Positions 1 to 64,000 of a DNA stretch of 64,000 bases are shown here, piece by piece; the first letter of the stretch is position 1, and each line of letters opens with the position of its first letter. The DNA comes from an uncultured Pseudomonadota bacterium (lineage in GTDB: Bacteria > Babelota > Babeliae > Babelales > Vermiphilaceae): contig CAYGJB010000002.1 in assembly GCA_964350195.1 (NCBI GenBank), forward strand, positions 15,675 through 79,674, read 5' to 3'. Under the pieces are notes generated by a model. It was not told the DNA's origin. It did not search any database and saw only the letters and a list, made by a program, of their open reading frames with translations. The position numbers were made by a program, and so were the translations under genes.

Positions 1-245
1 GAAATTCAAAAATATTAGCGATAAAGTTGGCGAACCATGCAAACATTATAAAAATGTCGACATTTTGCAATCACAAAACACTGGACGCATTTGGCCGAAA
101 CAACGCAGAAAGCTGCTACATAAAATAGTATCAGAACTGGAAAGAAGCATTAAATCGTTTCCATCTATAAATAAAAAACGTAAAGCGATTAATAACTTAG
201 AAAAAAGAATTTCATATTTAGAGTAGTAAAAATGATGAGGATAGT

Positions 246-494
246 ATGAAGAAGTTACTTTTTCTTTTCTCACTTATAACCATAATTGGTCTTTGGGCAA
301 CTCCTTTAAACAAGCAAGTAAAGCGCATTAGAAAAGATCTTGCTGTGCACAGTAAAAGCGAAGAGGATTCTTGGAATAAAATTCGCAAACTTGAGCATCG
401 TATTACCAAAATAGAAAAGCATTGTGCCGAGGGACAAAGCAAATGTTCACATTCTGCTGATAATGACGAAAACGAAGAAGACGAAGACGAATAA
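246..494 (+). CDS. hypothetical small secreted protein (82 aa) with acidic C-terminal tail
   Basis: N-terminal hydrophobic signal-like segment (MKKLLFLFSLITIIGLWA) and a DNDENEEDEDE tail. No recognisable family. Confidence 0.45.
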   Translation: MKKLLFLFSLITIIGLWATPLNKQVKRIRKDLAVHSKSEEDSWNKIRKLEHRITKIEKHCAEGQSKCSHSADNDENEEDEDE

Positions 495-1202
495 CTATTC
501 GCCTTTCAATAGGCTCGCCTGCTCTTTCCGAATGAAATCAGGAAAATCCGTCACTATAGCGTATACACTTAGCTCTAGAGCCTTTGAAAGCATATTTCGA
601 TCGTTAACAGTGTAAACGATTATTTTTTTTCCTGACTCTTTTAAAGTGGTACAAAATGATACGCTCAAATGCTGCACATCCACTATTGCATAATCAACAT
701 TTAGATTGATGAGATACTTCCCATAATCAATCAAAGCGGCAGATGTGATAACCCCTGTTGGTATTTTAAAATACCTTTTCATGAAATAGCGAAGACCAAA
801 ATGATCGAAACTAGATACCAAAAAATCGCTCTCCTGCCATCCCTTTTCTACAATATACTCTTGTATCAATTTCCCCACTCCTTCAAAAGCTTCTCCATCT
901 TTTACTTCAATATTGAGCATCACTCTGCGATCAACACTATCCATGACTTGGCGAAGGGTTGGAATCTTTTCTTCGATCGGCAATGATAGCTGCTCTATTT
1001 CATGTAAAGATAAGCTTTTGATAGATCGCACATCTCCAATTAATCGTTCAAAAGTTGCATCATGGAAAACTACAATTTCCCCGCTTGCACATTTCCACAC
1101 GTCAAATTCAATCATCTGAGCGCCCTGCTCAATAGCTTTTTTAAAAGCTGTAATTGTATTCTCTACCACTCCCACATTCGTCCCACGATGACCAATAATC
1201 AT
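495..1202 (-). CDS. glycerophosphodiester phosphodiesterase (GDPD family)
   Basis: IIGHRG...ENT..AF..A...GA..IEFDV...DG..VVFHD motifs are typical of GlpQ/UgpQ. The track ORF starts at a GTG (1214). The ATG at 1202, preceded by AGGGG, is the likelier start. Confidence 0.85.
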   Translation of the reverse strand: MIIGHRGTNVGVVENTITAFKKAIEQGAQMIEFDVWKCASGEIVVFHDATFERLIGDVRSIKSLSLHEIEQLSLPIEEKIPTLRQVMDSVDRRVMLNIEVKDGEAFEGVGKLIQEYIVEKGWQESDFLVSSFDHFGLRYFMKRYFKIPTGVITSAALIDYGKYLINLNVDYAIVDVQHLSVSFCTTLKESGKKIIVYTVNDRNMLSKALELSVYAIVTDFPDFIRKEQASLLKGE

Positions 1203-1356
1203 ACACCCCTGCACATTAACTCCTAAGCACAGTAGAATTTCAAGAAATAGCCTATATGAACTCTAAACTCATCATTATTTAAGAGTAAGATCTTTTTCTA
1301 CTTTCAGGTACCAACATTTTATAAATCAAGAAAAAAGCAAAACAGCCAATAAACAG

Positions 1357-1695
1357 CTAGAATTCAGCCATCTGTTTGCCAGCAAGAAAATGAATATGAG
1401 CATGAAATACCGATTGGCCAACTTCTTTACCGGTATTTGCAATCAAGCGAAATGCTTGTGAACCGGAAAGATCTTTTGAAAGTTCACGAGCCATTAAAAG
1501 CAAGCTCCCGGCAAGCACGACATCCGCATTCTCGAGCGAAGCAATATCTTTGATATGCTTTTTAGGAATAATCAAATAATGAGTGGGTGCTTTTGGAGCG
1601 ATGTCTTTAATTACAAACACATCTTCCGATTCTTTAATGATTTGAGCCGGAATCTCATTTTTTTGTATTTTGCAAAAAATACAATTACTTTGCAT
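1357..1695 (-). CDS. HIT-family (histidine triad) nucleotide hydrolase
   Basis: CIFCKI...IAPKAPTHYLIIPKKH...HAHIHFLAG contains the HxHxHxx triad. The start is set at Met32 of the track ORF (ATG at 1695), because the upstream extension runs through a tRNA gene. Confidence 0.88.
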   Translation of the reverse strand: MQSNCIFCKIQKNEIPAQIIKESEDVFVIKDIAPKAPTHYLIIPKKHIKDIASLENADVVLAGSLLLMARELSKDLSGSQAFRLIANTGKEVGQSVFHAHIHFLAGKQMAEF

Positions 1696-1747
1696 GGATT
1701 TCCTTCTTTTCGTGCCATACGAAGCCCCGACATAGAGCAAAGTATTA

Positions 1748-1843
<96 letters not shown>

Positions 1844-1883
1844 TCACTGAGTGTCTAAAGTTTATCCAATATCAGTGATATCG

Positions 1884-4577
1884 TCAAAGTAAATCGCCTT
1901 TTTCAAGCTGCTCAATTCTGATCTTCACCTCTTCTAAGTCAGCCGTTAGTTGGGCTATTCTAATATATATCCGCTGCTTTAGTCCCGTAATTTCTCTTCT
2001 ACTTTTCAGCGGAACCTTGCCTTCTTCAAGCAGCTCTTCTAGTTCATCATATTTTTTTGAAAAGCTAGAAATAGACTCTTCTAGATTAGATTTATGCTTT
2101 ATAGCCACGGTGTAATCAATAAAATTATCCACTTTCTTTTGGCCTTCAGAATCTTTACTAAACCACCATTCAGGTATGCCCGGTTCTACCTTAAAGGACG
2201 GTAAAAACACATTGCCCTGTTCCTTAATACACACCTTGAAATTTACAAACCCTTTGTCTTCAAAATGAGTAGGCTCTTCATTATGCGTTGCCATAACACC
2301 AGACATTTGTGAAATAACACCAATGCGATCACAATAGGCTCGCAACTTTCTTGATGCTGCGCCAGCCGTTGTACCAGAAAGAGGCTCATCGGTAAGAAAC
2401 ATTCCCTTTTTAGTCTTATCTTTTTCCGTTACATGGAGAAGCTCATTTACCACATTATCCATACGTACTTTTTGTGCCTGCATTTTTGAAAGATCATCAG
2501 CAACGCTTTCTGCCGGATCAATACTGGTTCTCAACCTTTCCAACCAATGCATGCTCAAGCTTTCCGCACAAGCAATACCAAAAGCATGTGCCAAAATAAC
2601 ATTAGAACCCAGCATCTTAATAAATATTGATTTTCCCGCGCCATTAGGACCCGTTAAAATCGCTTTATTGCTAGGATTTTCAAATCCTAACCGCATACTA
2701 TTAGGCTCTGCATTAGGCATTATAAGCAATGTGCCATTTTTTATATCAACACGTGCTCTTTCTTCTTTATCAGGGAGCCAATCTACAAAGCACAATCGCG
2801 AAGGCTTATCTTTATTCTGTCTTATGAGCTTGGCAATTGAGAAAAGTGCATCAAGATAACCAATGCCGTGTAATGCTGGCTGGAGTTCAGCTGCGCACTT
2901 CAACATATTTTCATGAAGCAACAATGCGTGTCCACCTGTTATTTTTTTATTATTGAGAGCGGATGAGTGAACTGTTTTTATCACCTTGCCAAGCTCCTGC
3001 GTTGGCATATCATGCAAAGATTGCTTAAGCAATGCACAAGAGATACCGTTTTTCAGTTGCTCATCTTTAATGAGTACATCATTAATAGAATAAATAGAGC
3101 GCAAGCATGCAGCAAGCTCAGTTACAAAGTTCTGAAATTTTTCCTTATCGTAGAGAAGCACAGCAGGTTTAACAACCGATTGCTTAAGAGCTTGTACTAC
3201 ATAACTCGTTCTTTCAGACAAGAAATAGAAAGCAGGAAGCAACCAATAAATATCTTTCATCCCCATAGAAGACCCTAAAGCAATATTTCCTGCCAGCTGC
3301 TGAATTGAATTTGGCACAATTTTTTTTACTCCACCCATAAGCCCAGATGCTCCTTTTTTCACAAAATTTGGAGTTATTGATCTTACAACTTTAGAAATGT
3401 TCTCTACGATCGATGATCCTACATGCTCAAGATCACTCCTTTGTGGGTGTAATTCTCGCCTCGTTTTAGCAATTACATCTGCAAAAGACCCTTTCTCTAT
3501 AATATCACCCAACTCTTTCTCCATACTATAAGCAATAGATTCTTTTACCCCTGGATCTTCTTGCCCTGACCACTCATCATGTTTCTCTTGCAACTTTTGC
3601 AAACAGTTTGTTGTCTTCCAAAAAAGAAGTGTCACGGCCAAAGCCGCCCACAACTCTTTAGGTGCATTTTTGATCGGACTTTGTATGCTCCCCTCCAACA
3701 TAATTTTTCGAATAACAGTTGAAAGACTCTTAGCAATACAAATTTTATACAGCCAGTGAAATGATGAAGAACCAATACGCAACCATGTGCCTACATTCTT
3801 TAGATGAGGATTTTCCGTATCAAGCAATACCTTGCTCGGCTTTGTGATTAAATAGTGAGCCGGATTAGGAAGATCATCCACAATCGGAATACCTGTCTGC
3901 AACTGCTTACTATAATTAAAACTTGCTTTCAAACTTAGCTCTTTTATTTTTGCAAAAAGATGGTCACTTTGATGCATTTTAGGATCCCAATAGCTCAGCA
4001 ATGATCCTTCGTAATGAGCAAACTGCTTAAGCTGTTTCTCTATTTCTTCATACGTCACATCATCCTCCACAAGCCTTTTGAGATTGCTTTGCGTCTCAAG
4101 CATCTGCTCTTTATCAAAGGTAGTTATCATATTCTGCAAAGCTTTTGCGCCAAAAGATGTTTGAGCATGGCTAGCTAAATAAAGCGCTACCGGATTGAGT
4201 AGCAGCTCATCAGCCTCAACTTGAGTAATAAAATCTGTTTTTGTAATTCTTTCGATAGGACCTTGGCCATAAGCGATGCTTGCAAGCTTCTCGTTCTCTG
4301 TTTTCGCATATTCTGTTTTACCAAGAAAATCCAGTACATTCCGAGCATATCGCCCAACATTTCTTTGCACATTCTGCCAGCTCGTTCGCTTAACAGATTG
4401 CGTTTTTTCTCTGTGGATAAACTCAGGAACCTCAAGCTCTCTTGCATCCATTACTAGTTTAGCCAAAGCTTGCTGCGATGGCATACATAAGCAAGCAATT
4501 AATAAAAGAGACTTCCCAAAAGATTGAATACCTCTTTTTCGATTTGAAAGCATAACCACCCCCCACATTTTATCCAA
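1884..4577 (-). CDS. MutS-family ATPase paralogue (domain V only) with N-terminal signal peptide or membrane anchor
   Basis: C-terminal third carries Walker A GPNGAGKS, Walker B FLTDEPLSGT and MATHNEE (MutS ATH motif). The N-terminus has a hydrophobic leader ending LACLCMPSQQALA. The roughly 600-aa middle region is unrecognised, and the C-terminus is a coiled-coil tail. Confidence 0.7.
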   Translation of the reverse strand: MDKMWGVVMLSNRKRGIQSFGKSLLLIACLCMPSQQALAKLVMDARELEVPEFIHREKTQSVKRTSWQNVQRNVGRYARNVLDFLGKTEYAKTENEKLASIAYGQGPIERITKTDFITQVEADELLLNPVALYLASHAQTSFGAKALQNMITTFDKEQMLETQSNLKRLVEDDVTYEEIEKQLKQFAHYEGSLLSYWDPKMHQSDHLFAKIKELSLKASFNYSKQLQTGIPIVDDLPNPAHYLITKPSKVLLDTENPHLKNVGTWLRIGSSSFHWLYKICIAKSLSTVIRKIMLEGSIQSPIKNAPKELWAALAVTLLFWKTTNCLQKLQEKHDEWSGQEDPGVKESIAYSMEKELGDIIEKGSFADVIAKTRRELHPQRSDLEHVGSSIVENISKVVRSITPNFVKKGASGLMGGVKKIVPNSIQQLAGNIALGSSMGMKDIYWLLPAFYFLSERTSYVVQALKQSVVKPAVLLYDKEKFQNFVTELAACLRSIYSINDVLIKDEQLKNGISCALLKQSLHDMPTQELGKVIKTVHSSALNNKKITGGHALLLHENMLKCAAELQPALHGIGYLDALFSIAKLIRQNKDKPSRLCFVDWLPDKEERARVDIKNGTLLIMPNAEPNSMRLGFENPSNKAILTGPNGAGKSIFIKMLGSNVILAHAFGIACAESLSMHWLERLRTSIDPAESVADDLSKMQAQKVRMDNVVNELLHVTEKDKTKKGMFLTDEPLSGTTAGAASRKLRAYCDRIGVISQMSGVMATHNEEPTHFEDKGFVNFKVCIKEQGNVFLPSFKVEPGIPEWWFSKDSEGQKKVDNFIDYTVAIKHKSNLEESISSFSKKYDELEELLEEGKVPLKSRREITGLKQRIYIRIAQLTADLEEVKIRIEQLEKGDLL

Positions 4578-4653
4578 AGAAATTTAACCTATAATAGCCC
4601 TATTATACCGTATTTAACAATGTTTTTCTAGCCCGCCCCTCAGAAGGAAAGGA

Positions 4654-5847
4654 TTAAAACGCTCGAGACATATTCAATATAGGGCCATAAACCGCAAAAA
4701 TAAGAAGAGCAACCAATAATCCCAATATGATCATTACAAACGGCTGCAGAAGCATTGTAATCCATGATAAGCGCTGCATTACGCGCATATGATAGGTCTG
4801 GGCAATTCGATACAAAAGCACTGGCAACCGCCCTGATTCTTGCCCCACCTCCACCATTGCAATGATGTCTGGACCAAAAAGATCATTCCCATAACGCGCC
4901 ATTGCATCACCCAGAGAGCTCCCTGATTGAATATCACCCTCAAGCACTGAAAGCGAATTTTTAAAAATATGATTTTGAACGGAATCTCGTATGATGATAA
5001 GCGTTTGCGATAAGGTAAGCCCCCCATTTAACAGCACCCCCATAGCTCGCATAGCATATGAAAGAAAACGCTGCTGCAGAATCGGCCCTATAAAGGGAGT
5101 ATGAATAAGTAGCCAATCAAGCCCCTTTCTGCCCGATCCACGCCGAGTCACCCGCCATAGAATGAGAATAGCCAAAGCAGAAACTGATAAAAAAAGCCCC
5201 ATTGATGGACTACGCATAAACGCACTTATTGCCAAAAGTGATTGCGTTAAAGGAGGCACTTCTGATTGCATCGAGCTGAATATATCGATAAATCGAGGCA
5301 TTATAACAGTGAATATAATCACCGCGATAATAAGAAAGAAAAAAAGCGTTATTGCAGGCAGCAATAACGCAGAACGAAGCCTTCTATAAAAATCTTGTGT
5401 TGAAGCTAAGTGAGTACAAATAGCATCTAGCGATTGAGACAGTTTTCCCGATTCTTCTCCTACCTGAACTAGCTGAATAATGATAGGATTAGCAACTGCC
5501 CCAACTTGCCACAGCGCTTCACTCAACGAAACCCCCGCATGTACCATTTGAGCCACTTCATGCATCTTTTCTTGAAGCACAGAATGCTCAATCTGATTGG
5601 CCACAATTGATAGAGCCCCCGGCACCAATACTCCTGCATCAATTAGTGTTGCCAGTTGCTGAAAAAGAGCTACCCGATCGGATAAACGAATTGGCCACTT
5701 AAAGAAAGAACGCACGTGCTTATGAGATAAAAGAGCGATTTGGCGCTTTAAAAGAAGATCATCTAAATGCTCCGGAGATCTTGCAAAAAGAAAGCCCTTT
5801 TTTGAGGCTCCCACCACATCAACACCACGCCATTTATAATACGGCAT
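4654..5847 (-). CDS. pilC: type IV pilus / type II secretion platform protein (PilC/GspF family)
   Basis: 397 aa with two GspF-type repeats (LATLIDAGV.., LLNGGLTLSQTL..) and three or more TM segments, which is the typical PilC layout. Confidence 0.85.
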   Translation of the reverse strand: MPYYKWRGVDVVGASKKGFLFARSPEHLDDLLLKRQIALLSHKHVRSFFKWPIRLSDRVALFQQLATLIDAGVLVPGALSIVANQIEHSVLQEKMHEVAQMVHAGVSLSEALWQVGAVANPIIIQLVQVGEESGKLSQSLDAICTHLASTQDFYRRLRSALLLPAITLFFFLIIAVIIFTVIMPRFIDIFSSMQSEVPPLTQSLLAISAFMRSPSMGLFLSVSALAILILWRVTRRGSGRKGLDWLLIHTPFIGPILQQRFLSYAMRAMGVLLNGGLTLSQTLIIIRDSVQNHIFKNSLSVLEGDIQSGSSLGDAMARYGNDLFGPDIIAMVEVGQESGRLPVLLYRIAQTYHMRVMQRLSWITMLLQPFVMIILGLLVALLIFAVYGPILNMSRAF

Positions 5848-5864
5848 TTTTTTCTTCTTTCTTT

Positions 5865-6149
5865 TTAAAACAGCTCCATCTGCTTTTCAATTCCCAGCCT
5901 TGAGCATATCTCTTCAAAACTTATTTCATAATCAATTTGAATTCTTTTAAGCTTGCTCGTGGCTCCCGATACCAGCCGCACCTGAGCTCCCTTTAAGCCC
6001 AGCTTCTTTGCCAAATATCGTACTAATTCATCGTTGGCCTTACCTTTTTCGGGAGCAGCTTTCAAATAGCATTTCAAACGAGAACCCTCTAACTTGCACC
6101 CTATTCGGCCCGACGAAGGTACCACTTTAATTTCCACGATAATCGGCAT
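5865..6149 (-). CDS. YggU/DUF167 family protein
   Basis: 94 aa. The VKVVPSS...L.AAPEKGKAN.EL..YLAK.L......V.L.SG.TS..K pattern is characteristic of UPF0235/YggU. Confidence 0.8.
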   Translation of the reverse strand: MPIIVEIKVVPSSGRIGCKLEGSRLKCYLKAAPEKGKANDELVRYLAKKLGLKGAQVRLVSGATSKLKRIQIDYEISFEEICSRLGIEKQMELF

Positions 6150-6299
6150 GAGAGCTCCACAATAATTAATCAGCGTAATGAAGATATCTTAAATGATGAT
6201 TGAAATTATGCAATATCGAAGGACACAAGGCTCATTTTTCCCTTGCCTAATCAATCAAATATCATTATTCTGTTGGTACTCAATAAATTCTTTGATTTC

Positions 6300-6390
6300 G
6301 GAGAGATGGCTGAGTGGCTTAAAGCGCTTGCCTGCTAAGCAAGAGTCTGGGAAACCGGACACGAGGGTTCGAATCCCTCTCTCTCCACCA
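6300..6390 (+). tRNA. tRNA-Ser(GCT), CCA encoded
   Basis: Acceptor GGAGAGA pairs with TCTCTCC. The anticodon stem-loop is CTTGC-CTGCTAA-GCAAG, with a long variable arm and T-arm GAGGGTTCGAATCCCTC. Confidence 0.92.
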
Positions 6391-6486
6391 GCTTTCGCTT
6401 AGTTATAAAAAGAAAAAATCTATTTTACATGAGCTTCAGCTGGCAGAAATAGAATAAAATAATTTTGAAATTTTTGATGTGAAAAT

Positions 6487-6563
6487 GCGCCCATAGCTCA
6501 ATTGGATAGAGCGTTAGACTACGGATCTGAAGGTTGGGGGTTCGACTCCTCCTGGGCGCACCA
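6487..6563 (+). tRNA. tRNA-Arg(ACG), CCA encoded
   Basis: The sequence folds as GCGCCCA..GCTCAATTGGATAGAGC..TTAGA-CTACGGA-TCTGA..GGGGGTTCGACTCCTCC-TGGGCGC-ACCA, a canonical 77-nt cloverleaf. Confidence 0.92.
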
Positions 6564-6636
6564 ATCTATTTCGATTGGCGGACAATTTACTTTAGGTCGC
6601 GTTATTTTCACTGATTTTAAAAGCAATAACGATCAC

Positions 6637-6726
6637 GGAGAGGTGGCAGAGTGGTCGAATGCGGCGGTCTTGAAAACCGTTATTCCGGAAACGGAATCGA
6701 GGGTTCGAATCCCTCCCTCTCCTCCA
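6637..6726 (+). tRNA. tRNA-Ser(TGA), CCA encoded
   Basis: Acceptor GGAGAGG pairs with CCTCTCC. The anticodon stem-loop is GCGGT-CTTGAAA-ACCGT, with a long variable arm and T-arm GAGGGTTCGAATCCCTC. Confidence 0.9.
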
Positions 6727-6760
6727 AGTTTCCTAGCCCAAAGGGGCAACAAAACAAAAA

Positions 6761-6788
6761 AAACCTACGTATAATCGTAGGTTTTTTT
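6761..6788. terminator. bidirectional rho-independent terminator between the tRNA cluster and the GNAT gene
   Basis: AAACCTACG-tataat-CGTAGGTTT hairpin flanked by an A-run upstream and a T-run downstream. It lies between convergent transcription units. Confidence 0.75.
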
Positions 6789-6821
6789 GATCTAATTTGA
6801 TTTAAAAAATTTAATTAGCGT

Positions 6822-7349
6822 TTATTCTTTGGTTTTCCACTGCTCTTTTGTTAAGCGATACAAAACGTGCTCTAGCGCTTTGTAGATACATTTTTTCTCA
6901 AATACAAAACCTACTTTTTCCATAACACGAATAGAAGCTTTGTTTTCTGGTAATGAAAAACATACAATCTCATTAAAACCAAGCTCTTGAAAACCAATAC
7001 GAACTATCTCTTTGCCTATTTCGGTTGCAATCCCCTTACCCCAATATTCAGGTAAAAAAGCATACCCAAGCTCAACTTCATCTTTGCCATCAATATGAGT
7101 ATTTAAAAGCCCACCACGCCCCATAAAATGATTCGCTTCATCTTCAAAAATCCAATACCCAAATCCTTGCTCATCCTGGTGATTAAGATTTTTTTCCATA
7201 AAGGTTAAAACCGTTGCACGGTCCTGCAACCCCCCAAGAGTCTTCATGATTTCTTGGTTTTGGCCCATGGAAGCAAGATCTTCAAGATCTCCTGGCGTCA
7301 TATGCCGAGATTTTACACGGGAAGTCTCGAAAGACTTAATTTGTCTCAT
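6822..7349 (-). CDS. GNAT-family N-acetyltransferase (RimJ/RimL-like)
   Basis: EYWGKGIATEIGKEIVRIGF matches the acetyl-CoA binding R/Q-x-x-G-x-G/A motif region. The start is set at ATG 7349, preceded by GGAGG. The longer track ORF (to 7481) lacks an RBS. Confidence 0.8.
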   Translation of the reverse strand: MRQIKSFETSRVKSRHMTPGDLEDLASMGQNQEIMKTLGGLQDRATVLTFMEKNLNHQDEQGFGYWIFEDEANHFMGRGGLLNTHIDGKDEVELGYAFLPEYWGKGIATEIGKEIVRIGFQELGFNEIVCFSLPENKASIRVMEKVGFVFEKKCIYKALEHVLYRLTKEQWKTKE

Positions 7350-7753
7350 AAATAGCCTCCAGAATATGGTATAATACCTACAAATCAGTATAGCAGAGGA
7401 TTTATGAACAAAAAAGTCATCCTTGAGAAACCGTATCTGATTTAAGCAATTATAATCCCTTGATAACCCATGTCCCCTCAAGACTACGCTACAAGCTGTC
7501 TCAAAAAGGTCACTCCTAAGTTACTATATGAAACATTATGCTGCTTAAATGGATCTACCGATATATACCTATTGTATATTTTCCAATAAGCCACTCACTA
7601 TGCTTCTACCTAAAATAGCGATCCAAAGCTTCTAAAATGATCTGATTGAAAGCATAAATAAGGCTCTTTAGCGAATTTGGGATTGCTTTTTGACTGATAT
7701 CATGAGATACTCGTATTAGAGTATTTTTTAACTATTTTACACAGAGTGTCTCT

Positions 7754-8053
7754 ATGAAGATATATGTTGGCAACTTGCCATATTCAATTACTGAAGAATC
7801 TCTAGGATCCCTATTCGAACAATTCGGATCAGTTGATACAACAAAAGTAATTGTTGACCAGGTAAGTGGCAGATCTAAAGGTTTTGCGTTTGTTGATATG
7901 CCTGATGATGCAGAAGCAGAAACAGCAATCGAAAAACTAAATGGCCATGAACTAGATGGTCGTACGATTGTGGTTAACAAGGCTAAGCCTCGTGCACCAA
8001 GAGATTCAAAACCTCGCGGTAACTTCCAATCACGTGGACCACGTCGTTTTTAA
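7754..8053 (+). CDS. RRM-type RNA-binding protein
   Basis: RNP-2 IYVGNL and RNP-1 KGFAFVDM are present, followed by an R/G/P-rich tail. 99 aa. Confidence 0.88.
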   Translation: MKIYVGNLPYSITEESLGSLFEQFGSVDTTKVIVDQVSGRSKGFAFVDMPDDAEAETAIEKLNGHELDGRTIVVNKAKPRAPRDSKPRGNFQSRGPRRF

Positions 8054-8076
8054 GATTTAATTCTTGAAAATTGAGA

Positions 8077-8102
8077 CCCCGGACTTTTGTCCGGGGTTTT
8101 TC
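8077..8102 (+). terminator. rho-independent terminator of the RRM gene
   Basis: CCCCGGAC-tttt-GTCCGGGG followed by TTTTT, 24 nt after the stop codon. Confidence 0.85.
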
Positions 8103-8142
8103 TTTGTCTAAAAAAAGAGAGCTTATGCCCCCCTTAATAGTG

Positions 8143-10173
8143 CTATTGATAGAATCCTGAAGCTATCACATACGTTTTGCCATCTTTCTCAACTGATGAA
8201 ACATAATTGAGCTTTTTCGCTTGGTTCAAATACGCTTTAACAACCACCGGTCCTTGTTGTGCCTCATTAATAAAAGCCTTAATGAACGGTTTGCCTTTTT
8301 CATCTTTAATATCAAAAATATTACGCCAAATCAGATCAAAATCATTGCCATAGACATAACACAAGCCCGATGTATCTACGACGATAATCTCAAGATCTCC
8401 TCGTCTGAATCTACCATCAGTCTGTACAAATTGCTCAAATGCAACCGTACGACTATTTACTTTTAAGTAACTTGCAGCGCTTTGTACAAGCAGAATCATC
8501 GTTTCTGATTTTGATACTGGATAGTAACTTGAAGCAATTACATACTGGCCCACTCCTAAATCAATTCGCTGAGCAAACATTGATTCGAATGACCCCTTAA
8601 TCTTTGCATTCACCCAAATGCCCTGCTTAGTAGCCCGCTTAAGCATATTTTTGATATATGGTAAACCATCTTCATCTTTTGCATCAAGCATACTGCGACC
8701 AATATTATCCGCATTGTCACCATCAGCCACTACTTTTCCCTTTAGATCGTACACCATTATCGTAAGATCACCATATCGAAAATCATCATCGCGTCGCGAA
8801 GTAAAAGCTTCAACAGAGTTTGATTTTCCATGAGTTTTCATAAATTGGTATCCCTTGCGCACAAGGTCTATTGTACGCTCGCGATCAGCATCCGGGTAGT
8901 AACCACAAGCAATAAAGTAATTGTTCCCCTTTTTATCTTTTACTTTTTCCGCATATGCTTTCTTTGGCGCACGCTTTGAAATATAATCAACCCACACACC
9001 CTTAGTGCTTGTTTGTAGCTTTTTAACGATTTCACGATTTACATATTTGCCGTTTGAATCTTTGTAATCCCACGCATTTGAATTGATCAATCCAGGTCGC
9101 TCACCTTGCGCCTTAATCTTGCCATTAAAATCAAGCGCATACAGATATAGATTCCCCGCAACAAATGACCCACTCGGATAGCTTAATCGGCTAAACGCCC
9201 AGTCAGCCGGCTGGCCTTCTTCTTTGGTTTTGTTAAAGAGCGCTACACCGCCCTTCACTAAATTAACTACCGCCTCTTCTTTTGAATGTGGATAGTAACC
9301 AGCACCGATTGTGTATAGTTGGCCATATTTTTCCACCATTTCCACATAAGCAACTTTTGTTGCATTATGCCAGCCATACGTTACCCAGCCTCCACCATTT
9401 TTTGCTGTATTAATAATATCTCGGACAATATAGCTACCAACCCAATCCTGCAGATCGTAAAGATTTTTCCAAATCATATGAGAATCATCGCCATGCGCAA
9501 TACAAGTACCATGCACATCATACACAAAAACGTATAAATCTCCTTTAATAAACTCTTTTGTATGGCTAAATCGATTGCAGGCAATGTCAAGCGGCTTATC
9601 TAACAATTCTTGCTGTGCCATCTTTACAAGAGTTACCACATCCTTCTTTTTTTGCTCGATATCAAAGCTCAGTTCATCCGCCATTAAGATAGGTTCTGAT
9701 TTCTGTTCTTTTTTTTCTTTGTCTGTCTTATAGGTAATGATTGCATCGTCTTCCTCTTCATTTTCATCTTCATCAGCAGCAGCGCTTTCTGCTGACGCTG
9801 TAAGACTCTGAAGATCCGATTGTAATGCAGCAGAATCATCTTCTGATTCCCCTGTCTCTTCCATCTCAGCTAAGGCACTGTTTTCTTCGGTAGGCAAATG
9901 CGAAGTTTCATCCTGCCATTCGGCAGACTCATCATCCATAGGTTCGGACTCTTTTAATGATGAAAACTCTTCATCCGTAGAATCTTCTATAGATTCTTTT
10001 GGCTCTTGTACTTCTTTTTCGATCAGCTCTTCAGCTTTCATACCTTCATCATCAACGCTCATGGTACTTTTAAGATCAGAAGCCAATTTATTAATTTGAT
10101 CTAGATCTATTTTCTCCGCAGCAAAAATCGCAAATATAGTTATTGATATAAAAGCTACTAACCCTTTTTTCAT
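8143..10173 (-). CDS. secreted protein with four tandem single-Cache (sCache_2-like) domains and an acidic linker
   Basis: Signal peptide, then a D/E-rich region (aa 40-165), then a roughly 120-aa unit repeated four times. Each unit carries GDLYVFVYDVHG / GNLYLYALDFNG / GDLTIMVYDLKG / GDLEIIVVDTSG and ends in YTIGAGYYP / YFIACGYYP / YVIASSYYP / YVIASGFYQ. Confidence 0.7.
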   Translation of the reverse strand: MKKGLVAFISITIFAIFAAEKIDLDQINKLASDLKSTMSVDDEGMKAEELIEKEVQEPKESIEDSTDEEFSSLKESEPMDDESAEWQDETSHLPTEENSALAEMEETGESEDDSAALQSDLQSLTASAESAAADEDENEEEDDAIITYKTDKEKKEQKSEPILMADELSFDIEQKKKDVVTLVKMAQQELLDKPLDIACNRFSHTKEFIKGDLYVFVYDVHGTCIAHGDDSHMIWKNLYDLQDWVGSYIVRDIINTAKNGGGWVTYGWHNATKVAYVEMVEKYGQLYTIGAGYYPHSKEEAVVNLVKGGVALFNKTKEEGQPADWAFSRLSYPSGSFVAGNLYLYALDFNGKIKAQGERPGLINSNAWDYKDSNGKYVNREIVKKLQTSTKGVWVDYISKRAPKKAYAEKVKDKKGNNYFIACGYYPDADRERTIDLVRKGYQFMKTHGKSNSVEAFTSRRDDDFRYGDLTIMVYDLKGKVVADGDNADNIGRSMLDAKDEDGLPYIKNMLKRATKQGIWVNAKIKGSFESMFAQRIDLGVGQYVIASSYYPVSKSETMILLVQSAASYLKVNSRTVAFEQFVQTDGRFRRGDLEIIVVDTSGLCYVYGNDFDLIWRNIFDIKDEKGKPFIKAFINEAQQGPVVVKAYLNQAKKLNYVSSVEKDGKTYVIASGFYQ

Positions 10174-10201
10174 TACTCATTCCTTTTTTAAAAGTGTCTT
10201 T

Positions 10202-10891
10202 TTAATCTCTTCTGCGTCCCATAAACCTTAGAAGGAAAAAAAATAGATTAATAAAATCCAAATATAACGTGAGGGCTCCAAGCACTGCAACCTTACTCAT
10301 CATTTGGCTGTCACCGGACATGTATTGGCCCATTTGTTTAATTTTTTGGGTATCATAGGCCGCCAGCAATGTAAAAACAACTACACCGATCGCTGAATAC
10401 ACCAAATCAATCATTGGGTTTTGTAGAAAGAGATTCACAAGCATCGCTATAATCATACCCCAGAGAGCCATCATAAGAACATTCCCAAGACGTGTAAGAT
10501 CAGCGCGCGTCAAATAACCATAGATACACATAACACCAAACATACCTGAAGTAACCGCAAATGTTTGAACAATTGAGCCCTGGGTATACACCATGAATAT
10601 GATTGACGACGTTACCCCCACAGAAATGGAGTACACTAGAAACATAGTAAGTGCCATAGGAAATGTAAGCTTTTCAATCATCGCGCTCAGAGAAATTACG
10701 AGTGCAAACTGACCAACAATGATGAGAGTGACTAGAATAGGACTACCAAACAGCGTTGTAGCTATATTAGGAATACGAGAGATGTAATACGCTGTTACTC
10801 CCGTCAAAGCAAGCGCGCCAGACATTAACCCATACACACTGTACATAAAATTAATAAGCCGATCCTGTCCTGCATATTCTTGTTCAAACAT
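10202..10891 (-). CDS. Bax-inhibitor-1/YccA family membrane protein
   Basis: 229 aa with seven hydrophobic helices. The N-terminal F..VY..M..AL..T and the basic C-terminal tail (MGRRRD) are typical of the BI-1/TMBIM family. Confidence 0.8.
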   Translation of the reverse strand: MFEQEYAGQDRLINFMYSVYGLMSGALALTGVTAYYISRIPNIATTLFGSPILVTLIIVGQFALVISLSAMIEKLTFPMALTMFLVYSISVGVTSSIIFMVYTQGSIVQTFAVTSGMFGVMCIYGYLTRADLTRLGNVLMMALWGMIIAMLVNLFLQNPMIDLVYSAIGVVVFTLLAAYDTQKIKQMGQYMSGDSQMMSKVAVLGALTLYLDFINLFFFLLRFMGRRRD

Positions 10892-11057
10892 AAAAACTCC
10901 TTGTAAAGCATAAAGTCATTAATAAACACATGCATTCAATATAGGATCCAAACTGGTTTTGTTCAACTTTTTTGCACCAGCCGACCAAAAAGAATATGAT
11001 AGCTAATATCTTATACATGAATTTGCGGTAGCTAAAATAATTATTAAAGGAGATGTT

Positions 11058-11726
11058 ATGAATCGTATTACCACCCTATCTATAGCTTTACTACTTTCCT
11101 GCTCGCTTGCCGCCTGGAAGGGAACAGAACCCATTGGAGAACAGCCTATATTTATGGGAGTTCTTTCAAGCCAAGAAGGAAATGTATTTAATGTTACCAA
11201 TATCTCTATAGGACGCTCACGAGATACTCATGAAAAAATTATACTGTACGAAATGCCAAAAAATCTTAAAGAAAAGTCCAAGAATAACTTTCTTTCAATG
11301 AACCCAAATGAAGATCTCACCACGGCACAATTAGAGATCATCAAAACAAAAAAAATTGAAGTACCAAATCCACACACTCTGTGGTTATGGAAAGAGAAGG
11401 ACAGCAAACGATCTGTTACCATTGCACGGGAATACATTGAGGTTATTGTTACATGGAAATCTGGTGGAGCAGTACATTATTTGTTAGAATTAGGCCCTGA
11501 AGATAGCCGTCGACCCGTTAAAATATTTTGTGATGTGATCGATAAACCAGTCACTGGCATAAGGCAAGACGGCACACTTTTTTGCCCGGGCCTAACAAAA
11601 AATGATTTACACAAAAAAGGAGCCCCTTTTCCTTCTGTGAAATCGTTAGTACTTGAAGAACCATGTTTTAAAGTTCCTACAGAAAATGGCGGCACAGTAA
11701 AACAAAACAGTAACACGAAAAAATAA
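11058..11726 (+). CDS. hypothetical lipoprotein
   Basis: Signal peptide with lipobox LLSC. There is an AAAGGAG RBS upstream. No recognisable domain. Confidence 0.6.
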   Translation: MNRITTLSIALLLSCSLAAWKGTEPIGEQPIFMGVLSSQEGNVFNVTNISIGRSRDTHEKIILYEMPKNLKEKSKNNFLSMNPNEDLTTAQLEIIKTKKIEVPNPHTLWLWKEKDSKRSVTIAREYIEVIVTWKSGGAVHYLLELGPEDSRRPVKIFCDVIDKPVTGIRQDGTLFCPGLTKNDLHKKGAPFPSVKSLVLEEPCFKVPTENGGTVKQNSNTKK

Positions 11727-11737
11727 AGGATATTGCT

Positions 11738-12055
11738 ATGGCAATTTCAGTCACCAAAGAAAATTTTGATACAGAAGTACTTAAATCTAATAAACCAGTT
11801 ATTATTGATGTATTTGCAAGCTGGTGCGGACCATGTCAGCAAATGATGCCAATAATCGAAGAGCTGGAACAAGAGCATGCCAACTTCAAATTCGTAACAC
11901 TTAATGTTGATGAAGCTCGTGAACTTTCCATTAAATATGGCGTTATCTCTGTTCCTACATTTCTCTTTATAAAAAATGGAGAAGTGGTAGGCAAAGAAAC
12001 TGGCTACATGAGTAAAGATCAATTCACTGAAAAAATGGAAGCGGCATTAAAATAA
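11738..12055 (+). CDS. trxA: thioredoxin
   Basis: 105 aa with the WCGPC active site and the VPT cis-Pro loop. Confidence 0.95.
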   Translation: MAISVTKENFDTEVLKSNKPVIIDVFASWCGPCQQMMPIIEELEQEHANFKFVTLNVDEARELSIKYGVISVPTFLFIKNGEVVGKETGYMSKDQFTEKMEAALK

Positions 12056-12077
12056 CCAAAACGCACCTAGGATAAGC

Positions 12078-12488
12078 ATGACGATCAATCGAGTTCGCTT
12101 TGGTATATATAAGTTAGTCCGTGATAAGATTCCTCTACTTATGAAAGAATCGAATATTCTTATTCGGCAACGACAGCTAGATACTGAAAGCTATATTAAA
12201 GAGCTTAAAAATAAGCTCGTTGAAGAAGCACAAGAGGCTGCTTGCGCAGAGCCAGGTCAATTACATGATGAGCTATGCGATGTGCTTGAAGTTCTCCTTG
12301 CAATAGCAGCTGCCACCGGCAGCTCTTTTGATCAAATCAATAGCTTACGAAAAGAAAAGCATAAAGTACGCGGTGGCTTTGATAATCGTATATTCACTGA
12401 ATATGTCGAAGCGCCGCCATCGAGTGAAGCATTTGTATACTTTAGCAAAGATCCCGTGCGATATCCTGTCATAACAGAAAAGGAATAA
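12078..12488 (+). CDS. MazG-like / phosphoribosyl-ATP pyrophosphohydrolase-like NTP pyrophosphatase
   Basis: KLVRDKIP...LVEEAQE...ELCDVLEVLLAIA is an all-alpha EExxE/D-type house-cleaning pyrophosphatase pattern. Confidence 0.65.
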   Translation: MTINRVRFGIYKLVRDKIPLLMKESNILIRQRQLDTESYIKELKNKLVEEAQEAACAEPGQLHDELCDVLEVLLAIAAATGSSFDQINSLRKEKHKVRGGFDNRIFTEYVEAPPSSEAFVYFSKDPVRYPVITEKE

Positions 12489-12489
12489 G

Positions 12490-12942
12490 ATGATCCGGCT
12501 CATGTGCGTCACCATATACATTTTCAACACCAAAGGCACACACACGCTTTTGATGAATCATCGTAAACTTCAAAAATGGGTACCATCAGGTGGCAAAGTA
12601 GATCCGAATGAAATACCAGACCATGCTGCAGTCAGAGAGGCAAAAGAAGAAACAGGTTTAGACATTTGTTTACTGGGAGAAACGGCTCCCGTTACAGGAG
12701 GCCTCATTCGCCCTTTTGCTACACAGCTCAATGAAATCACTCCCGGAGAAAAAGAGCATATAGATTTAATATATGTTGCTATACCTAGGGGTGAAGCCAC
12801 TCTAAAAAATAATATTCGCGAATCTGAAGAAATAAAGTGGTTCTCTATTGAAGAAGTTCTTAATCAACGGCTTAACACCTTTCCATCGGTACGCATTTGG
12901 GTGGAAAAATTTTCTCAAGAAATACGAAATAAAACGATTTAA
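12490..12942 (+). CDS. NUDIX hydrolase
   Basis: Complete Nudix box GKVDPNEIPDHAAVREAKEETG (Gx5Ex7REx2EExG). Confidence 0.9.
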   Translation: MIRLMCVTIYIFNTKGTHTLLMNHRKLQKWVPSGGKVDPNEIPDHAAVREAKEETGLDICLLGETAPVTGGLIRPFATQLNEITPGEKEHIDLIYVAIPRGEATLKNNIRESEEIKWFSIEEVLNQRLNTFPSVRIWVEKFSQEIRNKTI

Positions 12943-14273
12943 TTCTTTGCATCCCGCACTTCATAGCCTAAGCTTTTCAATCGATCTCTAATTTCATCTG
13001 CGCACGCCCAATTTTTTTGTGTACGCGCTACTTCTCGCTCAGCCAAAAGCTTTTCTATTTCAGAAGTGATTTCTTGCTTTCTTTCTGATGCTTGCGTCAG
13101 ACGTAAACCAAGAATATCATGTAGGATTTGTTTCACACCAGAGGCTTGTTTAGCATCATTTTTTACCTCATCAATCGCCTCAAATACCACGCCAAACATA
13201 CCAGTGCTATTTAGATCGTCCATCAAAAATGAAAGCATCTTTTGTGTAACGGGCATTGCTTCTAGCTCATTTTTTGTAAATGTTCCCACAGGTACGTCTG
13301 CAAGTGCACGGCATAGTCGCCGATAGCTTTTAATAGAGCCATCAAGCTCTTCAAAAGAAAACTCCATTGGTGAATGATAATGATGCAAAAGAAAATAAAA
13401 GCGAAGCTCCATAGGATCATACTTTTTTAAAATATCTTCGAGCGCCAAAATGTTACCCAACGATTTCGACATTTTTTCTTTATCAAGATTCATTAAGCCA
13501 TTGTGTACCCAAAATAGCGCAAACTGTTTTCCTGTTTTTGCTTCCGATTGAGCAATCTCATTTTCATGATGAGGAAACATTAAATCTCTACCGCCGCCAT
13601 GAATATCTATTTGATCGCCTAAATAGTGAGACGCTAAAGCAGAACATTCAATGTGCCACCCTGGGCGCCCATATCCCCACGGGCTTTTCCAAAAAGTGCC
13701 ATTCGTTTCTTTTTTCCACAAAGCAAAATCCAATGGATCCTTCTTTTTATCGCCAGTCTCAATTCGTGTTCCAGAGCGAAGCTCATCTATTTGCTGCTTT
13801 GATAGCTTTCCATATTCAGGAAACGTTTTAACTGCAAAATAAACATCTCCACCAGATTCATAGGCATGCCCTTTTTCTATGAGCGCCTCAATAAACTCAA
13901 TAATAATTGGAATATGTTGGGTAACGCGTGGCTCATGCTTAGGCGCAAGATTATTGAGTTGATCCATTTCTTTCTTATATTGTGCAATAACAACATCGGC
14001 TATCTCTTTATACCGCAGAGGATCGCCCAGCTGCTCGCCAGCCTTTTTTAAAAGTTTGTCATCAATATCAGTATAGTTACGCACATACGTAACGTCGTAT
14101 CCCAAAAAACGCAAAAATCTATACAACAAATCGAATGAAACATACGATCTGCCATGCCCAATATGCGCCCTATCATATGGGGTAATACCACACGCATACA
14201 AGCTCACCTTTGGCGGCAGTAACGGCTTAAAGGGCTGTTTTCTTCCTGATACAGTGTCACTGAGTGTAAACAT
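12939..14273 (-). CDS. cysS: cysteine--tRNA ligase
   Basis: HIGH motif (AHIGHGRSY), KMSKS motif, and WPGWHIEC zinc/cysteine-binding region. 444 aa. Confidence 0.95.
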   Translation of the reverse strand: MFTLSDTVSGRKQPFKPLLPPKVSLYACGITPYDRAHIGHGRSYVSFDLLYRFLRFLGYDVTYVRNYTDIDDKLLKKAGEQLGDPLRYKEIADVVIAQYKKEMDQLNNLAPKHEPRVTQHIPIIIEFIEALIEKGHAYESGGDVYFAVKTFPEYGKLSKQQIDELRSGTRIETGDKKKDPLDFALWKKETNGTFWKSPWGYGRPGWHIECSALASHYLGDQIDIHGGGRDLMFPHHENEIAQSEAKTGKQFALFWVHNGLMNLDKEKMSKSLGNILALEDILKKYDPMELRFYFLLHHYHSPMEFSFEELDGSIKSYRRLCRALADVPVGTFTKNELEAMPVTQKMLSFLMDDLNSTGMFGVVFEAIDEVKNDAKQASGVKQILHDILGLRLTQASERKQEITSEIEKLLAEREVARTQKNWACADEIRDRLKSLGYEVRDAKN

Positions 14274-14446
14274 AAAAAACCTAGCAATTAATCGTTATAT
14301 TCTATCAATAGATCTTCATTTTTAGCTTACCGAAAAAAGCAGAATCGCTCTAGTCAATTGCAAAAAAAATCGCTATATTCAATCAACTCTCAGACAAAAA
14401 AACTTCACGCCCCTTTTATCAGCAGGGAAAATGCAGGAGCTTGTAG

Positions 14447-16993
14447 ATGATGCCAACACAGTTAAAACGATGTTTGGTTTATGGTGTATTGATAGGCATA
14501 ACAATTTGTATGCCTCTCTTTATTTTAGCAGAAATACCCGGTAGCTCTTCTTCTTCACAAGAAGAGAAGAAACAAAACTATGTTCAAGCACAAAGACGTA
14601 TTCGCGCGATACATATCATTGGAAATAAAGCAATTACGCAAGAATCACTTTTAAACTATATACCCTATCAGGTTGGCGATACGGTAATGATTCAACAAAA
14701 TGGCCAAATTGAAGGATCAGGACAGCTCATTCGTAAGCTTTATACACAGCTCAAACGGTTTCGTAATATTACATTGCTCGGCGATTTAATCGAGTCAAGT
14801 GAGCTCGATCTTTATATTTTGGTAGAAGAAAAACCTCCTCTTCTTGAAGTCCTTTTCAAAGGTAATAAACAGGTAAAGGACGCAGAAATACGCAAAAAAG
14901 TTGATATTAACGTACCAGCCGTCGACGCAGAAGAACTAAACGTTTTTGCAACTCACATGAAAAAGCTGTACTACGAGCAAGGCTATCAAAACGTAAAAAT
15001 AACCACCGCTCTTACCGTAAACGAAGAAGGATATGCCACCGCAACATTCACATTTGATGAAGGAAAAAAATCTCGTATTCGAAGAATTCGCTTTGAAGGT
15101 AATCACGCTTATAGCGAAAAAGACCTCAAAAATGCTCTTTTTACTCGTGAAGAATGGGTCTTAAGCTTTATTGATAAAACGGGTACCTTTCATCCCGAAC
15201 GGCTCGAAGCGGACAAGCATATGGTCGAGCAATTCTATCAAAATCATGGCTATCTTCATGCAAAAGTAATCAATGTTCGCATTGAAGAAGAGCCAGGCAC
15301 CAATATTCTCACACTTACTTTTGAAATTGAAGAAGGTAACCGCTATACCATTAAAAAAGTTGAAGCCCCAGGAAACGATTTAGTTTCAGAGCAGTTCCTT
15401 CTCGCAAATATTCCTGTACGTCCAGGCCAATATTATTCACGAGAACGCGTTGGCAATACTATAAAACAGATGGAATTCCTTTGGGGGAATATGGGATATA
15501 TTTTTGCTTCAATTGAACCGGGCGTAACCGTTGATGAAGATGAAAAAACGGTAAATGTTTCTTTCTCGTCAGATATCGGAAAAAAAATCGCGTTAAATCG
15601 TATCATCATCAAGGGAAATAAAAAAACACGCGATAAAGTTATTCGACGACGCATTCCGCTTAAGGAAGGTGGAACCCTCACACAAGGAGCAATGGATAGC
15701 TCAAAGAATGGTATTCAAAGTCTTGGTTATTTTGATGTACAAGATGGGGTGAACTGGAAAGTACGACGCCTCAATGATGAAGAAGCTGATCTTGATCTGA
15801 TTGTTAAAGAAGGAAAAACTGGTCATGCCAACATACAGCTCCAATTTGGTGGATCAGGCAAAGAAATAAATTCCATACTTTCCGCGGTAAGCGTAAAGGG
15901 ATCTATCGCCGATTCAAATCTCTTTGGTACTGGTACCTCCGTTAATCTTGAAGGTAGTTGGTCAAAGGATGAGCAAACAGTGCTGTTTCACATCGCACAG
16001 CCTTGGCTCTTTGACAAGCCACTTTCTGGTTCACTTGATATTTATCATAAGCGTCCTTCTTATGATCAGCTCAAACATCTCACTGCAGCAGTACATGCCC
16101 GCATAACTGGTGGCGCTACAACGCTCGGCTTTCTCACCAATCCTCGCTGGCCATTCTTTGATAGCTCACAAGTACTGTTTAGCCTTGGCATTGATAGCTT
16201 AAAATATAATGCACCTCCAGTACCATTCACATTTTCTCAATCTGATCTACCAAAGAATGTTACCGTCGCACAAGCAAACGCTGATTATCGTTCTATTATT
16301 GGAAAAGAATTTACACCAGGCGGCTTTCTTTGGCTTGCCAACCATTTAGAACAAGATAAGCGTAATCATCCCATACATAGTAGTCGTGGGCACAAATGGA
16401 AAATGACAACCAAGATTGCTGTACCTTCTCTCGACCCGCAAATAAGCGGGTTGAAAGAAAATGCTGCTTTGCGTCGTCTTGGTTTTGGAAAAATATTTTT
16501 TGATTATACCTGGTATACACCACTAATCAATGAACAAGATCTAGTATTTAAACTACATCTTTTTTTCGGTTTTGCGGCTCCCTATAGTAATAAACTTATT
16601 CCTTTTGGTGAGCTGTTTCATGTTGGCGGTGATACAACCGTTCGTGGTTTCTCCTACGGAGAAATTGGACCAAAATTCTTAGGAGATACGATTGGTGGAA
16701 AAAAAGCAATGTTCATGAACGCAGAGCTTATTTTCCCAATTACGCAAGATATGAGTATGAAAGGGGTAGTATTTTATGACGGCGGTTCCGGATGGGATAA
16801 TCCGTATGTTACTGATCAAATGATATCACAGGGATTGGTAACCGATAACAGTTTTGATTATCGCCACTCCGTTGGCTTTGGCATTCGCATGCTCAGACCA
16901 GTTCCGGTGCGAGTTGATTGGGGCTTTAAGCTCGATCCTCGCACAGGAGAAAAAGAAAGTCAGATCCATTTTGGCATGACATACGATTGGTAA
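14447..16993 (+). CDS. bamA: outer membrane protein assembly factor BamA (Omp85)
   Basis: 848 aa with a signal peptide, repeated POTRA-like units (I..I.I.GN...), a C-terminal barrel with VRGF and a terminal ...GMTYDW. Confidence 0.9.
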   Translation: MMPTQLKRCLVYGVLIGITICMPLFILAEIPGSSSSSQEEKKQNYVQAQRRIRAIHIIGNKAITQESLLNYIPYQVGDTVMIQQNGQIEGSGQLIRKLYTQLKRFRNITLLGDLIESSELDLYILVEEKPPLLEVLFKGNKQVKDAEIRKKVDINVPAVDAEELNVFATHMKKLYYEQGYQNVKITTALTVNEEGYATATFTFDEGKKSRIRRIRFEGNHAYSEKDLKNALFTREEWVLSFIDKTGTFHPERLEADKHMVEQFYQNHGYLHAKVINVRIEEEPGTNILTLTFEIEEGNRYTIKKVEAPGNDLVSEQFLLANIPVRPGQYYSRERVGNTIKQMEFLWGNMGYIFASIEPGVTVDEDEKTVNVSFSSDIGKKIALNRIIIKGNKKTRDKVIRRRIPLKEGGTLTQGAMDSSKNGIQSLGYFDVQDGVNWKVRRLNDEEADLDLIVKEGKTGHANIQLQFGGSGKEINSILSAVSVKGSIADSNLFGTGTSVNLEGSWSKDEQTVLFHIAQPWLFDKPLSGSLDIYHKRPSYDQLKHLTAAVHARITGGATTLGFLTNPRWPFFDSSQVLFSLGIDSLKYNAPPVPFTFSQSDLPKNVTVAQANADYRSIIGKEFTPGGFLWLANHLEQDKRNHPIHSSRGHKWKMTTKIAVPSLDPQISGLKENAALRRLGFGKIFFDYTWYTPLINEQDLVFKLHLFFGFAAPYSNKLIPFGELFHVGGDTTVRGFSYGEIGPKFLGDTIGGKKAMFMNAELIFPITQDMSMKGVVFYDGGSGWDNPYVTDQMISQGLVTDNSFDYRHSVGFGIRMLRPVPVRVDWGFKLDPRTGEKESQIHFGMTYDW

Positions 16994-17016
16994 CTATCAA
17001 AAAATAGGTATGCGCT

Positions 17017-17433
17017 ATGATAAAAAATCGATTTATAATTATTGCGCTGATCACAATTGCAATACCTATAATCATCGATACAAAATCGAAACAAAAAGAA
17101 CCAACATTTGCTGATCGTCAATTTAAAAAAAAGCAACTCGCCGGAGCTGAAAATATCGATAAATGGATCACCGCAATGCTGGGAATTTCTGCTGCATCTC
17201 AGCTTTCCAGTGATTGGAAAATCAATTTTATTACCAAAAATATTAATCCCTATGGTTTTAAACTGAAAGATAACAATGGCAAAATTACCTCTGCTCTTAT
17301 TCTTGCCAAACTAGTGATAACTCTTCAGCGCATGCATCTACATAATCGCTACATCGGCTGTAATCCATTCTATATGATACCATCAATGATTTATTTTATG
17401 ACGGTTGATATGGCTTCATGGGCTTTGAAATAG
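17017..17433 (+). CDS. hypothetical membrane protein
   Basis: ORF with an N-terminal TM helix, in the same direction as bamA. No recognisable family. Confidence 0.45.
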   Translation: MIKNRFIIIALITIAIPIIIDTKSKQKEPTFADRQFKKKQLAGAENIDKWITAMLGISAASQLSSDWKINFITKNINPYGFKLKDNNGKITSALILAKLVITLQRMHLHNRYIGCNPFYMIPSMIYFMTVDMASWALK

Positions 17434-17451
17434 ATTAGAAAGCAAAATATC

Positions 17452-17946
17452 ATGACACGGATAAAAAAAATTATTCTTTGCACACTATGCTTATCACTGT
17501 TTATGCCCACAAATCTTAATGCTGACTCTTACAAGATAAAAAAATTTTTGTTTGAAAATGCAGATACTATTGCTGATGTATATACCATTGCATCATTCTT
17601 TATCGAGCTTTTAAATCCACCATCACTGCACAATGTGCCCGCAAAGAAGCTCAAAAAAGATCGTAAATCAGCAACCCTTAAATCATTATTTTTTCTCCCA
17701 TTGGCAATAGGTATGAGAGCAGTGGTATTTCCCTATCTTAAAATAAAACAAACCCACAGCTGGATAGACTCCTTCAGAATTTTTTTGCTCATGCTTGCCT
17801 GTTCTATTCCAGAAGGCAAAGTACTCAACTCATTGCAAGAAATATGGTTTATTTGGCGAGAGCAGACAAAAAGAAAAAAACAATTGAAAAAACGAGACAA
17901 AGGCTTGGTTTTTAGACCGGGCCTTTTTTCTAGCGTATCTCCTTAG
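17452..17946 (+). CDS. hypothetical membrane protein
   Basis: Signal-like N-terminus plus internal hydrophobic helices. No recognisable family. Confidence 0.45.
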   Translation: MTRIKKIILCTLCLSLFMPTNLNADSYKIKKFLFENADTIADVYTIASFFIELLNPPSLHNVPAKKLKKDRKSATLKSLFFLPLAIGMRAVVFPYLKIKQTHSWIDSFRIFLLMLACSIPEGKVLNSLQEIWFIWREQTKRKKQLKKRDKGLVFRPGLFSSVSP

Positions 17947-18026
17947 AAATATGCTACATCTATTTCATACAAGCATATAACTCGTTCGCAAACTATGCCA
18001 AGCGAACGATAAAAAGGAGATACACC

Positions 18027-18299
18027 ATGAAAAAAAACTTTTTTATCACCCTGTTTATTGGCGTTCACATCAGCTTTTTTTTTCTCCAAATTCATAAGCA
18101 AATGCAATTTATAAAAGAATCATTCACCAAGCAACGCAATGAACAAACAGTCTCTAAGCTCATACACAAAAAACAAGCAAAGCTCAATGAACTTCATGCT
18201 CTTCAAAGTAGACAAGAAGTTGCCTCTTATGCGCAAAAAAAATTGGCTATGCGTCCTGTTTTAGTAACTCAACTCAATAGGTATTATGAACAGTCGTAG
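18027..18299 (+). CDS. ftsL: FtsL-like cell division protein
   Basis: 90 aa with a single N-terminal TM helix followed by coiled coil. It lies immediately upstream of ftsI and overlaps it, which is the canonical ftsL position. The sequence itself is not diagnostic. Confidence 0.55.
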   Translation: MKKNFFITLFIGVHISFFFLQIHKQMQFIKESFTKQRNEQTVSKLIHKKQAKLNELHALQSRQEVASYAQKKLAMRPVLVTQLNRYYEQS

Positions 18300-19920
18300 A
18301 GAGAAATTTCGCGCATCTGCACTTTTTTGCGGCTTTCTGCTGTGCTATATACTGTTGCTCTGCAATTTGGCCATAATCCAGCTTTTGAATCATTCATTTT
18401 TCTCCAATCTTGGTGCACAGCAATATCACCTCACCATCACCCAACTTCCTCCACGCGCTCCCATTTATGACCGCACCGGCACTCATTGCTTGGCTACCAA
18501 TAAAGAATGTATGTCTGCATTTTTAGTACCTAAAGATATTAGTGATCAAAAAATTATTCTCGCTTTTCTTACAGAACATTTTCCCTCAGCAGCGCACCGG
18601 CTTCAATCTGATCCGTTTGCCTCTTTTATGTACATCAAAAGACGCCTCAGCGAAAAAGATCTTGAGCTTATTTCGCACATAAACCTTCCTTGCATTCATC
18701 TTCTATCTGAAACGAATCGCTTTTATCCTATTCCTTCCGCCGCCCCACTTATCGGATTCACCGACATTGATAATGTAGGCAAAGCTGGCATTGAACTCAG
18801 CTACAATAGACAACTCACCGGATCACCAACTACCATCTGCTTAGAAAAAGATGCCCGCTCAGGGTATTACTACTTTGATAAACAGCTCACATTACAAGGA
18901 ATACAAAGCGAGCCTGTCCATCTCACTATTGATGGGGATCTACAGTTTTTGGTAGATCAAGAGCTAGCTATAGCACGAGAACAGTTCAATGCAACTTCTG
19001 CTGCCGTATTAATTTTAGATCCAAGTACCGGCGATATTCTCGCCCTTTCAAGCGCACCATACTCATTGCCTACCGATCCTCATTTTGCTATTGAGCATGC
19101 TCGCCAGCTTGCAGTCACCGATCAATATGAATTTGGTTCAGTTATGAAAGTATTTGCAGCACTTGCAGCCCTTGAAGAAAAAGTTGTCTTTCCGGATGAA
19201 CTTATCGATTGCAAGAATAGCCGTAAGTGTACCCTTAATGGTAGACCAATCACCACGTGGTCACCCCACGGCATTATTCCATTTAGTGATGTGATCGCTT
19301 TTTCAAACAATATAGGAATCGCCCAAGTAGCGCTGCGTATCGGCACAAAGCTCTATGATCATTATTGCAAACTCGGCTTTGGCAAAAAAATAGGCTTATG
19401 CATACCTGCAGAAGCTAGCGGTTTCATACAGTCCCCTGACAAATGGTCTGCCCAATCATTAATCTCCTTGTCGTATGGCTATGAACTCGCAGCTACCCTT
19501 ATTCAAGTGGCACAAGCTTTTACCGTTATCGCGCATAATGGTAAGCTCGTTCGTCCGCGCATTTCTCTTTCTGAACCAATAACAATCAGCGAAGAGCCAC
19601 TTTATTCCAAACAAAGTATTGATACTATGCGAGACATTCTGCGCAAAACAACAAAACATGGCACCGGCTGGCGTGCCCAATTAAAAGGGTTTGATGTCCT
19701 TACCAAAACCGGCAGTGCCAATACAGTCGTGAATGGCCAATATGATCACGACAAAAATATCTATTCTGCAGCAGCTCTTTTGCAAAAAGGAGAATATAAA
19801 CGAATCATAGTAACGTTTGTAAAAGAGGCAGACACACCCAATGCATTTGCGTCCACTATTGCAATGCCATTGGTACGTAATATCATGCAGAAGATGGTAA
19901 TTCATGAAAGAGTTATTTGA
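18286..19920 (+). CDS. ftsI: penicillin-binding protein 3 (FtsI-type class B transpeptidase)
   Basis: N-terminal TM anchor, SxxK (SVMK), SxN (SNN) and KTG (KTGS) motifs in the correct order. Confidence 0.9.
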   Translation: MNSRREKFRASALFCGFLLCYILLLCNLAIIQLLNHSFFSNLGAQQYHLTITQLPPRAPIYDRTGTHCLATNKECMSAFLVPKDISDQKIILAFLTEHFPSAAHRLQSDPFASFMYIKRRLSEKDLELISHINLPCIHLLSETNRFYPIPSAAPLIGFTDIDNVGKAGIELSYNRQLTGSPTTICLEKDARSGYYYFDKQLTLQGIQSEPVHLTIDGDLQFLVDQELAIAREQFNATSAAVLILDPSTGDILALSSAPYSLPTDPHFAIEHARQLAVTDQYEFGSVMKVFAALAALEEKVVFPDELIDCKNSRKCTLNGRPITTWSPHGIIPFSDVIAFSNNIGIAQVALRIGTKLYDHYCKLGFGKKIGLCIPAEASGFIQSPDKWSAQSLISLSYGYELAATLIQVAQAFTVIAHNGKLVRPRISLSEPITISEEPLYSKQSIDTMRDILRKTTKHGTGWRAQLKGFDVLTKTGSANTVVNGQYDHDKNIYSAAALLQKGEYKRIIVTFVKEADTPNAFASTIAMPLVRNIMQKMVIHERVI

Positions 19921-19931
19921 AAGGAACAGTA

Positions 19932-20840
19932 ATGAATTTTGTTATTCCCGCAGACGTGCCACCAAGCAAAAAAGATCTTTTTGAAAAAAACATGCAAACA
20001 ATAAGCAAAAAAACCGATCATGTCTTTCTCTTTGCATGCGATCAAAAAATAGAACATCTGCATACAGCTTTTAGTCCAGAAGATGACGATACCCCTGCAG
20101 AAGCAATCGATCCTGAACATTTCTTTAAAATAGGTTCGCAAGCACGTATTGGCGCATTAGCAACCCAGCTTGAACTGATTGCTCGATATGGTGGTGAATA
20201 TACGGATGTCCCCTACATTGCAAAACTTAACAGCAAAACCAATCTTATTCCCAGTAACCAAAAAGATCCCCATAGCCAACCGCTTTGGCATGTAAAAGAA
20301 CTGATTCAGATGCAAGAAGAAAGTGAACTCACTATTTGCGGTATAGGCATTACGGTATATCTTGGCAGCGAATTTGAAGATAAAATGATGCATTTTGCTG
20401 CTAAATCTATTTTCGAAGCACATAAAGAAGGCTTACTTGCCATCCTTTGGATGTATCCACGCGGAAAGGCGATACTGGATGAAACGAATGCTCATCTTAT
20501 TGCGGGTGCTGCGGGTGCTGCCAACGCACTTGGTGCTGATATCGTAAAAATCAAATCACCATCTGCCACCAATGAAAAAAATGCAATACAAGCACTACAG
20601 AAAGTGGTAGTTGCTGCTGGTAATACAAAGGTAATAATTTCAGGCGGCAGTAAAAAAGATCCTGTGCAGTTTCTTCAAACATTGTATGAACAAATCACGA
20701 TAGGCAACTCAGCTGGTGCTGCCGTGGGGCGTAATGTATTTCAAAATACATTGCCTAAGGCAATTGGTATGGCAAATGCTATTTCAGCAATCGTATACGA
20801 TAATGCTTCGGTAGAAAAAGCGAGTGAATTTTTACGATAA
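19932..20840 (+). CDS. class I fructose-bisphosphate aldolase, DhnA/FbaB family
   Basis: Colinear with E. coli FbaB-type proteins: DQ.IEH, KLNS.T, VY.GSE, ILWMYPRG, and GADIVKIK (Schiff-base Lys region). The ATG at 19932 follows AAGGA. The track start at 19917 is a TTG overlapping the ftsI stop. Confidence 0.8.
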   Translation: MNFVIPADVPPSKKDLFEKNMQTISKKTDHVFLFACDQKIEHLHTAFSPEDDDTPAEAIDPEHFFKIGSQARIGALATQLELIARYGGEYTDVPYIAKLNSKTNLIPSNQKDPHSQPLWHVKELIQMQEESELTICGIGITVYLGSEFEDKMMHFAAKSIFEAHKEGLLAILWMYPRGKAILDETNAHLIAGAAGAANALGADIVKIKSPSATNEKNAIQALQKVVVAAGNTKVIISGGSKKDPVQFLQTLYEQITIGNSAGAAVGRNVFQNTLPKAIGMANAISAIVYDNASVEKASEFLR

Positions 20841-20923
20841 ATCGAATTGAGTTTGGCACACCCTTGTAAATCTAAAAAACTCTGCGTAAGCTAGAAATCA
20901 ATTACACAAAAGGGAATAGATCA

Positions 20924-22411
20924 ATGAAAAAATCGGTATTAAAAACCGTCCTCCTGCTCCTCATATCATCCTCGATCACGCATGCAGAACCACAAGAAGT
21001 TTTTGCACGATCTTTTATGCTTACGCGCCCTGCTTCTTATAACATCGCTATGAACCAGCATCTCTGGCACAACTTTGTATACGATAAAAAAGGACCAGCG
21101 CTTGGCGCATTCCAGATAATTCCTTTTTTTCAGCTATCCCGCCCACGAGATAAAATTGCCCGCTATTTTTTGCCTAATCGCAAAAACCAGCTTTTAGTCG
21201 CAGGAGATACCACAGATGCAGATCTTATTCGCACGCGAGACATTCGCGCAGAGTGGCTCGGGCTTGCTACCAACTTCAGTGGCAAGTTTTCCATCTGCCC
21301 GTCACAAAAGCAAGTTGGATTCACGCTTATGTATAATCAAGATCTAAAAACATTTTTAGATTTTCCTCTTTTTAAAGATTGGTCTGTGGGCATAGAACTT
21401 CCGGTGATCATGGTAGAAAACGATCTCAATCTCTGCCAGTTTGATTTGCAATCCACCACTACCGAGCTCAACGTACAGCCTGATATTATTAGCGCACTCA
21501 ATCAGTGCGACTGGAAATACAGCAAATGGTCGGCCAAAAAAAAATCACTGATACGCCCTGAAAAGCTAAAACTAACTGCTGGCCGATCTTTAATGCATCG
21601 TGATTATTTCCAACTTTCAAGCGAAATGTCTCTCTCTATTCCAATCGCTAATCATCAAGATGCTGCATATATATTTAGCCCTGTCGTAGGCCTTGATCGG
21701 CATGTTGGCCTTGGAGGCGCTGTGTACATGCAAATACTTCTCAATCGCAATCCCGAAAAAATAGCTTGTAGTTTTTATCTTAATTTAGAAGGTAATTTTC
21801 TTGTGCGCAACAAACAACACCGCACCTACGACCTAAAAGACAAACCTTTCAGCCGATACATGCAATATACGTATCGCAATAGCGCACCAGGCGTTACGAT
21901 ACCGGGTGTAAACGTACTCACGCTTAAATCGTTAGTGCGCCCCTATGGGGTTGCTGATTTCTCTTTTGGGTGGCGCATCAATACAGCCCCATTTGAATTT
22001 GAAATTGGCTATGATCTGTATGGTTTTGGTGGTGAAGACGTGAAGCTGCGGGCTGATCTTGAATCCCCCTTTAATAAAAAATGCGGCGGCCTCAATGAGT
22101 TTGGCATTGCCGGTAATGGCACAATTGATTTCAAAGGAACGCAGATTCAAGCTACCGCAAGTAATAGCACCATCGAATGTCGCTCTGAGGATGATACAAC
22201 ATTCATAGCAATACAAGAAAATGATCTTGATCTTTGTACTGCTGCAGCCGGCAGCGTACTAAACCACAAATTCCATGCCGCATGTGGCATTGAACATCTT
22301 GGAGGTGGTATGGGTGGATTTGCTGGCTTTGGCTTCTATTTTGAATTCCCACAGAAAAACTCTAATCTCGCCAACTGGGGAGCATGGTTTAAGCTTGGTG
22401 CAAGCTTTTAG
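20924..22411 (+). CDS. predicted outer-membrane beta-barrel protein
   Basis: Signal peptide (..SSSITHA/EP), alternating-hydrophobicity strands, a G/F-rich C-terminus and a terminal ...KLGASF (aromatic last residue). Confidence 0.6.
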   Translation: MKKSVLKTVLLLLISSSITHAEPQEVFARSFMLTRPASYNIAMNQHLWHNFVYDKKGPALGAFQIIPFFQLSRPRDKIARYFLPNRKNQLLVAGDTTDADLIRTRDIRAEWLGLATNFSGKFSICPSQKQVGFTLMYNQDLKTFLDFPLFKDWSVGIELPVIMVENDLNLCQFDLQSTTTELNVQPDIISALNQCDWKYSKWSAKKKSLIRPEKLKLTAGRSLMHRDYFQLSSEMSLSIPIANHQDAAYIFSPVVGLDRHVGLGGAVYMQILLNRNPEKIACSFYLNLEGNFLVRNKQHRTYDLKDKPFSRYMQYTYRNSAPGVTIPGVNVLTLKSLVRPYGVADFSFGWRINTAPFEFEIGYDLYGFGGEDVKLRADLESPFNKKCGGLNEFGIAGNGTIDFKGTQIQATASNSTIECRSEDDTTFIAIQENDLDLCTAAAGSVLNHKFHAACGIEHLGGGMGGFAGFGFYFEFPQKNSNLANWGAWFKLGASF

Positions 22412-22532
22412 CAATCCTACAATATCTTCGTGCCGCCTGCATAAGGCCGAGATGAATTTGAAATTAAAACTCAGTCTGAGCTAGAAAAAAGCTCATAATT
22501 TCCGCCATCTACGTAAGACTAATCGGTATGAT

Positions 22533-23150
22533 TTACATCATACAAAGATGCTTCACGCGAATCGTAAGTATTCTACGAACATATTGCATTCGCTCATCAT
22601 CTTCAGAAACTCCTTGCGTAAGATACGTACGTAACTGCTTTTTATAGTGAGAAACAGATTGGTGCGTGATTTCTCTCATACGATCCACTCGCTTTTGAAA
22701 CTCTGTATAGTCACGCAGTTCCGCTCGAAGCTGTCGCTCAAGCTCTGCCACAGAGATCGTAAGCCGTACCACTTTATCGTATGCAAATTTCATAAGATTA
22801 CTGCCAGCTTCCACCCCCTGCGTTCGCAGAATCTTTATTTCATGCACATAGCTCATAAGTATCTTTTTGTTCAGTGAAAGAAGCGATTCTAGCTGCAACG
22901 TATCGGGTGGCTGATTAGCAGCAAACAATCTATTGCGCCGATTAGCAAGCGTTGAAACAAGCTCGCTCTCTGGTGCAAAACCCAGAGACTGCATACTCAC
23001 AATCTCCCGATCAATCGTATACGCGTGCTCTTTTTGCGCTCTAAGCACCATGTGCCTACGAAAATATTTAAAGAGATACCAGCTACCAAGACCTATTATG
23101 GTACTACTCAAAAGCACTGCCAAAATATATTTTACTTTTTTGTCTTTCAT
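22533..23150 (-). CDS. hypothetical membrane-anchored coiled-coil protein
   Basis: N-terminal TM helix followed by helical, charged sequence. No recognisable family. Confidence 0.5.
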   Translation of the reverse strand: MKDKKVKYILAVLLSSTIIGLGSWYLFKYFRRHMVLRAQKEHAYTIDREIVSMQSLGFAPESELVSTLANRRNRLFAANQPPDTLQLESLLSLNKKILMSYVHEIKILRTQGVEAGSNLMKFAYDKVVRLTISVAELERQLRAELRDYTEFQKRVDRMREITHQSVSHYKKQLRTYLTQGVSEDDERMQYVRRILTIRVKHLCMM

Positions 23151-23230
23151 CCCACTCTCCCCTTAAGAAAGTTATATCATCGCAAGAATAGCCACTTTAT
23201 GATTTAAAAAGCAATTGTTTCAGGCAATAA

Positions 23231-23260
23231 AAAAGCCCCTCCGATAAAAGAGGGGCTTTT
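23231..23260 (-). terminator. rho-independent terminator downstream of the E/K-rich gene
   Basis: AAAAGCCCCTC-cgataaaa-GAGGGGCTTTT. The minus-strand reading gives the hairpin followed by a T-run. Confidence 0.8.
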
Positions 23261-23285
23261 AGTAAGCTATAGCTATATGTAGCTT

Positions 23286-24272
23286 CTATTTCTTTTGAGT
23301 TTTCTTAGCAGCCTTAGAAACTTTTCTTTCATTCCACTTGGTAGCAATCTTACCAATAGTGGCACCATAAAAAGAGCTCGCGCCATTCTTCCATGTTTGC
23401 CCATCAAGACCAGCATACATGCCAAGCGATTTCATAAATCCTACTTGTTTAGCTTTTTCTGCTTTAGATAGCACATAGGGAGCAACAACTTTGTAGTATA
23501 TAATTAAAGTAGCTATTGTTCCGGTAGCCGCTTGCACACGCCCGTTTTTCACAAGGGCTCTGACAGATTTTAGCAACTCTGACTGTGGTGTGTTCAATTT
23601 ACAAATCTCCCTTACTTGTGAATTGATTATTACAACATCCTTGCCGATTATGTTATTTAATTCTTCAAATTTACGCTTATTTAATTCAGCAAAAGCCGGT
23701 TCTTTTTGTTCTTCCGATAAATTAACTATTTTCAATATCCTGTTGATCAACTCTTGTTTTTCCTTAGCTTCTTCTTCTTGTTCTAGCTTAGCTTCTTCTT
23801 CTTCTTGTTCTTGTTCTTGTTCTAGCTTAGCTTCTTCTTCTTTTACCTCAACTTCAGCTTCTTGTTCTGGCTTAGCTTCTTCTTGTTCTTTTAGCTTAGC
23901 TTGTTCTGCTTCTTTTAGCCTAGCTTCTTCTTCTAGCTTAGCTTGTTCTGCTTTTTCTTTTTCTAGCCTAGCTTCTTCTTGTTTCTTTACTTCTTCTTCT
24001 TTTTTCTTAGCTTCTAGCTTAGCTTTTTCTTCTTGTTTTTGCTTAGCTTCTTTTTCTTCTTGTTTTTGCTTAGCTTCTTTTTCTTCTTTAGAATTTTCTT
24101 CAGTTTCTTCTGATTCCTCTTCATCTTTTACAGAACAGAGAACTTCTTCAGGATTCGCCACGACTTCATCTAATTTACCATTATTTGCTTTATCCATCGC
24201 CATCATTGGATTGGCAAAAGAAAATGATAGACCAAAAATTATCAGCATCCGCAATAAAAATAGCTTCTGCAT
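23286..24272 (-). CDS. secreted E/K-rich repeat protein with hydrophobic C-terminal domain
   Basis: Signal peptide, roughly 150 aa of EEKEAKQKQ/EEAKLEQE-type repeats, then a C-terminal segment with a TM-like stretch (ATGTIATLIIYY). Confidence 0.6.
   Translation of the reverse strand: MQKLFLLRMLIIFGLSFSFANPMMAMDKANNGKLDEVVANPEEVLCSVKDEEESEETEENSKEEKEAKQKQEEKEAKQKQEEKAKLEAKKKEEEVKKQEEARLEKEKAEQAKLEEEARLKEAEQAKLKEQEEAKPEQEAEVEVKEEEAKLEQEQEQEEEEAKLEQEEEAKEKQELINRILKIVNLSEEQKEPAFAELNKRKFEELNNIIGKDVVIINSQVREICKLNTPQSELLKSVRALVKNGRVQAATGTIATLIIYYKVVAPYVLSKAEKAKQVGFMKSLGMYAGLDGQTWKNGASSFYGATIGKIATKWNERKVSKAAKKTQKK
24025..24088. repeat. 27-nt perfect tandem repeat (2.3 copies) inside a broader CTT/GCT-rich low-complexity tract (about 23760-24110)
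   Basis: TTTTCTTCTTGTTTTTGCTTAGCTTCT occurs at 24025-24051 and again at 24052-24078, followed by a partial third copy. It encodes EEKEAKQKQ on the minus strand. Confidence 0.85.
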
Positions 24273-24579
24273 AACAGTACCTTTTGTGTAAAATAATTAA
24301 ACTTTTCTTTCTACATTATGCCCTTATAGGAGCACCCTCTCTTCTCTATTTCACGTAGAAATAAGATGAAGAGGTTCTATTCATTATACTGCAAATAAGA
24401 TAAAAATAAAGCTTCCCATCTAATAAAATCGCAAACATTACATGTCTGCTTCTTCGATTTCATAGCGATTTTTGCTACTTTCTTTCAGCCTTACAAAGAG
24501 CATGCGGAAATATTACTAGCCCAATATCTCAACTTTCGCAAAATCCTGGCCTAAATACTCATACAATTTTATTGCAAAC

Positions 24580-25005
24580 TTACGCACACTTTTTTTGCGG
24601 CCAAAATTCTTTTATGTCAAGCGCGCAAAAAGCGACAAACTTTCTCTTGAATGAAGGCTTTAGCTTTCTCTTTTTATTCATAAGCAGAGGACGCAAATAA
24701 TGAACATAACTATAGCAACATCCTGCCAATAAAATCGCGCTTCTCGTATATAGGCTTCGTTGCCAACATAAAAAACTGCTGGCATAATTCAATTCACGCT
24801 GCTGCTGCAAGCAAAGCGATTTGAGCTGTTGGTTCTCTTTCGTTATTTCTTGAAGCGTTGCATCACAAAGCTTTAATTTCTCTTGCACCTTATCTGTAAA
24901 TACAATCCTAGCTTCTCTCTCTTGCACCGCCGTGCCCAAGTTTTGCATTGCAGAAAGGCTACTCATACATAAAAGAGATAGAGTCGGCACGAGAAACTGC
25001 TTCAT
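24580..25005 (-). CDS. hypothetical secreted or membrane protein
   Basis: Signal peptide, short coiled coil, and a Cys-rich hydrophobic segment. No recognisable family. Confidence 0.45.
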   Translation of the reverse strand: MKQFLVPTLSLLCMSSLSAMQNLGTAVQEREARIVFTDKVQEKLKLCDATLQEITKENQQLKSLCLQQQRELNYASSFLCWQRSLYTRSAILLAGCCYSYVHYLRPLLMNKKRKLKPSFKRKFVAFCALDIKEFWPQKKCA

Positions 25006-25189
25006 AATTTACCTTGAAATTATGTACACATAAATCTAAGTACGATAGCACGTCACGTCAGCTTAAACAACCTCTGAACGAGACCAAAAGCCAATGTGAA
25101 TGAGAGGTGATTCCGTTTGGAAAGATCGGAGTAATCTTGAAATAGAGAACCTAGATTGAGCAATCAACATCAATATGCAATTAAAAAAA

Positions 25190-25220
25190 AGACCCCAGCA
25201 GTAAAGCCGAGGTCTTTTTT
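25190..25220 (-). terminator. probable terminator downstream of groEL
   Basis: AGACC...GGTCT stem flanked by A8 and T7 runs, 15 nt past the groEL stop. The stem is short and the loop is long. Confidence 0.45.
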
Positions 25221-25234
25221 TGGTCTTAGTTTCT

Positions 25235-26896
<1,662 letters not shown>

Positions 26897-26909
26897 TTAC
26901 TTATTTAAT

Positions 26910-27200
26910 TTACTTAGTGTCAATCACGCCTAAAAGCTCATCTTCCTTGATGATCAAATAATCATCGCCCGCTTCTGTGCCAGCATATTTACCAAAATAA
27001 ACGGTATCGCCCGCCTTAACGGTGAGAGTAATTGTATTGCCGGAAGCATCTTTTTTCCCTGCACCAACGGCAATCACATGCCCTGTTTGCGCTTTTTCTT
27101 TTGCAGCATCAGGAATGATAATTCCAGATGCAGTCTTTTCTTCAACCGGTACTCGTTTAATCAGTACACGATCCCCTAATGGTTTGATTCTTTCAAACAT
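26910..27200 (-). CDS. groES: co-chaperonin GroES
   Basis: 96 aa. IKPLGDRVLIKR...GIIIPD...G.V.AVG. AGGAGG RBS upstream. Confidence 0.97.
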   Translation of the reverse strand: MFERIKPLGDRVLIKRVPVEEKTASGIIIPDAAKEKAQTGHVIAVGAGKKDASGNTITLTVKAGDTVYFGKYAGTEAGDDYLIIKEDELLGVIDTK

Positions 27201-27248
27201 AGTTCCTCCTGTATGAAGGGTTAGTGAATATCATTTTTTAACATCTTC

Positions 27249-27276
27249 AGCATACCAAAATATCTCAAACTTTCAA
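27249..27276 (-). promoter_or_regulatory. candidate sigma70-like promoter of groES-groEL
   Basis: The minus strand reads TTGAAA-16 nt-TATGCT, about 49 nt upstream of the groES ATG. This is a pattern match only. Confidence 0.3.
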
Positions 27277-27572
27277 TATATTTTATTTGAGCGCCCAGAC
27301 TCATATTTTATTTATCGATATCTATCAATATAACCTTTAGATCAGCCTATATAATGGGATTAATTTTAGTTTTTACTATTCATCAATTTTATGCTTTTTT
27401 AAAAAACATCCGACAACAATTCAGATCGAAAACATTCTGCCTAAACGAGCTTTTTTAAAGGACACGCGCAGCGTCATCTTACCCTGAAAATTGCTTAGGC
27501 CTAGGGGTTTCAATGGACTAAAAGCACATACTGCGCAGCACAATCCAGCGCAGAAAAAGACAAGGGATTTTG

Positions 27573-28025
27573 CTAAGCGCAGGCTTTATCTTTTTTGCAT
27601 CGGCAATCAGCTGGATTACAGCCTTTTTTGCCTTCTGCCGACTTCTCTTTGTCCACAACATGCTTCACCAGCTGTTGCACCTTTTCAGGGGTTGGCTGAT
27701 AGAGATCGATAAGATTGCCTCCCGGATCTTTAATGCTTGCCATCAGGCCATGCACCTTTTCCACCGGCTCTGATTTGAATGAAATTTCGTCCTTGTACTT
27801 CTCATAAAAAGCTTTAACATCATCCACTTCAAGAACGAGTCCGGTGACTGTATCGTGCGGCTCTTGGCTCGTAGGGCAAAGACCAATCTTAACGCCCCCA
27901 ACAGCAAATTCTGCCCAGGAATCTTTAATATGAAAGATTTGTTTGAGGCCTAGCTTTTTATAGAATTCAACGGCTGCATCAACATTATGCTCAAGCAAAA
28001 TGATCATACCTACTTTTGTTATCAT
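27573..28025 (-). CDS. VOC (glyoxalase/bleomycin-resistance) family protein with Cys-rich tail
   Basis: The beta-alpha-beta-beta-beta module pattern (V..A..FY..LG......W.EF..GG..I.L; DP.GN.I.L) is present. The C-terminus is GCNPADCRCKKDKACA. Confidence 0.7.
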   Translation of the reverse strand: MITKVGMIILLEHNVDAAVEFYKKLGLKQIFHIKDSWAEFAVGGVKIGLCPTSQEPHDTVTGLVLEVDDVKAFYEKYKDEISFKSEPVEKVHGLMASIKDPGGNLIDLYQPTPEKVQQLVKHVVDKEKSAEGKKGCNPADCRCKKDKACA

Positions 28026-28280
28026 CGCTGCTTACTCCCTGCGCTTTGATCACGCATATATCTGTAAAAAATAATGAACGAATGGTTAAATATAAGAATA
28101 AAAGAATAGTGATTTTTATCAAATCTTTTGCCTTATGAAAATGGCAAAATAACACCGACCATGAAAGATACCGCAATCCTTTTTTCTATTCGTACCAAGC
28201 CAAAAAACTGTCTGATTGCGACTTATACATATAACATATAAGTTTAAACGAAAGATAAAATGGACTTAAAAAGGAAAAAA

Positions 28281-28934
28281 ATGATCAAACTGTTCCCGTC
28301 ATTAATAAGCGGCAATCTTCTATGTATCGAAAAATCAATTAAGCTTCTTGAGCACTATAGTGATGGCTTTCATGTTGATATTATGGACAATCATTTCGTA
28401 CCGAACATGACGTTTGGCCCCGATATGGTGAACGCAATTGCACAATCCACAAGCAAGCAGATATGGGTGCATCTGATGGTGGATAATCCGGCTGATTGGT
28501 GTGATACATTGAAGCTCAAAGATGGCAGCATTGTTTCATTTCATTTTGAATCAACGAATGACCCAAAAAAGGTAATCAAATGTATAACAGAAAAAAATTG
28601 GATCCCGAGCATTGCGATTAGCCCAAAAACGAACGCTGCTGAAATTTTTTCTCTGCTTAATAGCATAAATCATGTTTTGGTGATGTCGGTGAACCCCGGC
28701 TTTTCTGGTCAACGTTTTTTGCCGGATACGCTTTCAAAAGTTACCCAAGTTCTAGATCGTGCAAAAACAATTGGTAAAAAAATAATTGTTGGCATCGATG
28801 GAGGAGTTAACGTTGAAAATATTCAGAAAGTAGTCTCTGCCGGCGTACAAGATATTGCTGCAGCATCCGCTATTTTTGATAACAAAAACCCGGTACAAGC
28901 ACTAGAAAATCTTCGGAGGCTCGCTCAAAAATAA
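28281..28934 (+). CDS. rpe: ribulose-phosphate 3-epimerase
   Basis: PS(L)IS..L, HVDIMDNHFVPN, VMSVNPGFSGQ.F, DGG(V)N. The start is taken at ATG 28281 after AAGGA. An upstream in-frame ATG at 28260 is also possible. Confidence 0.9.
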   Translation: MIKLFPSLISGNLLCIEKSIKLLEHYSDGFHVDIMDNHFVPNMTFGPDMVNAIAQSTSKQIWVHLMVDNPADWCDTLKLKDGSIVSFHFESTNDPKKVIKCITEKNWIPSIAISPKTNAAEIFSLLNSINHVLVMSVNPGFSGQRFLPDTLSKVTQVLDRAKTIGKKIIVGIDGGVNVENIQKVVSAGVQDIAAASAIFDNKNPVQALENLRRLAQK

Positions 28935-28992
28935 ACTCGTCTACGCCAAGGCTATACAGGATAAACACACGCAGCTTTTCATCATCTGCACA

Positions 28993-29018
28993 AAAAAAGC
29001 ACCAGATTTCTCTGGTGC
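28993..29018 (-). terminator. rho-independent terminator of the 29052..29447 gene
   Basis: GCACCAG-atttct-CTGGTGC. The minus-strand reading is followed by TTTTTTT. Confidence 0.7.
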
Positions 29019-29051
29019 CCCTTATTCTCTACAAGAAAAAAACGAATCTAA

Positions 29052-29447
29052 TTAGTTAGAATCTTCTTCGCCTTCTTCACTTTCTGAATCTTCAGTAAGT
29101 TTCTTAGCTACAGGAGTTGCAATAAGCATCAATGGAAGAAGACCTCGAGTCACAAAACGTTGCGTACGATCGCCAATCCAGCCAGGATATCCAGTACCAA
29201 TTGCACGCTTAAAATTTAAAGCCTGTTTGTGAGTTACCGAGTTGTTCTTAGAAGCATCATCATACACATTAAGATAATCGTCTAAGTTTTCTTTTTTTGT
29301 ATCAAGCAGACTATAAAAGCCGAATGAAGCTAATATATTTTTAGTCATCATCCCCCAAGAATTTTCTTGATTTTTAGGACTTTGACCCGCTTGAATTTGC
29401 GAAGCAACAAGCACAAATGCCATCATTGCCAATAATTTTTTGTTCAT
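29052..29447 (-). CDS. hypothetical secreted protein with acidic tail
   Basis: Signal peptide (..ASQIQA/GQ) and a C-terminal EDSESEEGEEDSN tail. Confidence 0.5.
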   Translation of the reverse strand: MNKKLLAMMAFVLVASQIQAGQSPKNQENSWGMMTKNILASFGFYSLLDTKKENLDDYLNVYDDASKNNSVTHKQALNFKRAIGTGYPGWIGDRTQRFVTRGLLPLMLIATPVAKKLTEDSESEEGEEDSN

Positions 29448-29596
29448 AGAATCACCTTTGTAATATTTGGTTGAACATTTCTTTGTAAAATTTCGAACAC
29501 TGTTTTCGTAGCCTTATTATAGTAATCTAAAGCATTTTTAACGTTTCGTCTATAGGTAAACTAAAAAAAATGTTTTGTTACTAGCTGCACTAATTT

Positions 29597-29660
29597 TATA
29601 TATAAAAAAGCGGGCTTCTGTAGCGCGCATTCAATCGAAGCAATCGCTTTTTTATATATA
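29597..29660. repeat. 16-bp perfect inverted repeat with a 32-nt spacer
   Basis: TATATATAAAAAAGCG (29597-29612) pairs with CGCTTTTTTATATATA (29645-29660). It lies in the 440-bp gap downstream of the recombinase pseudogene. Confidence 0.8.
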
Positions 29661-29857
29661 TTTCTTCTTTCTTGCAATACTACTTAGCTCCATTTTTTTG
29701 CCAACTATCCATGTATAAAAAGCATTTGGCACTATGATTAGCTCACAACAACTTTCATAGCTTTTCAGCTCTCCATCGAATTGAATCCATATGAAAGTAT
29801 TGTTGAATGCGAACAGCCTTCGTTCTCACCTTTTCTATAAATATCTATTAAATCATT

Positions 29858-29899
29858 AAAAAAACTGGCCCCGCCAGCCGAAGCCTTAGCGAAGGCTGG
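29858..29899 (-). terminator. GC-rich hairpins plus T-run overlapping the recombinase stop codon
   Basis: The minus strand reads CCAGCC..GGCTGG, then CTGG-cgggg-CCAG, followed by TTTTTTT. The segment is a strikingly GC-rich patch in AT-rich DNA. Confidence 0.4.
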
Positions 29900-31357
29900 T
29901 GCACCACTTTCTAGTTTTTTTCGATTCCATCAACATTTTAAACACCGGTTTCAGCTCTACATCGAGCTTTCCGTCCTTATATGAGCAGTGGTAAACTAGA
30001 ATGTTAATAAGCCGTCTTTTTTGATCAGTATTTTGCTTTTTAAAGAGCGGGAGGGCTTTCTTTGCAAGTTCTATAACAAGGTTGGCATTTTTAAGGTAAT
30101 TGCGATCGGCTTTTTGTAGAGATGAAAGCTTGTCGGTCAGTCGCTGTTTTTCATCTAGCCAGTTTGTAGTGTGAGATTGCCAAAATTCTTCGCTTATTTT
30201 TTTATCGAGCTTATCAAGATAGGCAGCATCAATCCTTTTCTGCAAGAACTTGATTTGGCGCTCTGTCTGGCCTACGACCTTGTTATGATATTCCATTTTG
30301 TCCACAAGGCTTGAGCGTAGTCCGTGTAGGATTAAGTCATGCGCTTCATCAGATATGGTAAGTGACTCTAGAACATCCTCAAAGGTGCTTTCAACCACTT
30401 CCTGCTTGAGATATGGCTGTTTGCAGTTTCCCTTATATCCCGTGCATCGATAGTAAATGTATTTTTCCTTTTTGAATTCAGCAGTTAATGCGCATCCGCA
30501 TATGCCACACTTCATTAAATTAGCATAAGGAAAGAGACCCTTTTTTGATTTGTTCTTATACGGGTTTCTGAGCATCCCTTGTACTTTATGATAGAATTCT
30601 TTTGAGATAATTGCTTCATGGGAAGCATTTTCGCATTTTTCTGATCCCCCGTAAAAAACTCCGGTATAGAATTCATTTTTAAGAATGTGCTCAACCTTGC
30701 TGCTATAGAAATTTTTTCCATTCCGATAAATCATGCCATCAGCAAGCATTTTTTTGCGAAGGCCTAGAAGAGAAAAGGAACCTGTGGCATAGAGATCGAA
30801 CATTTTTTCACGTATGGAGCTGTATCGGGATCGATTACAATGACTTTTTTGCCATCAACTCAGGCATTTAGATAGCCGTAAGGAGCTAGTGAAGGATATG
30901 TGCCTTGTGCTGCTTTTTCTTTCATGCCTTTTGTTACTTCTTCAGATAGAATATCAATATAGCTCTCTGCCATTACGGCTTTGATACTAAACATGAACTT
31001 TTCATTGGATCGTGCATCTTTGCCAAGAATCGAATTTTCTTTTGCCAAATGTACTGAGACATCTGAAGAGCTAAATAGCTTTTTGATGATCACATAATCA
31101 GACATGTTTCTGAGTAATCGATCAGTTTTTTCAACTAAGAGGTGTTTGATACCATGTTCTGCAATAAAATTGAGCATAAGGTTGAATTGCTTACGGCCAG
31201 CCTTTTTTGCAGTTTCGGCATCAATAAATTCTCTAGCAATGCTATAGCCATTTTTTGAGGCATATTCCTGCAAAAATTTAAGTTGGGCGGGAATAGAAAA
31301 CCCTTCAGATTCCTGATCTTTCGATGATACGCGAGCATAGATGACTGCTTTATTCAT
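29886..31357 (-). pseudogene. large serine recombinase, disrupted by an in-frame TGA and a homopolymer frameshift
   Basis: N-terminal resolvase domain (AVIYARVSSKDQ..., catalytic Ser). Recombinase domain (VIVIDPDTAPYVKKMFDLY), zinc ribbon (CGICGCALTAEF...YYRCTG) and coiled coil. A TGA at 30860-30862 is in frame with VDGKKVIVIDPDTAPYVKK. The A6 run (30803-30808) shifts the frame before MFDLYATG. Confidence 0.85.
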
Positions 31358-31536
31358 TATTCTTCTTTTTTCTTTGAGCTAGCGGCTTGTGTTTTTTGGA
31401 GATGTTCTTGTATAGCTTCAACTACAATTTCACGCATACTTTTACCCTGGACAGCAGCCATAGCCTTAAATCGCTTGTGATCAGCCTCAGGGATATCAAT
31501 AGTAATACGAGATAAACTTCTTTTTTTAGGTTTCAT
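31357..31536 (-). CDS. ribbon-helix-helix (CopG/ParG-like) DNA-binding protein, 59 aa; not in the supplied ORF track
   Basis: Hand translation gives MKPKKRSLSRITIDIPEADHKRFKAMAAVQGKSMREIVVEAIQEHLQKTQAASSKKKEE, a beta-strand plus two helices in the RHH pattern. GAGG RBS upstream. The TAA stop overlaps the recombinase ATG (TAATG). Confidence 0.7.
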   Translation of the reverse strand: MKPKKRSLSRITIDIPEADHKRFKAMAAVQGKSMREIVVEAIQEHLQKTQAASSKKKEE

Positions 31537-31572
31537 GAAGACCTCAGACAGCTAGATTGTATAGACTTTCTC

Positions 31573-32130
31573 TTATTCATTATACAGAAATAAAATGTTA
31601 GATTTTTTATCGAAGTGAAAGGTGTGTACTGCGAGGGATGATGGAGCATTGATCAGAATATTCTCTAGGGCATCTATTACACGTCTCATATAATGCTTAT
31701 ATTCTTCGATTGTAGGAAAAATAGAAGGGCATATTCCAGTTCTCGCATAGCTAATCATGGCATAATGTTCTTTGCGAAATTGTGCAGTATCAATGTTTTT
31801 TTGCGTAAGATTTTGGATAGCAATGTCATGGTACGCAAAATCATAGCGCTCAAAAAATACCATAATTTGGTTTAAACTATACCAGGCTGCAACTGTTTTA
31901 TATTGATCATAGTATGATTGCTTGAGTTCGGCCGTAGGATGATGAGGCATGCTATCGATCCAAGTTTTCATTTTTTCCTCCTCAGCCTGAATTTGCCTGC
32001 AAGCTTCATTGAAATAAGGGCGAGTAAGATTGAGTGCAAATTCATGAAGTAAGGGAAAAAAGAAAAAAGGGTCAGCGATATTTGATGCTTGAGAAAGAAT
32101 AGATTTTAATTTTTCGATTGAATTGATCAC
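31573..32130 (-). CDS. hypothetical protein (185 aa), first gene of the orf185-RHH-recombinase unit
   Basis: Long ORF, co-directional with the RHH gene and 36 nt upstream of it. No recognisable motifs. Confidence 0.5.
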   Translation of the reverse strand: MINSIEKLKSILSQASNIADPFFFFPLLHEFALNLTRPYFNEACRQIQAEEEKMKTWIDSMPHHPTAELKQSYYDQYKTVAAWYSLNQIMVFFERYDFAYHDIAIQNLTQKNIDTAQFRKEHYAMISYARTGICPSIFPTIEEYKHYMRRVIDALENILINAPSSLAVHTFHFDKKSNILFLYNE

Positions 32131-32235
32131 TTTTTATTACTTCTTGAGGTATTGGATTATGCAAACGAAAAAGTTCTAAAATAATCCGATAGTGCACATG
32201 TGCACCTTTGACGAATATTTGGGAAATGAAAAAGA

Positions 32236-33330
32236 ATGGCGGATTGTAGAAAACTAATGAAGAATTTTTTGATTTACTATTTACTTGTTACTGCTTGTTC
32301 AACTCTTATAGGTCATGGCTTCAGTGTACACACGCTTATTCATGTTGCCGATGGCTCATGCATTGAAATTGAACAATTGTGCCGTCAGACGCTACATAAA
32401 AAGGTGATAGTTGCAACATATGATAATAAGGGTGGTTTTGGGAGTAAAAGTGTAAAAAGATGTGGTCGCAGTAAAACAGAGCAATTCATTAACGTTTGGC
32501 TTGAAGGACACGATAAAATTACGTGCACTCCAGTACAGGAATTTTATCGTGCATCAACGAAGCAATGGGTGCCAGCATACAAACTTAAGATAGGCGATGT
32601 TCTCTTTTGTAAAAATGTAAATAAAAGTATTTCTTACGTAGAATATGTCAAAAAGAGGATTGATGTTTTCATATTTGAGATGCCTCGGCCACACACTTTT
32701 TTTGTCGGACGTAGCGGTGTATTAACACACAACATGGCCTTGCCTATTGTCTGGAGCATTGGTGCAAGTGTGTCGCTTGGCACTGTGGCTGGAAGTTCTC
32801 TCGGATCTTTTTTTGGACCGGTAACATTAATGGCAGGAGCTGTTGTAGGCTCTTTAATAGGTGTATGTGTTTCAATAGTGCAGCATGATCACATACCAAA
32901 ATATTCTTTTGAGAGTATCAATATACATTTATTTGATGAATACCTACAGCGCAATCAGAGATCAACATCGGTTGATAGTAATGGTGGAACTATAAGTTCT
33001 ACTCCAGACGGTCCAAAAAAAGATGATGAAGAAGAAAAAAAATATGAAATATCTGACAAGGATAAAAATCATATTTTCAGAAATTCAGAAGGGCATTTTT
33101 CAAAAGATACCCCGGAATCTAGAGCAATAATAGAGAGTATGGTTAATAAAAAGGGTAATTTTAAAGGGTTTGATAAGTATGGTAATGAAGTTTATTTGGA
33201 AAATTTACCAGACGGTTTTCAAATATGGGCAAAAGCAAGAAATGGCCAGATAAGATGGGCAGGTAAGAATGCAGTGCCATGGAGCTATGAATTGGGTATA
33301 GATTTAATTAGACCGCTTGTTAAAAATTAG
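32236..33330 (+). CDS. secreted HINT-domain polymorphic-toxin-like protein
   Basis: Signal or TM leader. HINT/bacterial intein-like module about aa 29-166 (FSVHTLIHVADGS...IGDVLF...HTFFVG..GVLTHN). Gly-zipper TM region (aa 168-215). Polar linker, then a roughly 95-aa C-terminal module (NHIFRNSEGHF...GFQIWAKARNGQIRWAGKN). Confidence 0.7.
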   Translation: MADCRKLMKNFLIYYLLVTACSTLIGHGFSVHTLIHVADGSCIEIEQLCRQTLHKKVIVATYDNKGGFGSKSVKRCGRSKTEQFINVWLEGHDKITCTPVQEFYRASTKQWVPAYKLKIGDVLFCKNVNKSISYVEYVKKRIDVFIFEMPRPHTFFVGRSGVLTHNMALPIVWSIGASVSLGTVAGSSLGSFFGPVTLMAGAVVGSLIGVCVSIVQHDHIPKYSFESINIHLFDEYLQRNQRSTSVDSNGGTISSTPDGPKKDDEEEKKYEISDKDKNHIFRNSEGHFSKDTPESRAIIESMVNKKGNFKGFDKYGNEVYLENLPDGFQIWAKARNGQIRWAGKNAVPWSYELGIDLIRPLVKN

Positions 33331-33342
33331 ATTAGGGATTCT

Positions 33343-33750
33343 ATGAAAAACGAACTGACTAAGCTAGAAGCTTTTAAAGCGATGACTAAGTTTCTAGAAA
33401 AGTGGTATGAGCTTACAAAGTCTGACGATATTGGATCGCTTCTTGGTGGTATAGATATAAATTTTTGGTGTAATGGTAAGCCATTTGATCCGGCTTTGTG
33501 GGGTGATTGGTTAGATGCTATTAATGTTGTTTTTAATAAGAAAGATGTAGACATTTTGACCGTTGAAGAGGCTTTTGAGGTTGTAACAAAGTTTTTGGAA
33601 AAATTGTATGTATATCCAATACCTGATGACATCCAAAGTTTATTAAGTGGTATGGGCACCGATCCTGCTTTTTATGAAGACTGGAAAAAGTCTATTTTTG
33701 AAACATTAAAATCACGTAATAATTATTGGGAGAAATGCACTAATGATTAA
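33343..33750 (+). CDS. candidate immunity protein with internal duplication
   Basis: Starts 12 nt after the toxin gene. It has two homologous halves: [33 protein letters not shown] and [33 protein letters not shown]. Small, acidic and cytoplasmic. Confidence 0.55.
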
Positions 33751-34084
33751 TTTGCCAAAATGTCCAAAATGTAGTTCAGAGTATACTTATGAAGATAATA
33801 GAATTTTGATTTGCCCTGAATGCGCTCATGAGTGGAACGTAGAAGCAGAAATCAGCAAGGTTGAAAATAAAAAGATTGTCAAAGATGCGCATGGAAATAT
33901 CTTGAATGATGGGGACTCTGTAGCGCTCATCAAAGATCTTAAACTAAAAGGAAGTTCATCGACCATAAAAGCTGGTACAAAAGTAAAAAACATACGGTTG
34001 GTCGATGAAGATCATAATATTGATTGCAAAGTTGATGGATTTGGCAAAATTGGTTTGAAATCTGAATTTGTCAAAAAAATATAG
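33743..34084 (+). CDS. yjdM: PhnA/YjdM zinc-ribbon protein
   Basis: [12 protein letters not shown]...CPECAHEW zinc ribbon plus a C-terminal SH3-like domain (D.NGN.L.DGDSV..IKDLK.KG.S..IK.GTKV..IRL). 113 aa. Confidence 0.85.
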
Positions 34085-34110
34085 CATTAGAATAAAGCAT
34101 GTTTTTTAGA

Positions 34111-34192
<82 letters not shown>

Positions 34193-34249
34193 AAAATGAG
34201 TTCAAAAAATAAGAACTATTAGTATACCCTAGGGCACACAAACCGCAAA

Positions 34250-35764
34250 TTATACACCTTTATTCTGAGGCGCCACAAACAACTTGCCAAACTCTTTCGC
34301 CACATCTTTGAGTCGTTCGATCATTTCATCAGAAATTTCTTGTGTATAAAAAATGGTATCGTACAACTCTTCTTTATAAACCGATTTTACATAGCTCACA
34401 AACTGAGTTACAAACGCATGCAACTGTGCCACTTTCACCGATTCTAAAAAATCATAGCGAAGAAGAAACAGCATGAGTGATTGATCCACAAAAGAGTAGG
34501 TGACGTATTGCGGCTGTTTTAAAAGTTCTATTGCGCGCTCTCCACGAGCTAACCTGCGCTTGGCCACATCATCGAGCTCAGTGCCAAACTGGGCAAAATC
34601 AAGAAGCTCATGATACTGAGCAAGATCAAGCCGCAATGCTTTGGTCATCTTCTTAATTGCATCTGTTTGAGCAGCACCCCCTACACGAGACACAGAAAGC
34701 TCTGCGTTCACGGCCGGACGAATACCCTGATTGAAAAGCTGGGTATCTAGAAATATTTGGCCATCAGTGATTGAAATCAGGTTGGTTGAAATATAAGAAG
34801 TAATATCGTCACTTTGAATCTGCACAATAGGAAGAGCAGTGAGCGAACTTCCAGATTTCAGCTTACCGGCACGTTCAAGCAAACGGGAATGCAGATAAAA
34901 AACATCTCCTGGATAAGCTTCGCGCCCTGGAGCTCTGCGTAAAAGCAAAGACATTTCACGATACGCAACTGCATGATTACTTAAGTCATCGTAAATGATT
35001 AATGCATCATGCCCTTTCTCTCTGAAATATTCACCGATCGTACAACCAGCATACGGCACCAAGTATTGATTTAATACCGCTTCGCTTGCTTCTGCGCTAA
35101 TGATAACGGTGTAATCTAATGCGCCATTTTCTTGCAGCAAACGCATAATACGAGCAACATTCGCTTGCCGTTGGCCGATAGCCACATAAATACAAATCAT
35201 ATTTTTATCGCGCTGATGCATAATTGTATCAATAACCAGAGACGTTTTACCGGTATTACGGTTACCAATAATCAGCTCCCGTTGGCCCCTACCAATAGGA
35301 AAAAGTGCATCAACTGCTATGGTGCCGGTCTCAAGCGATTGATTCACTGGAGAGCGTTCGATAATGCCTGGAATTTCCCACTCAATAGGCCAATGATCAT
35401 CATATTTAATTTCACCAAGACCATCCACGGGATTTCCCATGGCGTCAATTACACGACCAAGCAAATTCATACCAACTGGCGTTTTGAATACGCTACCGGT
35501 ACGTTTTGCAACTTCACGTTCATTCACCGGAATGTTGCTATGTAACAAAAAAATAGAAACGATATCTTCGTCTAGTTGAAGAACAATTCCCTGATTGCCC
35601 CCTTCAAAAATAATAAGCTCATGATACACAGCATTGTTGAGCCCATGCACTCGGCAGATACTATCACCCACCTGTACCACTATACCGATTTCTTCCAACT
35701 TTTCCTCGGGAAGATCACGCAGTGATTGTTCAAAAAGCGACACCAAATCAATATTTTTTTCCAT
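34250..35764 (-). CDS. atpA: F1 ATP synthase subunit alpha
   Basis: 504 aa. GRVIDAMGNPVDG, P-loop GNRNTGKTS, DDLS.HA.AYRE.SLLLRR.PGREAYPGDVFY.HSRLLER. Confidence 0.95.
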   Translation of the reverse strand: MEKNIDLVSLFEQSLRDLPEEKLEEIGIVVQVGDSICRVHGLNNAVYHELIIFEGGNQGIVLQLDEDIVSIFLLHSNIPVNEREVAKRTGSVFKTPVGMNLLGRVIDAMGNPVDGLGEIKYDDHWPIEWEIPGIIERSPVNQSLETGTIAVDALFPIGRGQRELIIGNRNTGKTSLVIDTIMHQRDKNMICIYVAIGQRQANVARIMRLLQENGALDYTVIISAEASEAVLNQYLVPYAGCTIGEYFREKGHDALIIYDDLSNHAVAYREMSLLLRRAPGREAYPGDVFYLHSRLLERAGKLKSGSSLTALPIVQIQSDDITSYISTNLISITDGQIFLDTQLFNQGIRPAVNAELSVSRVGGAAQTDAIKKMTKALRLDLAQYHELLDFAQFGTELDDVAKRRLARGERAIELLKQPQYVTYSFVDQSLMLFLLRYDFLESVKVAQLHAFVTQFVSYVKSVYKEELYDTIFYTQEISDEMIERLKDVAKEFGKLFVAPQNKGV

Positions 35765-35770
35765 AATTCC

Positions 35771-36307
35771 TCAACAAATGTGCGTACGTGCACATGCGCG
35801 CAAATACTTTTGAACCGATGATTCCCACAGCAATGCTCCACTCGAAATTTTTATCCCCGCAATCAATGCCGGTGCCACTCGAAATTCAAACTCTTTCGTT
35901 CCTTTAAAATGACCTTGCGCAAAAGAAACGAGCTCTCTTTTGGTCTCATCAGACAATGAGCATGAGCTTTCTACGAGAACAGTTACTATATTATGAACTT
36001 TATTATATTGGACTACGATTGCCTCAAAAACTTGTAATAGAAAATAGCCTCGCCGATGCTCAATAAGCAAATCAAATAAGCGAATAAATGGTGCTGCTGG
36101 CAGATCAAATCGCGCACAAAGCTCCTTCACCCCTTTTCGCTTTACCTCTGGCTTGATCGTGGGCACGGTGAGCAAAAATAATGCTCGGCGATGATCTTTA
36201 AAAAAGGTTATTGTTTTTTTTAATTGATTAATTGTATCGCGAGAAATTTCCGGTCCGAATAGATTGATGAATGCTTGTGCGTATTTCTGTGCCATTGGAG
36301 ATATCAT
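35771..36307 (-). CDS. atpH: F1 ATP synthase subunit delta (OSCP)
   Basis: 178 aa. The N-terminal A.KYAQAF, the size, and the position between atpF and atpA support the call. It overlaps the atpF stop. Confidence 0.75.
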   Translation of the reverse strand: MISPMAQKYAQAFINLFGPEISRDTINQLKKTITFFKDHRRALFLLTVPTIKPEVKRKGVKELCARFDLPAAPFIRLFDLLIEHRRGYFLLQVFEAIVVQYNKVHNIVTVLVESSCSLSDETKRELVSFAQGHFKGTKEFEFRVAPALIAGIKISSGALLWESSVQKYLRACARTHIC

Positions 36308-36804
36308 GCACTCTCCATTCTTTTCATCGCTTTTGAAATAAACAGCTCTTGCGATTTCTCTGCTGCAAACTTACTCGAAAGATTTTCTTTTATTTCGGCC
36401 AAAGCATCCCCTTTTACCGATTGATACAGACGGTATTCAGATACACGAGCAATCTGTTCTTTTAGACGAATATCAAGCTTTTTCTTGCGATCATCAAGCG
36501 CAGTGGCCATAGCGTAATGCTCCTTATCAACCGCCTGCCGCCATGTAAATAAACGCTCTTTAAGCATCGCTCGGTCCTCATCCTCAAAACGAATCGTCTT
36601 TTTTATATTATTGTGCTCTTTGCGTAATACCGTATGGGTACGAGATAATGTATCGAGGTAATCAATCTGAGCATTATAAGCAGATTGAACTATTTGCCTT
36701 CCAAAACGCTTCCATAGATACCAAAAAATACCAATCAAAACCCCGAAATTGGCCAAGCGAAAAAAAATGAGAATGGTCTGAGAACTATTCATAGCGTTCC
36801 TCAA
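36304..36804 (-). CDS. atpF: Fo ATP synthase subunit b
   Basis: Single N-terminal TM helix plus a long charged helix. The operon position fits. Confidence 0.7.
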   Translation of the reverse strand: MRNAMNSSQTILIFFRLANFGVLIGIFWYLWKRFGRQIVQSAYNAQIDYLDTLSRTHTVLRKEHNNIKKTIRFEDEDRAMLKERLFTWRQAVDKEHYAMATALDDRKKKLDIRLKEQIARVSEYRLYQSVKGDALAEIKENLSSKFAAEKSQELFISKAMKRMESA

Positions 36805-37156
36805 ACTCTTGCGCTATAGCACGTACGAGCTTATTCCGTACCACCTTCTGTTCTGATTCAGAAAATGGTTTGATACTGATCATCGGCGAGATACCTCTAA
36901 AAAGAGATACGTGTGATTTTACAGAAGGAATATATTCTGCACACCAGCCAGTAAAGCGTACCCAAGCAGCTTTTTGATGTTGACGCTCTGTTTCAACAGA
37001 GTGCTTATCATGCGTAACGGTATCTTCGAGAGAATGTCGATGGGCCTCCTGCACACACAACTCACGATAAGCTGGTTTTAAAAAAAAATAGCGAAAAAGA
37101 AGATAGGCAATAAAAAAATTGCCCGCCTGGACAAATATCGTGGCATTAATATTCAT
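36785..37156 (-). CDS. Fo ATP synthase subunit b'-like (divergent)
   Basis: MNINATIFVQAGNFFIAYLLFRYFFLKP is a b-type N-terminus. The gene sits between c and b as in b/b' operons. The ATG at 37156 is preferred over the TTG at 37165. The C-terminal part is atypical. Confidence 0.55.
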   Translation of the reverse strand: MNINATIFVQAGNFFIAYLLFRYFFLKPAYRELCVQEAHRHSLEDTVTHDKHSVETERQHQKAAWVRFTGWCAEYIPSVKSHVSLFRGISPMISIKPFSESEQKVVRNKLVRAIAQEFEERYE

Positions 37157-37308
37157 AGAAACCAACCATTAGAAAGCACCATGTATGGAAAATGTGGAAA
37201 AGTTTTTTTCATTAGCGCACCGTCCGCTTCACTATATTCCATTTATTATAAAAACAATATAGCTAAAAATAGCGCGGAAGCGCAAAATATTCAATATCTT
37301 ATTGTAGC

Positions 37309-37563
37309 CTAATTGGTAGCATATCCAACGTAGATAAGCGCCCCTGCAATGAGTAATGCATAGATTGCCGCCGTTTCTACAAGTCCCATAGCAATCATCA
37401 TTGTGGTACGAATCTTCCCGGCGCTTTCAGGATACTTCCCCATACTTTCACATGCCTTCATACCAATAAGGCCTTGTCCTAAAGCTGGCCCAATAGAACC
37501 GATTCCCATCGCAATCGCAGCTCCTAAAAAAGCGGCAGCTTTAACATAAAAGATACCTTCCAT
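37309..37563 (-). CDS. atpE: Fo ATP synthase subunit c
   Basis: 84 aa helical hairpin with GxGxGxG (GIGSIGPALGQG) and the ion-binding carboxylate in GLVETAAIYAL. Confidence 0.92.
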   Translation of the reverse strand: MEGIFYVKAAAFLGAAIAMGIGSIGPALGQGLIGMKACESMGKYPESAGKIRTTMMIAMGLVETAAIYALLIAGALIYVGYATN

Positions 37564-37675
37564 AATATCCCTCGTGAGTTAGGTTTTTAGAATTATTTTT
37601 TCCCGTTAGCACACTGCCATGCTTACCTATTCCCTATTTTAATGCCTTTTTCATTTTTTTTACAAGGTTTTATAG

Positions 37676-38398
37676 CTATAGGGAAAAAATCGATGAACGA
37701 TTTGAGTCGATTGGCAAATAAGGCATAACAAAAGCACCAACCGCTTCCACATGCTTTTCCTGCTCTGCGCGATTGTCTTCGAACTCAGCATCACAATCAA
37801 GAATCAAAACGGGAACATCTTTTAAAATCGGCGCAACTCCCTCTTTCTCAACAAGCCACCTTTCATGCTTTTCATGAACACGCGTAATATAATCAAGAGA
37901 AACCTGGGCTTCTTCGTGACGATTTCTCTTTTTCAAGCGATCATAGCAAATGGTTGGTTTGGTTCGAAGATAAATAAATCCATCAGGCTGCGCCATATAC
38001 GATTCAACAAGCCAGGTAAACCATTCTTTGTATATTTTCCATTCAAGAGCGTTCATATACCCAAGCTCATAGCAGTTATAGGCAAAACAATAACGATCAG
38101 AAAATACCGATCGTTCAAGCAGTTGTACCAAATAGGGATTAATACGAGCGTGAGCTTGCTGATTCATTATCCTACTCACGAATGCATAGGACTGAAAGCT
38201 ATAGGCCCAACGCTTGGGATCTTTATAAAATTGATCTAAAAGGTTGTGTCCGCCTCCCACATCCTGCCATTGCTCATGGGGTTCCAGCACCACTTGAATA
38301 TTGAGATACTGTTTAAGCATCTTCAAAAAAGTGGACTTTCCGGCACCAATATTGCCTTCAATAATAAAATGACGTTGCTTTTCTGGCTCTTTTATCAT
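37676..38398 (-). CDS. deoxynucleoside kinase (dAK/dGK/dCK family)
   Basis: P-loop IEGNIGAGKST, the LERS.FSDRYCF (ERS) motif and the LR(T/R) lid region. 240 aa. Confidence 0.88.
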   Translation of the reverse strand: MIKEPEKQRHFIIEGNIGAGKSTFLKMLKQYLNIQVVLEPHEQWQDVGGGHNLLDQFYKDPKRWAYSFQSYAFVSRIMNQQAHARINPYLVQLLERSVFSDRYCFAYNCYELGYMNALEWKIYKEWFTWLVESYMAQPDGFIYLRTKPTICYDRLKKRNRHEEAQVSLDYITRVHEKHERWLVEKEGVAPILKDVPVLILDCDAEFEDNRAEQEKHVEAVGAFVMPYLPIDSNRSSIFSL

Positions 38399-38586
38399 AA
38401 TAGTCCTTTTAGCGCTGAGTAAATAACGACATTCATATTACTAAAATCCCCGCATTTGGCAAAAAAGAAGCTCTTTAAATCACCTCTTTGTCATCATCGT
38501 TAAAAAAAAGTACACTGCAATCTAAGATATGGAGCATATGGAGCTATTCAACTTAATAACTATGATAGAAAATTAGAGTTTGAATC

Positions 38587-40317
38587 ATGAAAAAAAATAT
38601 TTTTGTACGACTTTTATTTTTGCTATGCGCAGGGTTTATTATGTTTTCTTCTCCACTGCGTAGCAAAGATGGCAGGTTTGTAGATACGATTGAAGATAAT
38701 TTTGAAGAGGATATGTTACTTGGCAGTTACTTGGATGAAACCCCATTCGACAACAGCTCTACGCGAGCTACTATACCAGCATTTGATATCATAACTCTCA
38801 TTAAAGATGCGGGCGGATTTACCGTTCTCGATGAAGAACTTTATTTACGCACTAATCCTTTTGTAAAAAGAAGCATTTTAGATCTCCCTCTTTGGGAGAT
38901 GCATTCCTATCAAGAACCAGAACAGTGGATCTGTGGTGGTCAACTTTTTTGGAACTATATGAATAGAAGTGTGTTCACCTGCAAAAGCAGCAATATTAAT
39001 AGCTATCTCGATCTTGATAAAATCACCCTATTTAGCAAACTCGATACTATATCGGCCAAGATTAAAGAGAGCATTCCTGATGCAGGTCAAATTAGCGATC
39101 TTCTTGACTCTACGATGTTTGGAAAGACGCTGAAACTCTTTAGCAATTTTACCGTAGAACAACGCAGAATTGGTATTATGCTTCATGCATGGCGCCAATG
39201 GAAACGAGCTGAAGTTCGTATGCTTTGGCCCTTTTATTACATTGAACGCAACCATTTTGCGACTCCAAGCGAAAAAGCTGCTATAGAAAATGATTTTGGT
39301 GCTTTTACACCTGATGAGTTCAAGTCATTTAGTAAAAATCATGGCGCATCCGACAAACTTGGCTTTGGTGATTTTAGGTTTGAAGCAGACTATGCTGCCT
39401 TTCGATCTGATACCTTTGCTTTGCGTATTGGAGGATTTTTAACTTTGCCGATCGCGTTTACCGTCATAAAAGATATCAACGGATCATCCTTTAGCAATAA
39501 TTTAGCACAGCCAACCTTTAGTCTCCAAGACGCTTTTGATATTATTTTTAAAGATGGCGATTTGACCAATCCCACCGTAAGCGCAAACGAACAGGAAGCA
39601 ATGAGGCTGCTTTTAATTGGCAATATTTGTAAAAATAAAAATGGTTTTCTCTTAGGAGCGCTCGACCGATTAAACGCAATATTGCTTGATACGGAGCTTG
39701 GTAATCATCGGCATCTAGGGCTCGGCTTCATAATGCGCTCACGCACGTCGCTACGTGCATTACTCGATGAGTTTGAATGGTCCGACAATATATCATGGAA
39801 TAATCGCCTTTCAGTTGAATATCTCACACCAGCAAACGAAACCCGCTTTTATGCACGACGCATACCAGCAAAATCTTTTGATGATCTTGATACAGAAAGT
39901 ACCGATCCTGCTGTACAAGAAGCTACTGTTGCATTTCTTGACAAAGCGCTTGTTGATAAATTTTATCCCTATGCAATTAAAACACAGGTACATCCTGGCG
40001 TAATTTTTAGATGGTTTAGCAGGTGGTGTATCACCGGAGAAATATGGGATATTACGATCGGATCAGATTTTTGGTTACAACGAGATGAAACATTAAAAAA
40101 CTTAAATTGCGTTGACTCTGATTTATTACCAGAACTTGATATTAAACATGCGAAAAAAGGAATGGCGTACCAATTTAAATCAGTAGCTGGCCTTGGGCTT
40201 AAATTCATTCGGCCTGACTATGCTCTTTTCTTTAGCATTAATGCTGAAGGAACTAGCTGGAATAAAGGCATCGGAGATGATTGGGCTGTATCGCTCAATC
40301 TAGAAGCAAATTTTTAA
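38587..40317 (+). CDS. predicted outer-membrane beta-barrel protein
   Basis: Signal peptide. The C-terminal strands end ...AVSLNLEANF with a terminal Phe. No named family recognised. Confidence 0.55.
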   Translation: MKKNIFVRLLFLLCAGFIMFSSPLRSKDGRFVDTIEDNFEEDMLLGSYLDETPFDNSSTRATIPAFDIITLIKDAGGFTVLDEELYLRTNPFVKRSILDLPLWEMHSYQEPEQWICGGQLFWNYMNRSVFTCKSSNINSYLDLDKITLFSKLDTISAKIKESIPDAGQISDLLDSTMFGKTLKLFSNFTVEQRRIGIMLHAWRQWKRAEVRMLWPFYYIERNHFATPSEKAAIENDFGAFTPDEFKSFSKNHGASDKLGFGDFRFEADYAAFRSDTFALRIGGFLTLPIAFTVIKDINGSSFSNNLAQPTFSLQDAFDIIFKDGDLTNPTVSANEQEAMRLLLIGNICKNKNGFLLGALDRLNAILLDTELGNHRHLGLGFIMRSRTSLRALLDEFEWSDNISWNNRLSVEYLTPANETRFYARRIPAKSFDDLDTESTDPAVQEATVAFLDKALVDKFYPYAIKTQVHPGVIFRWFSRWCITGEIWDITIGSDFWLQRDETLKNLNCVDSDLLPELDIKHAKKGMAYQFKSVAGLGLKFIRPDYALFFSINAEGTSWNKGIGDDWAVSLNLEANF

Positions 40318-40339
40318 TTAAAGATATAAAGGTATTAAT

Positions 40340-41116
40340 ATGAAACAAGTAAAAATATTTGCACTGGCTCTCTTATTATCCTTTCCTTCTATCTCATTTT
40401 GCCACAGCTTGAAAGGACCTTTTTTACCTATTTTCAATAAGTATCTTATTGACACAATAGATGGCTCTAAGGTTGACGGAGAAACCGTCGGTAAAATAAA
40501 AAAATATCAAATGGATATGAGAAACATTTTATGTGGTAAGCTACAGCAAAATAAAACACATCTCGGTCAATATCTTTATGGCGATGCTAAATACTCTTTA
40601 AGCGAACTTGCACGAATAGAAGAAGAAGAAGGAACTAGTTCAACTTTTGCGACCCTACTCAAAAAAATGAGATCTGATTTTGAGAAAATTTCTGAGCCAT
40701 TTCGTGCTATCGTAAAAACTGTAACGGTAAAAGCCGCTATGGAGGTGCTTATAAAAGAATCTTGCGCCCTGCGCGGTAGGGAAGAAGGGGATTGTCTTCT
40801 TTTGGAATGGGCAAAACCAGGAAACAAAGACGAACATAAACTTTTTGATCATCACATCCAAAACATCGCTATTTTTGAGACTTTCCTTATTGATCTTAAC
40901 AACTTTTTGCACGATCTCATTGAAAGCTGCCCGAAAGCACAAGCTCAGTTTTTTGATCGGCTTGAAAAGTACAAAATAGTACGCAGCCTTTTGCCAGAAA
41001 CGGGCATTGATACAAAAAAAGAAGGGGAAGCTTTAAAAAAGATCTATCTTCATTTGAATAGCATGAAAATAGAAGAAATCACCCTAAACAAGATTAAAGA
41101 AATTTTAAAATCATAG
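40340..41116 (+). CDS. hypothetical secreted helical protein
   Basis: Signal peptide (..FPSISFC/HS), helical and charged. No recognisable family. Confidence 0.5.
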   Translation: MKQVKIFALALLLSFPSISFCHSLKGPFLPIFNKYLIDTIDGSKVDGETVGKIKKYQMDMRNILCGKLQQNKTHLGQYLYGDAKYSLSELARIEEEEGTSSTFATLLKKMRSDFEKISEPFRAIVKTVTVKAAMEVLIKESCALRGREEGDCLLLEWAKPGNKDEHKLFDHHIQNIAIFETFLIDLNNFLHDLIESCPKAQAQFFDRLEKYKIVRSLLPETGIDTKKEGEALKKIYLHLNSMKIEEITLNKIKEILKS

Positions 41117-41125
41117 TAAGGGGTT

Positions 41126-43291
41126 ATGCCTGAACAAGAACAGCTAAGTGGGGTTGTTGACCGCATCATTTTTCACAATGAAGAAAATGGCTTTACCATT
41201 TTCGTGGTAAACACCTCACGATCACATTCAGCACTCATCAAGGGACATATTCCCTCAATCCATGCCGGAGAACAAATAGAAGTTACTGGTTCATGGATTA
41301 TGCACCCAAAGTTTGGCAAACAGTTTGAAGCGCAAAACTGCAAAATTTCTTTACCTACAACTACTGTAGGTATTCAAAAGTATTTAGCATCCGGCATGAT
41401 TAAAGGGATTGGCCCTGTCTATGCAAAAAAGCTGGTAAAAAAGTTTGGCGATCAGGTTCTTGATATTATTGATAAAACTCCATATCGACTTCATGAAGTA
41501 CCTGGTATAGGACCCAAGCGAGTGGATAAAATCATCGAAGCATGGCAAGACCAAAAAGAGATATCGCATATTATGGTCTTCCTGCAAGAGAAAAACATCT
41601 CTCCCACGTATGCCACTAAAATTTATAAAAAATATGGCATGCAATCGATCTCTGTATTACAAGAAAACCCCTATCGACTTGCAGATGATATTTGGGGAAT
41701 TGGTTTTAAAATTGCCGATCAAATCGCTCAAAATATGGGGTGCGCCGTAGACTCCGCCAAAAGAATTCGTTCCGGAATTCTTTATGCTTTGTCTCAAGCA
41801 ATAGGATCAGGACATCTCTATGCTGAGCTTGAGGAGCTTAAACAAAAAGCTATCAAACTGCTGGAACTTGAAGAGCTCGCTGATATCGCCCACAAGCTCA
41901 AATTAGCTTTGCATGATTTATATAACAGCGATCGCATTGCCCTTCTCTCTCACGAAGAAAAACATTTTATCAGCCTTTCTTCCCATTATCATACAGAGCG
42001 AGGAGTGGCATCTCGCATAAAGCAGCTACTAGACCACAAGGGCCTTTCTTCTTTTGATTTAGATGCAATTTATGCCTCATTACGCATAAGCCAAGATATT
42101 GAACTTAATGACGATCAGCAGCGAGGAATTATCACTTGCCTACAACAAAAAATTACAATCATCACTGGCGGTCCTGGGACCGGTAAAACAACATTGATTA
42201 AAAAATTACTCGGTATCTTAGACAAAGAGAAAGTGCGCTATAAGCTCGCAGCTCCTACCGGCCGCGCTGCAAAGCGTATCACGGAAAGCACTGGCCATAA
42301 TGCCACCACGATTCATCGCTTGCTGGAATTTGATGTAAGCACAATGCAATTCAAGCACAATGATCGTAATGCACTAGACCTTGATCTATTGGTAATAGAT
42401 GAGGCCTCAATGCTTGATATTTTTTTGATGCACTCAGTCTTAAAAGCGATACCGTACAATGCGCATCTTATACTTATTGGAGACATTGATCAGCTTCCTT
42501 CTGTAGGTGCTGGCAATGTATTGCATGATTTGATCGTGAGCAAAATAATTCCCACGATTCAACTCACGCATATTTTTAGACAGGCAGAGAATAGCCTTAT
42601 CATTCAAAATGCTCACCGCATAAATAGAGGAGAATTTCCTACCTTTTCTCTTGAAAACAGTAAGCGTGATTTCATTTATATCAAAGAAGAAGATCCCACC
42701 AATGTTCCAGCTCTTTTAGAACGTATTTATAGAAAAGTAGGTAATCCTAAAAATTCAATCGTCCTCGTGCCGATGAATCGTGGCGCTGTTGGCACCGTAG
42801 CAATCAACCATGTATTGCAAAAATTTCTTAATGGCTCCGAAACGGAAAAACAGCTTACATTTGGTGGTACTCTATTTAAAATTGGTGATGCTGTGATGCA
42901 AATTCGCAACAACTATGACAAGAATGTATTCAATGGGGACATTGGCACTATTGAAGATATCAATCTACAAGATCGATCACTCATGATCCGCTATTCAAAT
43001 CTGCTCGTTGAGTATGAATCAACAGAATTTGATGAGCTTGTTCTTGCGTACGCTATTTCAATTCATAAAAGCCAGGGCTCTGAATTTGATACCGTTATTA
43101 TTCCGATTTTTATGCAACACTTTACTCTTTTACAGCGTAATTTGATCTATACTGCCGTTACTCGTGCAAAACATTTATGTATTTTGATTGGCCAACCAAA
43201 AGCAATTGCCATGGGAATCAAAAATAATAAAAGTATGGCACGTACCACTTTTCTTTCTCAGTTTTTAACAAGCGATTTAAAATGCAGATAA
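41126..43291 (+). CDS. recD2: RecD2-type SF1B DNA helicase
   Basis: N-terminal G.V.RIIF.NEENGF.I OB-like domain, HhH region, Walker A GGPGTGKTT, Walker B LVIDEASM, DQLPSVG, C-terminal AISIHKSQGSE. Confidence 0.92.
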   Translation: MPEQEQLSGVVDRIIFHNEENGFTIFVVNTSRSHSALIKGHIPSIHAGEQIEVTGSWIMHPKFGKQFEAQNCKISLPTTTVGIQKYLASGMIKGIGPVYAKKLVKKFGDQVLDIIDKTPYRLHEVPGIGPKRVDKIIEAWQDQKEISHIMVFLQEKNISPTYATKIYKKYGMQSISVLQENPYRLADDIWGIGFKIADQIAQNMGCAVDSAKRIRSGILYALSQAIGSGHLYAELEELKQKAIKLLELEELADIAHKLKLALHDLYNSDRIALLSHEEKHFISLSSHYHTERGVASRIKQLLDHKGLSSFDLDAIYASLRISQDIELNDDQQRGIITCLQQKITIITGGPGTGKTTLIKKLLGILDKEKVRYKLAAPTGRAAKRITESTGHNATTIHRLLEFDVSTMQFKHNDRNALDLDLLVIDEASMLDIFLMHSVLKAIPYNAHLILIGDIDQLPSVGAGNVLHDLIVSKIIPTIQLTHIFRQAENSLIIQNAHRINRGEFPTFSLENSKRDFIYIKEEDPTNVPALLERIYRKVGNPKNSIVLVPMNRGAVGTVAINHVLQKFLNGSETEKQLTFGGTLFKIGDAVMQIRNNYDKNVFNGDIGTIEDINLQDRSLMIRYSNLLVEYESTEFDELVLAYAISIHKSQGSEFDTVIIPIFMQHFTLLQRNLIYTAVTRAKHLCILIGQPKAIAMGIKNNKSMARTTFLSQFLTSDLKCR

Positions 43292-43923
43292 AGCAAACTA
43301 CAATCATTGTGGCGCTTTTACTGAATTACATTGTTCAAGCAAAAAACTTAACTATCATGCTTGATCCAGCAGGCGATGCCAAGCAAACTGGCAGAGTAAT
43401 TGAAGATAGCTTTGAGCGGGCAATAACATACGATATTGCTGGTGCATTGAAAGAAGCATTAGAAAAGGAAAAAATTATTAACTGTATTCTCACGCGATCT
43501 CCCGGAGAAACAGTGGGATCATTACAAAATGCACATTTTGCCAATCGATTACCTATAGATCTATATATACGTATCCAATGCTGCCAGGCCACTCATGAAA
43601 AGCACTCACTCTATTTGTACTTTCTATCTTATAACGAACAGCTTCCTGTAAAATCAAACCCCTTTAATCTGATACCTTTTGATAAAGCACATCTTACTTC
43701 TCTTGATCAATCAAAAAAAATAAGTACTGCCCTTGCTAACTATATCCATCACCAGCATCCTCACATTCTCCTGCTGCATGGCCCTTTTGGCGTTCCTTGC
43801 ACCCCACTTATGGGAATAGCTGCACCCGCTTTATGTATTGAATTTTCTATTTCAAAAAATGATAACTGGCGCCCTTCAATCATTCCGCTTGCCAAATCTG
43901 TTGAAAAATCTTTAGCATCATGA
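43282..43923 (+). CDS. amidase_3-like (N-acetylmuramoyl-L-alanine amidase fold) protein with degenerate active site
   Basis: Signal peptide. IMLDPAGDAKQTG occupies the position of the usual IDPGHGG.D.G. The L.RAN....DLYIRIQCC region aligns to R..AN...ADLFISIHAN. Zinc-ligand positions appear substituted. Confidence 0.5.
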   Translation: MQIKQTTIIVALLLNYIVQAKNLTIMLDPAGDAKQTGRVIEDSFERAITYDIAGALKEALEKEKIINCILTRSPGETVGSLQNAHFANRLPIDLYIRIQCCQATHEKHSLYLYFLSYNEQLPVKSNPFNLIPFDKAHLTSLDQSKKISTALANYIHHQHPHILLLHGPFGVPCTPLMGIAAPALCIEFSISKNDNWRPSIIPLAKSVEKSLAS

Positions 43924-44465
43924 AATCTATAACAGTAACTATTACAAGCGGTGCTGCATGTTTGTTTGGAGCATTTTTTTATCTATGGCTACATGAGTGG
44001 ATTGTTATCCACCGGCCACAGCATGCAACATCTGTACGGAAAATATCCTCTCAAAAAAAGAACGTTTTACTCCATTATTGGAAAAACAATAGCTGGTACA
44101 AAGAATCCGATGAAATTATGTGGCCATCACAAAGCTGCTTGGCTGTACAACAACTGATAAATCGCTGGCTTCATCTACTAGAAGAAAGCGAGCTTATTGC
44201 CAAACATGTGGGAGTTGAATCAGTTGCACAAGCCCCCAACCATCAAACTCTTTATATTTCTTTTGATCGATATCCTCTATCAAAAGAGTGGTCGATGTTT
44301 CGTAAATGGATGTTTATCGAAGGTCTTTTAAAAACAATACGAGAACAAAGCCCCTCTTTCCGTGAAATTCTCTTTCTTATTCGCCATCAGCCTATGCATG
44401 ATATCCATCTTGATTTTAGCCACCCGTGGCACATTTCTGGCTATCTTGAACGCCCATTGCAATAA
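43920..44465 (+). CDS. hypothetical membrane-anchored protein, possibly GerM-like
   Basis: N-terminal TM helix. The start overlaps the stop of the amidase-like gene (ATGA). There is weak resemblance to GerM-type domains that accompany amidases. Confidence 0.35.
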   Translation: MKSITVTITSGAACLFGAFFYLWLHEWIVIHRPQHATSVRKISSQKKNVLLHYWKNNSWYKESDEIMWPSQSCLAVQQLINRWLHLLEESELIAKHVGVESVAQAPNHQTLYISFDRYPLSKEWSMFRKWMFIEGLLKTIREQSPSFREILFLIRHQPMHDIHLDFSHPWHISGYLERPLQ

Positions 44466-44527
44466 ATAATGCAAGCGATACACTAAACAAAAAGTAATCA
44501 ATAGCGTACGAAAAAAAGGATATTTTA

Positions 44528-45808
44528 ATGAAGCGAGTTACAATAGCCCTATTACTTTTGGGCTCTCTTTTTTTTATGAAAGCAGCCAATGAAATTGAAG
44601 AATTAAAGCCTATTTCTGCGCGCTGGCCAATTAAAATGGGTGGTTATATAAAAAATGAATCATTCTGGGATACAAGACAAGTGGAGGGAGCTCGTGAAGA
44701 TCAAACACTTCTTTATCCTAAAAAAATAGAGCTTGATGCTAACTGCAACGATTTAAACAGCCAAGGCCAATGGACGATGGTAGCACTGCAAACTCGTATG
44801 CGCTGGGAGATTGATGGCCCAAAAGTAAAAAATGCAAATAGCTCAGGAACTATTGAATATGATTTTTTTGGTAGAGCAGGCATAGGAAATATTTTTCGTA
44901 TGCGCCATGCATATATGATGCTTACATGGGAAAAGGTTCAAATGCTTATGGGGCAAGCATATCATCCATTGTATGTAATCGGGGTTGATCCTCGTACAAT
45001 TTCATTCAATACAGGAATCCCCCTTGATACCTTCTCGCGTAATCCTCAATTTAGAATAGCGTATAAACCCGAAAAGCATTTTGAGCTAACATTCTGTGGA
45101 TCGGCAGAGCTTGATTTCCCTACAGATGGTCCCATTGGCAAAAGCACTACCTATTTGAGAGATAGCGTAACTCCCATGCTCGATTTTCGTTTGGACACTT
45201 ATTGGGGCGAGCATAGAGCAGGATTAGGCATTGATTATAAGCGCATCAGACCCCGTCTTAAAACAGATACTGGTCTAAAAACAAATGAAACATTGAATAG
45301 CGCGATTGCTATCGCATATACCAAATTGAAGTGGGACTCGTTCAATACTCGCTTTAAATTCATTTTCTATCAAAACGCTACTGATCAAAACATGATAGGT
45401 GGTTATGCGGTAAAAACGGTAGATCCAGATAGCGATAAACGAGAGTATGCCAATCTTAATGGTATCGCGTTTTGGAACGATACCGATATCACCTACAGCA
45501 AATCTATTATTCCTGGATGGTTTATCGGTATTGCCAAAAACCTTGGTGCGCGAACCACTATCTTACAAAATGTAATTGATACTGGTGGAAATATTACTGA
45601 TAGAAGAATTTATGGTGATGGAACCGATTTAAATTATCTTTTTCGAGTAGCCCCTCGTATTTTATGGAAAATTAATAATTTCACTTTTGCTGCCGAAGTT
45701 GAATACACTCGAGCTGCTTATGGCACAATTAATTGCGATGGAGAGGTTATTGATACCGATCCGGTGGGAGTAACTCGTGTTTTAGCTAGTGTGTTTTACC
45801 ACTTTTAA
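44528..45808 (+). CDS. predicted outer-membrane beta-barrel/porin-like protein
   Basis: Signal peptide, alternating strands, and a C-terminal ...VLASVFYHF. Confidence 0.6.
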   Translation: MKRVTIALLLLGSLFFMKAANEIEELKPISARWPIKMGGYIKNESFWDTRQVEGAREDQTLLYPKKIELDANCNDLNSQGQWTMVALQTRMRWEIDGPKVKNANSSGTIEYDFFGRAGIGNIFRMRHAYMMLTWEKVQMLMGQAYHPLYVIGVDPRTISFNTGIPLDTFSRNPQFRIAYKPEKHFELTFCGSAELDFPTDGPIGKSTTYLRDSVTPMLDFRLDTYWGEHRAGLGIDYKRIRPRLKTDTGLKTNETLNSAIAIAYTKLKWDSFNTRFKFIFYQNATDQNMIGGYAVKTVDPDSDKREYANLNGIAFWNDTDITYSKSIIPGWFIGIAKNLGARTTILQNVIDTGGNITDRRIYGDGTDLNYLFRVAPRILWKINNFTFAAEVEYTRAAYGTINCDGEVIDTDPVGVTRVLASVFYHF

Positions 45809-48800
45809 GAAGGTCAATTTTTTTCCATTCAGGCGCCCCTTCGTTAAACCATAGAGTATGAAGCAGCGTTCTGGTCTTTGGATCAAATTGTAAATAGAGC
45901 CCCTTATAATCTTCGCCTTTAATGGCAATGAGCTCCGACATTATCTTTTCTCTAGTAACCGGCTTTTCTATACTTTGCATCGTGGTAAGAAATAAATCCA
46001 TCGAAACATATGCCTCTAAGCTAAAAATGTCTGGAGTAACGTTGTATGTTTTACATGCTTCATTAAATTGCTTAACAATCTCTAATGTACTCGTGAGAGG
46101 GTTCGGCATCACATTCACATAAGTAAATGAAAGACCTGTGTCTTTCATAAACTTAATAACTCTCTCTTCACCAAAGTCAGAGTTACCAATCAATTTCAAC
46201 GACTTAATATTTTGAATGCCATATTGACGAATAAAACTTCTACCTGCAATAGAAGTAGTGAAAAAAAGAATCGCTTCTGGCTTGAATTCACTAATTCTTG
46301 CTACTTGTTCCGAGAAATCCATTTTGTTTCTTTTATAGGGCACTGCAATATAATCGCTTATCTTTCTTTCTTTAAGCAGTTCAACTGAAGCATCCAAAAG
46401 CCCCCTTCCAAAAGAGTCTTCTTGATAAAATAAAGCAAGCTTTTTAGTCTCCAATGTATCAAGAGCATATTCGGTAAGCACACGTCCCTCTGTGGCATAG
46501 GAAGCGCGTAAGTGAATAAGATGACTAAGATTTTCTTCACGAAACATAGGCGCACCCGTTATAGGAAAAAATACCGAAACGCTTCCCTCTTTTACTAAAT
46601 CTAGATAAGATTCTAATGTAGGACTTCCTACAGGGCATATCAATGTACTAATCCCCTCAGATAAAAATTTTTTAACATCTTTTTTCGTTTCTGAAGGAGT
46701 ATACGCATCATCAATAATTGAAATAGTAGGAATCTTTTTAAGCATTTCCACTTGAGCTTGCTTAAGGCGAATCTCTAGCCCTGCCTGTACGGCTTTGCCT
46801 TGCACCTTTGCCCCAAGAGATAGATCTATCGTAGAACCAAGACGTAACACATTATCATTTTCTACAAGCTCTTCTTTTTCTATGGCAGTTTTTCTTGGTA
46901 CTGATTTTGCATACCGAGCAATCCATGCTCCTTGACCAGGATCAATCCATAATGTTTCAGAGAGCTCACGCGTTTCTGGATTAAGATTTAAGTTTAAACC
47001 CTTGAATGAATAGTTATTAAAGCTCTCACCCACCTTAATGATGGCCTCTTTAGTAATAGGCCCCTTTATTTTACTCAATATCAAAAATAAGATACTTGCG
47101 TTTATGTATTGCTCAAAAGCAACCTTATCATATGATAAATTTTTTCTGTCCGCCCATTCCCGATACTCTTTGGCAATTTGAAGAGTACTGGTAGCAGGAT
47201 CAGGAACCATCCGAATAAGTACAAACTCCAAACCTTTATCTTTCAAAAATCGCTCAAAGGCATCTTCATATACAGAAAGACCAAGAAGCTTCTTTCCTGC
47301 AAAATATTGTACTCCTAGCTGACGTATTAATCCCCGTATAGCAAGAGCGTTTGTGAAGAACAGTATCGTATCAGGATTGGCTTCTTTTATTTTTTCAGCC
47401 TGCGATTTGTAATCTACTACATTTCGCTCATGTGGTACCTCAATGAAACTCGTCATACCTTCCTCTTTCAAGGTCCTGCGAGCCCCTTCAAGCGCTCCAC
47501 GACCAAACGCATCATCCTGATAAAAAAGAGCAATTTTTTTTGATTTTAAGTCTTTAAGAGCGTAGTTAATCAGTTCTTCACCCTCACGAATATACGATCC
47601 TCGATAGTGAAGAATATTTTTTAAGTTTTGATTTCTAAAAAGAGGAGACCCAGTAAAGGGAAATAATACAAGCACATCACCACGCTGGATCATATCCAGA
47701 TACGATTCAAGAGACGCACTTCCTTGAGAACCTATAAGAAAAGTGGTACCGTCTTTCATCAACTCTTCCACCGCTCCTCGAGTCTTATGTGGAGTATACT
47801 CGTCATCAATTGTTCTAATCTGGGGAATAAGATTTGCAATAGAATCAGTAACAAGCTCCCTATCAAATGCAAGCTCTAAACCCTCTTTAACTTTTTTACC
47901 AATAGGACTCGCTCCTTTTGATAAATCCATAGTTGAACCAAAATTGATCACTGTAGATTTTTTACGCTCTCCTGAAACAAATATTTCTCTACCGGTAATG
48001 AGATTATATAGAGCAGCTTCTTGAAAACCTTCAAGCTTTTTTATGTCCTGATTAATCAAAGCAATCGTCCAGCTATTGATCCTTTTTGCTATTTTAATCT
48101 CTGCAAAAGCATCGTAATGGAAGTTATACAATATTTGATTTCGTTCTGTTGGAGAAGAAAATACAAGCCACTTTGTCGCTCCTTCAAATGAACCAATAAG
48201 GCTCAGCCCTGTTGTTACGTGAAAATTTATTGCTCGATCTTCCCCTGTTATATATGCCTGCAATTGCACCGTTTTCTTATTTTCATCACTCGTCGCATTG
48301 CTACTCCTTTTTTTACTGAGCAAAAATGTACTATGTTGATCTTTGGTATTTAAAAGCTGCGATAGATTATTAGCAGTAAGGTAGTTTTTAATTTTATCGT
48401 TATTACCAATAAGAACAGTTTCAAGCCTGTCCTTCTCATCCTGCGTAAGAAATAAAGCAAGCGGCAAAGATTTAAAGAAGCGATTAAATAAGGATGCAAA
48501 CGGAATCAACTCTTTTGAAAAACCTTCTCCTCTCATTTTAAGCTCTCTAATAAGCTCAAAATTTTGCCAGCGTTCTTCAATTTCATGAGATCCACACGTA
48601 TAAAAAACATGATTAGGATTCTTTTTCATAAGCAGTAAGACTACAAAGAATGTTTCTAAAATAAATGGAGACCCTCCAACAACATTCCCGTTAAAAACTA
48701 CATAATAGTTTGGCTTAATAATTTTAAAAGAATCATCAATTATGTTGCGCTCTTTAAGATAAGCTAAATCACGCAAAAAAGAATGAAAGGCACCAAATAG

Positions 48801-49166
48801 ATCTGTCCATATCAAAAAAGTATCGTTTGCAATTGGTTTAAACTGTTGCCCAAAAGGAGTGTCTCTCTTTTTCTTTTCTCTTTCACCAACCATCTGCTCA
48901 AGAACATCTTTAAAAACTCCAATATCAAACAGCTTTTTTCCTAATCCAAACCGCATTGATAGCCGAGAAAAAAAGTTAGGACGTTGCTTTCTATGAAACG
49001 AGTCAAAAACTGGATGCTGCCAATTTTTATTATCTGGCATTACTGATTTTGGAAGCACTTTTGCATAAGATTCTGCCTGCGAAAGGGTAAAAAAATGAGC
49101 AAACGTTATAGAGAAAGTAGAAAACAAACACAATAAACCAATCACAAATAGTCGCTTCATCTTCAT
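45786..49166 (-). CDS. periplasmic multidomain protein: degenerate PPP-phosphatase-like domain plus two type-1 periplasmic-binding (LivK/Peripla_BP_6-like) modules
   Basis: Signal peptide. In aa ~105-395, FLIWTDLFG / FNGNVVGG / CGSHE sit where GDxHG / GDxVDRG / GNHE are expected. aa ~405-750 and ~773-1118 are paralogous PBP1 modules (INFGSTMDLSKGAS../LRLGSTIDLSLGAK.., ..IDDEYTP../..IDDAYTP.., KKIALFYQDDAFGRG/KKLALFYQEDSFGRG). Confidence 0.7.
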   Translation of the reverse strand: MKMKRLFVIGLLCLFSTFSITFAHFFTLSQAESYAKVLPKSVMPDNKNWQHPVFDSFHRKQRPNFFSRLSMRFGLGKKLFDIGVFKDVLEQMVGEREKKKRDTPFGQQFKPIANDTFLIWTDLFGAFHSFLRDLAYLKERNIIDDSFKIIKPNYYVVFNGNVVGGSPFILETFFVVLLLMKKNPNHVFYTCGSHEIEERWQNFELIRELKMRGEGFSKELIPFASLFNRFFKSLPLALFLTQDEKDRLETVLIGNNDKIKNYLTANNLSQLLNTKDQHSTFLLSKKRSSNATSDENKKTVQLQAYITGEDRAINFHVTTGLSLIGSFEGATKWLVFSSPTERNQILYNFHYDAFAEIKIAKRINSWTIALINQDIKKLEGFQEAALYNLITGREIFVSGERKKSTVINFGSTMDLSKGASPIGKKVKEGLELAFDRELVTDSIANLIPQIRTIDDEYTPHKTRGAVEELMKDGTTFLIGSQGSASLESYLDMIQRGDVLVLFPFTGSPLFRNQNLKNILHYRGSYIREGEELINYALKDLKSKKIALFYQDDAFGRGALEGARRTLKEEGMTSFIEVPHERNVVDYKSQAEKIKEANPDTILFFTNALAIRGLIRQLGVQYFAGKKLLGLSVYEDAFERFLKDKGLEFVLIRMVPDPATSTLQIAKEYREWADRKNLSYDKVAFEQYINASILFLILSKIKGPITKEAIIKVGESFNNYSFKGLNLNLNPETRELSETLWIDPGQGAWIARYAKSVPRKTAIEKEELVENDNVLRLGSTIDLSLGAKVQGKAVQAGLEIRLKQAQVEMLKKIPTISIIDDAYTPSETKKDVKKFLSEGISTLICPVGSPTLESYLDLVKEGSVSVFFPITGAPMFREENLSHLIHLRASYATEGRVLTEYALDTLETKKLALFYQEDSFGRGLLDASVELLKERKISDYIAVPYKRNKMDFSEQVARISEFKPEAILFFTTSIAGRSFIRQYGIQNIKSLKLIGNSDFGEERVIKFMKDTGLSFTYVNVMPNPLTSTLEIVKQFNEACKTYNVTPDIFSLEAYVSMDLFLTTMQSIEKPVTREKIMSELIAIKGEDYKGLYLQFDPKTRTLLHTLWFNEGAPEWKKIDLLKSGKTH

Positions 49167-50239
49167 CCTTTAGCCCAAATGAAAAGAAGGTAATACCACA
49201 TGAGTATGAATAGTATATGAAAAAGTATAAATACAAGCCCACGCGCAATAAACATTCCTTTTGTTATAGTACCATGCCTCACCCATATAAGGGCAAATAC
49301 AAAGCTAATAAAGGCTAGAGCAAGAAAAAAGGTAAATATATGATCACTTAGCAGAAAATAGCCTACCTTAGGAGACATATTTTGTATTACAAATCGATAA
49401 GCAATCAAAGATGTTACTGCACCGGTAGCAAGATACATAATTGAACTTTTATATTCTGGTTCAAATGAAAACCAAAACAAACTAATAAAAAAAATTAAAA
49501 ATACAGGCAAAAAAATCAACAAAATTAAACGTATGCCAGATCTCGTAAAATCCATCATAAACACTACTATGGGATAACGAATATTCTTTCGTTCATCAAA
49601 TTTATCAACGTCCTCTTCCTCATAGCCGGAAAGAACTGCTCTATCTATATGATGCCATGCAGGAATAAAAATTTTCTTTGACACTCCAAAATCTGATTTA
49701 TAGGAGCGAAAAATCATCTCGCTTGGCGTTACAACGGTGTTTACCAAGCTTATGTAGATACGATGATCATCTAGAGGAAAAGATTGATGATTCAATAGAG
49801 TCGTAAATCGAAGCCGTATCTTATATTCTGCAAGAAGTTTACCATCAATAAGCTTTGTACTTGGCTCTGATTTTTTTATCAACTCCCCCTTTTCAAAAGA
49901 AAATTTTTCAATCGTATCAAGGGAAATAAGAGCAGGATCAAATTGAAACCACACCACACCATCAAAAACAAAAAGATTGTCTACAAGACTAAACTGATGC
50001 CAATTAGTGATATATAGTCCCACCTGTACCAATACAGGATCGCCTCCCCACTCTTTGAGTCTTTCTGGCGTAACGGACTGTACTTCTGGATATTTTTCAT
50101 TTGGCCGAAAACGATTAATCGCGCGCCCTCCCAGAAAAAGCACAATGCTCGAGGTTATTATAAGTGCTAAAAGCTGGTATTGAGGGCGCACTACTTGTAA
50201 GCAAAAATATTCTAAATAATTTTTTTCCATGAGCCTCAC
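49163..50239 (-). CDS. prokaryotic pentameric ligand-gated ion channel (pLGIC, GLIC/ELIC-like)
   Basis: Colinear with GLIC. V.V.VGLYI....F....N.F.FDGVVWFQF matches beta1-beta2. FPLDDHRIYISL matches the Pro-loop FPFD motif. TRSGIRLILLIFLPVFLIFFISLFWFSF matches pre-M1/M1. ATGAVTSLIAYRFVIQNMSPKVGYFLLSD matches M2 and the M2-M3 loop. M3 and M4 follow. Confidence 0.78.
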   Translation of the reverse strand: MRLMEKNYLEYFCLQVVRPQYQLLALIITSSIVLFLGGRAINRFRPNEKYPEVQSVTPERLKEWGGDPVLVQVGLYITNWHQFSLVDNLFVFDGVVWFQFDPALISLDTIEKFSFEKGELIKKSEPSTKLIDGKLLAEYKIRLRFTTLLNHQSFPLDDHRIYISLVNTVVTPSEMIFRSYKSDFGVSKKIFIPAWHHIDRAVLSGYEEEDVDKFDERKNIRYPIVVFMMDFTRSGIRLILLIFLPVFLIFFISLFWFSFEPEYKSSIMYLATGAVTSLIAYRFVIQNMSPKVGYFLLSDHIFTFFLALAFISFVFALIWVRHGTITKGMFIARGLVFILFHILFILMWYYLLFIWAKG

Positions 50240-50443
50240 TACTTATTATTAAATTAGTTATTCCATTTTCATTGTTTCTGTACTAAAAAGTCAAGGCACC
50301 CTTACCTAAAGCAACTACGACTGTACTTAATCACTCTTTTTTTAAAAACAAGAAAACTAATTGTAATCATTGCTTCCTTTTTATTGTTTTTCGTAATCTA
50401 TTTTAAAATGAAGTTAATCAAATAAAAAAAGGGGCACCTGATA

Positions 50444-50683
50444 ATGAAGATGTTCGAGCTAACCACCTCCACTAAAGGTATTTTATTAATTATTGCAGGC
50501 ATTATCATACTGTTTAATTCTTTAGGATTTGTAACTGAGCTACTGCACAGTATTGTACTCTTTGGCTCAATTGCAATGATCATATTAGGCATACTTATGT
50601 CCAACGTTCATCGCTGGCTTTTTTCCCTTATATCAGGAGAAAAAAAAGAAAATAAAGATATTAATCAAACGCCACCAAGCTAA
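50444..50683 (+). CDS. small membrane protein (79 aa, two TM helices)
   Basis: Two hydrophobic helices and a K/E-rich tail. An AAAGGGG sequence is upstream. Confidence 0.45.
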   Translation: MKMFELTTSTKGILLIIAGIIILFNSLGFVTELLHSIVLFGSIAMIILGILMSNVHRWLFSLISGEKKENKDINQTPPS

Positions 50684-50700
50684 TTTCTAAATAAAATAGT

Positions 50701-50736
50701 TGATGCCCAATACAAATTTCTATGTATTGGGCATCA
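50701..50736. terminator. long perfect hairpin between convergent genes
   Basis: TGATGCCCAATAC-aaatttctat-GTATTGGGCATCA, a 13-bp stem. There is no strong T-run, so it could be a bidirectional terminator or an RNA-stability element. Confidence 0.55.
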
Positions 50737-50789
50737 ATATAATATCTCTTTATACAGCAAGCGCTCACTTCCTGTTCGCTCGCTTATCG

Positions 50790-51422
50790 CTATTCACCAC
50801 TATACTCTACTACGCCATCGTTGCCATCTATATTATTCTCTTCTTCTTCGATAACATTCGCTCTCTCTAATGCTTCTCTTCTTTTTGCTTCTCTTCTTCT
50901 TTTCCAATAATTATATCCCCTTTTGCCAAGGTATGCGGCAGTACCTGCAGCAATCGCTCCAGCCACCCCTGCTCCTACTTTCTTTTTATTAGTAGACCAG
51001 AAAGAAGTATTATTAAGCATATTTTTTTGAGCAGTAGAAGATCCCTGATTTGATTGTGGCCCAGATTCATATAGAACAGGTTGAGCAATAAACGTTTTAT
51101 AGGCTATCTGGATTTTGTCTATAGCGGTCTGAATAGCCTTTTTATTAGAAGAGCTTCTTCTCAGATCCATTAATTTCAACTTTAGCCTATTCATTGCTCC
51201 CCTATTGTTTTTACTCTTATAAATATTGTTCAAATTTATAGCACCGTGATTTATATCATTAACAATGTCATTGAGGCTATTTGAATTAGCTAATAATATA
51301 TGTTCAATGTTATGATCGTTACGTATCCAACCTATAAACATATCAGTATTATCCTTCATCATCCCATACGAGCTCGCTCCATATATCAAACCTAAAAGCA
51401 ACATTAATCTTATACTTATCAT
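50790..51422 (-). CDS. hypothetical secreted protein with Gly-zipper helix and basic/acidic tail
   Basis: Signal peptide, a GAGVAGAIAAGTAAYLG helix, RRREAKRREALE, and an acidic end. Confidence 0.5.
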   Translation of the reverse strand: MISIRLMLLLGLIYGASSYGMMKDNTDMFIGWIRNDHNIEHILLANSNSLNDIVNDINHGAINLNNIYKSKNNRGAMNRLKLKLMDLRRSSSNKKAIQTAIDKIQIAYKTFIAQPVLYESGPQSNQGSSTAQKNMLNNTSFWSTNKKKVGAGVAGAIAAGTAAYLGKRGYNYWKRRREAKRREALERANVIEEEENNIDGNDGVVEYSGE

Positions 51423-51608
51423 CTTAGAACTCCTTCATACCTATTATTTTGAATTATACCCTATGCATTATAGCTATCTACTCCTATTGTGCCTTTAAGT
51501 ATAGCACACGCTATGCAATGAGAGTCAACAAAAAGCACGTGAAAAGCCTTAATAAAGGACTTTTTTACGTGATCACCCCTTCAAAGGTCTTGAGGGGTAT
51601 ATTTTTTA

Positions 51609-54600
51609 CTAATCTTTATTTTTTCTTGAAGGGCTTGCTAAGTGCTGAAGATTATCTGCCTGACGCGTAAGAAGAAGGCGAGCTGGCAGTGCAATCTTAA
51701 TGTCTTTTTCATTAAATGCTTTTATGATATTTATGCGTATATTACTCGCTATTTCCCATTTTTCAAGCGTATATACTGAGCTTATAAAGCCACGAACCAT
51801 AAATTCATAGCCATACTCTCCAAAATGATCAAGGCGCACCCATGGCTTTGGATTTTTCAAAATAGTGGGATGACTCTCAACAACTTCATAAAGCACTTTA
51901 CGCACCAATTCTGGATCTTCTTTGTAATCCACATGAATCTTAATATCGTCAAATGCGATAAAATTACGTGTATAGTTCCAGTTGATAATTGTTTTACTTA
52001 TCAAAAAGGAGTTGGGTACAATAAGCGTCGTACTATTCTTGCGACGAAGAATAACTGATCGTGCAGTTATTTTACGAACTACCCCTGTGACTTCACCGTC
52101 AATTCTAATATAATCACCAATCTTAACCGGCCGCTGCACAAGAATAATAAAATAGGAGACAAAATCAGAAATAGGATCTTTCAATACCCAGCCCAAACCG
52201 AGTATTAAAGCACCAACAATATAGTTAACCAACGCCCCAAGCTTTGCGTTTTGAAAACCAAGAAACACGAACGTAATAATAACTAAATATTGGGTGAGAC
52301 TCGAAAATGTATGCTGTATTCCTGAATCAACAAGTAATAGATCAAAAACACGATCAAGCACAAACTTATTAAGACCATATGCAACTATAAAACCAATAAG
52401 AATAAATATAAGAAGATTAAAAAAGGTAATAAACGATATAGGACTTTCTGTGCCAGCACCAATCACCGGATAATCAATAAGCTCTCTAATCCGATAAAAT
52501 GTTATTGGCCATCCCCATATTTTAGCCGCTACAATTATGCCAAAAAAGCTAAGAAGCAAAAACGAAACTATTATAGTTATACCAAACCAGGTCTTTGCAT
52601 TTGCAAATCGCTCACGAGCTACATCATCCACGCTTGAAAAGTATACTCTAGAAGCAATGCGCTTGAATACTCCATGCAAATAATACAATACAAGAAAAAG
52701 TGCAATCGTATACAACCATCCAAAAAGTGCATAAAGCACCAACCTGCCAAATCCCACATATGGATTACTCATCACAATAATGGTGATGAAAAGCAGTAGA
52801 ATGAGATAGTAAAAGCGATCTACTTTCTCCCGTACCCATTGGCCAACTTCAGTACGTACTGGAATAAAGCTGAGTATTTGCTCTTTATCTAATAAGAGAA
52901 TGAGGCCTATCTGAAAAATGATAAAATTGATCGCAAGCAAAATCGTAGGAAGCTCAGAACGATAATAGTGAGCCAGCATAAATGCTTCACGGAAAAAGAA
53001 AATGGTGATAGTTGAATACATGAGCACGGTAAGCACAAACCAAAAACGTCGCTGAAAATCAGATGCTATGAAAGCATATTCATTTTCTTCGTTATATCGT
53101 GTGAGAAAATACACAAATCGATTAGAAAGATACAGAAGATACGCAATAGAAATAAGGTAGAAAATAATATAAAGATACGTATCAACAGTGTCTTGAAAAA
53201 ATAAAGCCGAGAACAAAACAATCCAGAAAGCCACTGCAAAAAAATAGGTATTAAAAAATTCGCTGATACCTGCTAATAAAATAGCTATCATGCGAATCAA
53301 ACCATGGCCTGTCAGACCACGCAACAAAATGGCTAGCTTTGGAAGTAGCCGATAGAAGATAAAAAGAACAATGCCTAGCATTAGCAATTTAAAAAGAAGC
53401 GTAACCCAGGCCATTGGATCTTTAACCGCATCATACAAACGGTTTGCGGTACTAATCACCGCTCCGTGAGTGAAATAATTCCGAACAAACATGAAAAAAT
53501 TAACCACGTCCGGTAAAATATTTTTAATACCATCCCAAGTTATTGCGTATTCAGGACGATACCAAATCGTACGAGATTCAAGCTCTCCAGTAATAAATCC
53601 AATCAGTCTAAGCTTGTTACTCACCACCAAAGATATTCCAGAGTAAATACCTGTTAGCTTACTGAGAAGATCAACTTCTTCTCTTTCAAGAAGCTCTGAT
53701 TGATTAATCAATCTTAGACAGGTGCCATACTCTGTAGCACGTGATCTAAAAATAGTATCTTGATCTTTTTTAATCTGCTTTTTAAGAGCAATGATATTAT
53801 CTATTATCTTTTTTTTATGGTTTATTTGATCAGCTACATGGCTCATTCGTTCTTTTGAGCGAGAGAACCCTGCTTGAGATTCAGCTTTTGGACCATCATA
53901 CTTTTTAAGCTCAGCAGCAATCTCATCTTCGGTTGTAAACTTTCGATGGTAAGATTCTTTCACCAACAGGCTCAACTGCTCGTCTTTCATCTCTTCATCT
54001 TTAAGCCCAATCTGGGCCTCAATCAGCTCTTGCTTGCGTTGATAGAACGCAAGCTGTGTTTGCAGAGCAGCAACTTCAATATAGGCTAGATAAGAAGCAG
54101 AGGTTGGCTGAGACTCTTTTGACCAATCTATTATTTCCCGCCCAAGCGTAATGCCATGCTTTTTAGCCACATTCTGCAGCTCTTTTTGTGCTCGCTCTTC
54201 CTGAATCAACAGAGCATCGATTTCTGAGCGGTACTGTTCTTTTGTTTTACGGTATTTTTGATTTTTTTTATTCTGCTCTTCTCGCGCATGAACAATATCA
54301 GCTTCAGTAACTCGTACCGCTGGCTTGATCAGCTTTAGATACTCTTTAAAAATCGTAAGGTGTGACTTTGCAATCGAAAGCTGAAGAGAAAAAAATTCAA
54401 TCTTGTAGTCAGCCTCTTTTATACGCAAAGCATCAAGAACTTTTCGATAGCTAAATATTCGCTCTTCAATTGAAAGAAGCTCTCCTTGTTGCTGAGTATT
54501 AAATGCTTCATTATCCGTATACTTTCCAGTATTAATTTGCTCTTTTTTACTCGCATATGCCTCTTTTGTAGCTGCTGCTGCCCGTTTACTTGTTTCTCGT

Positions 54601-55154
54601 TCAGTAGCAGCATGCTTTTCTTCATCAGAAAGCACGCTTACTTTTTTCTCTTGATCCAAAATCAAATTATAAAGACGCTGTAAATCCTCAAACGAATAAA
54701 AAAGCCGCTCACCCAAGCGATACTCTTTTTTAAAGCTATTGTTATCAGGATCGGCAAGAAACTCTTTTAGCAACCGAATAAAGTCATCGAGCATCGTAAG
54801 AGTACGTTCTCGATCGCGAATTATATCTCTAAAAATTTGATAAAGCTCACTCAGAAGATGCTGCTTTTGCCTGAGAAAGTCATTGTCTGGCTTCTCTTTT
54901 ATTTGCAACGCGATCTGCTCAATTTGGCCGCGCGTTTCATCCGAGAGTGAACGCAGCTCCGCTTCGCGCTCTTGTTTTATTTTTTCAAGCTGTTCCCGTT
55001 CTGTTTGAAGTCGCTCGAGTTGCTTTTGTCTATTCTCAACCACTCCTACAAAGAGTTTGTCCGTTTTGGGTAACGGCAAACCAGGAGTGTCGGCATGCAA
55101 AACTGAACTAACTAATAGAAACAACGTAACAAGAAAAAGCATCTTTTTTTTCAT
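51609..55154 (-). CDS. MscK/MscM-like large mechanosensitive channel (MscS family)
   Basis: 1181 aa. Signal peptide, roughly 500 aa of periplasmic coiled coil, about 11 TM helices, and an MscS core (VQRPVKIGDYIRIDG..G.V.KI..RS..L...N....IVPNS). Confidence 0.88.
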   Translation of the reverse strand: MKKKMLFLVTLFLLVSSVLHADTPGLPLPKTDKLFVGVVENRQKQLERLQTEREQLEKIKQEREAELRSLSDETRGQIEQIALQIKEKPDNDFLRQKQHLLSELYQIFRDIIRDRERTLTMLDDFIRLLKEFLADPDNNSFKKEYRLGERLFYSFEDLQRLYNLILDQEKKVSVLSDEEKHAATERETSKRAAAATKEAYASKKEQINTGKYTDNEAFNTQQQGELLSIEERIFSYRKVLDALRIKEADYKIEFFSLQLSIAKSHLTIFKEYLKLIKPAVRVTEADIVHAREEQNKKNQKYRKTKEQYRSEIDALLIQEERAQKELQNVAKKHGITLGREIIDWSKESQPTSASYLAYIEVAALQTQLAFYQRKQELIEAQIGLKDEEMKDEQLSLLVKESYHRKFTTEDEIAAELKKYDGPKAESQAGFSRSKERMSHVADQINHKKKIIDNIIALKKQIKKDQDTIFRSRATEYGTCLRLINQSELLEREEVDLLSKLTGIYSGISLVVSNKLRLIGFITGELESRTIWYRPEYAITWDGIKNILPDVVNFFMFVRNYFTHGAVISTANRLYDAVKDPMAWVTLLFKLLMLGIVLFIFYRLLPKLAILLRGLTGHGLIRMIAILLAGISEFFNTYFFAVAFWIVLFSALFFQDTVDTYLYIIFYLISIAYLLYLSNRFVYFLTRYNEENEYAFIASDFQRRFWFVLTVLMYSTITIFFFREAFMLAHYYRSELPTILLAINFIIFQIGLILLLDKEQILSFIPVRTEVGQWVREKVDRFYYLILLLFITIIVMSNPYVGFGRLVLYALFGWLYTIALFLVLYYLHGVFKRIASRVYFSSVDDVARERFANAKTWFGITIIVSFLLLSFFGIIVAAKIWGWPITFYRIRELIDYPVIGAGTESPISFITFFNLLIFILIGFIVAYGLNKFVLDRVFDLLLVDSGIQHTFSSLTQYLVIITFVFLGFQNAKLGALVNYIVGALILGLGWVLKDPISDFVSYFIILVQRPVKIGDYIRIDGEVTGVVRKITARSVILRRKNSTTLIVPNSFLISKTIINWNYTRNFIAFDDIKIHVDYKEDPELVRKVLYEVVESHPTILKNPKPWVRLDHFGEYGYEFMVRGFISSVYTLEKWEIASNIRINIIKAFNEKDIKIALPARLLLTRQADNLQHLASPSRKNKD

Positions 55155-55160
55155 AAAATT

Positions 55161-55736
55161 CTATTTGCTCACTAAAAAGTGCACGGTCTTAAATTGTTCT
55201 ATCTCTGGATGCTCCGAGACACATACACGTAACCACTCTTCCAACATTTTTTCACTTTCTTCACCAAGAACTTCATCACTCAATCGATCTAGCGGTAATG
55301 CCATAAGCTGATGCATCATGACATCTGGAATCTTGGGAAATTCTGGCTGCATCCCTATCATGGATAACAGCTTGAAAAGATACATTTTTTTTGCCTGAAT
55401 ACCCCATAAAGATCCTTTCTCAACTGTATACAAAAACAAAAGAAGTTCAAACAATTCGGGGTCCTGGCTCCCAATTGGCACAAAGTAATAACAAAGCTCA
55501 AGAACATGATGCCAAAAAAGAATATCCAATCGAGCCAAGAAAGAGGGCAAATCATTAATCGAGCACTCTCCTATAAAAAATGCTGATGAGCGTTCTCGCT
55601 CAATCTTATATCCAATAAGAGCTCCAAGCACAGGGGTCTTTAACGTAATACCATCAATGCGCCCGTATTCCCGATCAAGCAATGCAATTTTATGCGAAGA
55701 GATCAGTTTGAGTACAATAGCATTCCGACTAATCAT
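55161..55736 (-). CDS. possible DNA repair protein RecO (short, divergent)
   Basis: The N-terminal AIVLK......KIALLDREYGRI pattern resembles the RecO OB-fold N-terminus, followed by a helical region. The size is small (191 aa) and the match is weak. Confidence 0.4.
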   Translation of the reverse strand: MISRNAIVLKLISSHKIALLDREYGRIDGITLKTPVLGALIGYKIERERSSAFFIGECSINDLPSFLARLDILFWHHVLELCYYFVPIGSQDPELFELLLFLYTVEKGSLWGIQAKKMYLFKLLSMIGMQPEFPKIPDVMMHQLMALPLDRLSDEVLGEESEKMLEEWLRVCVSEHPEIEQFKTVHFLVSK

Positions 55737-57837
55737 TCAACCCAAGATCTTTCAAAAATGCGTCTTGGCGTGGCTTACGACCTAAAAAGTTTTTAAGCAA
55801 TTGGTTGGGATCCACGCTTCCACCTTTTCCAATGACCTCATCCACATATTGCTTGCCAATCTCAGGATTTAAAAGCCCAACTTTCTTGATCGTATCAAAT
55901 AGATCAAGCGCAAACACCTTAGACCATAAATAGCCATAATATTTTGCTCCATAGCCAGTGAGATGGCCGAAGCTGGCATAAAAGCGATACTCAGGACCGT
56001 AATATACACGCGGCAACAAACGCGGCAAAAGCTCATGAAGTATTTTATATGGATCCTTTTGCGCACCTGCTTTATACAGATCAAGCGCATACTGCGCAAG
56101 CATCGCTTGACGTGTTACAAAATGCCCAGAATCATATCGCTTTAACGCAATAATATTATCGATAAGCTCATCAGGAAGAGGCTCACCCGTCTTATAATGT
56201 TTAGAAATTTTTTTCAAAATTTCTTTATCCCAAAGCCACTCTTCTAGCATTTGAGAAGGCATCTCTACAAAATCTGTTTTCACATGCGTTCCTGCATGAG
56301 AACCAAGCTCAGTTGCACCTAGTTGCGCATGCATCGCATGACCAAATTCATGAAAAAAAGTACTTACCTCGCTACGCTTTAATAAAGAGGGCTTGTCCTT
56401 AGTTGGCTTGGTAAAGTTTGCAATCAACACCGATACAGCCGGCAATCGGTTACCATTAGGTAGCTTAATTGCAGGCACTAATCCCGCATGAGCTGCATGA
56501 TTATATTTATTTGGGCGTGGATGCAAATCCATGAAAAGATAGCCATGAAGCTGTGATCGATCTTTGTTATATACTTCGATAAGCTTCACATCTTCATGCC
56601 ACATACCAGATATTGGCAACTCTTTAAAATCTACTCCTAGAAATTGGCGATAGATATCGAGAAGCTCTTTGATCGTATGCTCCATAGGAAAGTACTCAGC
56701 AATCTTTTGTTCATCGACATTGAAATGCTTCTGCTTATATTGCGTTTGAAGAAGGCTTTGATCCCATGCCTTAACTCTGCCATCGTCTAATAGCTGCACC
56801 GACTCAGGAAGCTTTTTTGTGAATTCATTAAACTCTAGATCTGCCTTTTTTTCTGCACGCTTTTGAAGATCATTGATGAATGAATCTGCCCGCTCTACAG
56901 ATTGTGCCATTTGAGAATCAATATTCATTGCTGCAAAGCTTTCATAGCCAATACGTTTTGCTGTCTCATCTCGAAGCGCAATAATCTTTTTCAATAGCGG
57001 CTCATTCTTTGAATAGGCACGATTTGAAAAGGCTTCATAATGGCGCTTACGAGTGGGCTCATGCAATGAGTACTGCATTACTTGAAAATAGGTGGGATAA
57101 TCAACTCCCAAAATATATTTTCCATCTTCATCTTTTTTAAGATCAAGTATAAAATCATCCTCAAGCCCTTTCAGTTCTTCCCTTGTTACCGTAATAAAGC
57201 TTGCGTCTTCAACAAGATTACGATCAAACTCCATTACCAATTCCATGAGCTGCTTATTAAGCGCTTTGAGTTCTTTTAATTTTTCATCAGGCAAATTAAG
57301 GCCCATACGCTTGAAATCTTTCATAGATTCGTCAATAAAGTATCGCTGCGCATCAGAAAGGTTTTCATGCTTCGCATTCCCTTCAGCATAAGCTTTAAAT
57401 GCTTCATACAGCTTTTTGTTATTAGAAACATGATCGATATAAAATGTACGTATTTTTTGCTGTGATTCATGAGCGGCGTCACGCATTGCTGTGTCAGGAT
57501 GCATTTGCTCTGTTATCCAAAAAATATTGCCCTTAACTGATAAGTTAGATCGAACTTCAAGATCATCTAATGCTTTGGCAGTATTTTCAAATGAGCGCTT
57601 ATCATTTGGGATCGCAATGATAGCCTCCACCTCCTGCTGACTCTGCTTAATATACTTTTCAGTATCACACTTTATTTCATCTGGCGTTGCCGGAAATAAT
57701 TTTTGTGCATCATTTAATGTTTTAATATTTTCACTCAGCATACGTATTTCTCCCGTTCGCGCGCAATACCCAAAAGTAACTGTTAAGACCACTGCCATAC
57801 AGGCTAAAATGATAAACGATTTATTCACTATTTTCAC
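55729..57837 (-). CDS. M3-family oligopeptidase (oligopeptidase A / Dcp-like), secreted
   Basis: HEFGHAMH zinc motif with a downstream E (FVEMPSQ). 702 aa with an N-terminal hydrophobic leader. Confidence 0.9.
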   Translation of the reverse strand: MKIVNKSFIILACMAVVLTVTFGYCARTGEIRMLSENIKTLNDAQKLFPATPDEIKCDTEKYIKQSQQEVEAIIAIPNDKRSFENTAKALDDLEVRSNLSVKGNIFWITEQMHPDTAMRDAAHESQQKIRTFYIDHVSNNKKLYEAFKAYAEGNAKHENLSDAQRYFIDESMKDFKRMGLNLPDEKLKELKALNKQLMELVMEFDRNLVEDASFITVTREELKGLEDDFILDLKKDEDGKYILGVDYPTYFQVMQYSLHEPTRKRHYEAFSNRAYSKNEPLLKKIIALRDETAKRIGYESFAAMNIDSQMAQSVERADSFINDLQKRAEKKADLEFNEFTKKLPESVQLLDDGRVKAWDQSLLQTQYKQKHFNVDEQKIAEYFPMEHTIKELLDIYRQFLGVDFKELPISGMWHEDVKLIEVYNKDRSQLHGYLFMDLHPRPNKYNHAAHAGLVPAIKLPNGNRLPAVSVLIANFTKPTKDKPSLLKRSEVSTFFHEFGHAMHAQLGATELGSHAGTHVKTDFVEMPSQMLEEWLWDKEILKKISKHYKTGEPLPDELIDNIIALKRYDSGHFVTRQAMLAQYALDLYKAGAQKDPYKILHELLPRLLPRVYYGPEYRFYASFGHLTGYGAKYYGYLWSKVFALDLFDTIKKVGLLNPEIGKQYVDEVIGKGGSVDPNQLLKNFLGRKPRQDAFLKDLGLND

Positions 57838-57864
57838 CTTTCATTACACAAAAAATATAGGAAA

Positions 57865-58914
57865 GTGTATCACATTCTCTTTCATTTTTTATATTTTCTA
57901 CATAAAACTCTTGCACCAATCCCCCGTGATTATTTGCAGTTAGAATCAAAAGAATTAAGTTGCTATCCTGTAAGGGGTTGTATAAAGAAACAAATATTGC
58001 CAATAATTATCACGTTTATAGCATGTATAGCTCATGCAAAATTTGATCTCTCTGATTCAATAGCAATACAAGGAGCCAAGGGCGTTGGTACCGTTGCTGG
58101 AGCAATTGGAGGATTGGCAGCCGGTGCAGGAGCTACTATTGCCGCTGATGATGCTATATCAGAAAAAGCAATAAACCTAGCAAAAGAAAAGGACCAGAAA
58201 ATAATTGCAAATCTAGAGGCTAGAAATGCAGAATTAAAACAACAAGGCATTAATGACGCTATAGGCCCTGATGGCCGTAGAAACGAGAAGCAAGAAAGGG
58301 ATTACATTAGAAAAAGAGAATACGACGAAAATATTAGAACAATTCATCTCATCAAAGACACAGGTTATATCAGCGGTGGCAATATGAAAGCGGTAGCGCC
58401 AGGTGTAGTAGCTACGCCTATCGCTACTATTGCAGGAAGCGTTGCAGGATATAAACTCGCAAGCTTAGGTGCATACAAGATCGTAGCCCTACGACATAAA
58501 GTGAGCACAGAGGTAGCAAAGATAGCTTATGAAGCTGACATATCTCTAAGTAAGCATAAAGCAATGCTACAAGCCGCATATAAAGGAAATAAAAAGGAGG
58601 CGTTCTCCCTCTATAAACAGTATTTAAACACGCTCTTTAAAAATACAAATGGATTTAATAGACTCAAAGAGTTAGATCAGAACTATAATAAAGCAATAAA
58701 TGTGGTCAACCAGTATAGACAGCAAGGCTTTTATGGCTCAACACTCAACCAATTTTACAACCTAGTTGGTGTTGAACAAGCAGAACTATTCTTTGAAGCT
58801 TGTGCCACGGCAACTGCAATCTGGGCCCTGTTGTATAAAAAATCATATACCAGACTAAACCGAATGTATTACATCAAAATAATCATTAGTGAAATGGAGC
58901 AAACACAGAGCTAA
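57865..58914 (+). CDS. hypothetical protein with Gly-zipper segment, possible lipoprotein
   Basis: Long ORF. The first ~44 codons probably are not translated. An in-frame TTG at 57997 precedes PIIITFIAC (lipobox-like). GAKGVGTVAGAIGGLAAGAGA is a Gly-zipper. Confidence 0.5.
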   Translation: MYHILFHFLYFLHKTLAPIPRDYLQLESKELSCYPVRGCIKKQILPIIITFIACIAHAKFDLSDSIAIQGAKGVGTVAGAIGGLAAGAGATIAADDAISEKAINLAKEKDQKIIANLEARNAELKQQGINDAIGPDGRRNEKQERDYIRKREYDENIRTIHLIKDTGYISGGNMKAVAPGVVATPIATIAGSVAGYKLASLGAYKIVALRHKVSTEVAKIAYEADISLSKHKAMLQAAYKGNKKEAFSLYKQYLNTLFKNTNGFNRLKELDQNYNKAINVVNQYRQQGFYGSTLNQFYNLVGVEQAELFFEACATATAIWALLYKKSYTRLNRMYYIKIIISEMEQTQS

Positions 58915-58915
58915 C

Positions 58916-60907
58916 TCATATCAAAGACTGCTTTAACTCCATCCATTCAGCTCTCATCGAAATAGCGCTTTCAAAATCAAGCTTTTCTGCGGCGATTGCC
59001 ATAGCCCTTTCAAGCTCAATGATACGCTTATCGATATCTCCAGCTTCTTCTGCGGTGCTCATCAATTCTTGCCGCTTCTGCTTTTTCGATTTGGAAGCTT
59101 CAGCAATAAGCTTTTGAATGTTGGTAATGCTCTTTGTTACTTCTCGCTTCACTGATTCAGGAGTGATTCCATGCTTTTCATTATATTCCTGCTGAATTTT
59201 TCGACGTCGCATAGACTCAGAAATAGCCGCATGCATAGAACGTGTTTCTTTATCAGCGTAGAGTACCACTTTCGCTTCAGTGTTTCTCGCAGCACGTCCC
59301 ATGATTTGAATTAAAGAGCGCTTATCACGCAAAAAGCTCTCAACATCCGCATCCATAATCGAAACTAAGGCAACTTCAGGAAGATCGATTCCTTCTCTGA
59401 TTAAGTTCACGCCAACTAAGCAATCAAATGTACCAAGACGAAGCTTGGTTAAAAGCTCTGTTCGCTGTGGCGTTTTTAAATCACTATGCAAATAGCACAC
59501 CTTAATCTGATGATCTTCAAGATAGCGAGCAAGCTCTTCTGCAAGCTTTTTGGTAAGTACCATCACTAGAGATCGAAATCCCTTTTTTGTCGTATTTTTA
59601 ATCTCTTTGATCAAGTGATCCATCTGGCCAATACGAGATTGTACTTCCACTTTTGGATCAAGCAAACCGGTTGGGCGAATAATCTGCTCCACCACCTGAT
59701 CTGAGTTTTCAATCTCATAATCACCCGGCGTCGCAGACACAAATAAAACATCATTAAAATAACGTTCTATCTCTTCAAACTTGAGTGGCCTATTATCAAA
59801 TGCTGATGGCAGCCTAAAACCAAAATCAATAAGTGATTTTTTCCGCGCACGATCTCCTGCATACATGCCACGAAGCTGCGGAACTGCAATATGGGATTCA
59901 TCTAGAATCAAAAGAAAATCTTTTGGAAAAAAATCAAACAGGCAAAAAGGAGCTTCACCAGATTTTCTTCCATCAAAATGAGTAGAATAATTTTCAATAC
60001 CAGAACAAAATCCTACTTCTCTGAGCATTTCAACATCATGCGCTACACGCTTTGAAATACGCTCTCTATAAAGAGGGTTCTCTATTTTGGCAAGCCATTG
60101 ATCAAGCTCTTTCTCAATGCTTGCAATAGCCTTCTCTTTTTTAGCATCGGTAGACACAAAATGTTTGGCCGGAAAAATAATGGTATTATCAAGACCCATT
60201 AAAAGCTTATTATTATGCTTGTCCACCCATTGCAATCCTTCTATCTCATCTGCAAAAAGCTCAATACGTAATTTTTCTTTTTGATACGGCAAATTAACTT
60301 CGATCGTATTGCCCAATACCTGAAACATACCGGAAGAACGATCCATATCATTACGCTTATATTGAATAAAAATGAGTTGGCGAATCAGCTCTGAACGACT
60401 AATCTTTTGACCTACTTTAAGAGAGAAGGCAAGATTCTTATAATCAGATGGATTACCCAGAGAATAAATACTTGAAACAGAAGAAATTACAATCACATCA
60501 TTACGATTCACAAGCGATGCTGTAGCTTCCACTCGTAAGCGTTCGATCTCGCTATTAATTTTAGTTTCTTTAGGAATATAGATATCCTGCGCCGGCATAT
60601 ATGATTCCGGTTGATAATAATCATAATAGCTCACAAAATAGCAGACCTTATTTTCAGGAAAGAAAAGAGAAAACTCTTCATAGAGTTGCGCAGCTAAAGT
60701 TTTATTTGGCGCAAGCACAAGCACTGGCTTATCCTGTCCTGCAATAACTTGAGCCATGGTGAATGTCTTACCCGATCCAGTTACACCCAAAAGCGTAGAT
60801 CGCCCAGGGCGCTTGCTCTTTAACTTTTTAATTGCCTCTGGTTGGCCACCAGCAGGCTCAAAGGGAGTGTGTAACTTAAACTTATTCTTTTTCATACCGT
60901 CCACCAT
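58916..60907 (-). CDS. uvrB: excinuclease ABC subunit B
   Basis: GVTGSGKTFT Walker A, DESH box, beta-hairpin region, and a C-terminal UVR domain (..LDFE.A...R). An alternative start at 60895 is possible. Confidence 0.96.
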   Translation of the reverse strand: MVDGMKKNKFKLHTPFEPAGGQPEAIKKLKSKRPGRSTLLGVTGSGKTFTMAQVIAGQDKPVLVLAPNKTLAAQLYEEFSLFFPENKVCYFVSYYDYYQPESYMPAQDIYIPKETKINSEIERLRVEATASLVNRNDVIVISSVSSIYSLGNPSDYKNLAFSLKVGQKISRSELIRQLIFIQYKRNDMDRSSGMFQVLGNTIEVNLPYQKEKLRIELFADEIEGLQWVDKHNNKLLMGLDNTIIFPAKHFVSTDAKKEKAIASIEKELDQWLAKIENPLYRERISKRVAHDVEMLREVGFCSGIENYSTHFDGRKSGEAPFCLFDFFPKDFLLILDESHIAVPQLRGMYAGDRARKKSLIDFGFRLPSAFDNRPLKFEEIERYFNDVLFVSATPGDYEIENSDQVVEQIIRPTGLLDPKVEVQSRIGQMDHLIKEIKNTTKKGFRSLVMVLTKKLAEELARYLEDHQIKVCYLHSDLKTPQRTELLTKLRLGTFDCLVGVNLIREGIDLPEVALVSIMDADVESFLRDKRSLIQIMGRAARNTEAKVVLYADKETRSMHAAISESMRRRKIQQEYNEKHGITPESVKREVTKSITNIQKLIAEASKSKKQKRQELMSTAEEAGDIDKRIIELERAMAIAAEKLDFESAISMRAEWMELKQSLI

Positions 60908-61139
60908 ACAACGCCTGCCTTCTTACTTTCGTACCTAATTCAATTCGATAGCAAAATTATAACAAAAATTGACTAATTGTCAAAACAAGCAAACCTTATG
61001 CCACTCCTCCTACTTAATAAAAACAAGCTCTCAAAGCTGTGCTTGAGCGTATCACCTAACCCAAAAGAGATACTGTAATGATAGCAACAGGAATCTTAGT
61101 GGCATTTATGCATTTTCAAATAGGTCATTAAGTATTTTA

Positions 61140-62267
61140 TCAGCTACGTTCTTCAGCCACGAGTAAAAAATATACCGCAAGCATCCGCTGAACCAGTGGC
61201 GTAACCTTATAAGCACGAGAACTTTTCCAGGCATTTTTTTGTAGATCTTCATACTCATCTGAATAACCAGCGATCAATACTATTTTTTTCACCATGCCAT
61301 CAATGTCTGCGACAATAAAGCCATTCTTGCCAGTGATAATATCTCGTTGTCCTGGACCATCAAGAGCGATTACAGGAGTTGAAAAAGCCATTGCTTCGGC
61401 AAGTACCAATCCCTGCGTGTCGGTATGAGAAGCAAATAAAAAAAGATCTGCTTTTCTGTACAGATCTAAAAGCCTTTTCTGCTTTGGATCAACTATAAAT
61501 CGAACGCGCTCAGAAGATAACATACCGTTTTCGCATGCATACTTCTTTAAAAAATCGGTATAAGGACCATATCCCACTAGCGTAAGATAAAATGCATTTG
61601 GTAGCTTTTTTATTACATCCAGTAGCGCAGGAATATTTTTTTCTCGTGCAAATCGGCCAACATAAAGAAGCTGATACGGCTTATCCATTATTTTTTTTAT
61701 AAAAGGCTGCCGCGCAAATTGCTCTTTTAGACCACTGGGAATGAGATTGGTGTGAAAAATATCTTGGCCTGCCAAATACACCTTAATTGCCGAGCTTGGT
61801 ACAATAATTTGATCTACTTTTTTGCAAAAATTGAGAACCATTTTTTTTACGATAGGCTTCAAGACAAATTGTGGTAGTGGCACATAATGCACATATCCTT
61901 CATATATTGTGTGATAAGTGAATACCGTTTTAATACCCATTTTTTTTGCAATGCGTTGTGCTATTGGCCCAAGTAAAAAGGGATGGTGTACATGAATTAT
62001 ATCCGGTTTAAACTCTATAATTATTCTTTTTAGATAATAAGCTGCACGCCAAGGAACTGCCATACAATTATTTTTATATCGAAAACGCAACAAAGATGGC
62101 ACTCGCTGTATCCATTTAGGATCGTCGTGGTTTGCACCAAGAAAATTTGGCGCCACAAGAAGTATCTTGTGCCCCTGCTTTTGCAGCTCTTGAACGGTAG
62201 CATTAATCGAACTTACTACGCCACCAGCATAGGGAGTATAATTGTTGGTAACAAAGAGAATACGCAT
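61140..62267 (-). CDS. GT4-family (GT-B fold) glycosyltransferase
   Basis: MRILFVTNNYTP..GGV N-terminus and C-terminal E..G.V..EAMA...PVIA motifs. Confidence 0.85.
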   Translation of the reverse strand: MRILFVTNNYTPYAGGVVSSINATVQELQKQGHKILLVAPNFLGANHDDPKWIQRVPSLLRFRYKNNCMAVPWRAAYYLKRIIIEFKPDIIHVHHPFLLGPIAQRIAKKMGIKTVFTYHTIYEGYVHYVPLPQFVLKPIVKKMVLNFCKKVDQIIVPSSAIKVYLAGQDIFHTNLIPSGLKEQFARQPFIKKIMDKPYQLLYVGRFAREKNIPALLDVIKKLPNAFYLTLVGYGPYTDFLKKYACENGMLSSERVRFIVDPKQKRLLDLYRKADLFLFASHTDTQGLVLAEAMAFSTPVIALDGPGQRDIITGKNGFIVADIDGMVKKIVLIAGYSDEYEDLQKNAWKSSRAYKVTPLVQRMLAVYFLLVAEERS

Positions 62268-62340
62268 ATAGTAATTGTCTTAGAACCTATCCCAAAATTA
62301 AAATAATTTGAAAAGCCTCTAGAAAGAAAAAGAGGTTTTC

Positions 62341-62710
62341 ATGAAGCAATTTTACATGACTAAAAGATTTTGGAAAGAAGTAAAACACGCGATTCCAAGA
62401 AAAAAGAGCTCGAAAAGGCCAAGAAAAGGAGCAAAAAAGATTATGAAAGCGCTTTTTTATATTGTTCGAACGGGTATTCAATGGAAAGCTCTTTCTCGTG
62501 AGTTCAAAGTATCTACAAGCACCGTTCATAGGCAATTTCAAGAGTGAATTCAAGATGCAATTTTTCAAAAAACAAGCGCCGATCGAAAAGTGTCAAAAAA
62601 AATGCGATCAAGGCATCAATGGATTATTTAAAAAACCCATGGCCATCTGAACAAATGGCGCGGCATTGTTACTCGATGGAATAAAAAGTATGAATTTTGG
62701 GATAGGTTCT
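62341..62710 (+). pseudogene. IS5-family (DUF4096-type) transposase remnant
   Basis: The N-terminal HTH part (ALFYIVRTGIQWKALSREFKVSTSTVHRQFQE) ends at a TGA where W is expected. The same frame continues IQDAIFQK..., then a TAA, then ...NKWRGIVTRWNKK, which resembles the transposase C-terminal R.IATRYDK motif. The catalytic core is deleted. No inverted repeats were identified. Confidence 0.65.
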
Positions 62711-63333
62711 TATCCTATTACATCAAAATCAATTTTCAAAACTGGGTATTCTTGCCAGCCATGAAAATCAAAATGCCACCATTCAGTAGCAAGTGGCTCA
62801 AAGCCATACTTCACCATAAGAGCACTCAACAGTTTTCTATTTTTTTTTGCCTTATCGGAAATAGTGGTAGCTGATGGCCAAGCCATCTTCGTAAAATTGT
62901 CATGGTCGGTACCCATCTCAAGAGCTGTCCCATCAGATAAGTTAACAATGGTTAGGTCAACCGCTGTCCCTCTACTATGCCTTCCTCCCTTTTTAGGATC
63001 AGCTACATAACGAGGATCAGGAAATGCATCCCATAATCTTTGCTGCGCAGAAAGCGGCCGATAGGCATCCCATACCAATAAGCCAAGCCCCTGCTTTTCT
63101 AGCTCTCTTTGAATCTTATCAAGCTGCAACGCAACTGATGTTAGAAGATAGCATTTGGGCGCTAAATAGATTTGTTTTTTAGTAAAATTGCGCGTAGTTG
63201 CATACACACAATCAATTTTGATATTAGGGTTTATCTTTGTGATATCAACCAACGTTACCCCATTCTGGTGGGCTGAAAGTAAAGCCACGGCGCAAAAAAT
63301 GAACAATGAGAACTTTTGGATAACTTTCTGCAT
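62710..63333 (-). CDS. ddpX: D-alanyl-D-alanine dipeptidase (VanX/DdpX, peptidase M15D), secreted
   Basis: LLVWDAYRP...Q..LW, SRHSRGTAVDLT and EWWHFD zinc-site motifs. N-terminal signal peptide. Confidence 0.88.
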   Translation of the reverse strand: MQKVIQKFSLFIFCAVALLSAHQNGVTLVDITKINPNIKIDCVYATTRNFTKKQIYLAPKCYLLTSVALQLDKIQRELEKQGLGLLVWDAYRPLSAQQRLWDAFPDPRYVADPKKGGRHSRGTAVDLTIVNLSDGTALEMGTDHDNFTKMAWPSATTISDKAKKNRKLLSALMVKYGFEPLATEWWHFDFHGWQEYPVLKIDFDVIG

Positions 63334-63335
63334 CG

Positions 63336-64000
63336 TTATCCTACTTTGCTAACAGAACTTGCCCCCAATGACTCTATCTTCGTTTTTGGGTTTCCGTTAT
63401 AGCTCACTACCGCTACACCACTTGCTTGCACATCAAGACTCTTATCAACTGCAATTGTAACACGAGATGCCCCTGATGCTTCCACCAGAGCCGATTTCGA
63501 TTGCAATCTGCCTGCATCATAATGCATCGATCCTGCAATTTCTATAGTTTGTTTCTTAGCAAAGCCTTCAATATATAATTTTGCAGCGCCACTCGCTTGC
63601 ACTAGCAGCTCATCTACGGCAACTCGCGCCTTCACTTTAGTGGCACCAGAAAGCTCTAACTCTAATCTTTTCGCTTTTAACGAACGAGTCTCAAGCTCTA
63701 GCGCACCTGAGAGTTCAATATGATCAATCTCTTTTACAACAAGATAATAATCAATACCCAGCTTTGATATTAGGTTTGTGTTCTTTTTAGGACCAATAAT
63801 AAGTTCGCCATCATCAACCCCAGCTACAATATAAGGCAAAAGATTATCATCTGCATGAATCACTAATGATTCTTGCTCTCCTTGCTTGAGAAATATTCTA
63901 CCACACCCCATTGCTTTAAGCTCTTGAATATTTTTTACCTCAACCACTCGCTTCTCTCTTCTTCCTGATCCAGTAACTGTTTTTGTACCAGCTGCAAGCC
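63336..64000 (-). CDS. DUF2807 (GIN-domain, putative beta-helix adhesin head) protein; 5' end outside the window
   Basis: The repetitive ..SGA..L.. beta-helix pattern (ELSGALELE, ELSGATKVK, ASGAAKLY, ASGASRVT, ASGVAVVS) is present. The frame stays open upstream of the GTG at 63947 to the window edge (...TGSGRRREKRVVEVK). Confidence 0.7.
   Translation of the reverse strand, partial: LAAGTKTVTGSGRREKRVVEVKNIQELKAMGCGRIFLKQGEQESLVIHADDNLLPYIVAGVDDGELIIGPKKNTNLISKLGIDYYLVVKEIDHIELSGALELETRSLKAKRLELELSGATKVKARVAVDELLVQASGAAKLYIEGFAKKQTIEIAGSMHYDAGRLQSKSALVEASGASRVTIAVDKSLDVQASGVAVVSYNGNPKTKIESLGASSVSKVG

Follow-up and report, generated by a model that had tools for sequence, protein, structure and literature searches.

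Polymorphic toxins with a HINT domain (PT-HINT) have an autopeptidase, ending in a terminal HN, upstream of an exchangeable C-terminal toxin, and an immunity gene immediately downstream. Our comparison set for this type comprised Pfam PF07591, Zhang et al. 2012 (PMC3482391) and Zhang et al. 2011 (PMC3113570); Zhang et al. 2012 list a Sec signal peptide (Sec/T2SS) together with HINT among the routes of polymorphic toxins. The locus described here has the same order of autopeptidase, exchangeable toxin and immunity gene, as well as the terminal HN. Unlike the PT-HINT toxins, it has HINT as the first domain after a leader, with no stalk; about 100 residues (a glycine zipper and a linker) lie between the scissile bond and the toxin, and the equivalents of Cys1 and of the block-B His are replaced. 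With BIL domains and inteins (PDB 2LWY, 4E2U) it shares the signature of the HINT fold and a C-terminal His-Asn, and as in those domains a non-nucleophilic +1 residue would lead to cleavage rather than splicing. It differs from them in having neither an N-extein nor a Cys/Ser at position 1, and would act as a one-shot C-terminal cutter within a toxin.

A second comparison is with the DUF6861 (PF21724) proteins. DUF6861 is a glycine-zipper membrane domain, with a role that is itself putative, fused to Ntox15, TNT, EndoU and CdiA tRNase heads (bioRxiv 10.1101/2022.08.23.504947). Both there and in our locus a GxxxGxxxG hydrophobic module is N-terminal to toxin heads; in our locus, however, the module is internal, preceded by the leader and HINT, and follows the predicted HINT cleavage site. 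A window protein cut at that site would be arranged like the DUF6861 proteins. In Tse6-like prePAAR T6SS effectors, hydrophobic helices have been proposed to insert in the target membrane and pass the toxin across. Effectors of this type cannot do without PAAR, VgrG, Eag chaperones and the T6SS. The locus has the hydrophobic helices attached to a toxin predicted to act in the cytoplasm, as in Tse6, but no PAAR, VgrG, Eag chaperones or T6SS were found in the toxin protein or its neighborhood in the window.

The toxin head itself resembles the BECR and BECR-like RNase toxins (RelE/HigB, colicin D/E5, SRLase1) in being, by its model, a small alpha plus beta-meander domain with conserved His/Arg, and in its association with polymorphic-toxin scaffolds and small immunity proteins. 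In our head, unlike in SRLase1, the conserved His residues are situated in the N-terminal helix and a loop, not in strands.

The gene pair and its HINT domain

The window (the whole stretch of DNA analyzed, 64,000 nt) comes from a low-GC diderm with BamA present. Its CysS was 54% identical to the CysS of a MAG, and comparisons of GroEL and AtpA with PDB were uninformative as to lineage. In the list of ORFs, the toxin gene (32236..33330, + strand, as are all features given below with coordinates) codes for 364 aa; the putative immunity gene (33343..33750) follows after a gap of 12 nt and codes for 135 aa with pI 4.6 and no leader. Both ORFs and their spacing are exactly those given by the sequence-only reading, and all the motifs quoted there were located in the toxin: GHGFSVHTLIHVADGS from aa 26, HTFFVG..GVLTHN ending at N166, and KNHIF from aa 277. 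The alternative start M8 (32257) produces a 357-aa form, identical to the NCBI entry P0001, and gives the toxin a more typical signal peptide. Assemblies in NCBI and Logan contain a protein identical to the window toxin (P0001/P0013). No second copy of either gene was found in the 64,000-nt window. From the comparisons described below, we consider that the two genes quite probably encode a polymorphic toxin and its immunity protein, the toxin having a compact leader-HINT-glycine-zipper-linker-toxin chassis.

The predicted Sec-type leader (aa 1-26, 32236..32313) has a hydrophobic core at aa 7-25, and its last residue adjoins H27-G28-F, which is invariant. Every full-length relative has a comparable leader in front of HG[FLI], and we infer that cleavage would occur after ..LIG, ..AHA or ..VDA. 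A lipobox-like VTAC was seen in the window protein only.

The HINT domain (aa 27-166, 32314..32733) was delimited by a match to PT-HINT, by PDB intein and BIL matches and by invariant residues. The window protein scored 21.4 bits against PT-HINT (PF07591; E=3e-4), where the Pfam gathering cut-off is 27.7; eight relatives (P0002-P0004, L001, L002, L004, P0032 and P0066) were above the cut-off, at 31-39 bits. Its PDB matches, to the Pho RadA intein and to a bacterial intein-like domain, were weak.

In inteins, the acidic residue and His of block F, the penultimate His and the terminal Asn serve C-terminal cleavage. The corresponding residues E148, H153, H165 and N166 were invariant across all chassis alignments. 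Conversely, the residues of N-terminal cleavage are replaced: G28 stands for Cys1 and Q101 (in T98-P-V-Q101) for the block-B His, with the Pho RadA intein alignment setting TPVQ against TPSH. Position +1 is M167. With the Cys1 equivalent, the block-B TxxH and the +1 nucleophile all absent, the splicing set (which has Cys/Ser at 1) is missing; therefore, the domain should be neither a splicing element nor capable of N-terminal cleavage. This pattern of retained and lost residues points to a HINT domain specialized for C-terminal cleavage.

The hydrophobic segment and the recurrent chassis

Directly after the HINT domain comes a glycine-zipper hydrophobic segment of about 50 residues (aa 167-217, 32734..32886), recognized by hydropathy and invariant residues. 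Its glycines are spaced as G182-x3-G186-x3-G190-x3-G194 and G201-x3-G205, thus GxxxG within a hydrophobic stretch. Hydropathy in 19-residue windows was 1.1-2.2, with 2.2 over aa 196-214. Residues P170, G182, G190, G194 and P195 were invariant in the 9-sequence chassis alignment, and we observed that conservation of the segment tracks the chassis, not the head. The segment was also found directly after HN in 17 of the 21 HINT-bearing representatives of the window head. The linker that follows (aa 218-267, 32887..33036) is Ser-rich and acidic, poorly conserved and variable in length among relatives; at its position the locus L010 has a coiled-coil-like stretch of ~300 residues.

This order of parts changes one earlier claim, namely that the head would be released alone. 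Since the predicted site N166|M167 precedes the zipper, cleavage would free a product in which the hydrophobic segment and linker are still joined to the toxin.

Matches of DUF6861 to six chassis members (the window protein and five relatives) were sub-threshold, 13.9-18.8 bits vs 28, and were limited to profile positions 35-83, or ~48 of 194. One other protein among 86 head representatives matched DUF6861 (E=1.8e-4). Gly-zipper_Omp likewise matched the segment below threshold. The DUF6861 likeness of the chassis may reflect only glycine-zipper composition. PADLOC produced nothing significant, its LeoB match being at chance level and on the glycine zipper only.

Five database homologues had aa 1-225 in common with the window protein and ended in three different C-termini. 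In all, 6 loci from genomes and 32 from metagenomes had the chassis, and their heads were of at least six types, Pfam Ntox37 among them. The chassis is also present in many representatives bearing the window head. Different heads on the chassis were followed by different small ORFs, one kind per head. Comparison of these sequences shows that the ~220 N-terminal residues behave as a conserved chassis and the last ~100 as an exchangeable head, and that the immediate downstream gene changes together with the head. A shared chassis with differing heads thus supports reading the protein as a polymorphic toxin that contains a HINT domain and varies in its C-terminal head. Orphan immunity arrays and decayed copies were observed at chassis loci as well.

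The sequence-only reading had stressed the lack of any Rhs, filamentous or LXG stalk. The absence was confirmed, but it is no singular oddity: the chassis recurs in >30 metagenomic/MAG loci, and the Sec/HINT route is a listed one. Literature searches returned no description of the leader-HINT-glycine-zipper order, an absence that is not proof; the compact layout is recurring but apparently undescribed.

One could suppose that toxicity resides in the glycine zipper, which would form pores in the manner of Tse5-CT or CdzC/D, with the C-terminal module in an accessory or targeting role. Glycine zippers are indeed known from pore-forming toxins, and the segment is strongly conserved. Nevertheless, it is the segment that stays constant while the C-terminus co-varies with the neighbor gene, a pattern that identifies the C-terminus as the toxic part. 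Moreover, RHS, CDI and classical HINT proteins have the head but no glycine zipper, and the immunity family that goes with it is unchanged; the immunity protein is predicted to be soluble and cytoplasmic, not membrane-embedded. We find the pore-forming role hardly credible.

The toxin head and the downstream protein

The C-terminal toxin module (97 residues, aa 268-364, 33037..33327) has the motif HIFR..GH..Q.W..G.N.P. At E<=1e-3 it matched 1,291 representative proteins and was C-terminal in every one; among the carriers were RHS, MafB, PAAR, PT-TG, PT-HINT and proteins named 'filamentous haemagglutinin'. In a 38-sequence alignment H279, F281, G286, H287, G327, W331 and N345 were invariant, and R282 and Q329 nearly so.

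Sequence and profile searches with the head in Pfam, NCBIfam and PDB produced no match above chance, which bears out its placement outside named families; chance-level matches for the head and immunity protein were to Mvb12, PAP1, Emb and CFAP115. The AlphaFold2 model of the head has pLDDT 94 and a helix-helix-beta-meander fold. Foldseek, the structural comparison suggested earlier for the head and for the 135-aa protein, was run on both models, and neither had a significant neighbor in the PDB. For the head, the best PDB match had E=0.56, and RelE-like HigB and Cami1 had TM ~0.3; nothing was significant in BFVD either, where the top match was a phage 'Nuclease' (E=0.044, TMq 0.49). Membership in the BECR-fold RNases found no significant support from fold or profile similarity, and the topology is merely compatible with it. 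The model weakly suggests that the head may be an RNase. SRLase1, a BECR-like toxin, has its conserved residues R70, D72, H85 and H97 on strands (preprint 10.64898/2026.09.18.752725); identification of the head with SRLase1 was rejected, as the conserved residues of the head sit elsewhere.

The downstream protein consists of repeat 1 (aa 1-67, 33343..33543), of the type FW.NG..FDPALW.DW, and repeat 2 (aa 68-135, 33544..33747), of the type GMG.DPAF..DW, both delimited by self-alignment. The internal duplication noticed earlier is far beyond chance: the local alignment score of the two halves was 96 vs 23.5 +/- 4.5 (max 45) in 2,000 shuffles. We found seven homologues of this protein. Single-repeat proteins of the repeat-1 type were P0009 (76 aa) and a Paraburkholderia phymatum protein (71 aa), while in P0007 the repeat order is reversed.

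Homologues were situated directly after the same head in four unrelated loci. In L008 the homologue is a two-repeat protein of 147 aa; in L010 it has 120 aa and is accompanied by a paralogue, P0012. In L009 an orphan head of the window type in an RHS locus is followed by a homologous 119-aa ORF, and on P. phymatum pBPHY02 a CDI locus has a head of this type followed by the 71-aa single-repeat homologue. The check proposed earlier, whether the head recurs on other scaffolds with the same neighbor, thus had a positive outcome: the head is found on RHS, MafB, PAAR and PT-TG carriers, and homologues of the downstream protein follow it in these four loci. This supports the duplicated protein as the likely cognate immunity protein of the head. 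Its model, built from a 7-sequence alignment, is all-alpha with pLDDT 82.7; searches of Pfam, NCBIfam and PDB sequences gave chance-level matches only. Both the head and its putative antidote are widespread and have no family name.

Genomic setting and a possible mode of action

The pair has as neighbors a large serine recombinase in two frames (29886..30803 and 30860..31357) and a ParD-like gene. No att-type direct repeat of tRNA-Arg(tct) delimiting an island was found in a search for one, and a scan for promoters and terminators at the pair gave background level, with nothing convincing. The genome encodes many secreted proteins that have no assigned function.

Such a setting would also suit a non-functional remnant, the cargo of a dead integrative element that is no longer expressed or active: the adjacent recombinase is split, in related MAGs such toxins also occur as copies with frameshifts and truncations (L003, L005), and the scan supplied no convincing promoter or terminator. 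We consider this very improbable, as both ORFs are intact, all residues invariant in the chassis and head alignments are kept, and the sequence is identical in independent assemblies.

The same neighbors enter a different explanation, in which the toxin is a type-I membrane protein kept in the producer, with the leader removed, HINT periplasmic, aa 193-217 (the half with strong hydrophobicity) as a stop-transfer anchor and the toxin restrained in the cytoplasm by its immunity protein; the pair would then be an addiction or abortive-infection-like module of a decaying mobile element. The segment, with its hydropathy maximum, is hydrophobic enough to span a membrane, many relatives have Lys/Arg just past it, consistent with a C-terminus on the cytoplasmic side, the immunity protein lacks a leader, and the split recombinase and ParD-like gene are adjacent. 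On the other hand, other chassis loci have no recombinase or ParD neighbor, the head/immunity family is shared with RHS, CDI, MafB and PAAR, which are export systems, and the exchange of heads, the orphan immunity arrays and the decay of some copies seen with the chassis are typical of competition toxins; PADLOC, too, reported nothing significant. An anchored toxin of this kind appears unlikely.

With regard to the target, the sequence-only reading had named competitors or the host. Bacterial targets are indicated by the cytoplasmic immunity gene and by the use of the module on CDI and Rhs scaffolds, so that the first option is favored and the second is not. An effector against a eukaryotic host, with the released hydrophobic segment and toxin entering host membranes, would fit the low-GC genome and its many secreted proteins, the origin of relatives in uncultured MAGs and the universality of RNA targets. 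Still, a dedicated co-varying immunity gene suggests a head active on the producer's own kind of cell, and CDI and Rhs loci of free-living Proteobacteria use this head; we regard a host effector as quite improbable.

For a polymorphic toxin aimed at bacteria, the following sequence of events can be proposed. The Sec leader would export the protein and signal peptidase would cut just before H27-G28-F, so that the mature protein would begin at the HINT domain with no N-extein. Asn cyclization through E148, H153, H165 and N166 would then make a single cut, N166|M167; one cut is expected since the N-terminal chemistry is lost, with Cys1 replaced by Gly and the block-B His by Gln, and the Asn-cyclization set is kept. 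The product would have a newly exposed glycine-rich hydrophobic end, then the flexible linker, then the toxin. Most likely the hydrophobic segment would insert into a membrane and aid entry of the toxin to the target cytoplasm, a role likened to that of the N-terminal glycine-zipper DUF6861 module and of Tse6-type transmembrane helices. The head would most likely be a metal-independent RNase, given the invariant His279 and His287, the nearly invariant Arg282 and the two-helix plus beta-meander fold, and the leaderless acidic two-repeat helical protein would bind it in the cytoplasm, shielding the producer and its kin. No route for the toxin across the diderm outer membrane was evident. Stop-transfer action of the hydrophobic segment in the producer would keep the head cytoplasmic.

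A bolder proposal, which we put forward tentatively and as a whole rather doubt, is that the chassis is a self-contained delivery device working without a dedicated secretion machine, and that the HIFR..GH head is a new RNase-type fold with its own repeat-built inhibitor. By this speculative account, HINT autocleavage would be the trigger that unmasks a hydrophobic N-terminus, by analogy with a proteolysed viral fusion peptide, and the unmasked segment might enter the target membrane and carry any of many heads across.

The head, with >1,200 representative clusters, a confident predicted structure and no structural neighbor, is a ready target for biochemistry. The putative inhibitor is a small helical unit of ~65 residues, found alone or as two fused units whose order can be reversed, and would be convenient for studying the widening of immunity specificity. 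Finally, the order of the chassis, with HINT first and a membrane segment between the cut and the toxin, alters the expected role of HINT processing: if the proposal is true, processing would expose a membrane-active end, rather than only separate a head from a stalk.

Toxin head and immunity protein

We found in the window a real, intact polymorphic toxin-immunity pair, of a kind already known. The toxin ORF (32236..33330, +, 364 aa) is followed after 12 nt by the immunity ORF (33343..33750, +, 135 aa); the ORF list matched the coordinates and gap of the sequence-only reading exactly, and all motifs quoted there were found in the two proteins. An identical toxin protein was present in NCBI (357 aa, from the M8 start) and in a Logan assembly (full length). 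No second copy of either gene was found within the window.

The C-terminal module of the toxin, the HIFR-type head (aa 268-364), had been left without a named family, and indeed searches of Pfam-A and NCBIfam and a profile search of PDB gave no match. A profile of three such heads, searched against 1.84 billion representative proteins, produced 1,291 matches at E<=1e-3 (727 at E<=1e-10); in the best 150 of the 1,291 the match was C-terminal, in proteins 91-2,413 aa long. The N-terminal parts of 86 longer representatives held PT-HINT (22), Hint_2 (9), RHS repeats (3), MafB, PAAR and PT-TG, while short head-bearing fragments carried the source name 'filamentous hemagglutinin'. One copy, at locus L009, was an orphan that follows a 3,223-aa RHS protein, and another was in the CDI locus of the Paraburkholderia phymatum plasmid pBPHY02. 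At both, the head stands in the locus of another scaffold with the same neighbour family, the recurrence that the sequence-only reading had proposed to look for.

The seven homologues of the immunity protein consist of one or two units of ~65 residues, in either order, with the motif LT..EAF.AM.KFLEKYY..TKSDDI..LL.G....W..G...DPA.W.DW. In four independent settings homologues directly follow an HIFR-type head, which supports the immunity role suggested for the duplicated downstream protein. At locus L008, a toxin 35% identical to that of the window is followed by a 147-aa two-repeat protein (hmmsearch E=5e-12); at L010, a 606-aa leader-HINT-hydrophobic-coiled-coil-HIFR toxin is followed by a 120-aa two-repeat protein and its paralogue P0012. 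The orphan heads of the RHS locus and of pBPHY02 precede a 119-aa ORF and a 71-aa single-repeat protein, respectively. Since single-repeat forms exist, one unit suffices as a gene product, and the fused pair in the window may provide wider specificity. The internal duplication itself was clear, with a half-to-half alignment score of 96 compared to 23.5 +/- 4.5 (maximum 45) in 2,000 shuffles. The immunity protein has a pI of 4.6, has no leader and was modelled as all-alpha (pLDDT 82.7); a structure search with this model returned no structural neighbour.

In an alignment of 38 heads, H279, F281, G286, H287, G327, W331 and N345 were invariant, and R282, N308, G311, Q329, G343 and P348 were nearly so. 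The AlphaFold2 model of the head (pLDDT 94, pTM 0.84) showed two helices followed by a beta-meander. Foldseek found nothing significant for it in the PDB (best E 0.56; RelE-type HigB and Cami1 at TM about 0.3) or in BFVD (best a phage 'Nuclease', E=0.044, TMq 0.49). The SRLase1 family, a recent description in which the conserved residues sit on strands, was ruled out. The predicted activity is most likely that of a metal-independent RNase, given the two invariant His and the nearly invariant Arg, the small alpha+beta domain, the cytoplasmic immunity protein and the company of the head on its various scaffolds.

HINT domain, glycine zipper and exchangeable heads

Against Pfam PT-HINT the window toxin scored 21.4 bits (E=3e-4), below the cut-off of 27.7, and its PDB matches, all weak, were the Pho RadA intein, a bacterial intein-like domain and an 'intein C-terminal splicing domain' protein. 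Eight relatives of the same layout scored above the cut-off, however (31-39 bits), so the family assignment appears secure, and with it the HINT module recognised from the sequence.

Conservation was assessed in alignments of 5, 9 and 12 sequences of the chassis (leader, HINT and glycine-zipper segment). The invariant residues include E148, H153, F155, V157, L163, T164, H165 and N166. In intein nomenclature, residues of blocks F and G drive Asn cyclisation, and we take the E148-N166 set to include them. At HINT position 1 all sequences have Gly (G28), after an equally invariant His. In place of the block-B His stands an invariant Gln (T98-P-V-Q101 opposite TPSH of the RadA intein); the His is kept in P0087, a more distant relative. 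The +1 residue after the HINT Asn is Met, Ile, Val, Thr or Phe. Because of these three positions the domain would neither splice nor cut at its own N-terminus, and it retains all that one cut after N166 would require. Since the leader runs right up to H27-G28-F, the mature toxin would have no N-extein. In the window copy, the leader contains a lipobox-like L-V-T-A-C (aa 16-21; 32281..32298) that is absent in all relatives; this copy alone may be lipidated, unless the motif is a coincidence.

The toxin is continuously hydrophobic at aa 166-217, moderately to about aa 192 and strongly at aa 193-217. P170, G182, G190, G194 and P195 are invariant in the chassis alignment, and this glycine-zipper segment is part of the constant chassis rather than of the head. 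Among 21 HIFR-head representatives with a recognisable HINT end, 17 had a hydrophobic, often Gly-rich stretch directly after HN, and three had the classical order with the head immediately after HN. The window toxin and five relatives gave consistent sub-threshold matches to DUF6861 (profile positions 35-83), which a preprint from Pfam curators describes as a glycine-zipper domain, N-terminal and integral to the membrane, that occurs in fusion with Ntox15, TNT, EndoU and CdiA tRNase heads (bioRxiv 10.1101/2022.08.23.504947). After HINT cleavage, the window toxin would have exactly the membrane-domain-then-head layout of these proteins. In the older literature on polymorphic toxins, HINT sits just before the toxin, on a stalk; signal peptide plus HINT is given as a Sec/T2SS route (PMC3482391), and mention is made of firmicute toxins that combine HINT with a two-TM domain. 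We did not find the order leader-HINT-membrane segment-toxin described in the literature.

Only five whole-toxin homologues were detected among 5.8 billion clustered sequences; they have aa 1-225 in common and then split into three C-terminal types. A further 6 chassis loci came from a scan of species-representative genomes and 32 from one of metagenomes. The leader, HG[FLI]-HINT, ..THN, [MI]xLP and GxxxG..GSFFGP..G are kept across the loci, while the heads are of at least six types: the HIFR..GH type of the window, 'FALDRFH.GDHFEVWD..NLDGS', 'PTLEI...IKIRY', 'HNGG.WK', Pfam Ntox37 and others. Each type is followed by small ORFs of its own, and the loci also include orphan immunity genes in tandem arrays and toxin copies that are frameshifted or truncated. 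Such a combination of constant chassis, varying heads and small ORFs, orphan arrays and decayed copies is the signature of a polymorphic toxin family.

Some of these loci deserve a separate description. An Ntox37-headed chassis toxin of L004 is followed by a three-gene array (10921..11891) of ~100-aa immunity-like proteins with ..SHDEDAFFEW[IL]KKI.., and an orphan member of the same family follows the HIFR-type pair of L008 (9705..10052), which suggests accumulation of immunity genes in these MAGs. In L003 (2949..5251) a chassis toxin is frameshifted and precedes four paralogous genes in tandem, for 83-88-aa proteins; in L005 (9947..11492) one is truncated and precedes two immunity-like genes, of which one is internally duplicated. 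This is ongoing decay with retention of immunity, in MAGs that also hold intact copies.

Genomic setting of the pair

The 4.5-kb stretch that contains the pair has a lower G+C (0.354 vs about 0.39) and is flanked by a gene for a 131-aa secreted protein and by tRNA-Arg(tct), which directly follows atpA. The stretch also holds a large serine recombinase split into a Recombinase and Zn-ribbon part (29886..30803, -) and a Resolvase N-terminal part (30860..31357, -). These ORFs are in different frames, the same split was called in an independent Logan contig (L007), and we regard the gene as a probable pseudogene from a decayed integrative element. A 59-aa ParD-like ribbon-helix-helix protein (31357..31536, -, E=8e-10), whose stop overlaps the recombinase start, had no recognisable ParE-type partner, and the adjoining 185-aa ORF (31573..32130, -) had no family match in Pfam, NCBIfam or PADLOC. 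The stretch looks like a decayed mobile element; no att repeats delimiting it were found. The recombinase, ParD-like, 185-aa and yjdM/phnA neighbours are absent from related chassis loci.

A perfect 14-nt palindrome, GTGCACATGTGCAC (32192..32205), is found 30 nt before the toxin start beside a -35-like TTGACG and is a candidate operator of the toxin-immunity operon. At the other end, yjdM/phnA (33743..34084, +; zinc ribbon and PhnA domain, E=8e-50), also in the low-G+C stretch, shares 8 nt with the end of the immunity gene and may, because of this overlap, be transcribed together with the pair. Genes for ATP synthase subunits b', b, delta and alpha (34111..37165, -) lead directly to tRNA-Arg(tct) and then to the toxin island. 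No gamma, beta or epsilon gene appeared in the list of downstream ORFs (to about 25 kb); the operon was interrupted at this point or is split by nature.

In the nearest comparison, CysS was 54% identical to that of a MAG with two chassis copies. The window (51609..55154, -) and the L008 contig (14878..17281), the one with the closest full-length toxin relative, both encode MscS-type channel proteins of very large size (about 1,180 aa), a hint of relatedness between the two organisms.

Proposed route of the toxin

In the best-supported reading, the toxin would be exported by Sec, lose its leader and make a single autocatalytic cut at N166|M167. The released product, with a membrane-active glycine zipper as its new N-terminus tethered to the toxin, would then enter a neighbouring bacterium; in kin, the cytoplasmic two-repeat protein would neutralise it. 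Since BamA is present, the producer is a diderm. The comparisons show the modular genetics, the conserved residues and the pairing of the genes, and from there we infer cleavage, membrane insertion, RNase activity and a route across the outer membrane of the producer. In the chief alternative the hydrophobic segment serves as a stop-transfer anchor, and the toxin stays in the producer cell. The Lys/Arg bias after this segment in many relatives is compatible with such an anchor, but the occurrence of the head and its immunity protein on export scaffolds argues against it. Although common in metagenomes, the toxin head, the immunity unit and the chassis with its domain order lack annotation and, as far as we found, a description in the literature.

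Follow-up and report, generated by a model that had tools for sequence, protein, structure and literature searches.

A divergent pentameric ligand-gated channel encoded with a periplasmic pseudo-phosphatase and binding-protein partner: a candidate sensor-channel complex of Dependentiae

The window, by which we mean the whole 64,000-nucleotide stretch of DNA analyzed here, contains a gene for a predicted pentameric ligand-gated ion channel (pLGIC) that ends on the start of a gene for a secreted protein, and the question arises whether the two products work apart or as a single receptor. We consider it reasonably probable that they make up a single sensor-channel complex of the envelope, for which the best description is a binding-protein-dependent pentameric ligand-gated channel. 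The features of the locus are listed below.

44528..45808, plus strand: DcaP-like outer-membrane porin gene, 426 aa (profile match, AF2 model, Foldseek)
45786..49166, minus strand: gene for the periplasmic partner protein, 1126 aa; its start overlaps the channel stop (ATGA)
45789..46871, minus strand: type I periplasmic binding module b of the partner (Peripla_BP_6), 41% identical to module a
46872..47966, minus strand: type I periplasmic binding module a of the partner (Peripla_BP_6)
47967..49085, minus strand: PPP-family phosphatase-like domain of the partner with a conserved N-terminal extension (family profile, motif mapping)
49086..49166, minus strand: the partner's Sec-type signal peptide (roughly residues 1-27), MKMKRLFVIGLLCLFSTFSITFA, read directly
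49163..50230, minus strand: divergent pLGIC (Pro-loop receptor) gene, 355 aa from ATG 50230
49163..50239, minus strand: formal extent of the pLGIC open reading frame, to GTG 50239
49175..49531, minus strand: M1-M4 transmembrane domain of the channel (residues 234-352), in which the M3-M4 loop is very short
49538..50068, minus strand: channel extracellular beta-sandwich domain, about residues 55-231 (model secondary structure, conserved columns)
50114..50185, minus strand: extra N-terminal helix of the channel, residues 16-39, a probable uncleaved signal-anchor or 'TM0' (AF2 model)
50700..50737, minus strand: terminator-like hairpin (15 bp) with T-run, 3' of the upstream gene (presumed function)

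Both open reading frames reported in an earlier note on this DNA, that of the channel and that of the 1126-aa secreted protein, are present. The channel probably starts at ATG 50230, which has GAGG ahead of it and gives the same form as a protein-database entry (P0001), with GTG 50239 the less likely start. The channel TGA (49165-49163) shares an ATGA with the first ATG (49166-49164) of the 1126-aa frame; the text of the earlier note, in which the channel stop lies over the partner start by 4 nt, was thus accurate, whereas its title had the direction reversed. Shine-Dalgarno spacing is better for another in-frame ATG, at 49160, which leaves two possible junctions, a 4-nt overlap and a 2-nt gap. 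The channel and partner genes are translationally coupled, and the hairpin at 50700..50737 appears to set the upstream gene apart from their transcription unit.

Judged by family profile and structural model, the 355-aa protein is a true pLGIC with the full fold. A profile built from 45 channel homologues finds GLIC as its best match (E about 1e-8), and Foldseek comparison of the AF2 model (pLDDT 89.3, pTM 0.79) with the PDB returns GABA-A, GluCl, GlyR and GLIC structures at probability 1.0 (E 1e-18 to 1e-16), a strong fold match that bears out the earlier assignment of the 358-aa frame to the GLIC/ELIC type. Support from the single sequence is weak: it matches the PDB at E 4.8e-5 (phmmer) and NCBIfam LGIC_1 at E 1.3e-5 with 24.8 bits, below the cut-off of 500, and has no match to any Pfam model at E up to 1, Neur_chan_LBD and Neur_chan_memb included. 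The channel therefore falls outside both curated models, and of the two kinds of HMM match that had been anticipated the family profile delivers the one to a GLIC structure while the Pfam Neur_chan models are silent.

Conserved columns and the AF2 model confirm the FPLDD Pro-loop, pre-M1 Arg and M1-M4 that had been read from the sequence. The extracellular beta-sandwich holds a WFxFDP block, the Pro-loop and the pre-M1 R230, and is followed by four transmembrane helices. Across the 45 homologues F151 and P152 of the Pro-loop are invariant, as is P242 in M1, while D154 and R230 are each conserved in at least 90%, so that the Pro-loop pattern F/Y-P-x-D, pre-M1 Arg and M1 Pro are all present; M2 carries invariant Y278 and F280, near-invariant R279, and P287. 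The N-terminal helix, in which P16 and Q19 are nearly invariant in the family, occurs in the fused forms described below as well, and is probably kept in the mature channel ahead of the extracellular domain. In core fold and size, Pro-loop, pre-M1 Arg and short M3-M4 loop the protein resembles GLIC, ELIC and sTeLIC, although it differs from them in its ∼14% identity, its extra conserved helix and its obligate-looking partner gene.

The 1126-aa partner is a secreted protein made up of a PPP-phosphatase-derived domain and, C-terminal to it, two type I PBP (Venus-flytrap) modules; its alignment to the fused protein P0338 begins at residue 28. On the partner alone, Pfam Metallophos scores 18.7 bits, below its cut-off of 21.5, but a 67-sequence profile of the PPP-like family matches PP2A, PP5 and PP1 (E 3.5e-9 to 1e-6) across motifs I-III, which establishes homology to the PPP catalytic core by the family profile if not by Pfam, where a match had also been expected. 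The regions of motifs I-III and a SAPNY-like 'SSPT' segment are recognisable. We scored seven catalytic residues (D64, H66, D92, D95, R96, N124 and H125 in PP1 numbering); the C-terminal His ligands gave no reliable alignment. In place of the expected D-H-D-D-R-N-H the window copy reads D-F-N-G-G-S-H, within the degenerate motifs TDLFG, NGNVVGG and GSHE; the residues of GDxHG, GDxVDRG and GNHE are thus not intact, with two of the seven kept and five, including the phosphate-binding Arg, lost. The predicted loss of metal ligands is borne out by this profile alignment, in which most metal and catalytic residues are missing. The signatures map exactly to where they had been placed, but calling them 'all substituted' went a little too far, for D122 (the D of GDxHG), H194 and E195 (of GNHE) remain.

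None of the 79 copies at the surveyed loci keeps all seven residues, and only 2 of 153 PPP-like representatives do; given these two, some members may still be active. Over the family, active-site residues change almost without constraint and the conserved positions are structural. Within the partner the domain is N-terminal in 152 of the 153 representatives, and in 35 it stands without other modules. It shares a homologous catalytic-domain fold with PP1, PP2A and PP5, but is periplasmic, lacks several metal or catalytic residues in most members, and serves as the N-terminal module of binding-protein arrays.

Peripla_BP_6 matches the rest of the partner in two stretches (E 1.2e-57; profile positions 4-335 of 343), each a full-length two-lobed HAAT module, and the two paralogous type-1 modules proposed previously are 41% identical to each other. 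Their PDB matches are LIV-binding-protein-like structures. The ligand loop, FPxTG[AS]P, is unlike that of LivJ and Atu2422, so an amino-acid ligand is not established; the description 'amino-acid-binding-type' holds as a family label but not as a ligand assignment, which cannot be made from sequence. No ABC-importer permease or ATPase genes were found in the window neighbourhood or in any annotated related locus, and the classical setting of a PBP beside importer genes is thus missing from these loci, although a transporter may be encoded elsewhere in the genome. The number of PBP modules per partner ranges from 0 to 7, a spread that simple 1:1 docking does not readily accommodate.

Convergent with the partner gene, and overlapping its 3' end by 23 nt, is the gene for a protein with a signal peptide and a C-terminal Phe. 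Its profile matches the DcaP-like structure 6eus (E 1.3e-8), some homologues pass Pfam DcaP, and its AF2 model (pLDDT 90.3) matches Omp32, PorB and OmpF in Foldseek (E 5e-14), identifying an outer-membrane beta-barrel porin with DcaP-like homology. Porin genes recur as a third member beside the channel genes, in 23 of the 54 loci that span 15 kb or more.

We surveyed gene neighbourhoods at 69 loci with 78 channel copies; the genomes are species representatives, and almost every one bears the label Dependentiae, TM6 or Babeliales. A PPP-like gene is next downstream on the same strand in 59 copies, a PBP gene follows directly in two, and neither is directly downstream in 17; PBP-only partners occur, for instance at L015. 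Fully solitary channels occur, such as L005/L059 on a 1.6-Mb chromosome, and these may need no partner or may use one encoded at another locus. The median junction between channel and partner is 10 nt, and 58 of 63 do not exceed 30 nt. Conservation of the pair, on which the earlier proposal depended, is therefore very wide and not a matter of chance. The orders seen are channel-NTD-PBP(n), PBP-channel-NTD, channel-PBP and partner-then-channel, and some loci have a channel and PPP-like gene without a downstream PBP. Starting instead from the partner family gave three loci, each of which has adjacent channel genes. In the tandem paralogue pairs of L076 and L009 the orthology of channel and partner stays matched; the two duplicate together as a unit. 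Pairwise identities among channels and among the PPP-like domains next to them, compared as matrices, are correlated (r = 0.74, with 0 of 999 permutations above 0.154), as would be the case with any pair of linked genes.

Channel, PPP-like domain and PBP are also found in one polypeptide, in four independent clusters at 50% identity (P0308, P0338, P0351 and P0366, about 1100 aa each), two of which were checked as uninterrupted reading frames on contigs from different samples. The fusion junction lies directly after channel M4, where the partner signal peptide would end, so that the PPP-like domain follows the periplasmic end of M4 immediately. These natural fusions lend further support to the earlier suggestion that a separate partner acts as the sensor. 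From the recurrent pairing across Dependentiae together with the fusions, channel and partner are very probably one sensor-channel complex, and we strongly infer that they associate physically.

Coupling of this general kind has been predicted before. Tasneem, Iyer, Jakobsson & Aravind (Genome Biol. 6:R4, online December 2004; PMC549065) described bacterial pLGICs fused to PBP-I or sharing operons with PBP-II or Cache proteins, and proposed that stand-alone binding proteins in the same operon cooperate with the channel. The functional logic is the same here, a bacterial pLGIC being genomically coupled to modules of the periplasmic-binding-protein superfamily. However, the Dependentiae system has neither the N-terminal PBP-I nor the operonic PBP-II of that architecture; its PBP-I modules, up to seven in number, are in trans or C-terminal after M4, and a degenerate PPP-phosphatase domain precedes them. 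What is new relative to the 2004 prediction is the pseudo-phosphatase adaptor, the accessory domains in trans or at the C-terminus, and the restriction to one phylum, Dependentiae. The earlier note did not recognise the arrangement as described, and this stands for the specific architecture but not for the published idea of PBP/pLGIC fusions or operons.

The partner may gate the channel or deliver ligand to it. PBP modules would capture a small periplasmic solute, which could plausibly enter through the co-located DcaP-like porin. The PPP-like pseudoenzyme may be a channel-proximal adaptor, because of its almost invariable N-terminal position and its placement directly after the periplasmic M4 end in fusions; PBP closure would be relayed through it to the channel extracellular domain, and ion flow across the inner membrane would start or change as a result. 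We suggest tentatively that this could be the first binding-protein-dependent pLGIC, gated by a dedicated periplasmic auxiliary subunit and not by a free molecule at its own orthosteric site; no characterised example was found in the searchable literature. The pseudo-phosphatase would then dock on the channel beside the periplasmic end of M4, and when one or more Venus-flytrap modules went from open to closed it would pass the movement on to the pore. If so, channel, partner and dedicated porin would form a three-tier ionotropic receptor with which the host-dependent Dependentiae read host metabolites, and among pLGICs the natural fusions would be the first to have their extracellular accessory domains at the C-terminus.

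Gating by an auxiliary subunit has to be weighed against a concentrator model, the published proposal of Tasneem et al. for PBP and Cache partners (PMC549065), in which the PBP protein merely enriches or hands over a ligand that binds at the channel's own orthosteric site with no conformational coupling. The complete extracellular domain, with its conserved aromatics W94, F95, F110 and F151, would allow this, and a variable number of PBP modules suits an 'antenna' better than a fixed gate. Nevertheless, fusion right after M4 and the near-constant channel-proximal PPP-like domain suggest fixed attachment and not free diffusion, and simple hand-over leaves that domain unexplained; we regard the model as unlikely here.

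It is more doubtful still that the genes share an operon merely for co-expression, the channel being unrelated and the partner scavenging nutrients for a transporter elsewhere. Periplasmic Metallophos enzymes and Peripla_BP_6 proteins do usually serve uptake, 17 of the 78 channels have no adjacent partner, and two PPP-like family members retain the complete catalytic signature. Yet such independence is at odds with four independent fusions, with co-duplication and tight junctions, with annotated loci devoid of ABC permease and ATPase genes, and with a window PPP-like copy deprived of most of its catalytic residues. Pseudophosphatases often retain ligand binding, and the PPP-like domain might itself be the sensor, binding perhaps a metal ion, phosphate or phospho-metabolite in the remnant active site, with the PBPs accessory or structural. 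This would fit its standing as the most constant channel neighbour and the occurrence of PPP-like proteins or loci without PBPs, but the near-free variation of active-site residues beside conserved structural positions argues against a conserved pocket ligand, and PBP-only partners exist; we judge this highly improbable.

A Venus-flytrap module, either soluble or tethered, that senses ligand and informs a membrane protein is familiar from ABC and TRAP importers, from the chemoreceptors Tar and Trg, which dock MBP and GBP, and from iGluR and mGluR; the membrane partner in the proposed sensor-channel complex would instead be a pentameric Cys-loop-type channel. DeCLIC of Desulfofustis (PDB 6v4a) offers another parallel, in that periplasmic accessory mass rivals or exceeds that of the channel and modulates gating. 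Its accessory domains are N-terminal, Ca2+-binding jelly-rolls (PMC12664993), in contrast to the separately or C-terminally encoded PPP-like fold and Venus-flytrap modules described here. DeCLIC is among the PDB sequence matches of the window channel (E 2e-4), in the TMD region.

The channel gene is the first of a pair on the reverse strand and its stop codon overlaps the start of the gene for the 1126-aa secreted partner. The overlap is an ATGA, in which the channel TGA (49165-49163) shares bases with the partner's first ATG (49166-49164); the text of the earlier note described this correctly, whereas its title inverted the arrangement. ATG 50230 is the likeliest start of the channel; GAGG precedes this codon, and the database copy, P0001, is 355 aa long. 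A further in-frame ATG in the partner, at 49160, has Shine-Dalgarno spacing superior to that of the first, and with either partner ATG the coupling of the two genes spans only a few nucleotides. The features of the locus are as follows.

Features of the channel-partner locus
49163..50239, reverse strand: channel ORF, first of the pair
50114..50185, reverse strand: extra N-terminal helix of the channel (residues 16-39; P16 and Q19 nearly invariant), preceding the extracellular domain
45786..49166, reverse strand: partner ORF, downstream of the channel
50737-50700: terminator-like hairpin of 15 bp, closing the gene upstream of the channel
44528..45808, forward strand: DcaP-like outer-membrane porin with a signal peptide and C-terminal Phe, convergent with the partner, the 3' ends overlapping by 23 nt
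51609..55154, reverse strand: MscK/MscS-like mechanosensitive channel of 1181 aa with a very long N-terminal region
55161..55736, reverse strand: unannotated 191-aa protein, preceding the MscK-like gene

Since the hairpin ends the upstream gene, the channel and partner probably constitute a separate transcription unit. Housekeeping genes surround the locus in the window (BamA, GroEL, AtpA, UvrB and a PBP transpeptidase), and a phage or mobile-element origin was rejected, the first four of these being chromosomal genes.

As a single sequence the channel has no match in Pfam, scores 24.8 bits against NCBIfam LGIC_1 (cut-off 500), and has a best phmmer match in the PDB of 4.8e-5. These values are too weak to decide, and family profiles and structure prediction were therefore required. 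None of the 189 channel homologues carries a precomputed Pfam domain. The profile of a 45-sequence alignment of homologues matches GLIC at about 1e-8, the match extending from Pro-loop to M4, and the alignment conserves a WFxFDP block, FPLDD (F151 and P152 invariant), the pre-M1 R230, P242 in M1, and a YRF...P motif in M2. The AF2 model (pLDDT 89.3, pTM 0.79) retrieves GABA-A, GluCl, GlyR and GLIC in Foldseek searches with a probability of 1.0 and E-values of 1e-18 to 1e-16. The profile and structural matches bear out the earlier assignment of this ORF to the pLGICs, and the channel is a genuine, highly divergent member. In a provisional profile register only, M2 has Thr at 9' and Phe at 16', without the canonical -1' Glu or PAR motif. 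The extra N-terminal helix resembles a signal-anchor that is kept more than a signal peptide that is cleaved off, and it may be a retained fifth transmembrane segment; this would be unusual among bacterial pLGICs. The sole non-bacterial match of the channel profile is in a Bathyarchaeia MAG (locus L074, 8854..9582; 26% identity), with a short downstream sequence.

The partner begins with a Sec-type signal peptide. Residues about 400-1126 comprise two Peripla_BP_6 modules (E 1e-57) that are 41% identical to each other, in agreement with the two paralogous type-1 binding modules proposed earlier, and their closest structural relatives are LIV-binding-protein-like proteins. The ligand loop of the modules, FPxTG[AS]P, differs from those of LivJ and Atu2422. 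The segment before the modules, residues about 28-400, is homologous to PPP phosphatases. Taken singly, the window copy stays below the Pfam Metallophos threshold, and a 67-sequence profile of PPP-like domains matches PP2A, PP5 and PP1 at about 4e-9; the PPP fold is predicted solely from such sequence profiles. One copy with an in-frame stop codon (L032, 13385..14530), which could reflect a pseudogene or an error in sequencing, was left out of the profile.

The alignment agrees with the mapping of TDLFG, NGNVVGG and GSHE onto GDxHG, GDxVDRG and GNHE, respectively, in the earlier note, and a comparison with a PP1 sequence gives the same picture as the PDB alignments from the profile. The companion claim that the metal-binding signatures are all substituted is slightly too strong; among the seven residues scored (D64, H66, D92, D95, R96, N124 and H125, PP1 numbering) the window copy has lost five and kept two. 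Not one of the 79 copies at related loci has all seven. With the PPP-like domain as query, an exhaustive HMMER search gave 389 representatives (E <= 1e-30), of which 153 were parsed for domains; all seven residues are present in two of these, P0340 and P0297, and six in 16. At the C-terminal metal-ligand region (PP1 H173, H248), which is not alignable by HMM, a tentative reading gives 'ISHS' in some members and 'LIGNN' in the window, with no His at the RAHQ position. Positions conserved family-wide are structural ones and the catalytic residues are variably lost; the domain therefore descends from an active PPP, with repeated decay of the active site, and the window copy ranks with the most degenerate.

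When one genome was scanned for each species, 69 loci emerged, nearly all labelled Dependentiae, TM6 or Babeliales, and the pair clearly co-occurs in these relatives. For 78 channel copies the downstream sequence is 1.5 kb or longer; the next same-strand gene encodes a PPP-like domain in 59 of them, a PBP directly in two, and neither in 17. The median gap at 63 channel-partner junctions is 10 nt (30 nt or less in 58), and at the 54 loci of at least 15 kb a PPP-like domain is present in 47 and PBP modules in 48. Loci seeded with the partner have adjacent channel genes in three of three cases, with an intact catalytic signature in two of the three seeds, and at least 10 MAGs contribute two separate loci apiece. 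With NTD denoting the N-terminal PPP-like domain, the module orders seen are channel-NTD-PBP(n), tandem [channel-partner]x2, PBP-channel-NTD, channel-PBP, and partner then channel. In locus L015 (6637..11077) two tandem channels are each directly followed by a single PBP gene without a PPP-like domain, which shows that not every unit has the adaptor.

At L076 and L009, related loci with two tandem pairs, each channel paralogue has the same best external match as the partner beside it, which shows that channel and partner have duplicated as a unit. Channel and partner divergence are correlated (r = 0.74, with no permutation of 999 above 0.154), some correlation being expected of linked genes. 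Two or more tandem units per relative were seen at L076 (10001..20246), L009 (6244..14406), L044, L048, L053 and L062; the window genome has one unit only, orthologous to the second unit of L076 and L009.

Domain architectures among the 153 parsed representatives
NTD-PBP: 76
NTD alone: 35
NTD-PBPx2 (window type): 24
NTD plus 3-7 PBPs: 13
Single-chain channel-NTD-PBP: 4 (database proteins P0308, P0338, P0351 and P0366)
PBP-NTD: 1

The fused protein P0338 matches the window channel with 38% identity (E 2e-68) and the window partner with 36% identity over 734 residues (E 3e-132), the latter alignment starting at partner residue 28, just past the signal peptide. The fused chains keep M4 ('YYLLYQW') and then continue into the partner's conserved N-terminal extension, whose motif is 'TL..YA..E.P..DN.WLNPDY'. 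For two of the fused genes an uninterrupted ORF was confirmed; the two contigs come from different samples, and the neighbouring genes differ. In the established pLGIC topology M4 ends outside the cytoplasm, so the fusion puts both the PPP-like domain and the PBP domains in the periplasm, which agrees with the signal peptide of the unfused partner. By the classical Rosetta-stone argument this is evidence that channel and partner form a physical complex, with the PPP-like domain nearest the channel.

No Pfam model detects the convergent porin, although its family profile matches the DcaP-like porin 6eus at 1.3e-8 and its AF2 model (pLDDT 90.3) matches Omp32, PorB and OmpF. At 23 of the 54 large loci a homologue is found no more than 10 kb from the channel, often directly upstream on the same strand, and as a recurrent neighbour the porin is a candidate third component beside channel and partner. 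Porin homologues also occur in Bacteroidales and Aminicenantes MAGs. The MscK-like and 191-aa genes were rejected as core components, as they accompany the channel in only eight of the 54, all of the closest clade. An M3 peptidase (55729..57837) lies upstream in both the window and L076.

We consider it rather probable that the system is a binding-protein-dependent ionotropic receptor. A solute would cross the outer membrane, possibly via the DcaP-like porin, and be captured by the Venus-flytrap modules, and the signal would pass via the pseudo-phosphatase adaptor to the pLGIC. This reading draws on the directly supported folds, secretion signal, degenerate active site, operon coupling, co-duplication and fusion; docking geometry, gating, ligand class and ion selectivity we infer. 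There are rival accounts: channel and partner could be co-expressed and have independent functions, the PPP-like domain could itself be the sensor, or the PBP partner could be a pure ligand concentrator (Tasneem et al.).

The ionotropic receptor proposed here differs in arrangement from known systems. Tasneem et al. (Genome Biol. 6:R4, online December 2004; PMC549065) described PBP-I fused to the N-terminus of bacterial pLGICs, and pLGIC operons with PBP-II or Cache proteins, whereas the accessory domains of the Dependentiae family are in trans or C-terminal. The N-terminal accessory domain of DeCLIC can modulate gating (PMC12664993). The searchable literature holds no description of the Dependentiae channel-partner family, of a PPP-derived pseudoenzyme as a pLGIC adaptor, of pLGIC accessory domains in trans or at the C-terminus, of arrays of up to seven PBP modules with a pLGIC, or of a pLGIC-porin link. 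Bacterial pLGICs, among them GLIC, ELIC, sTeLIC and DeCLIC, serve as structural surrogates for neurotransmitter receptors, and to our knowledge very little has been established of their physiological ligands and roles. The Dependentiae family offers a natural handle on such ligands, in that the sensor subunit is conserved, genetically linked and sometimes fused; its ligands are open to screening by the usual binding-protein assays, and its effect on gating to direct measurement, so that the physiological ligand and the auxiliary-subunit gating of a bacterial pLGIC become experimentally accessible. It is also a probable case of the PPP-phosphatase fold being re-used outside the cytoplasm as a structural adaptor. 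Dependentiae depend on hosts and their genomes measure 1.2-1.7 Mb; an expanded sensory system, here a multi-copy and phylum-restricted one of the envelope, is therefore noteworthy.

Several further features of the window were observed. A small ORF of 79 aa with two predicted hydrophobic helices (50444..50683, forward strand) lies opposite in strand between the upstream genes and the channel, and counterparts of 67-77 aa have the identical place and orientation in L003, L076 and L083. ORFs of 576, 258, 181 and 210 aa near the locus (38587..41116 and 43920..44465, forward strand; 50790..51422, reverse strand) have no Pfam match, nor do the latter two match NCBIfam. At 32001..34000 the GC skew is locally reversed (+0.25, vs about -0.1 elsewhere) and GC is low (0.354); the ORF at 32236..33330 (forward strand) inside this segment has no Pfam match. 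Another extracytoplasmic sensor, a 676-aa protein with no recognised output domain, is encoded at 8143..10173 (reverse strand) and contains two sCache_2 sensor domains.
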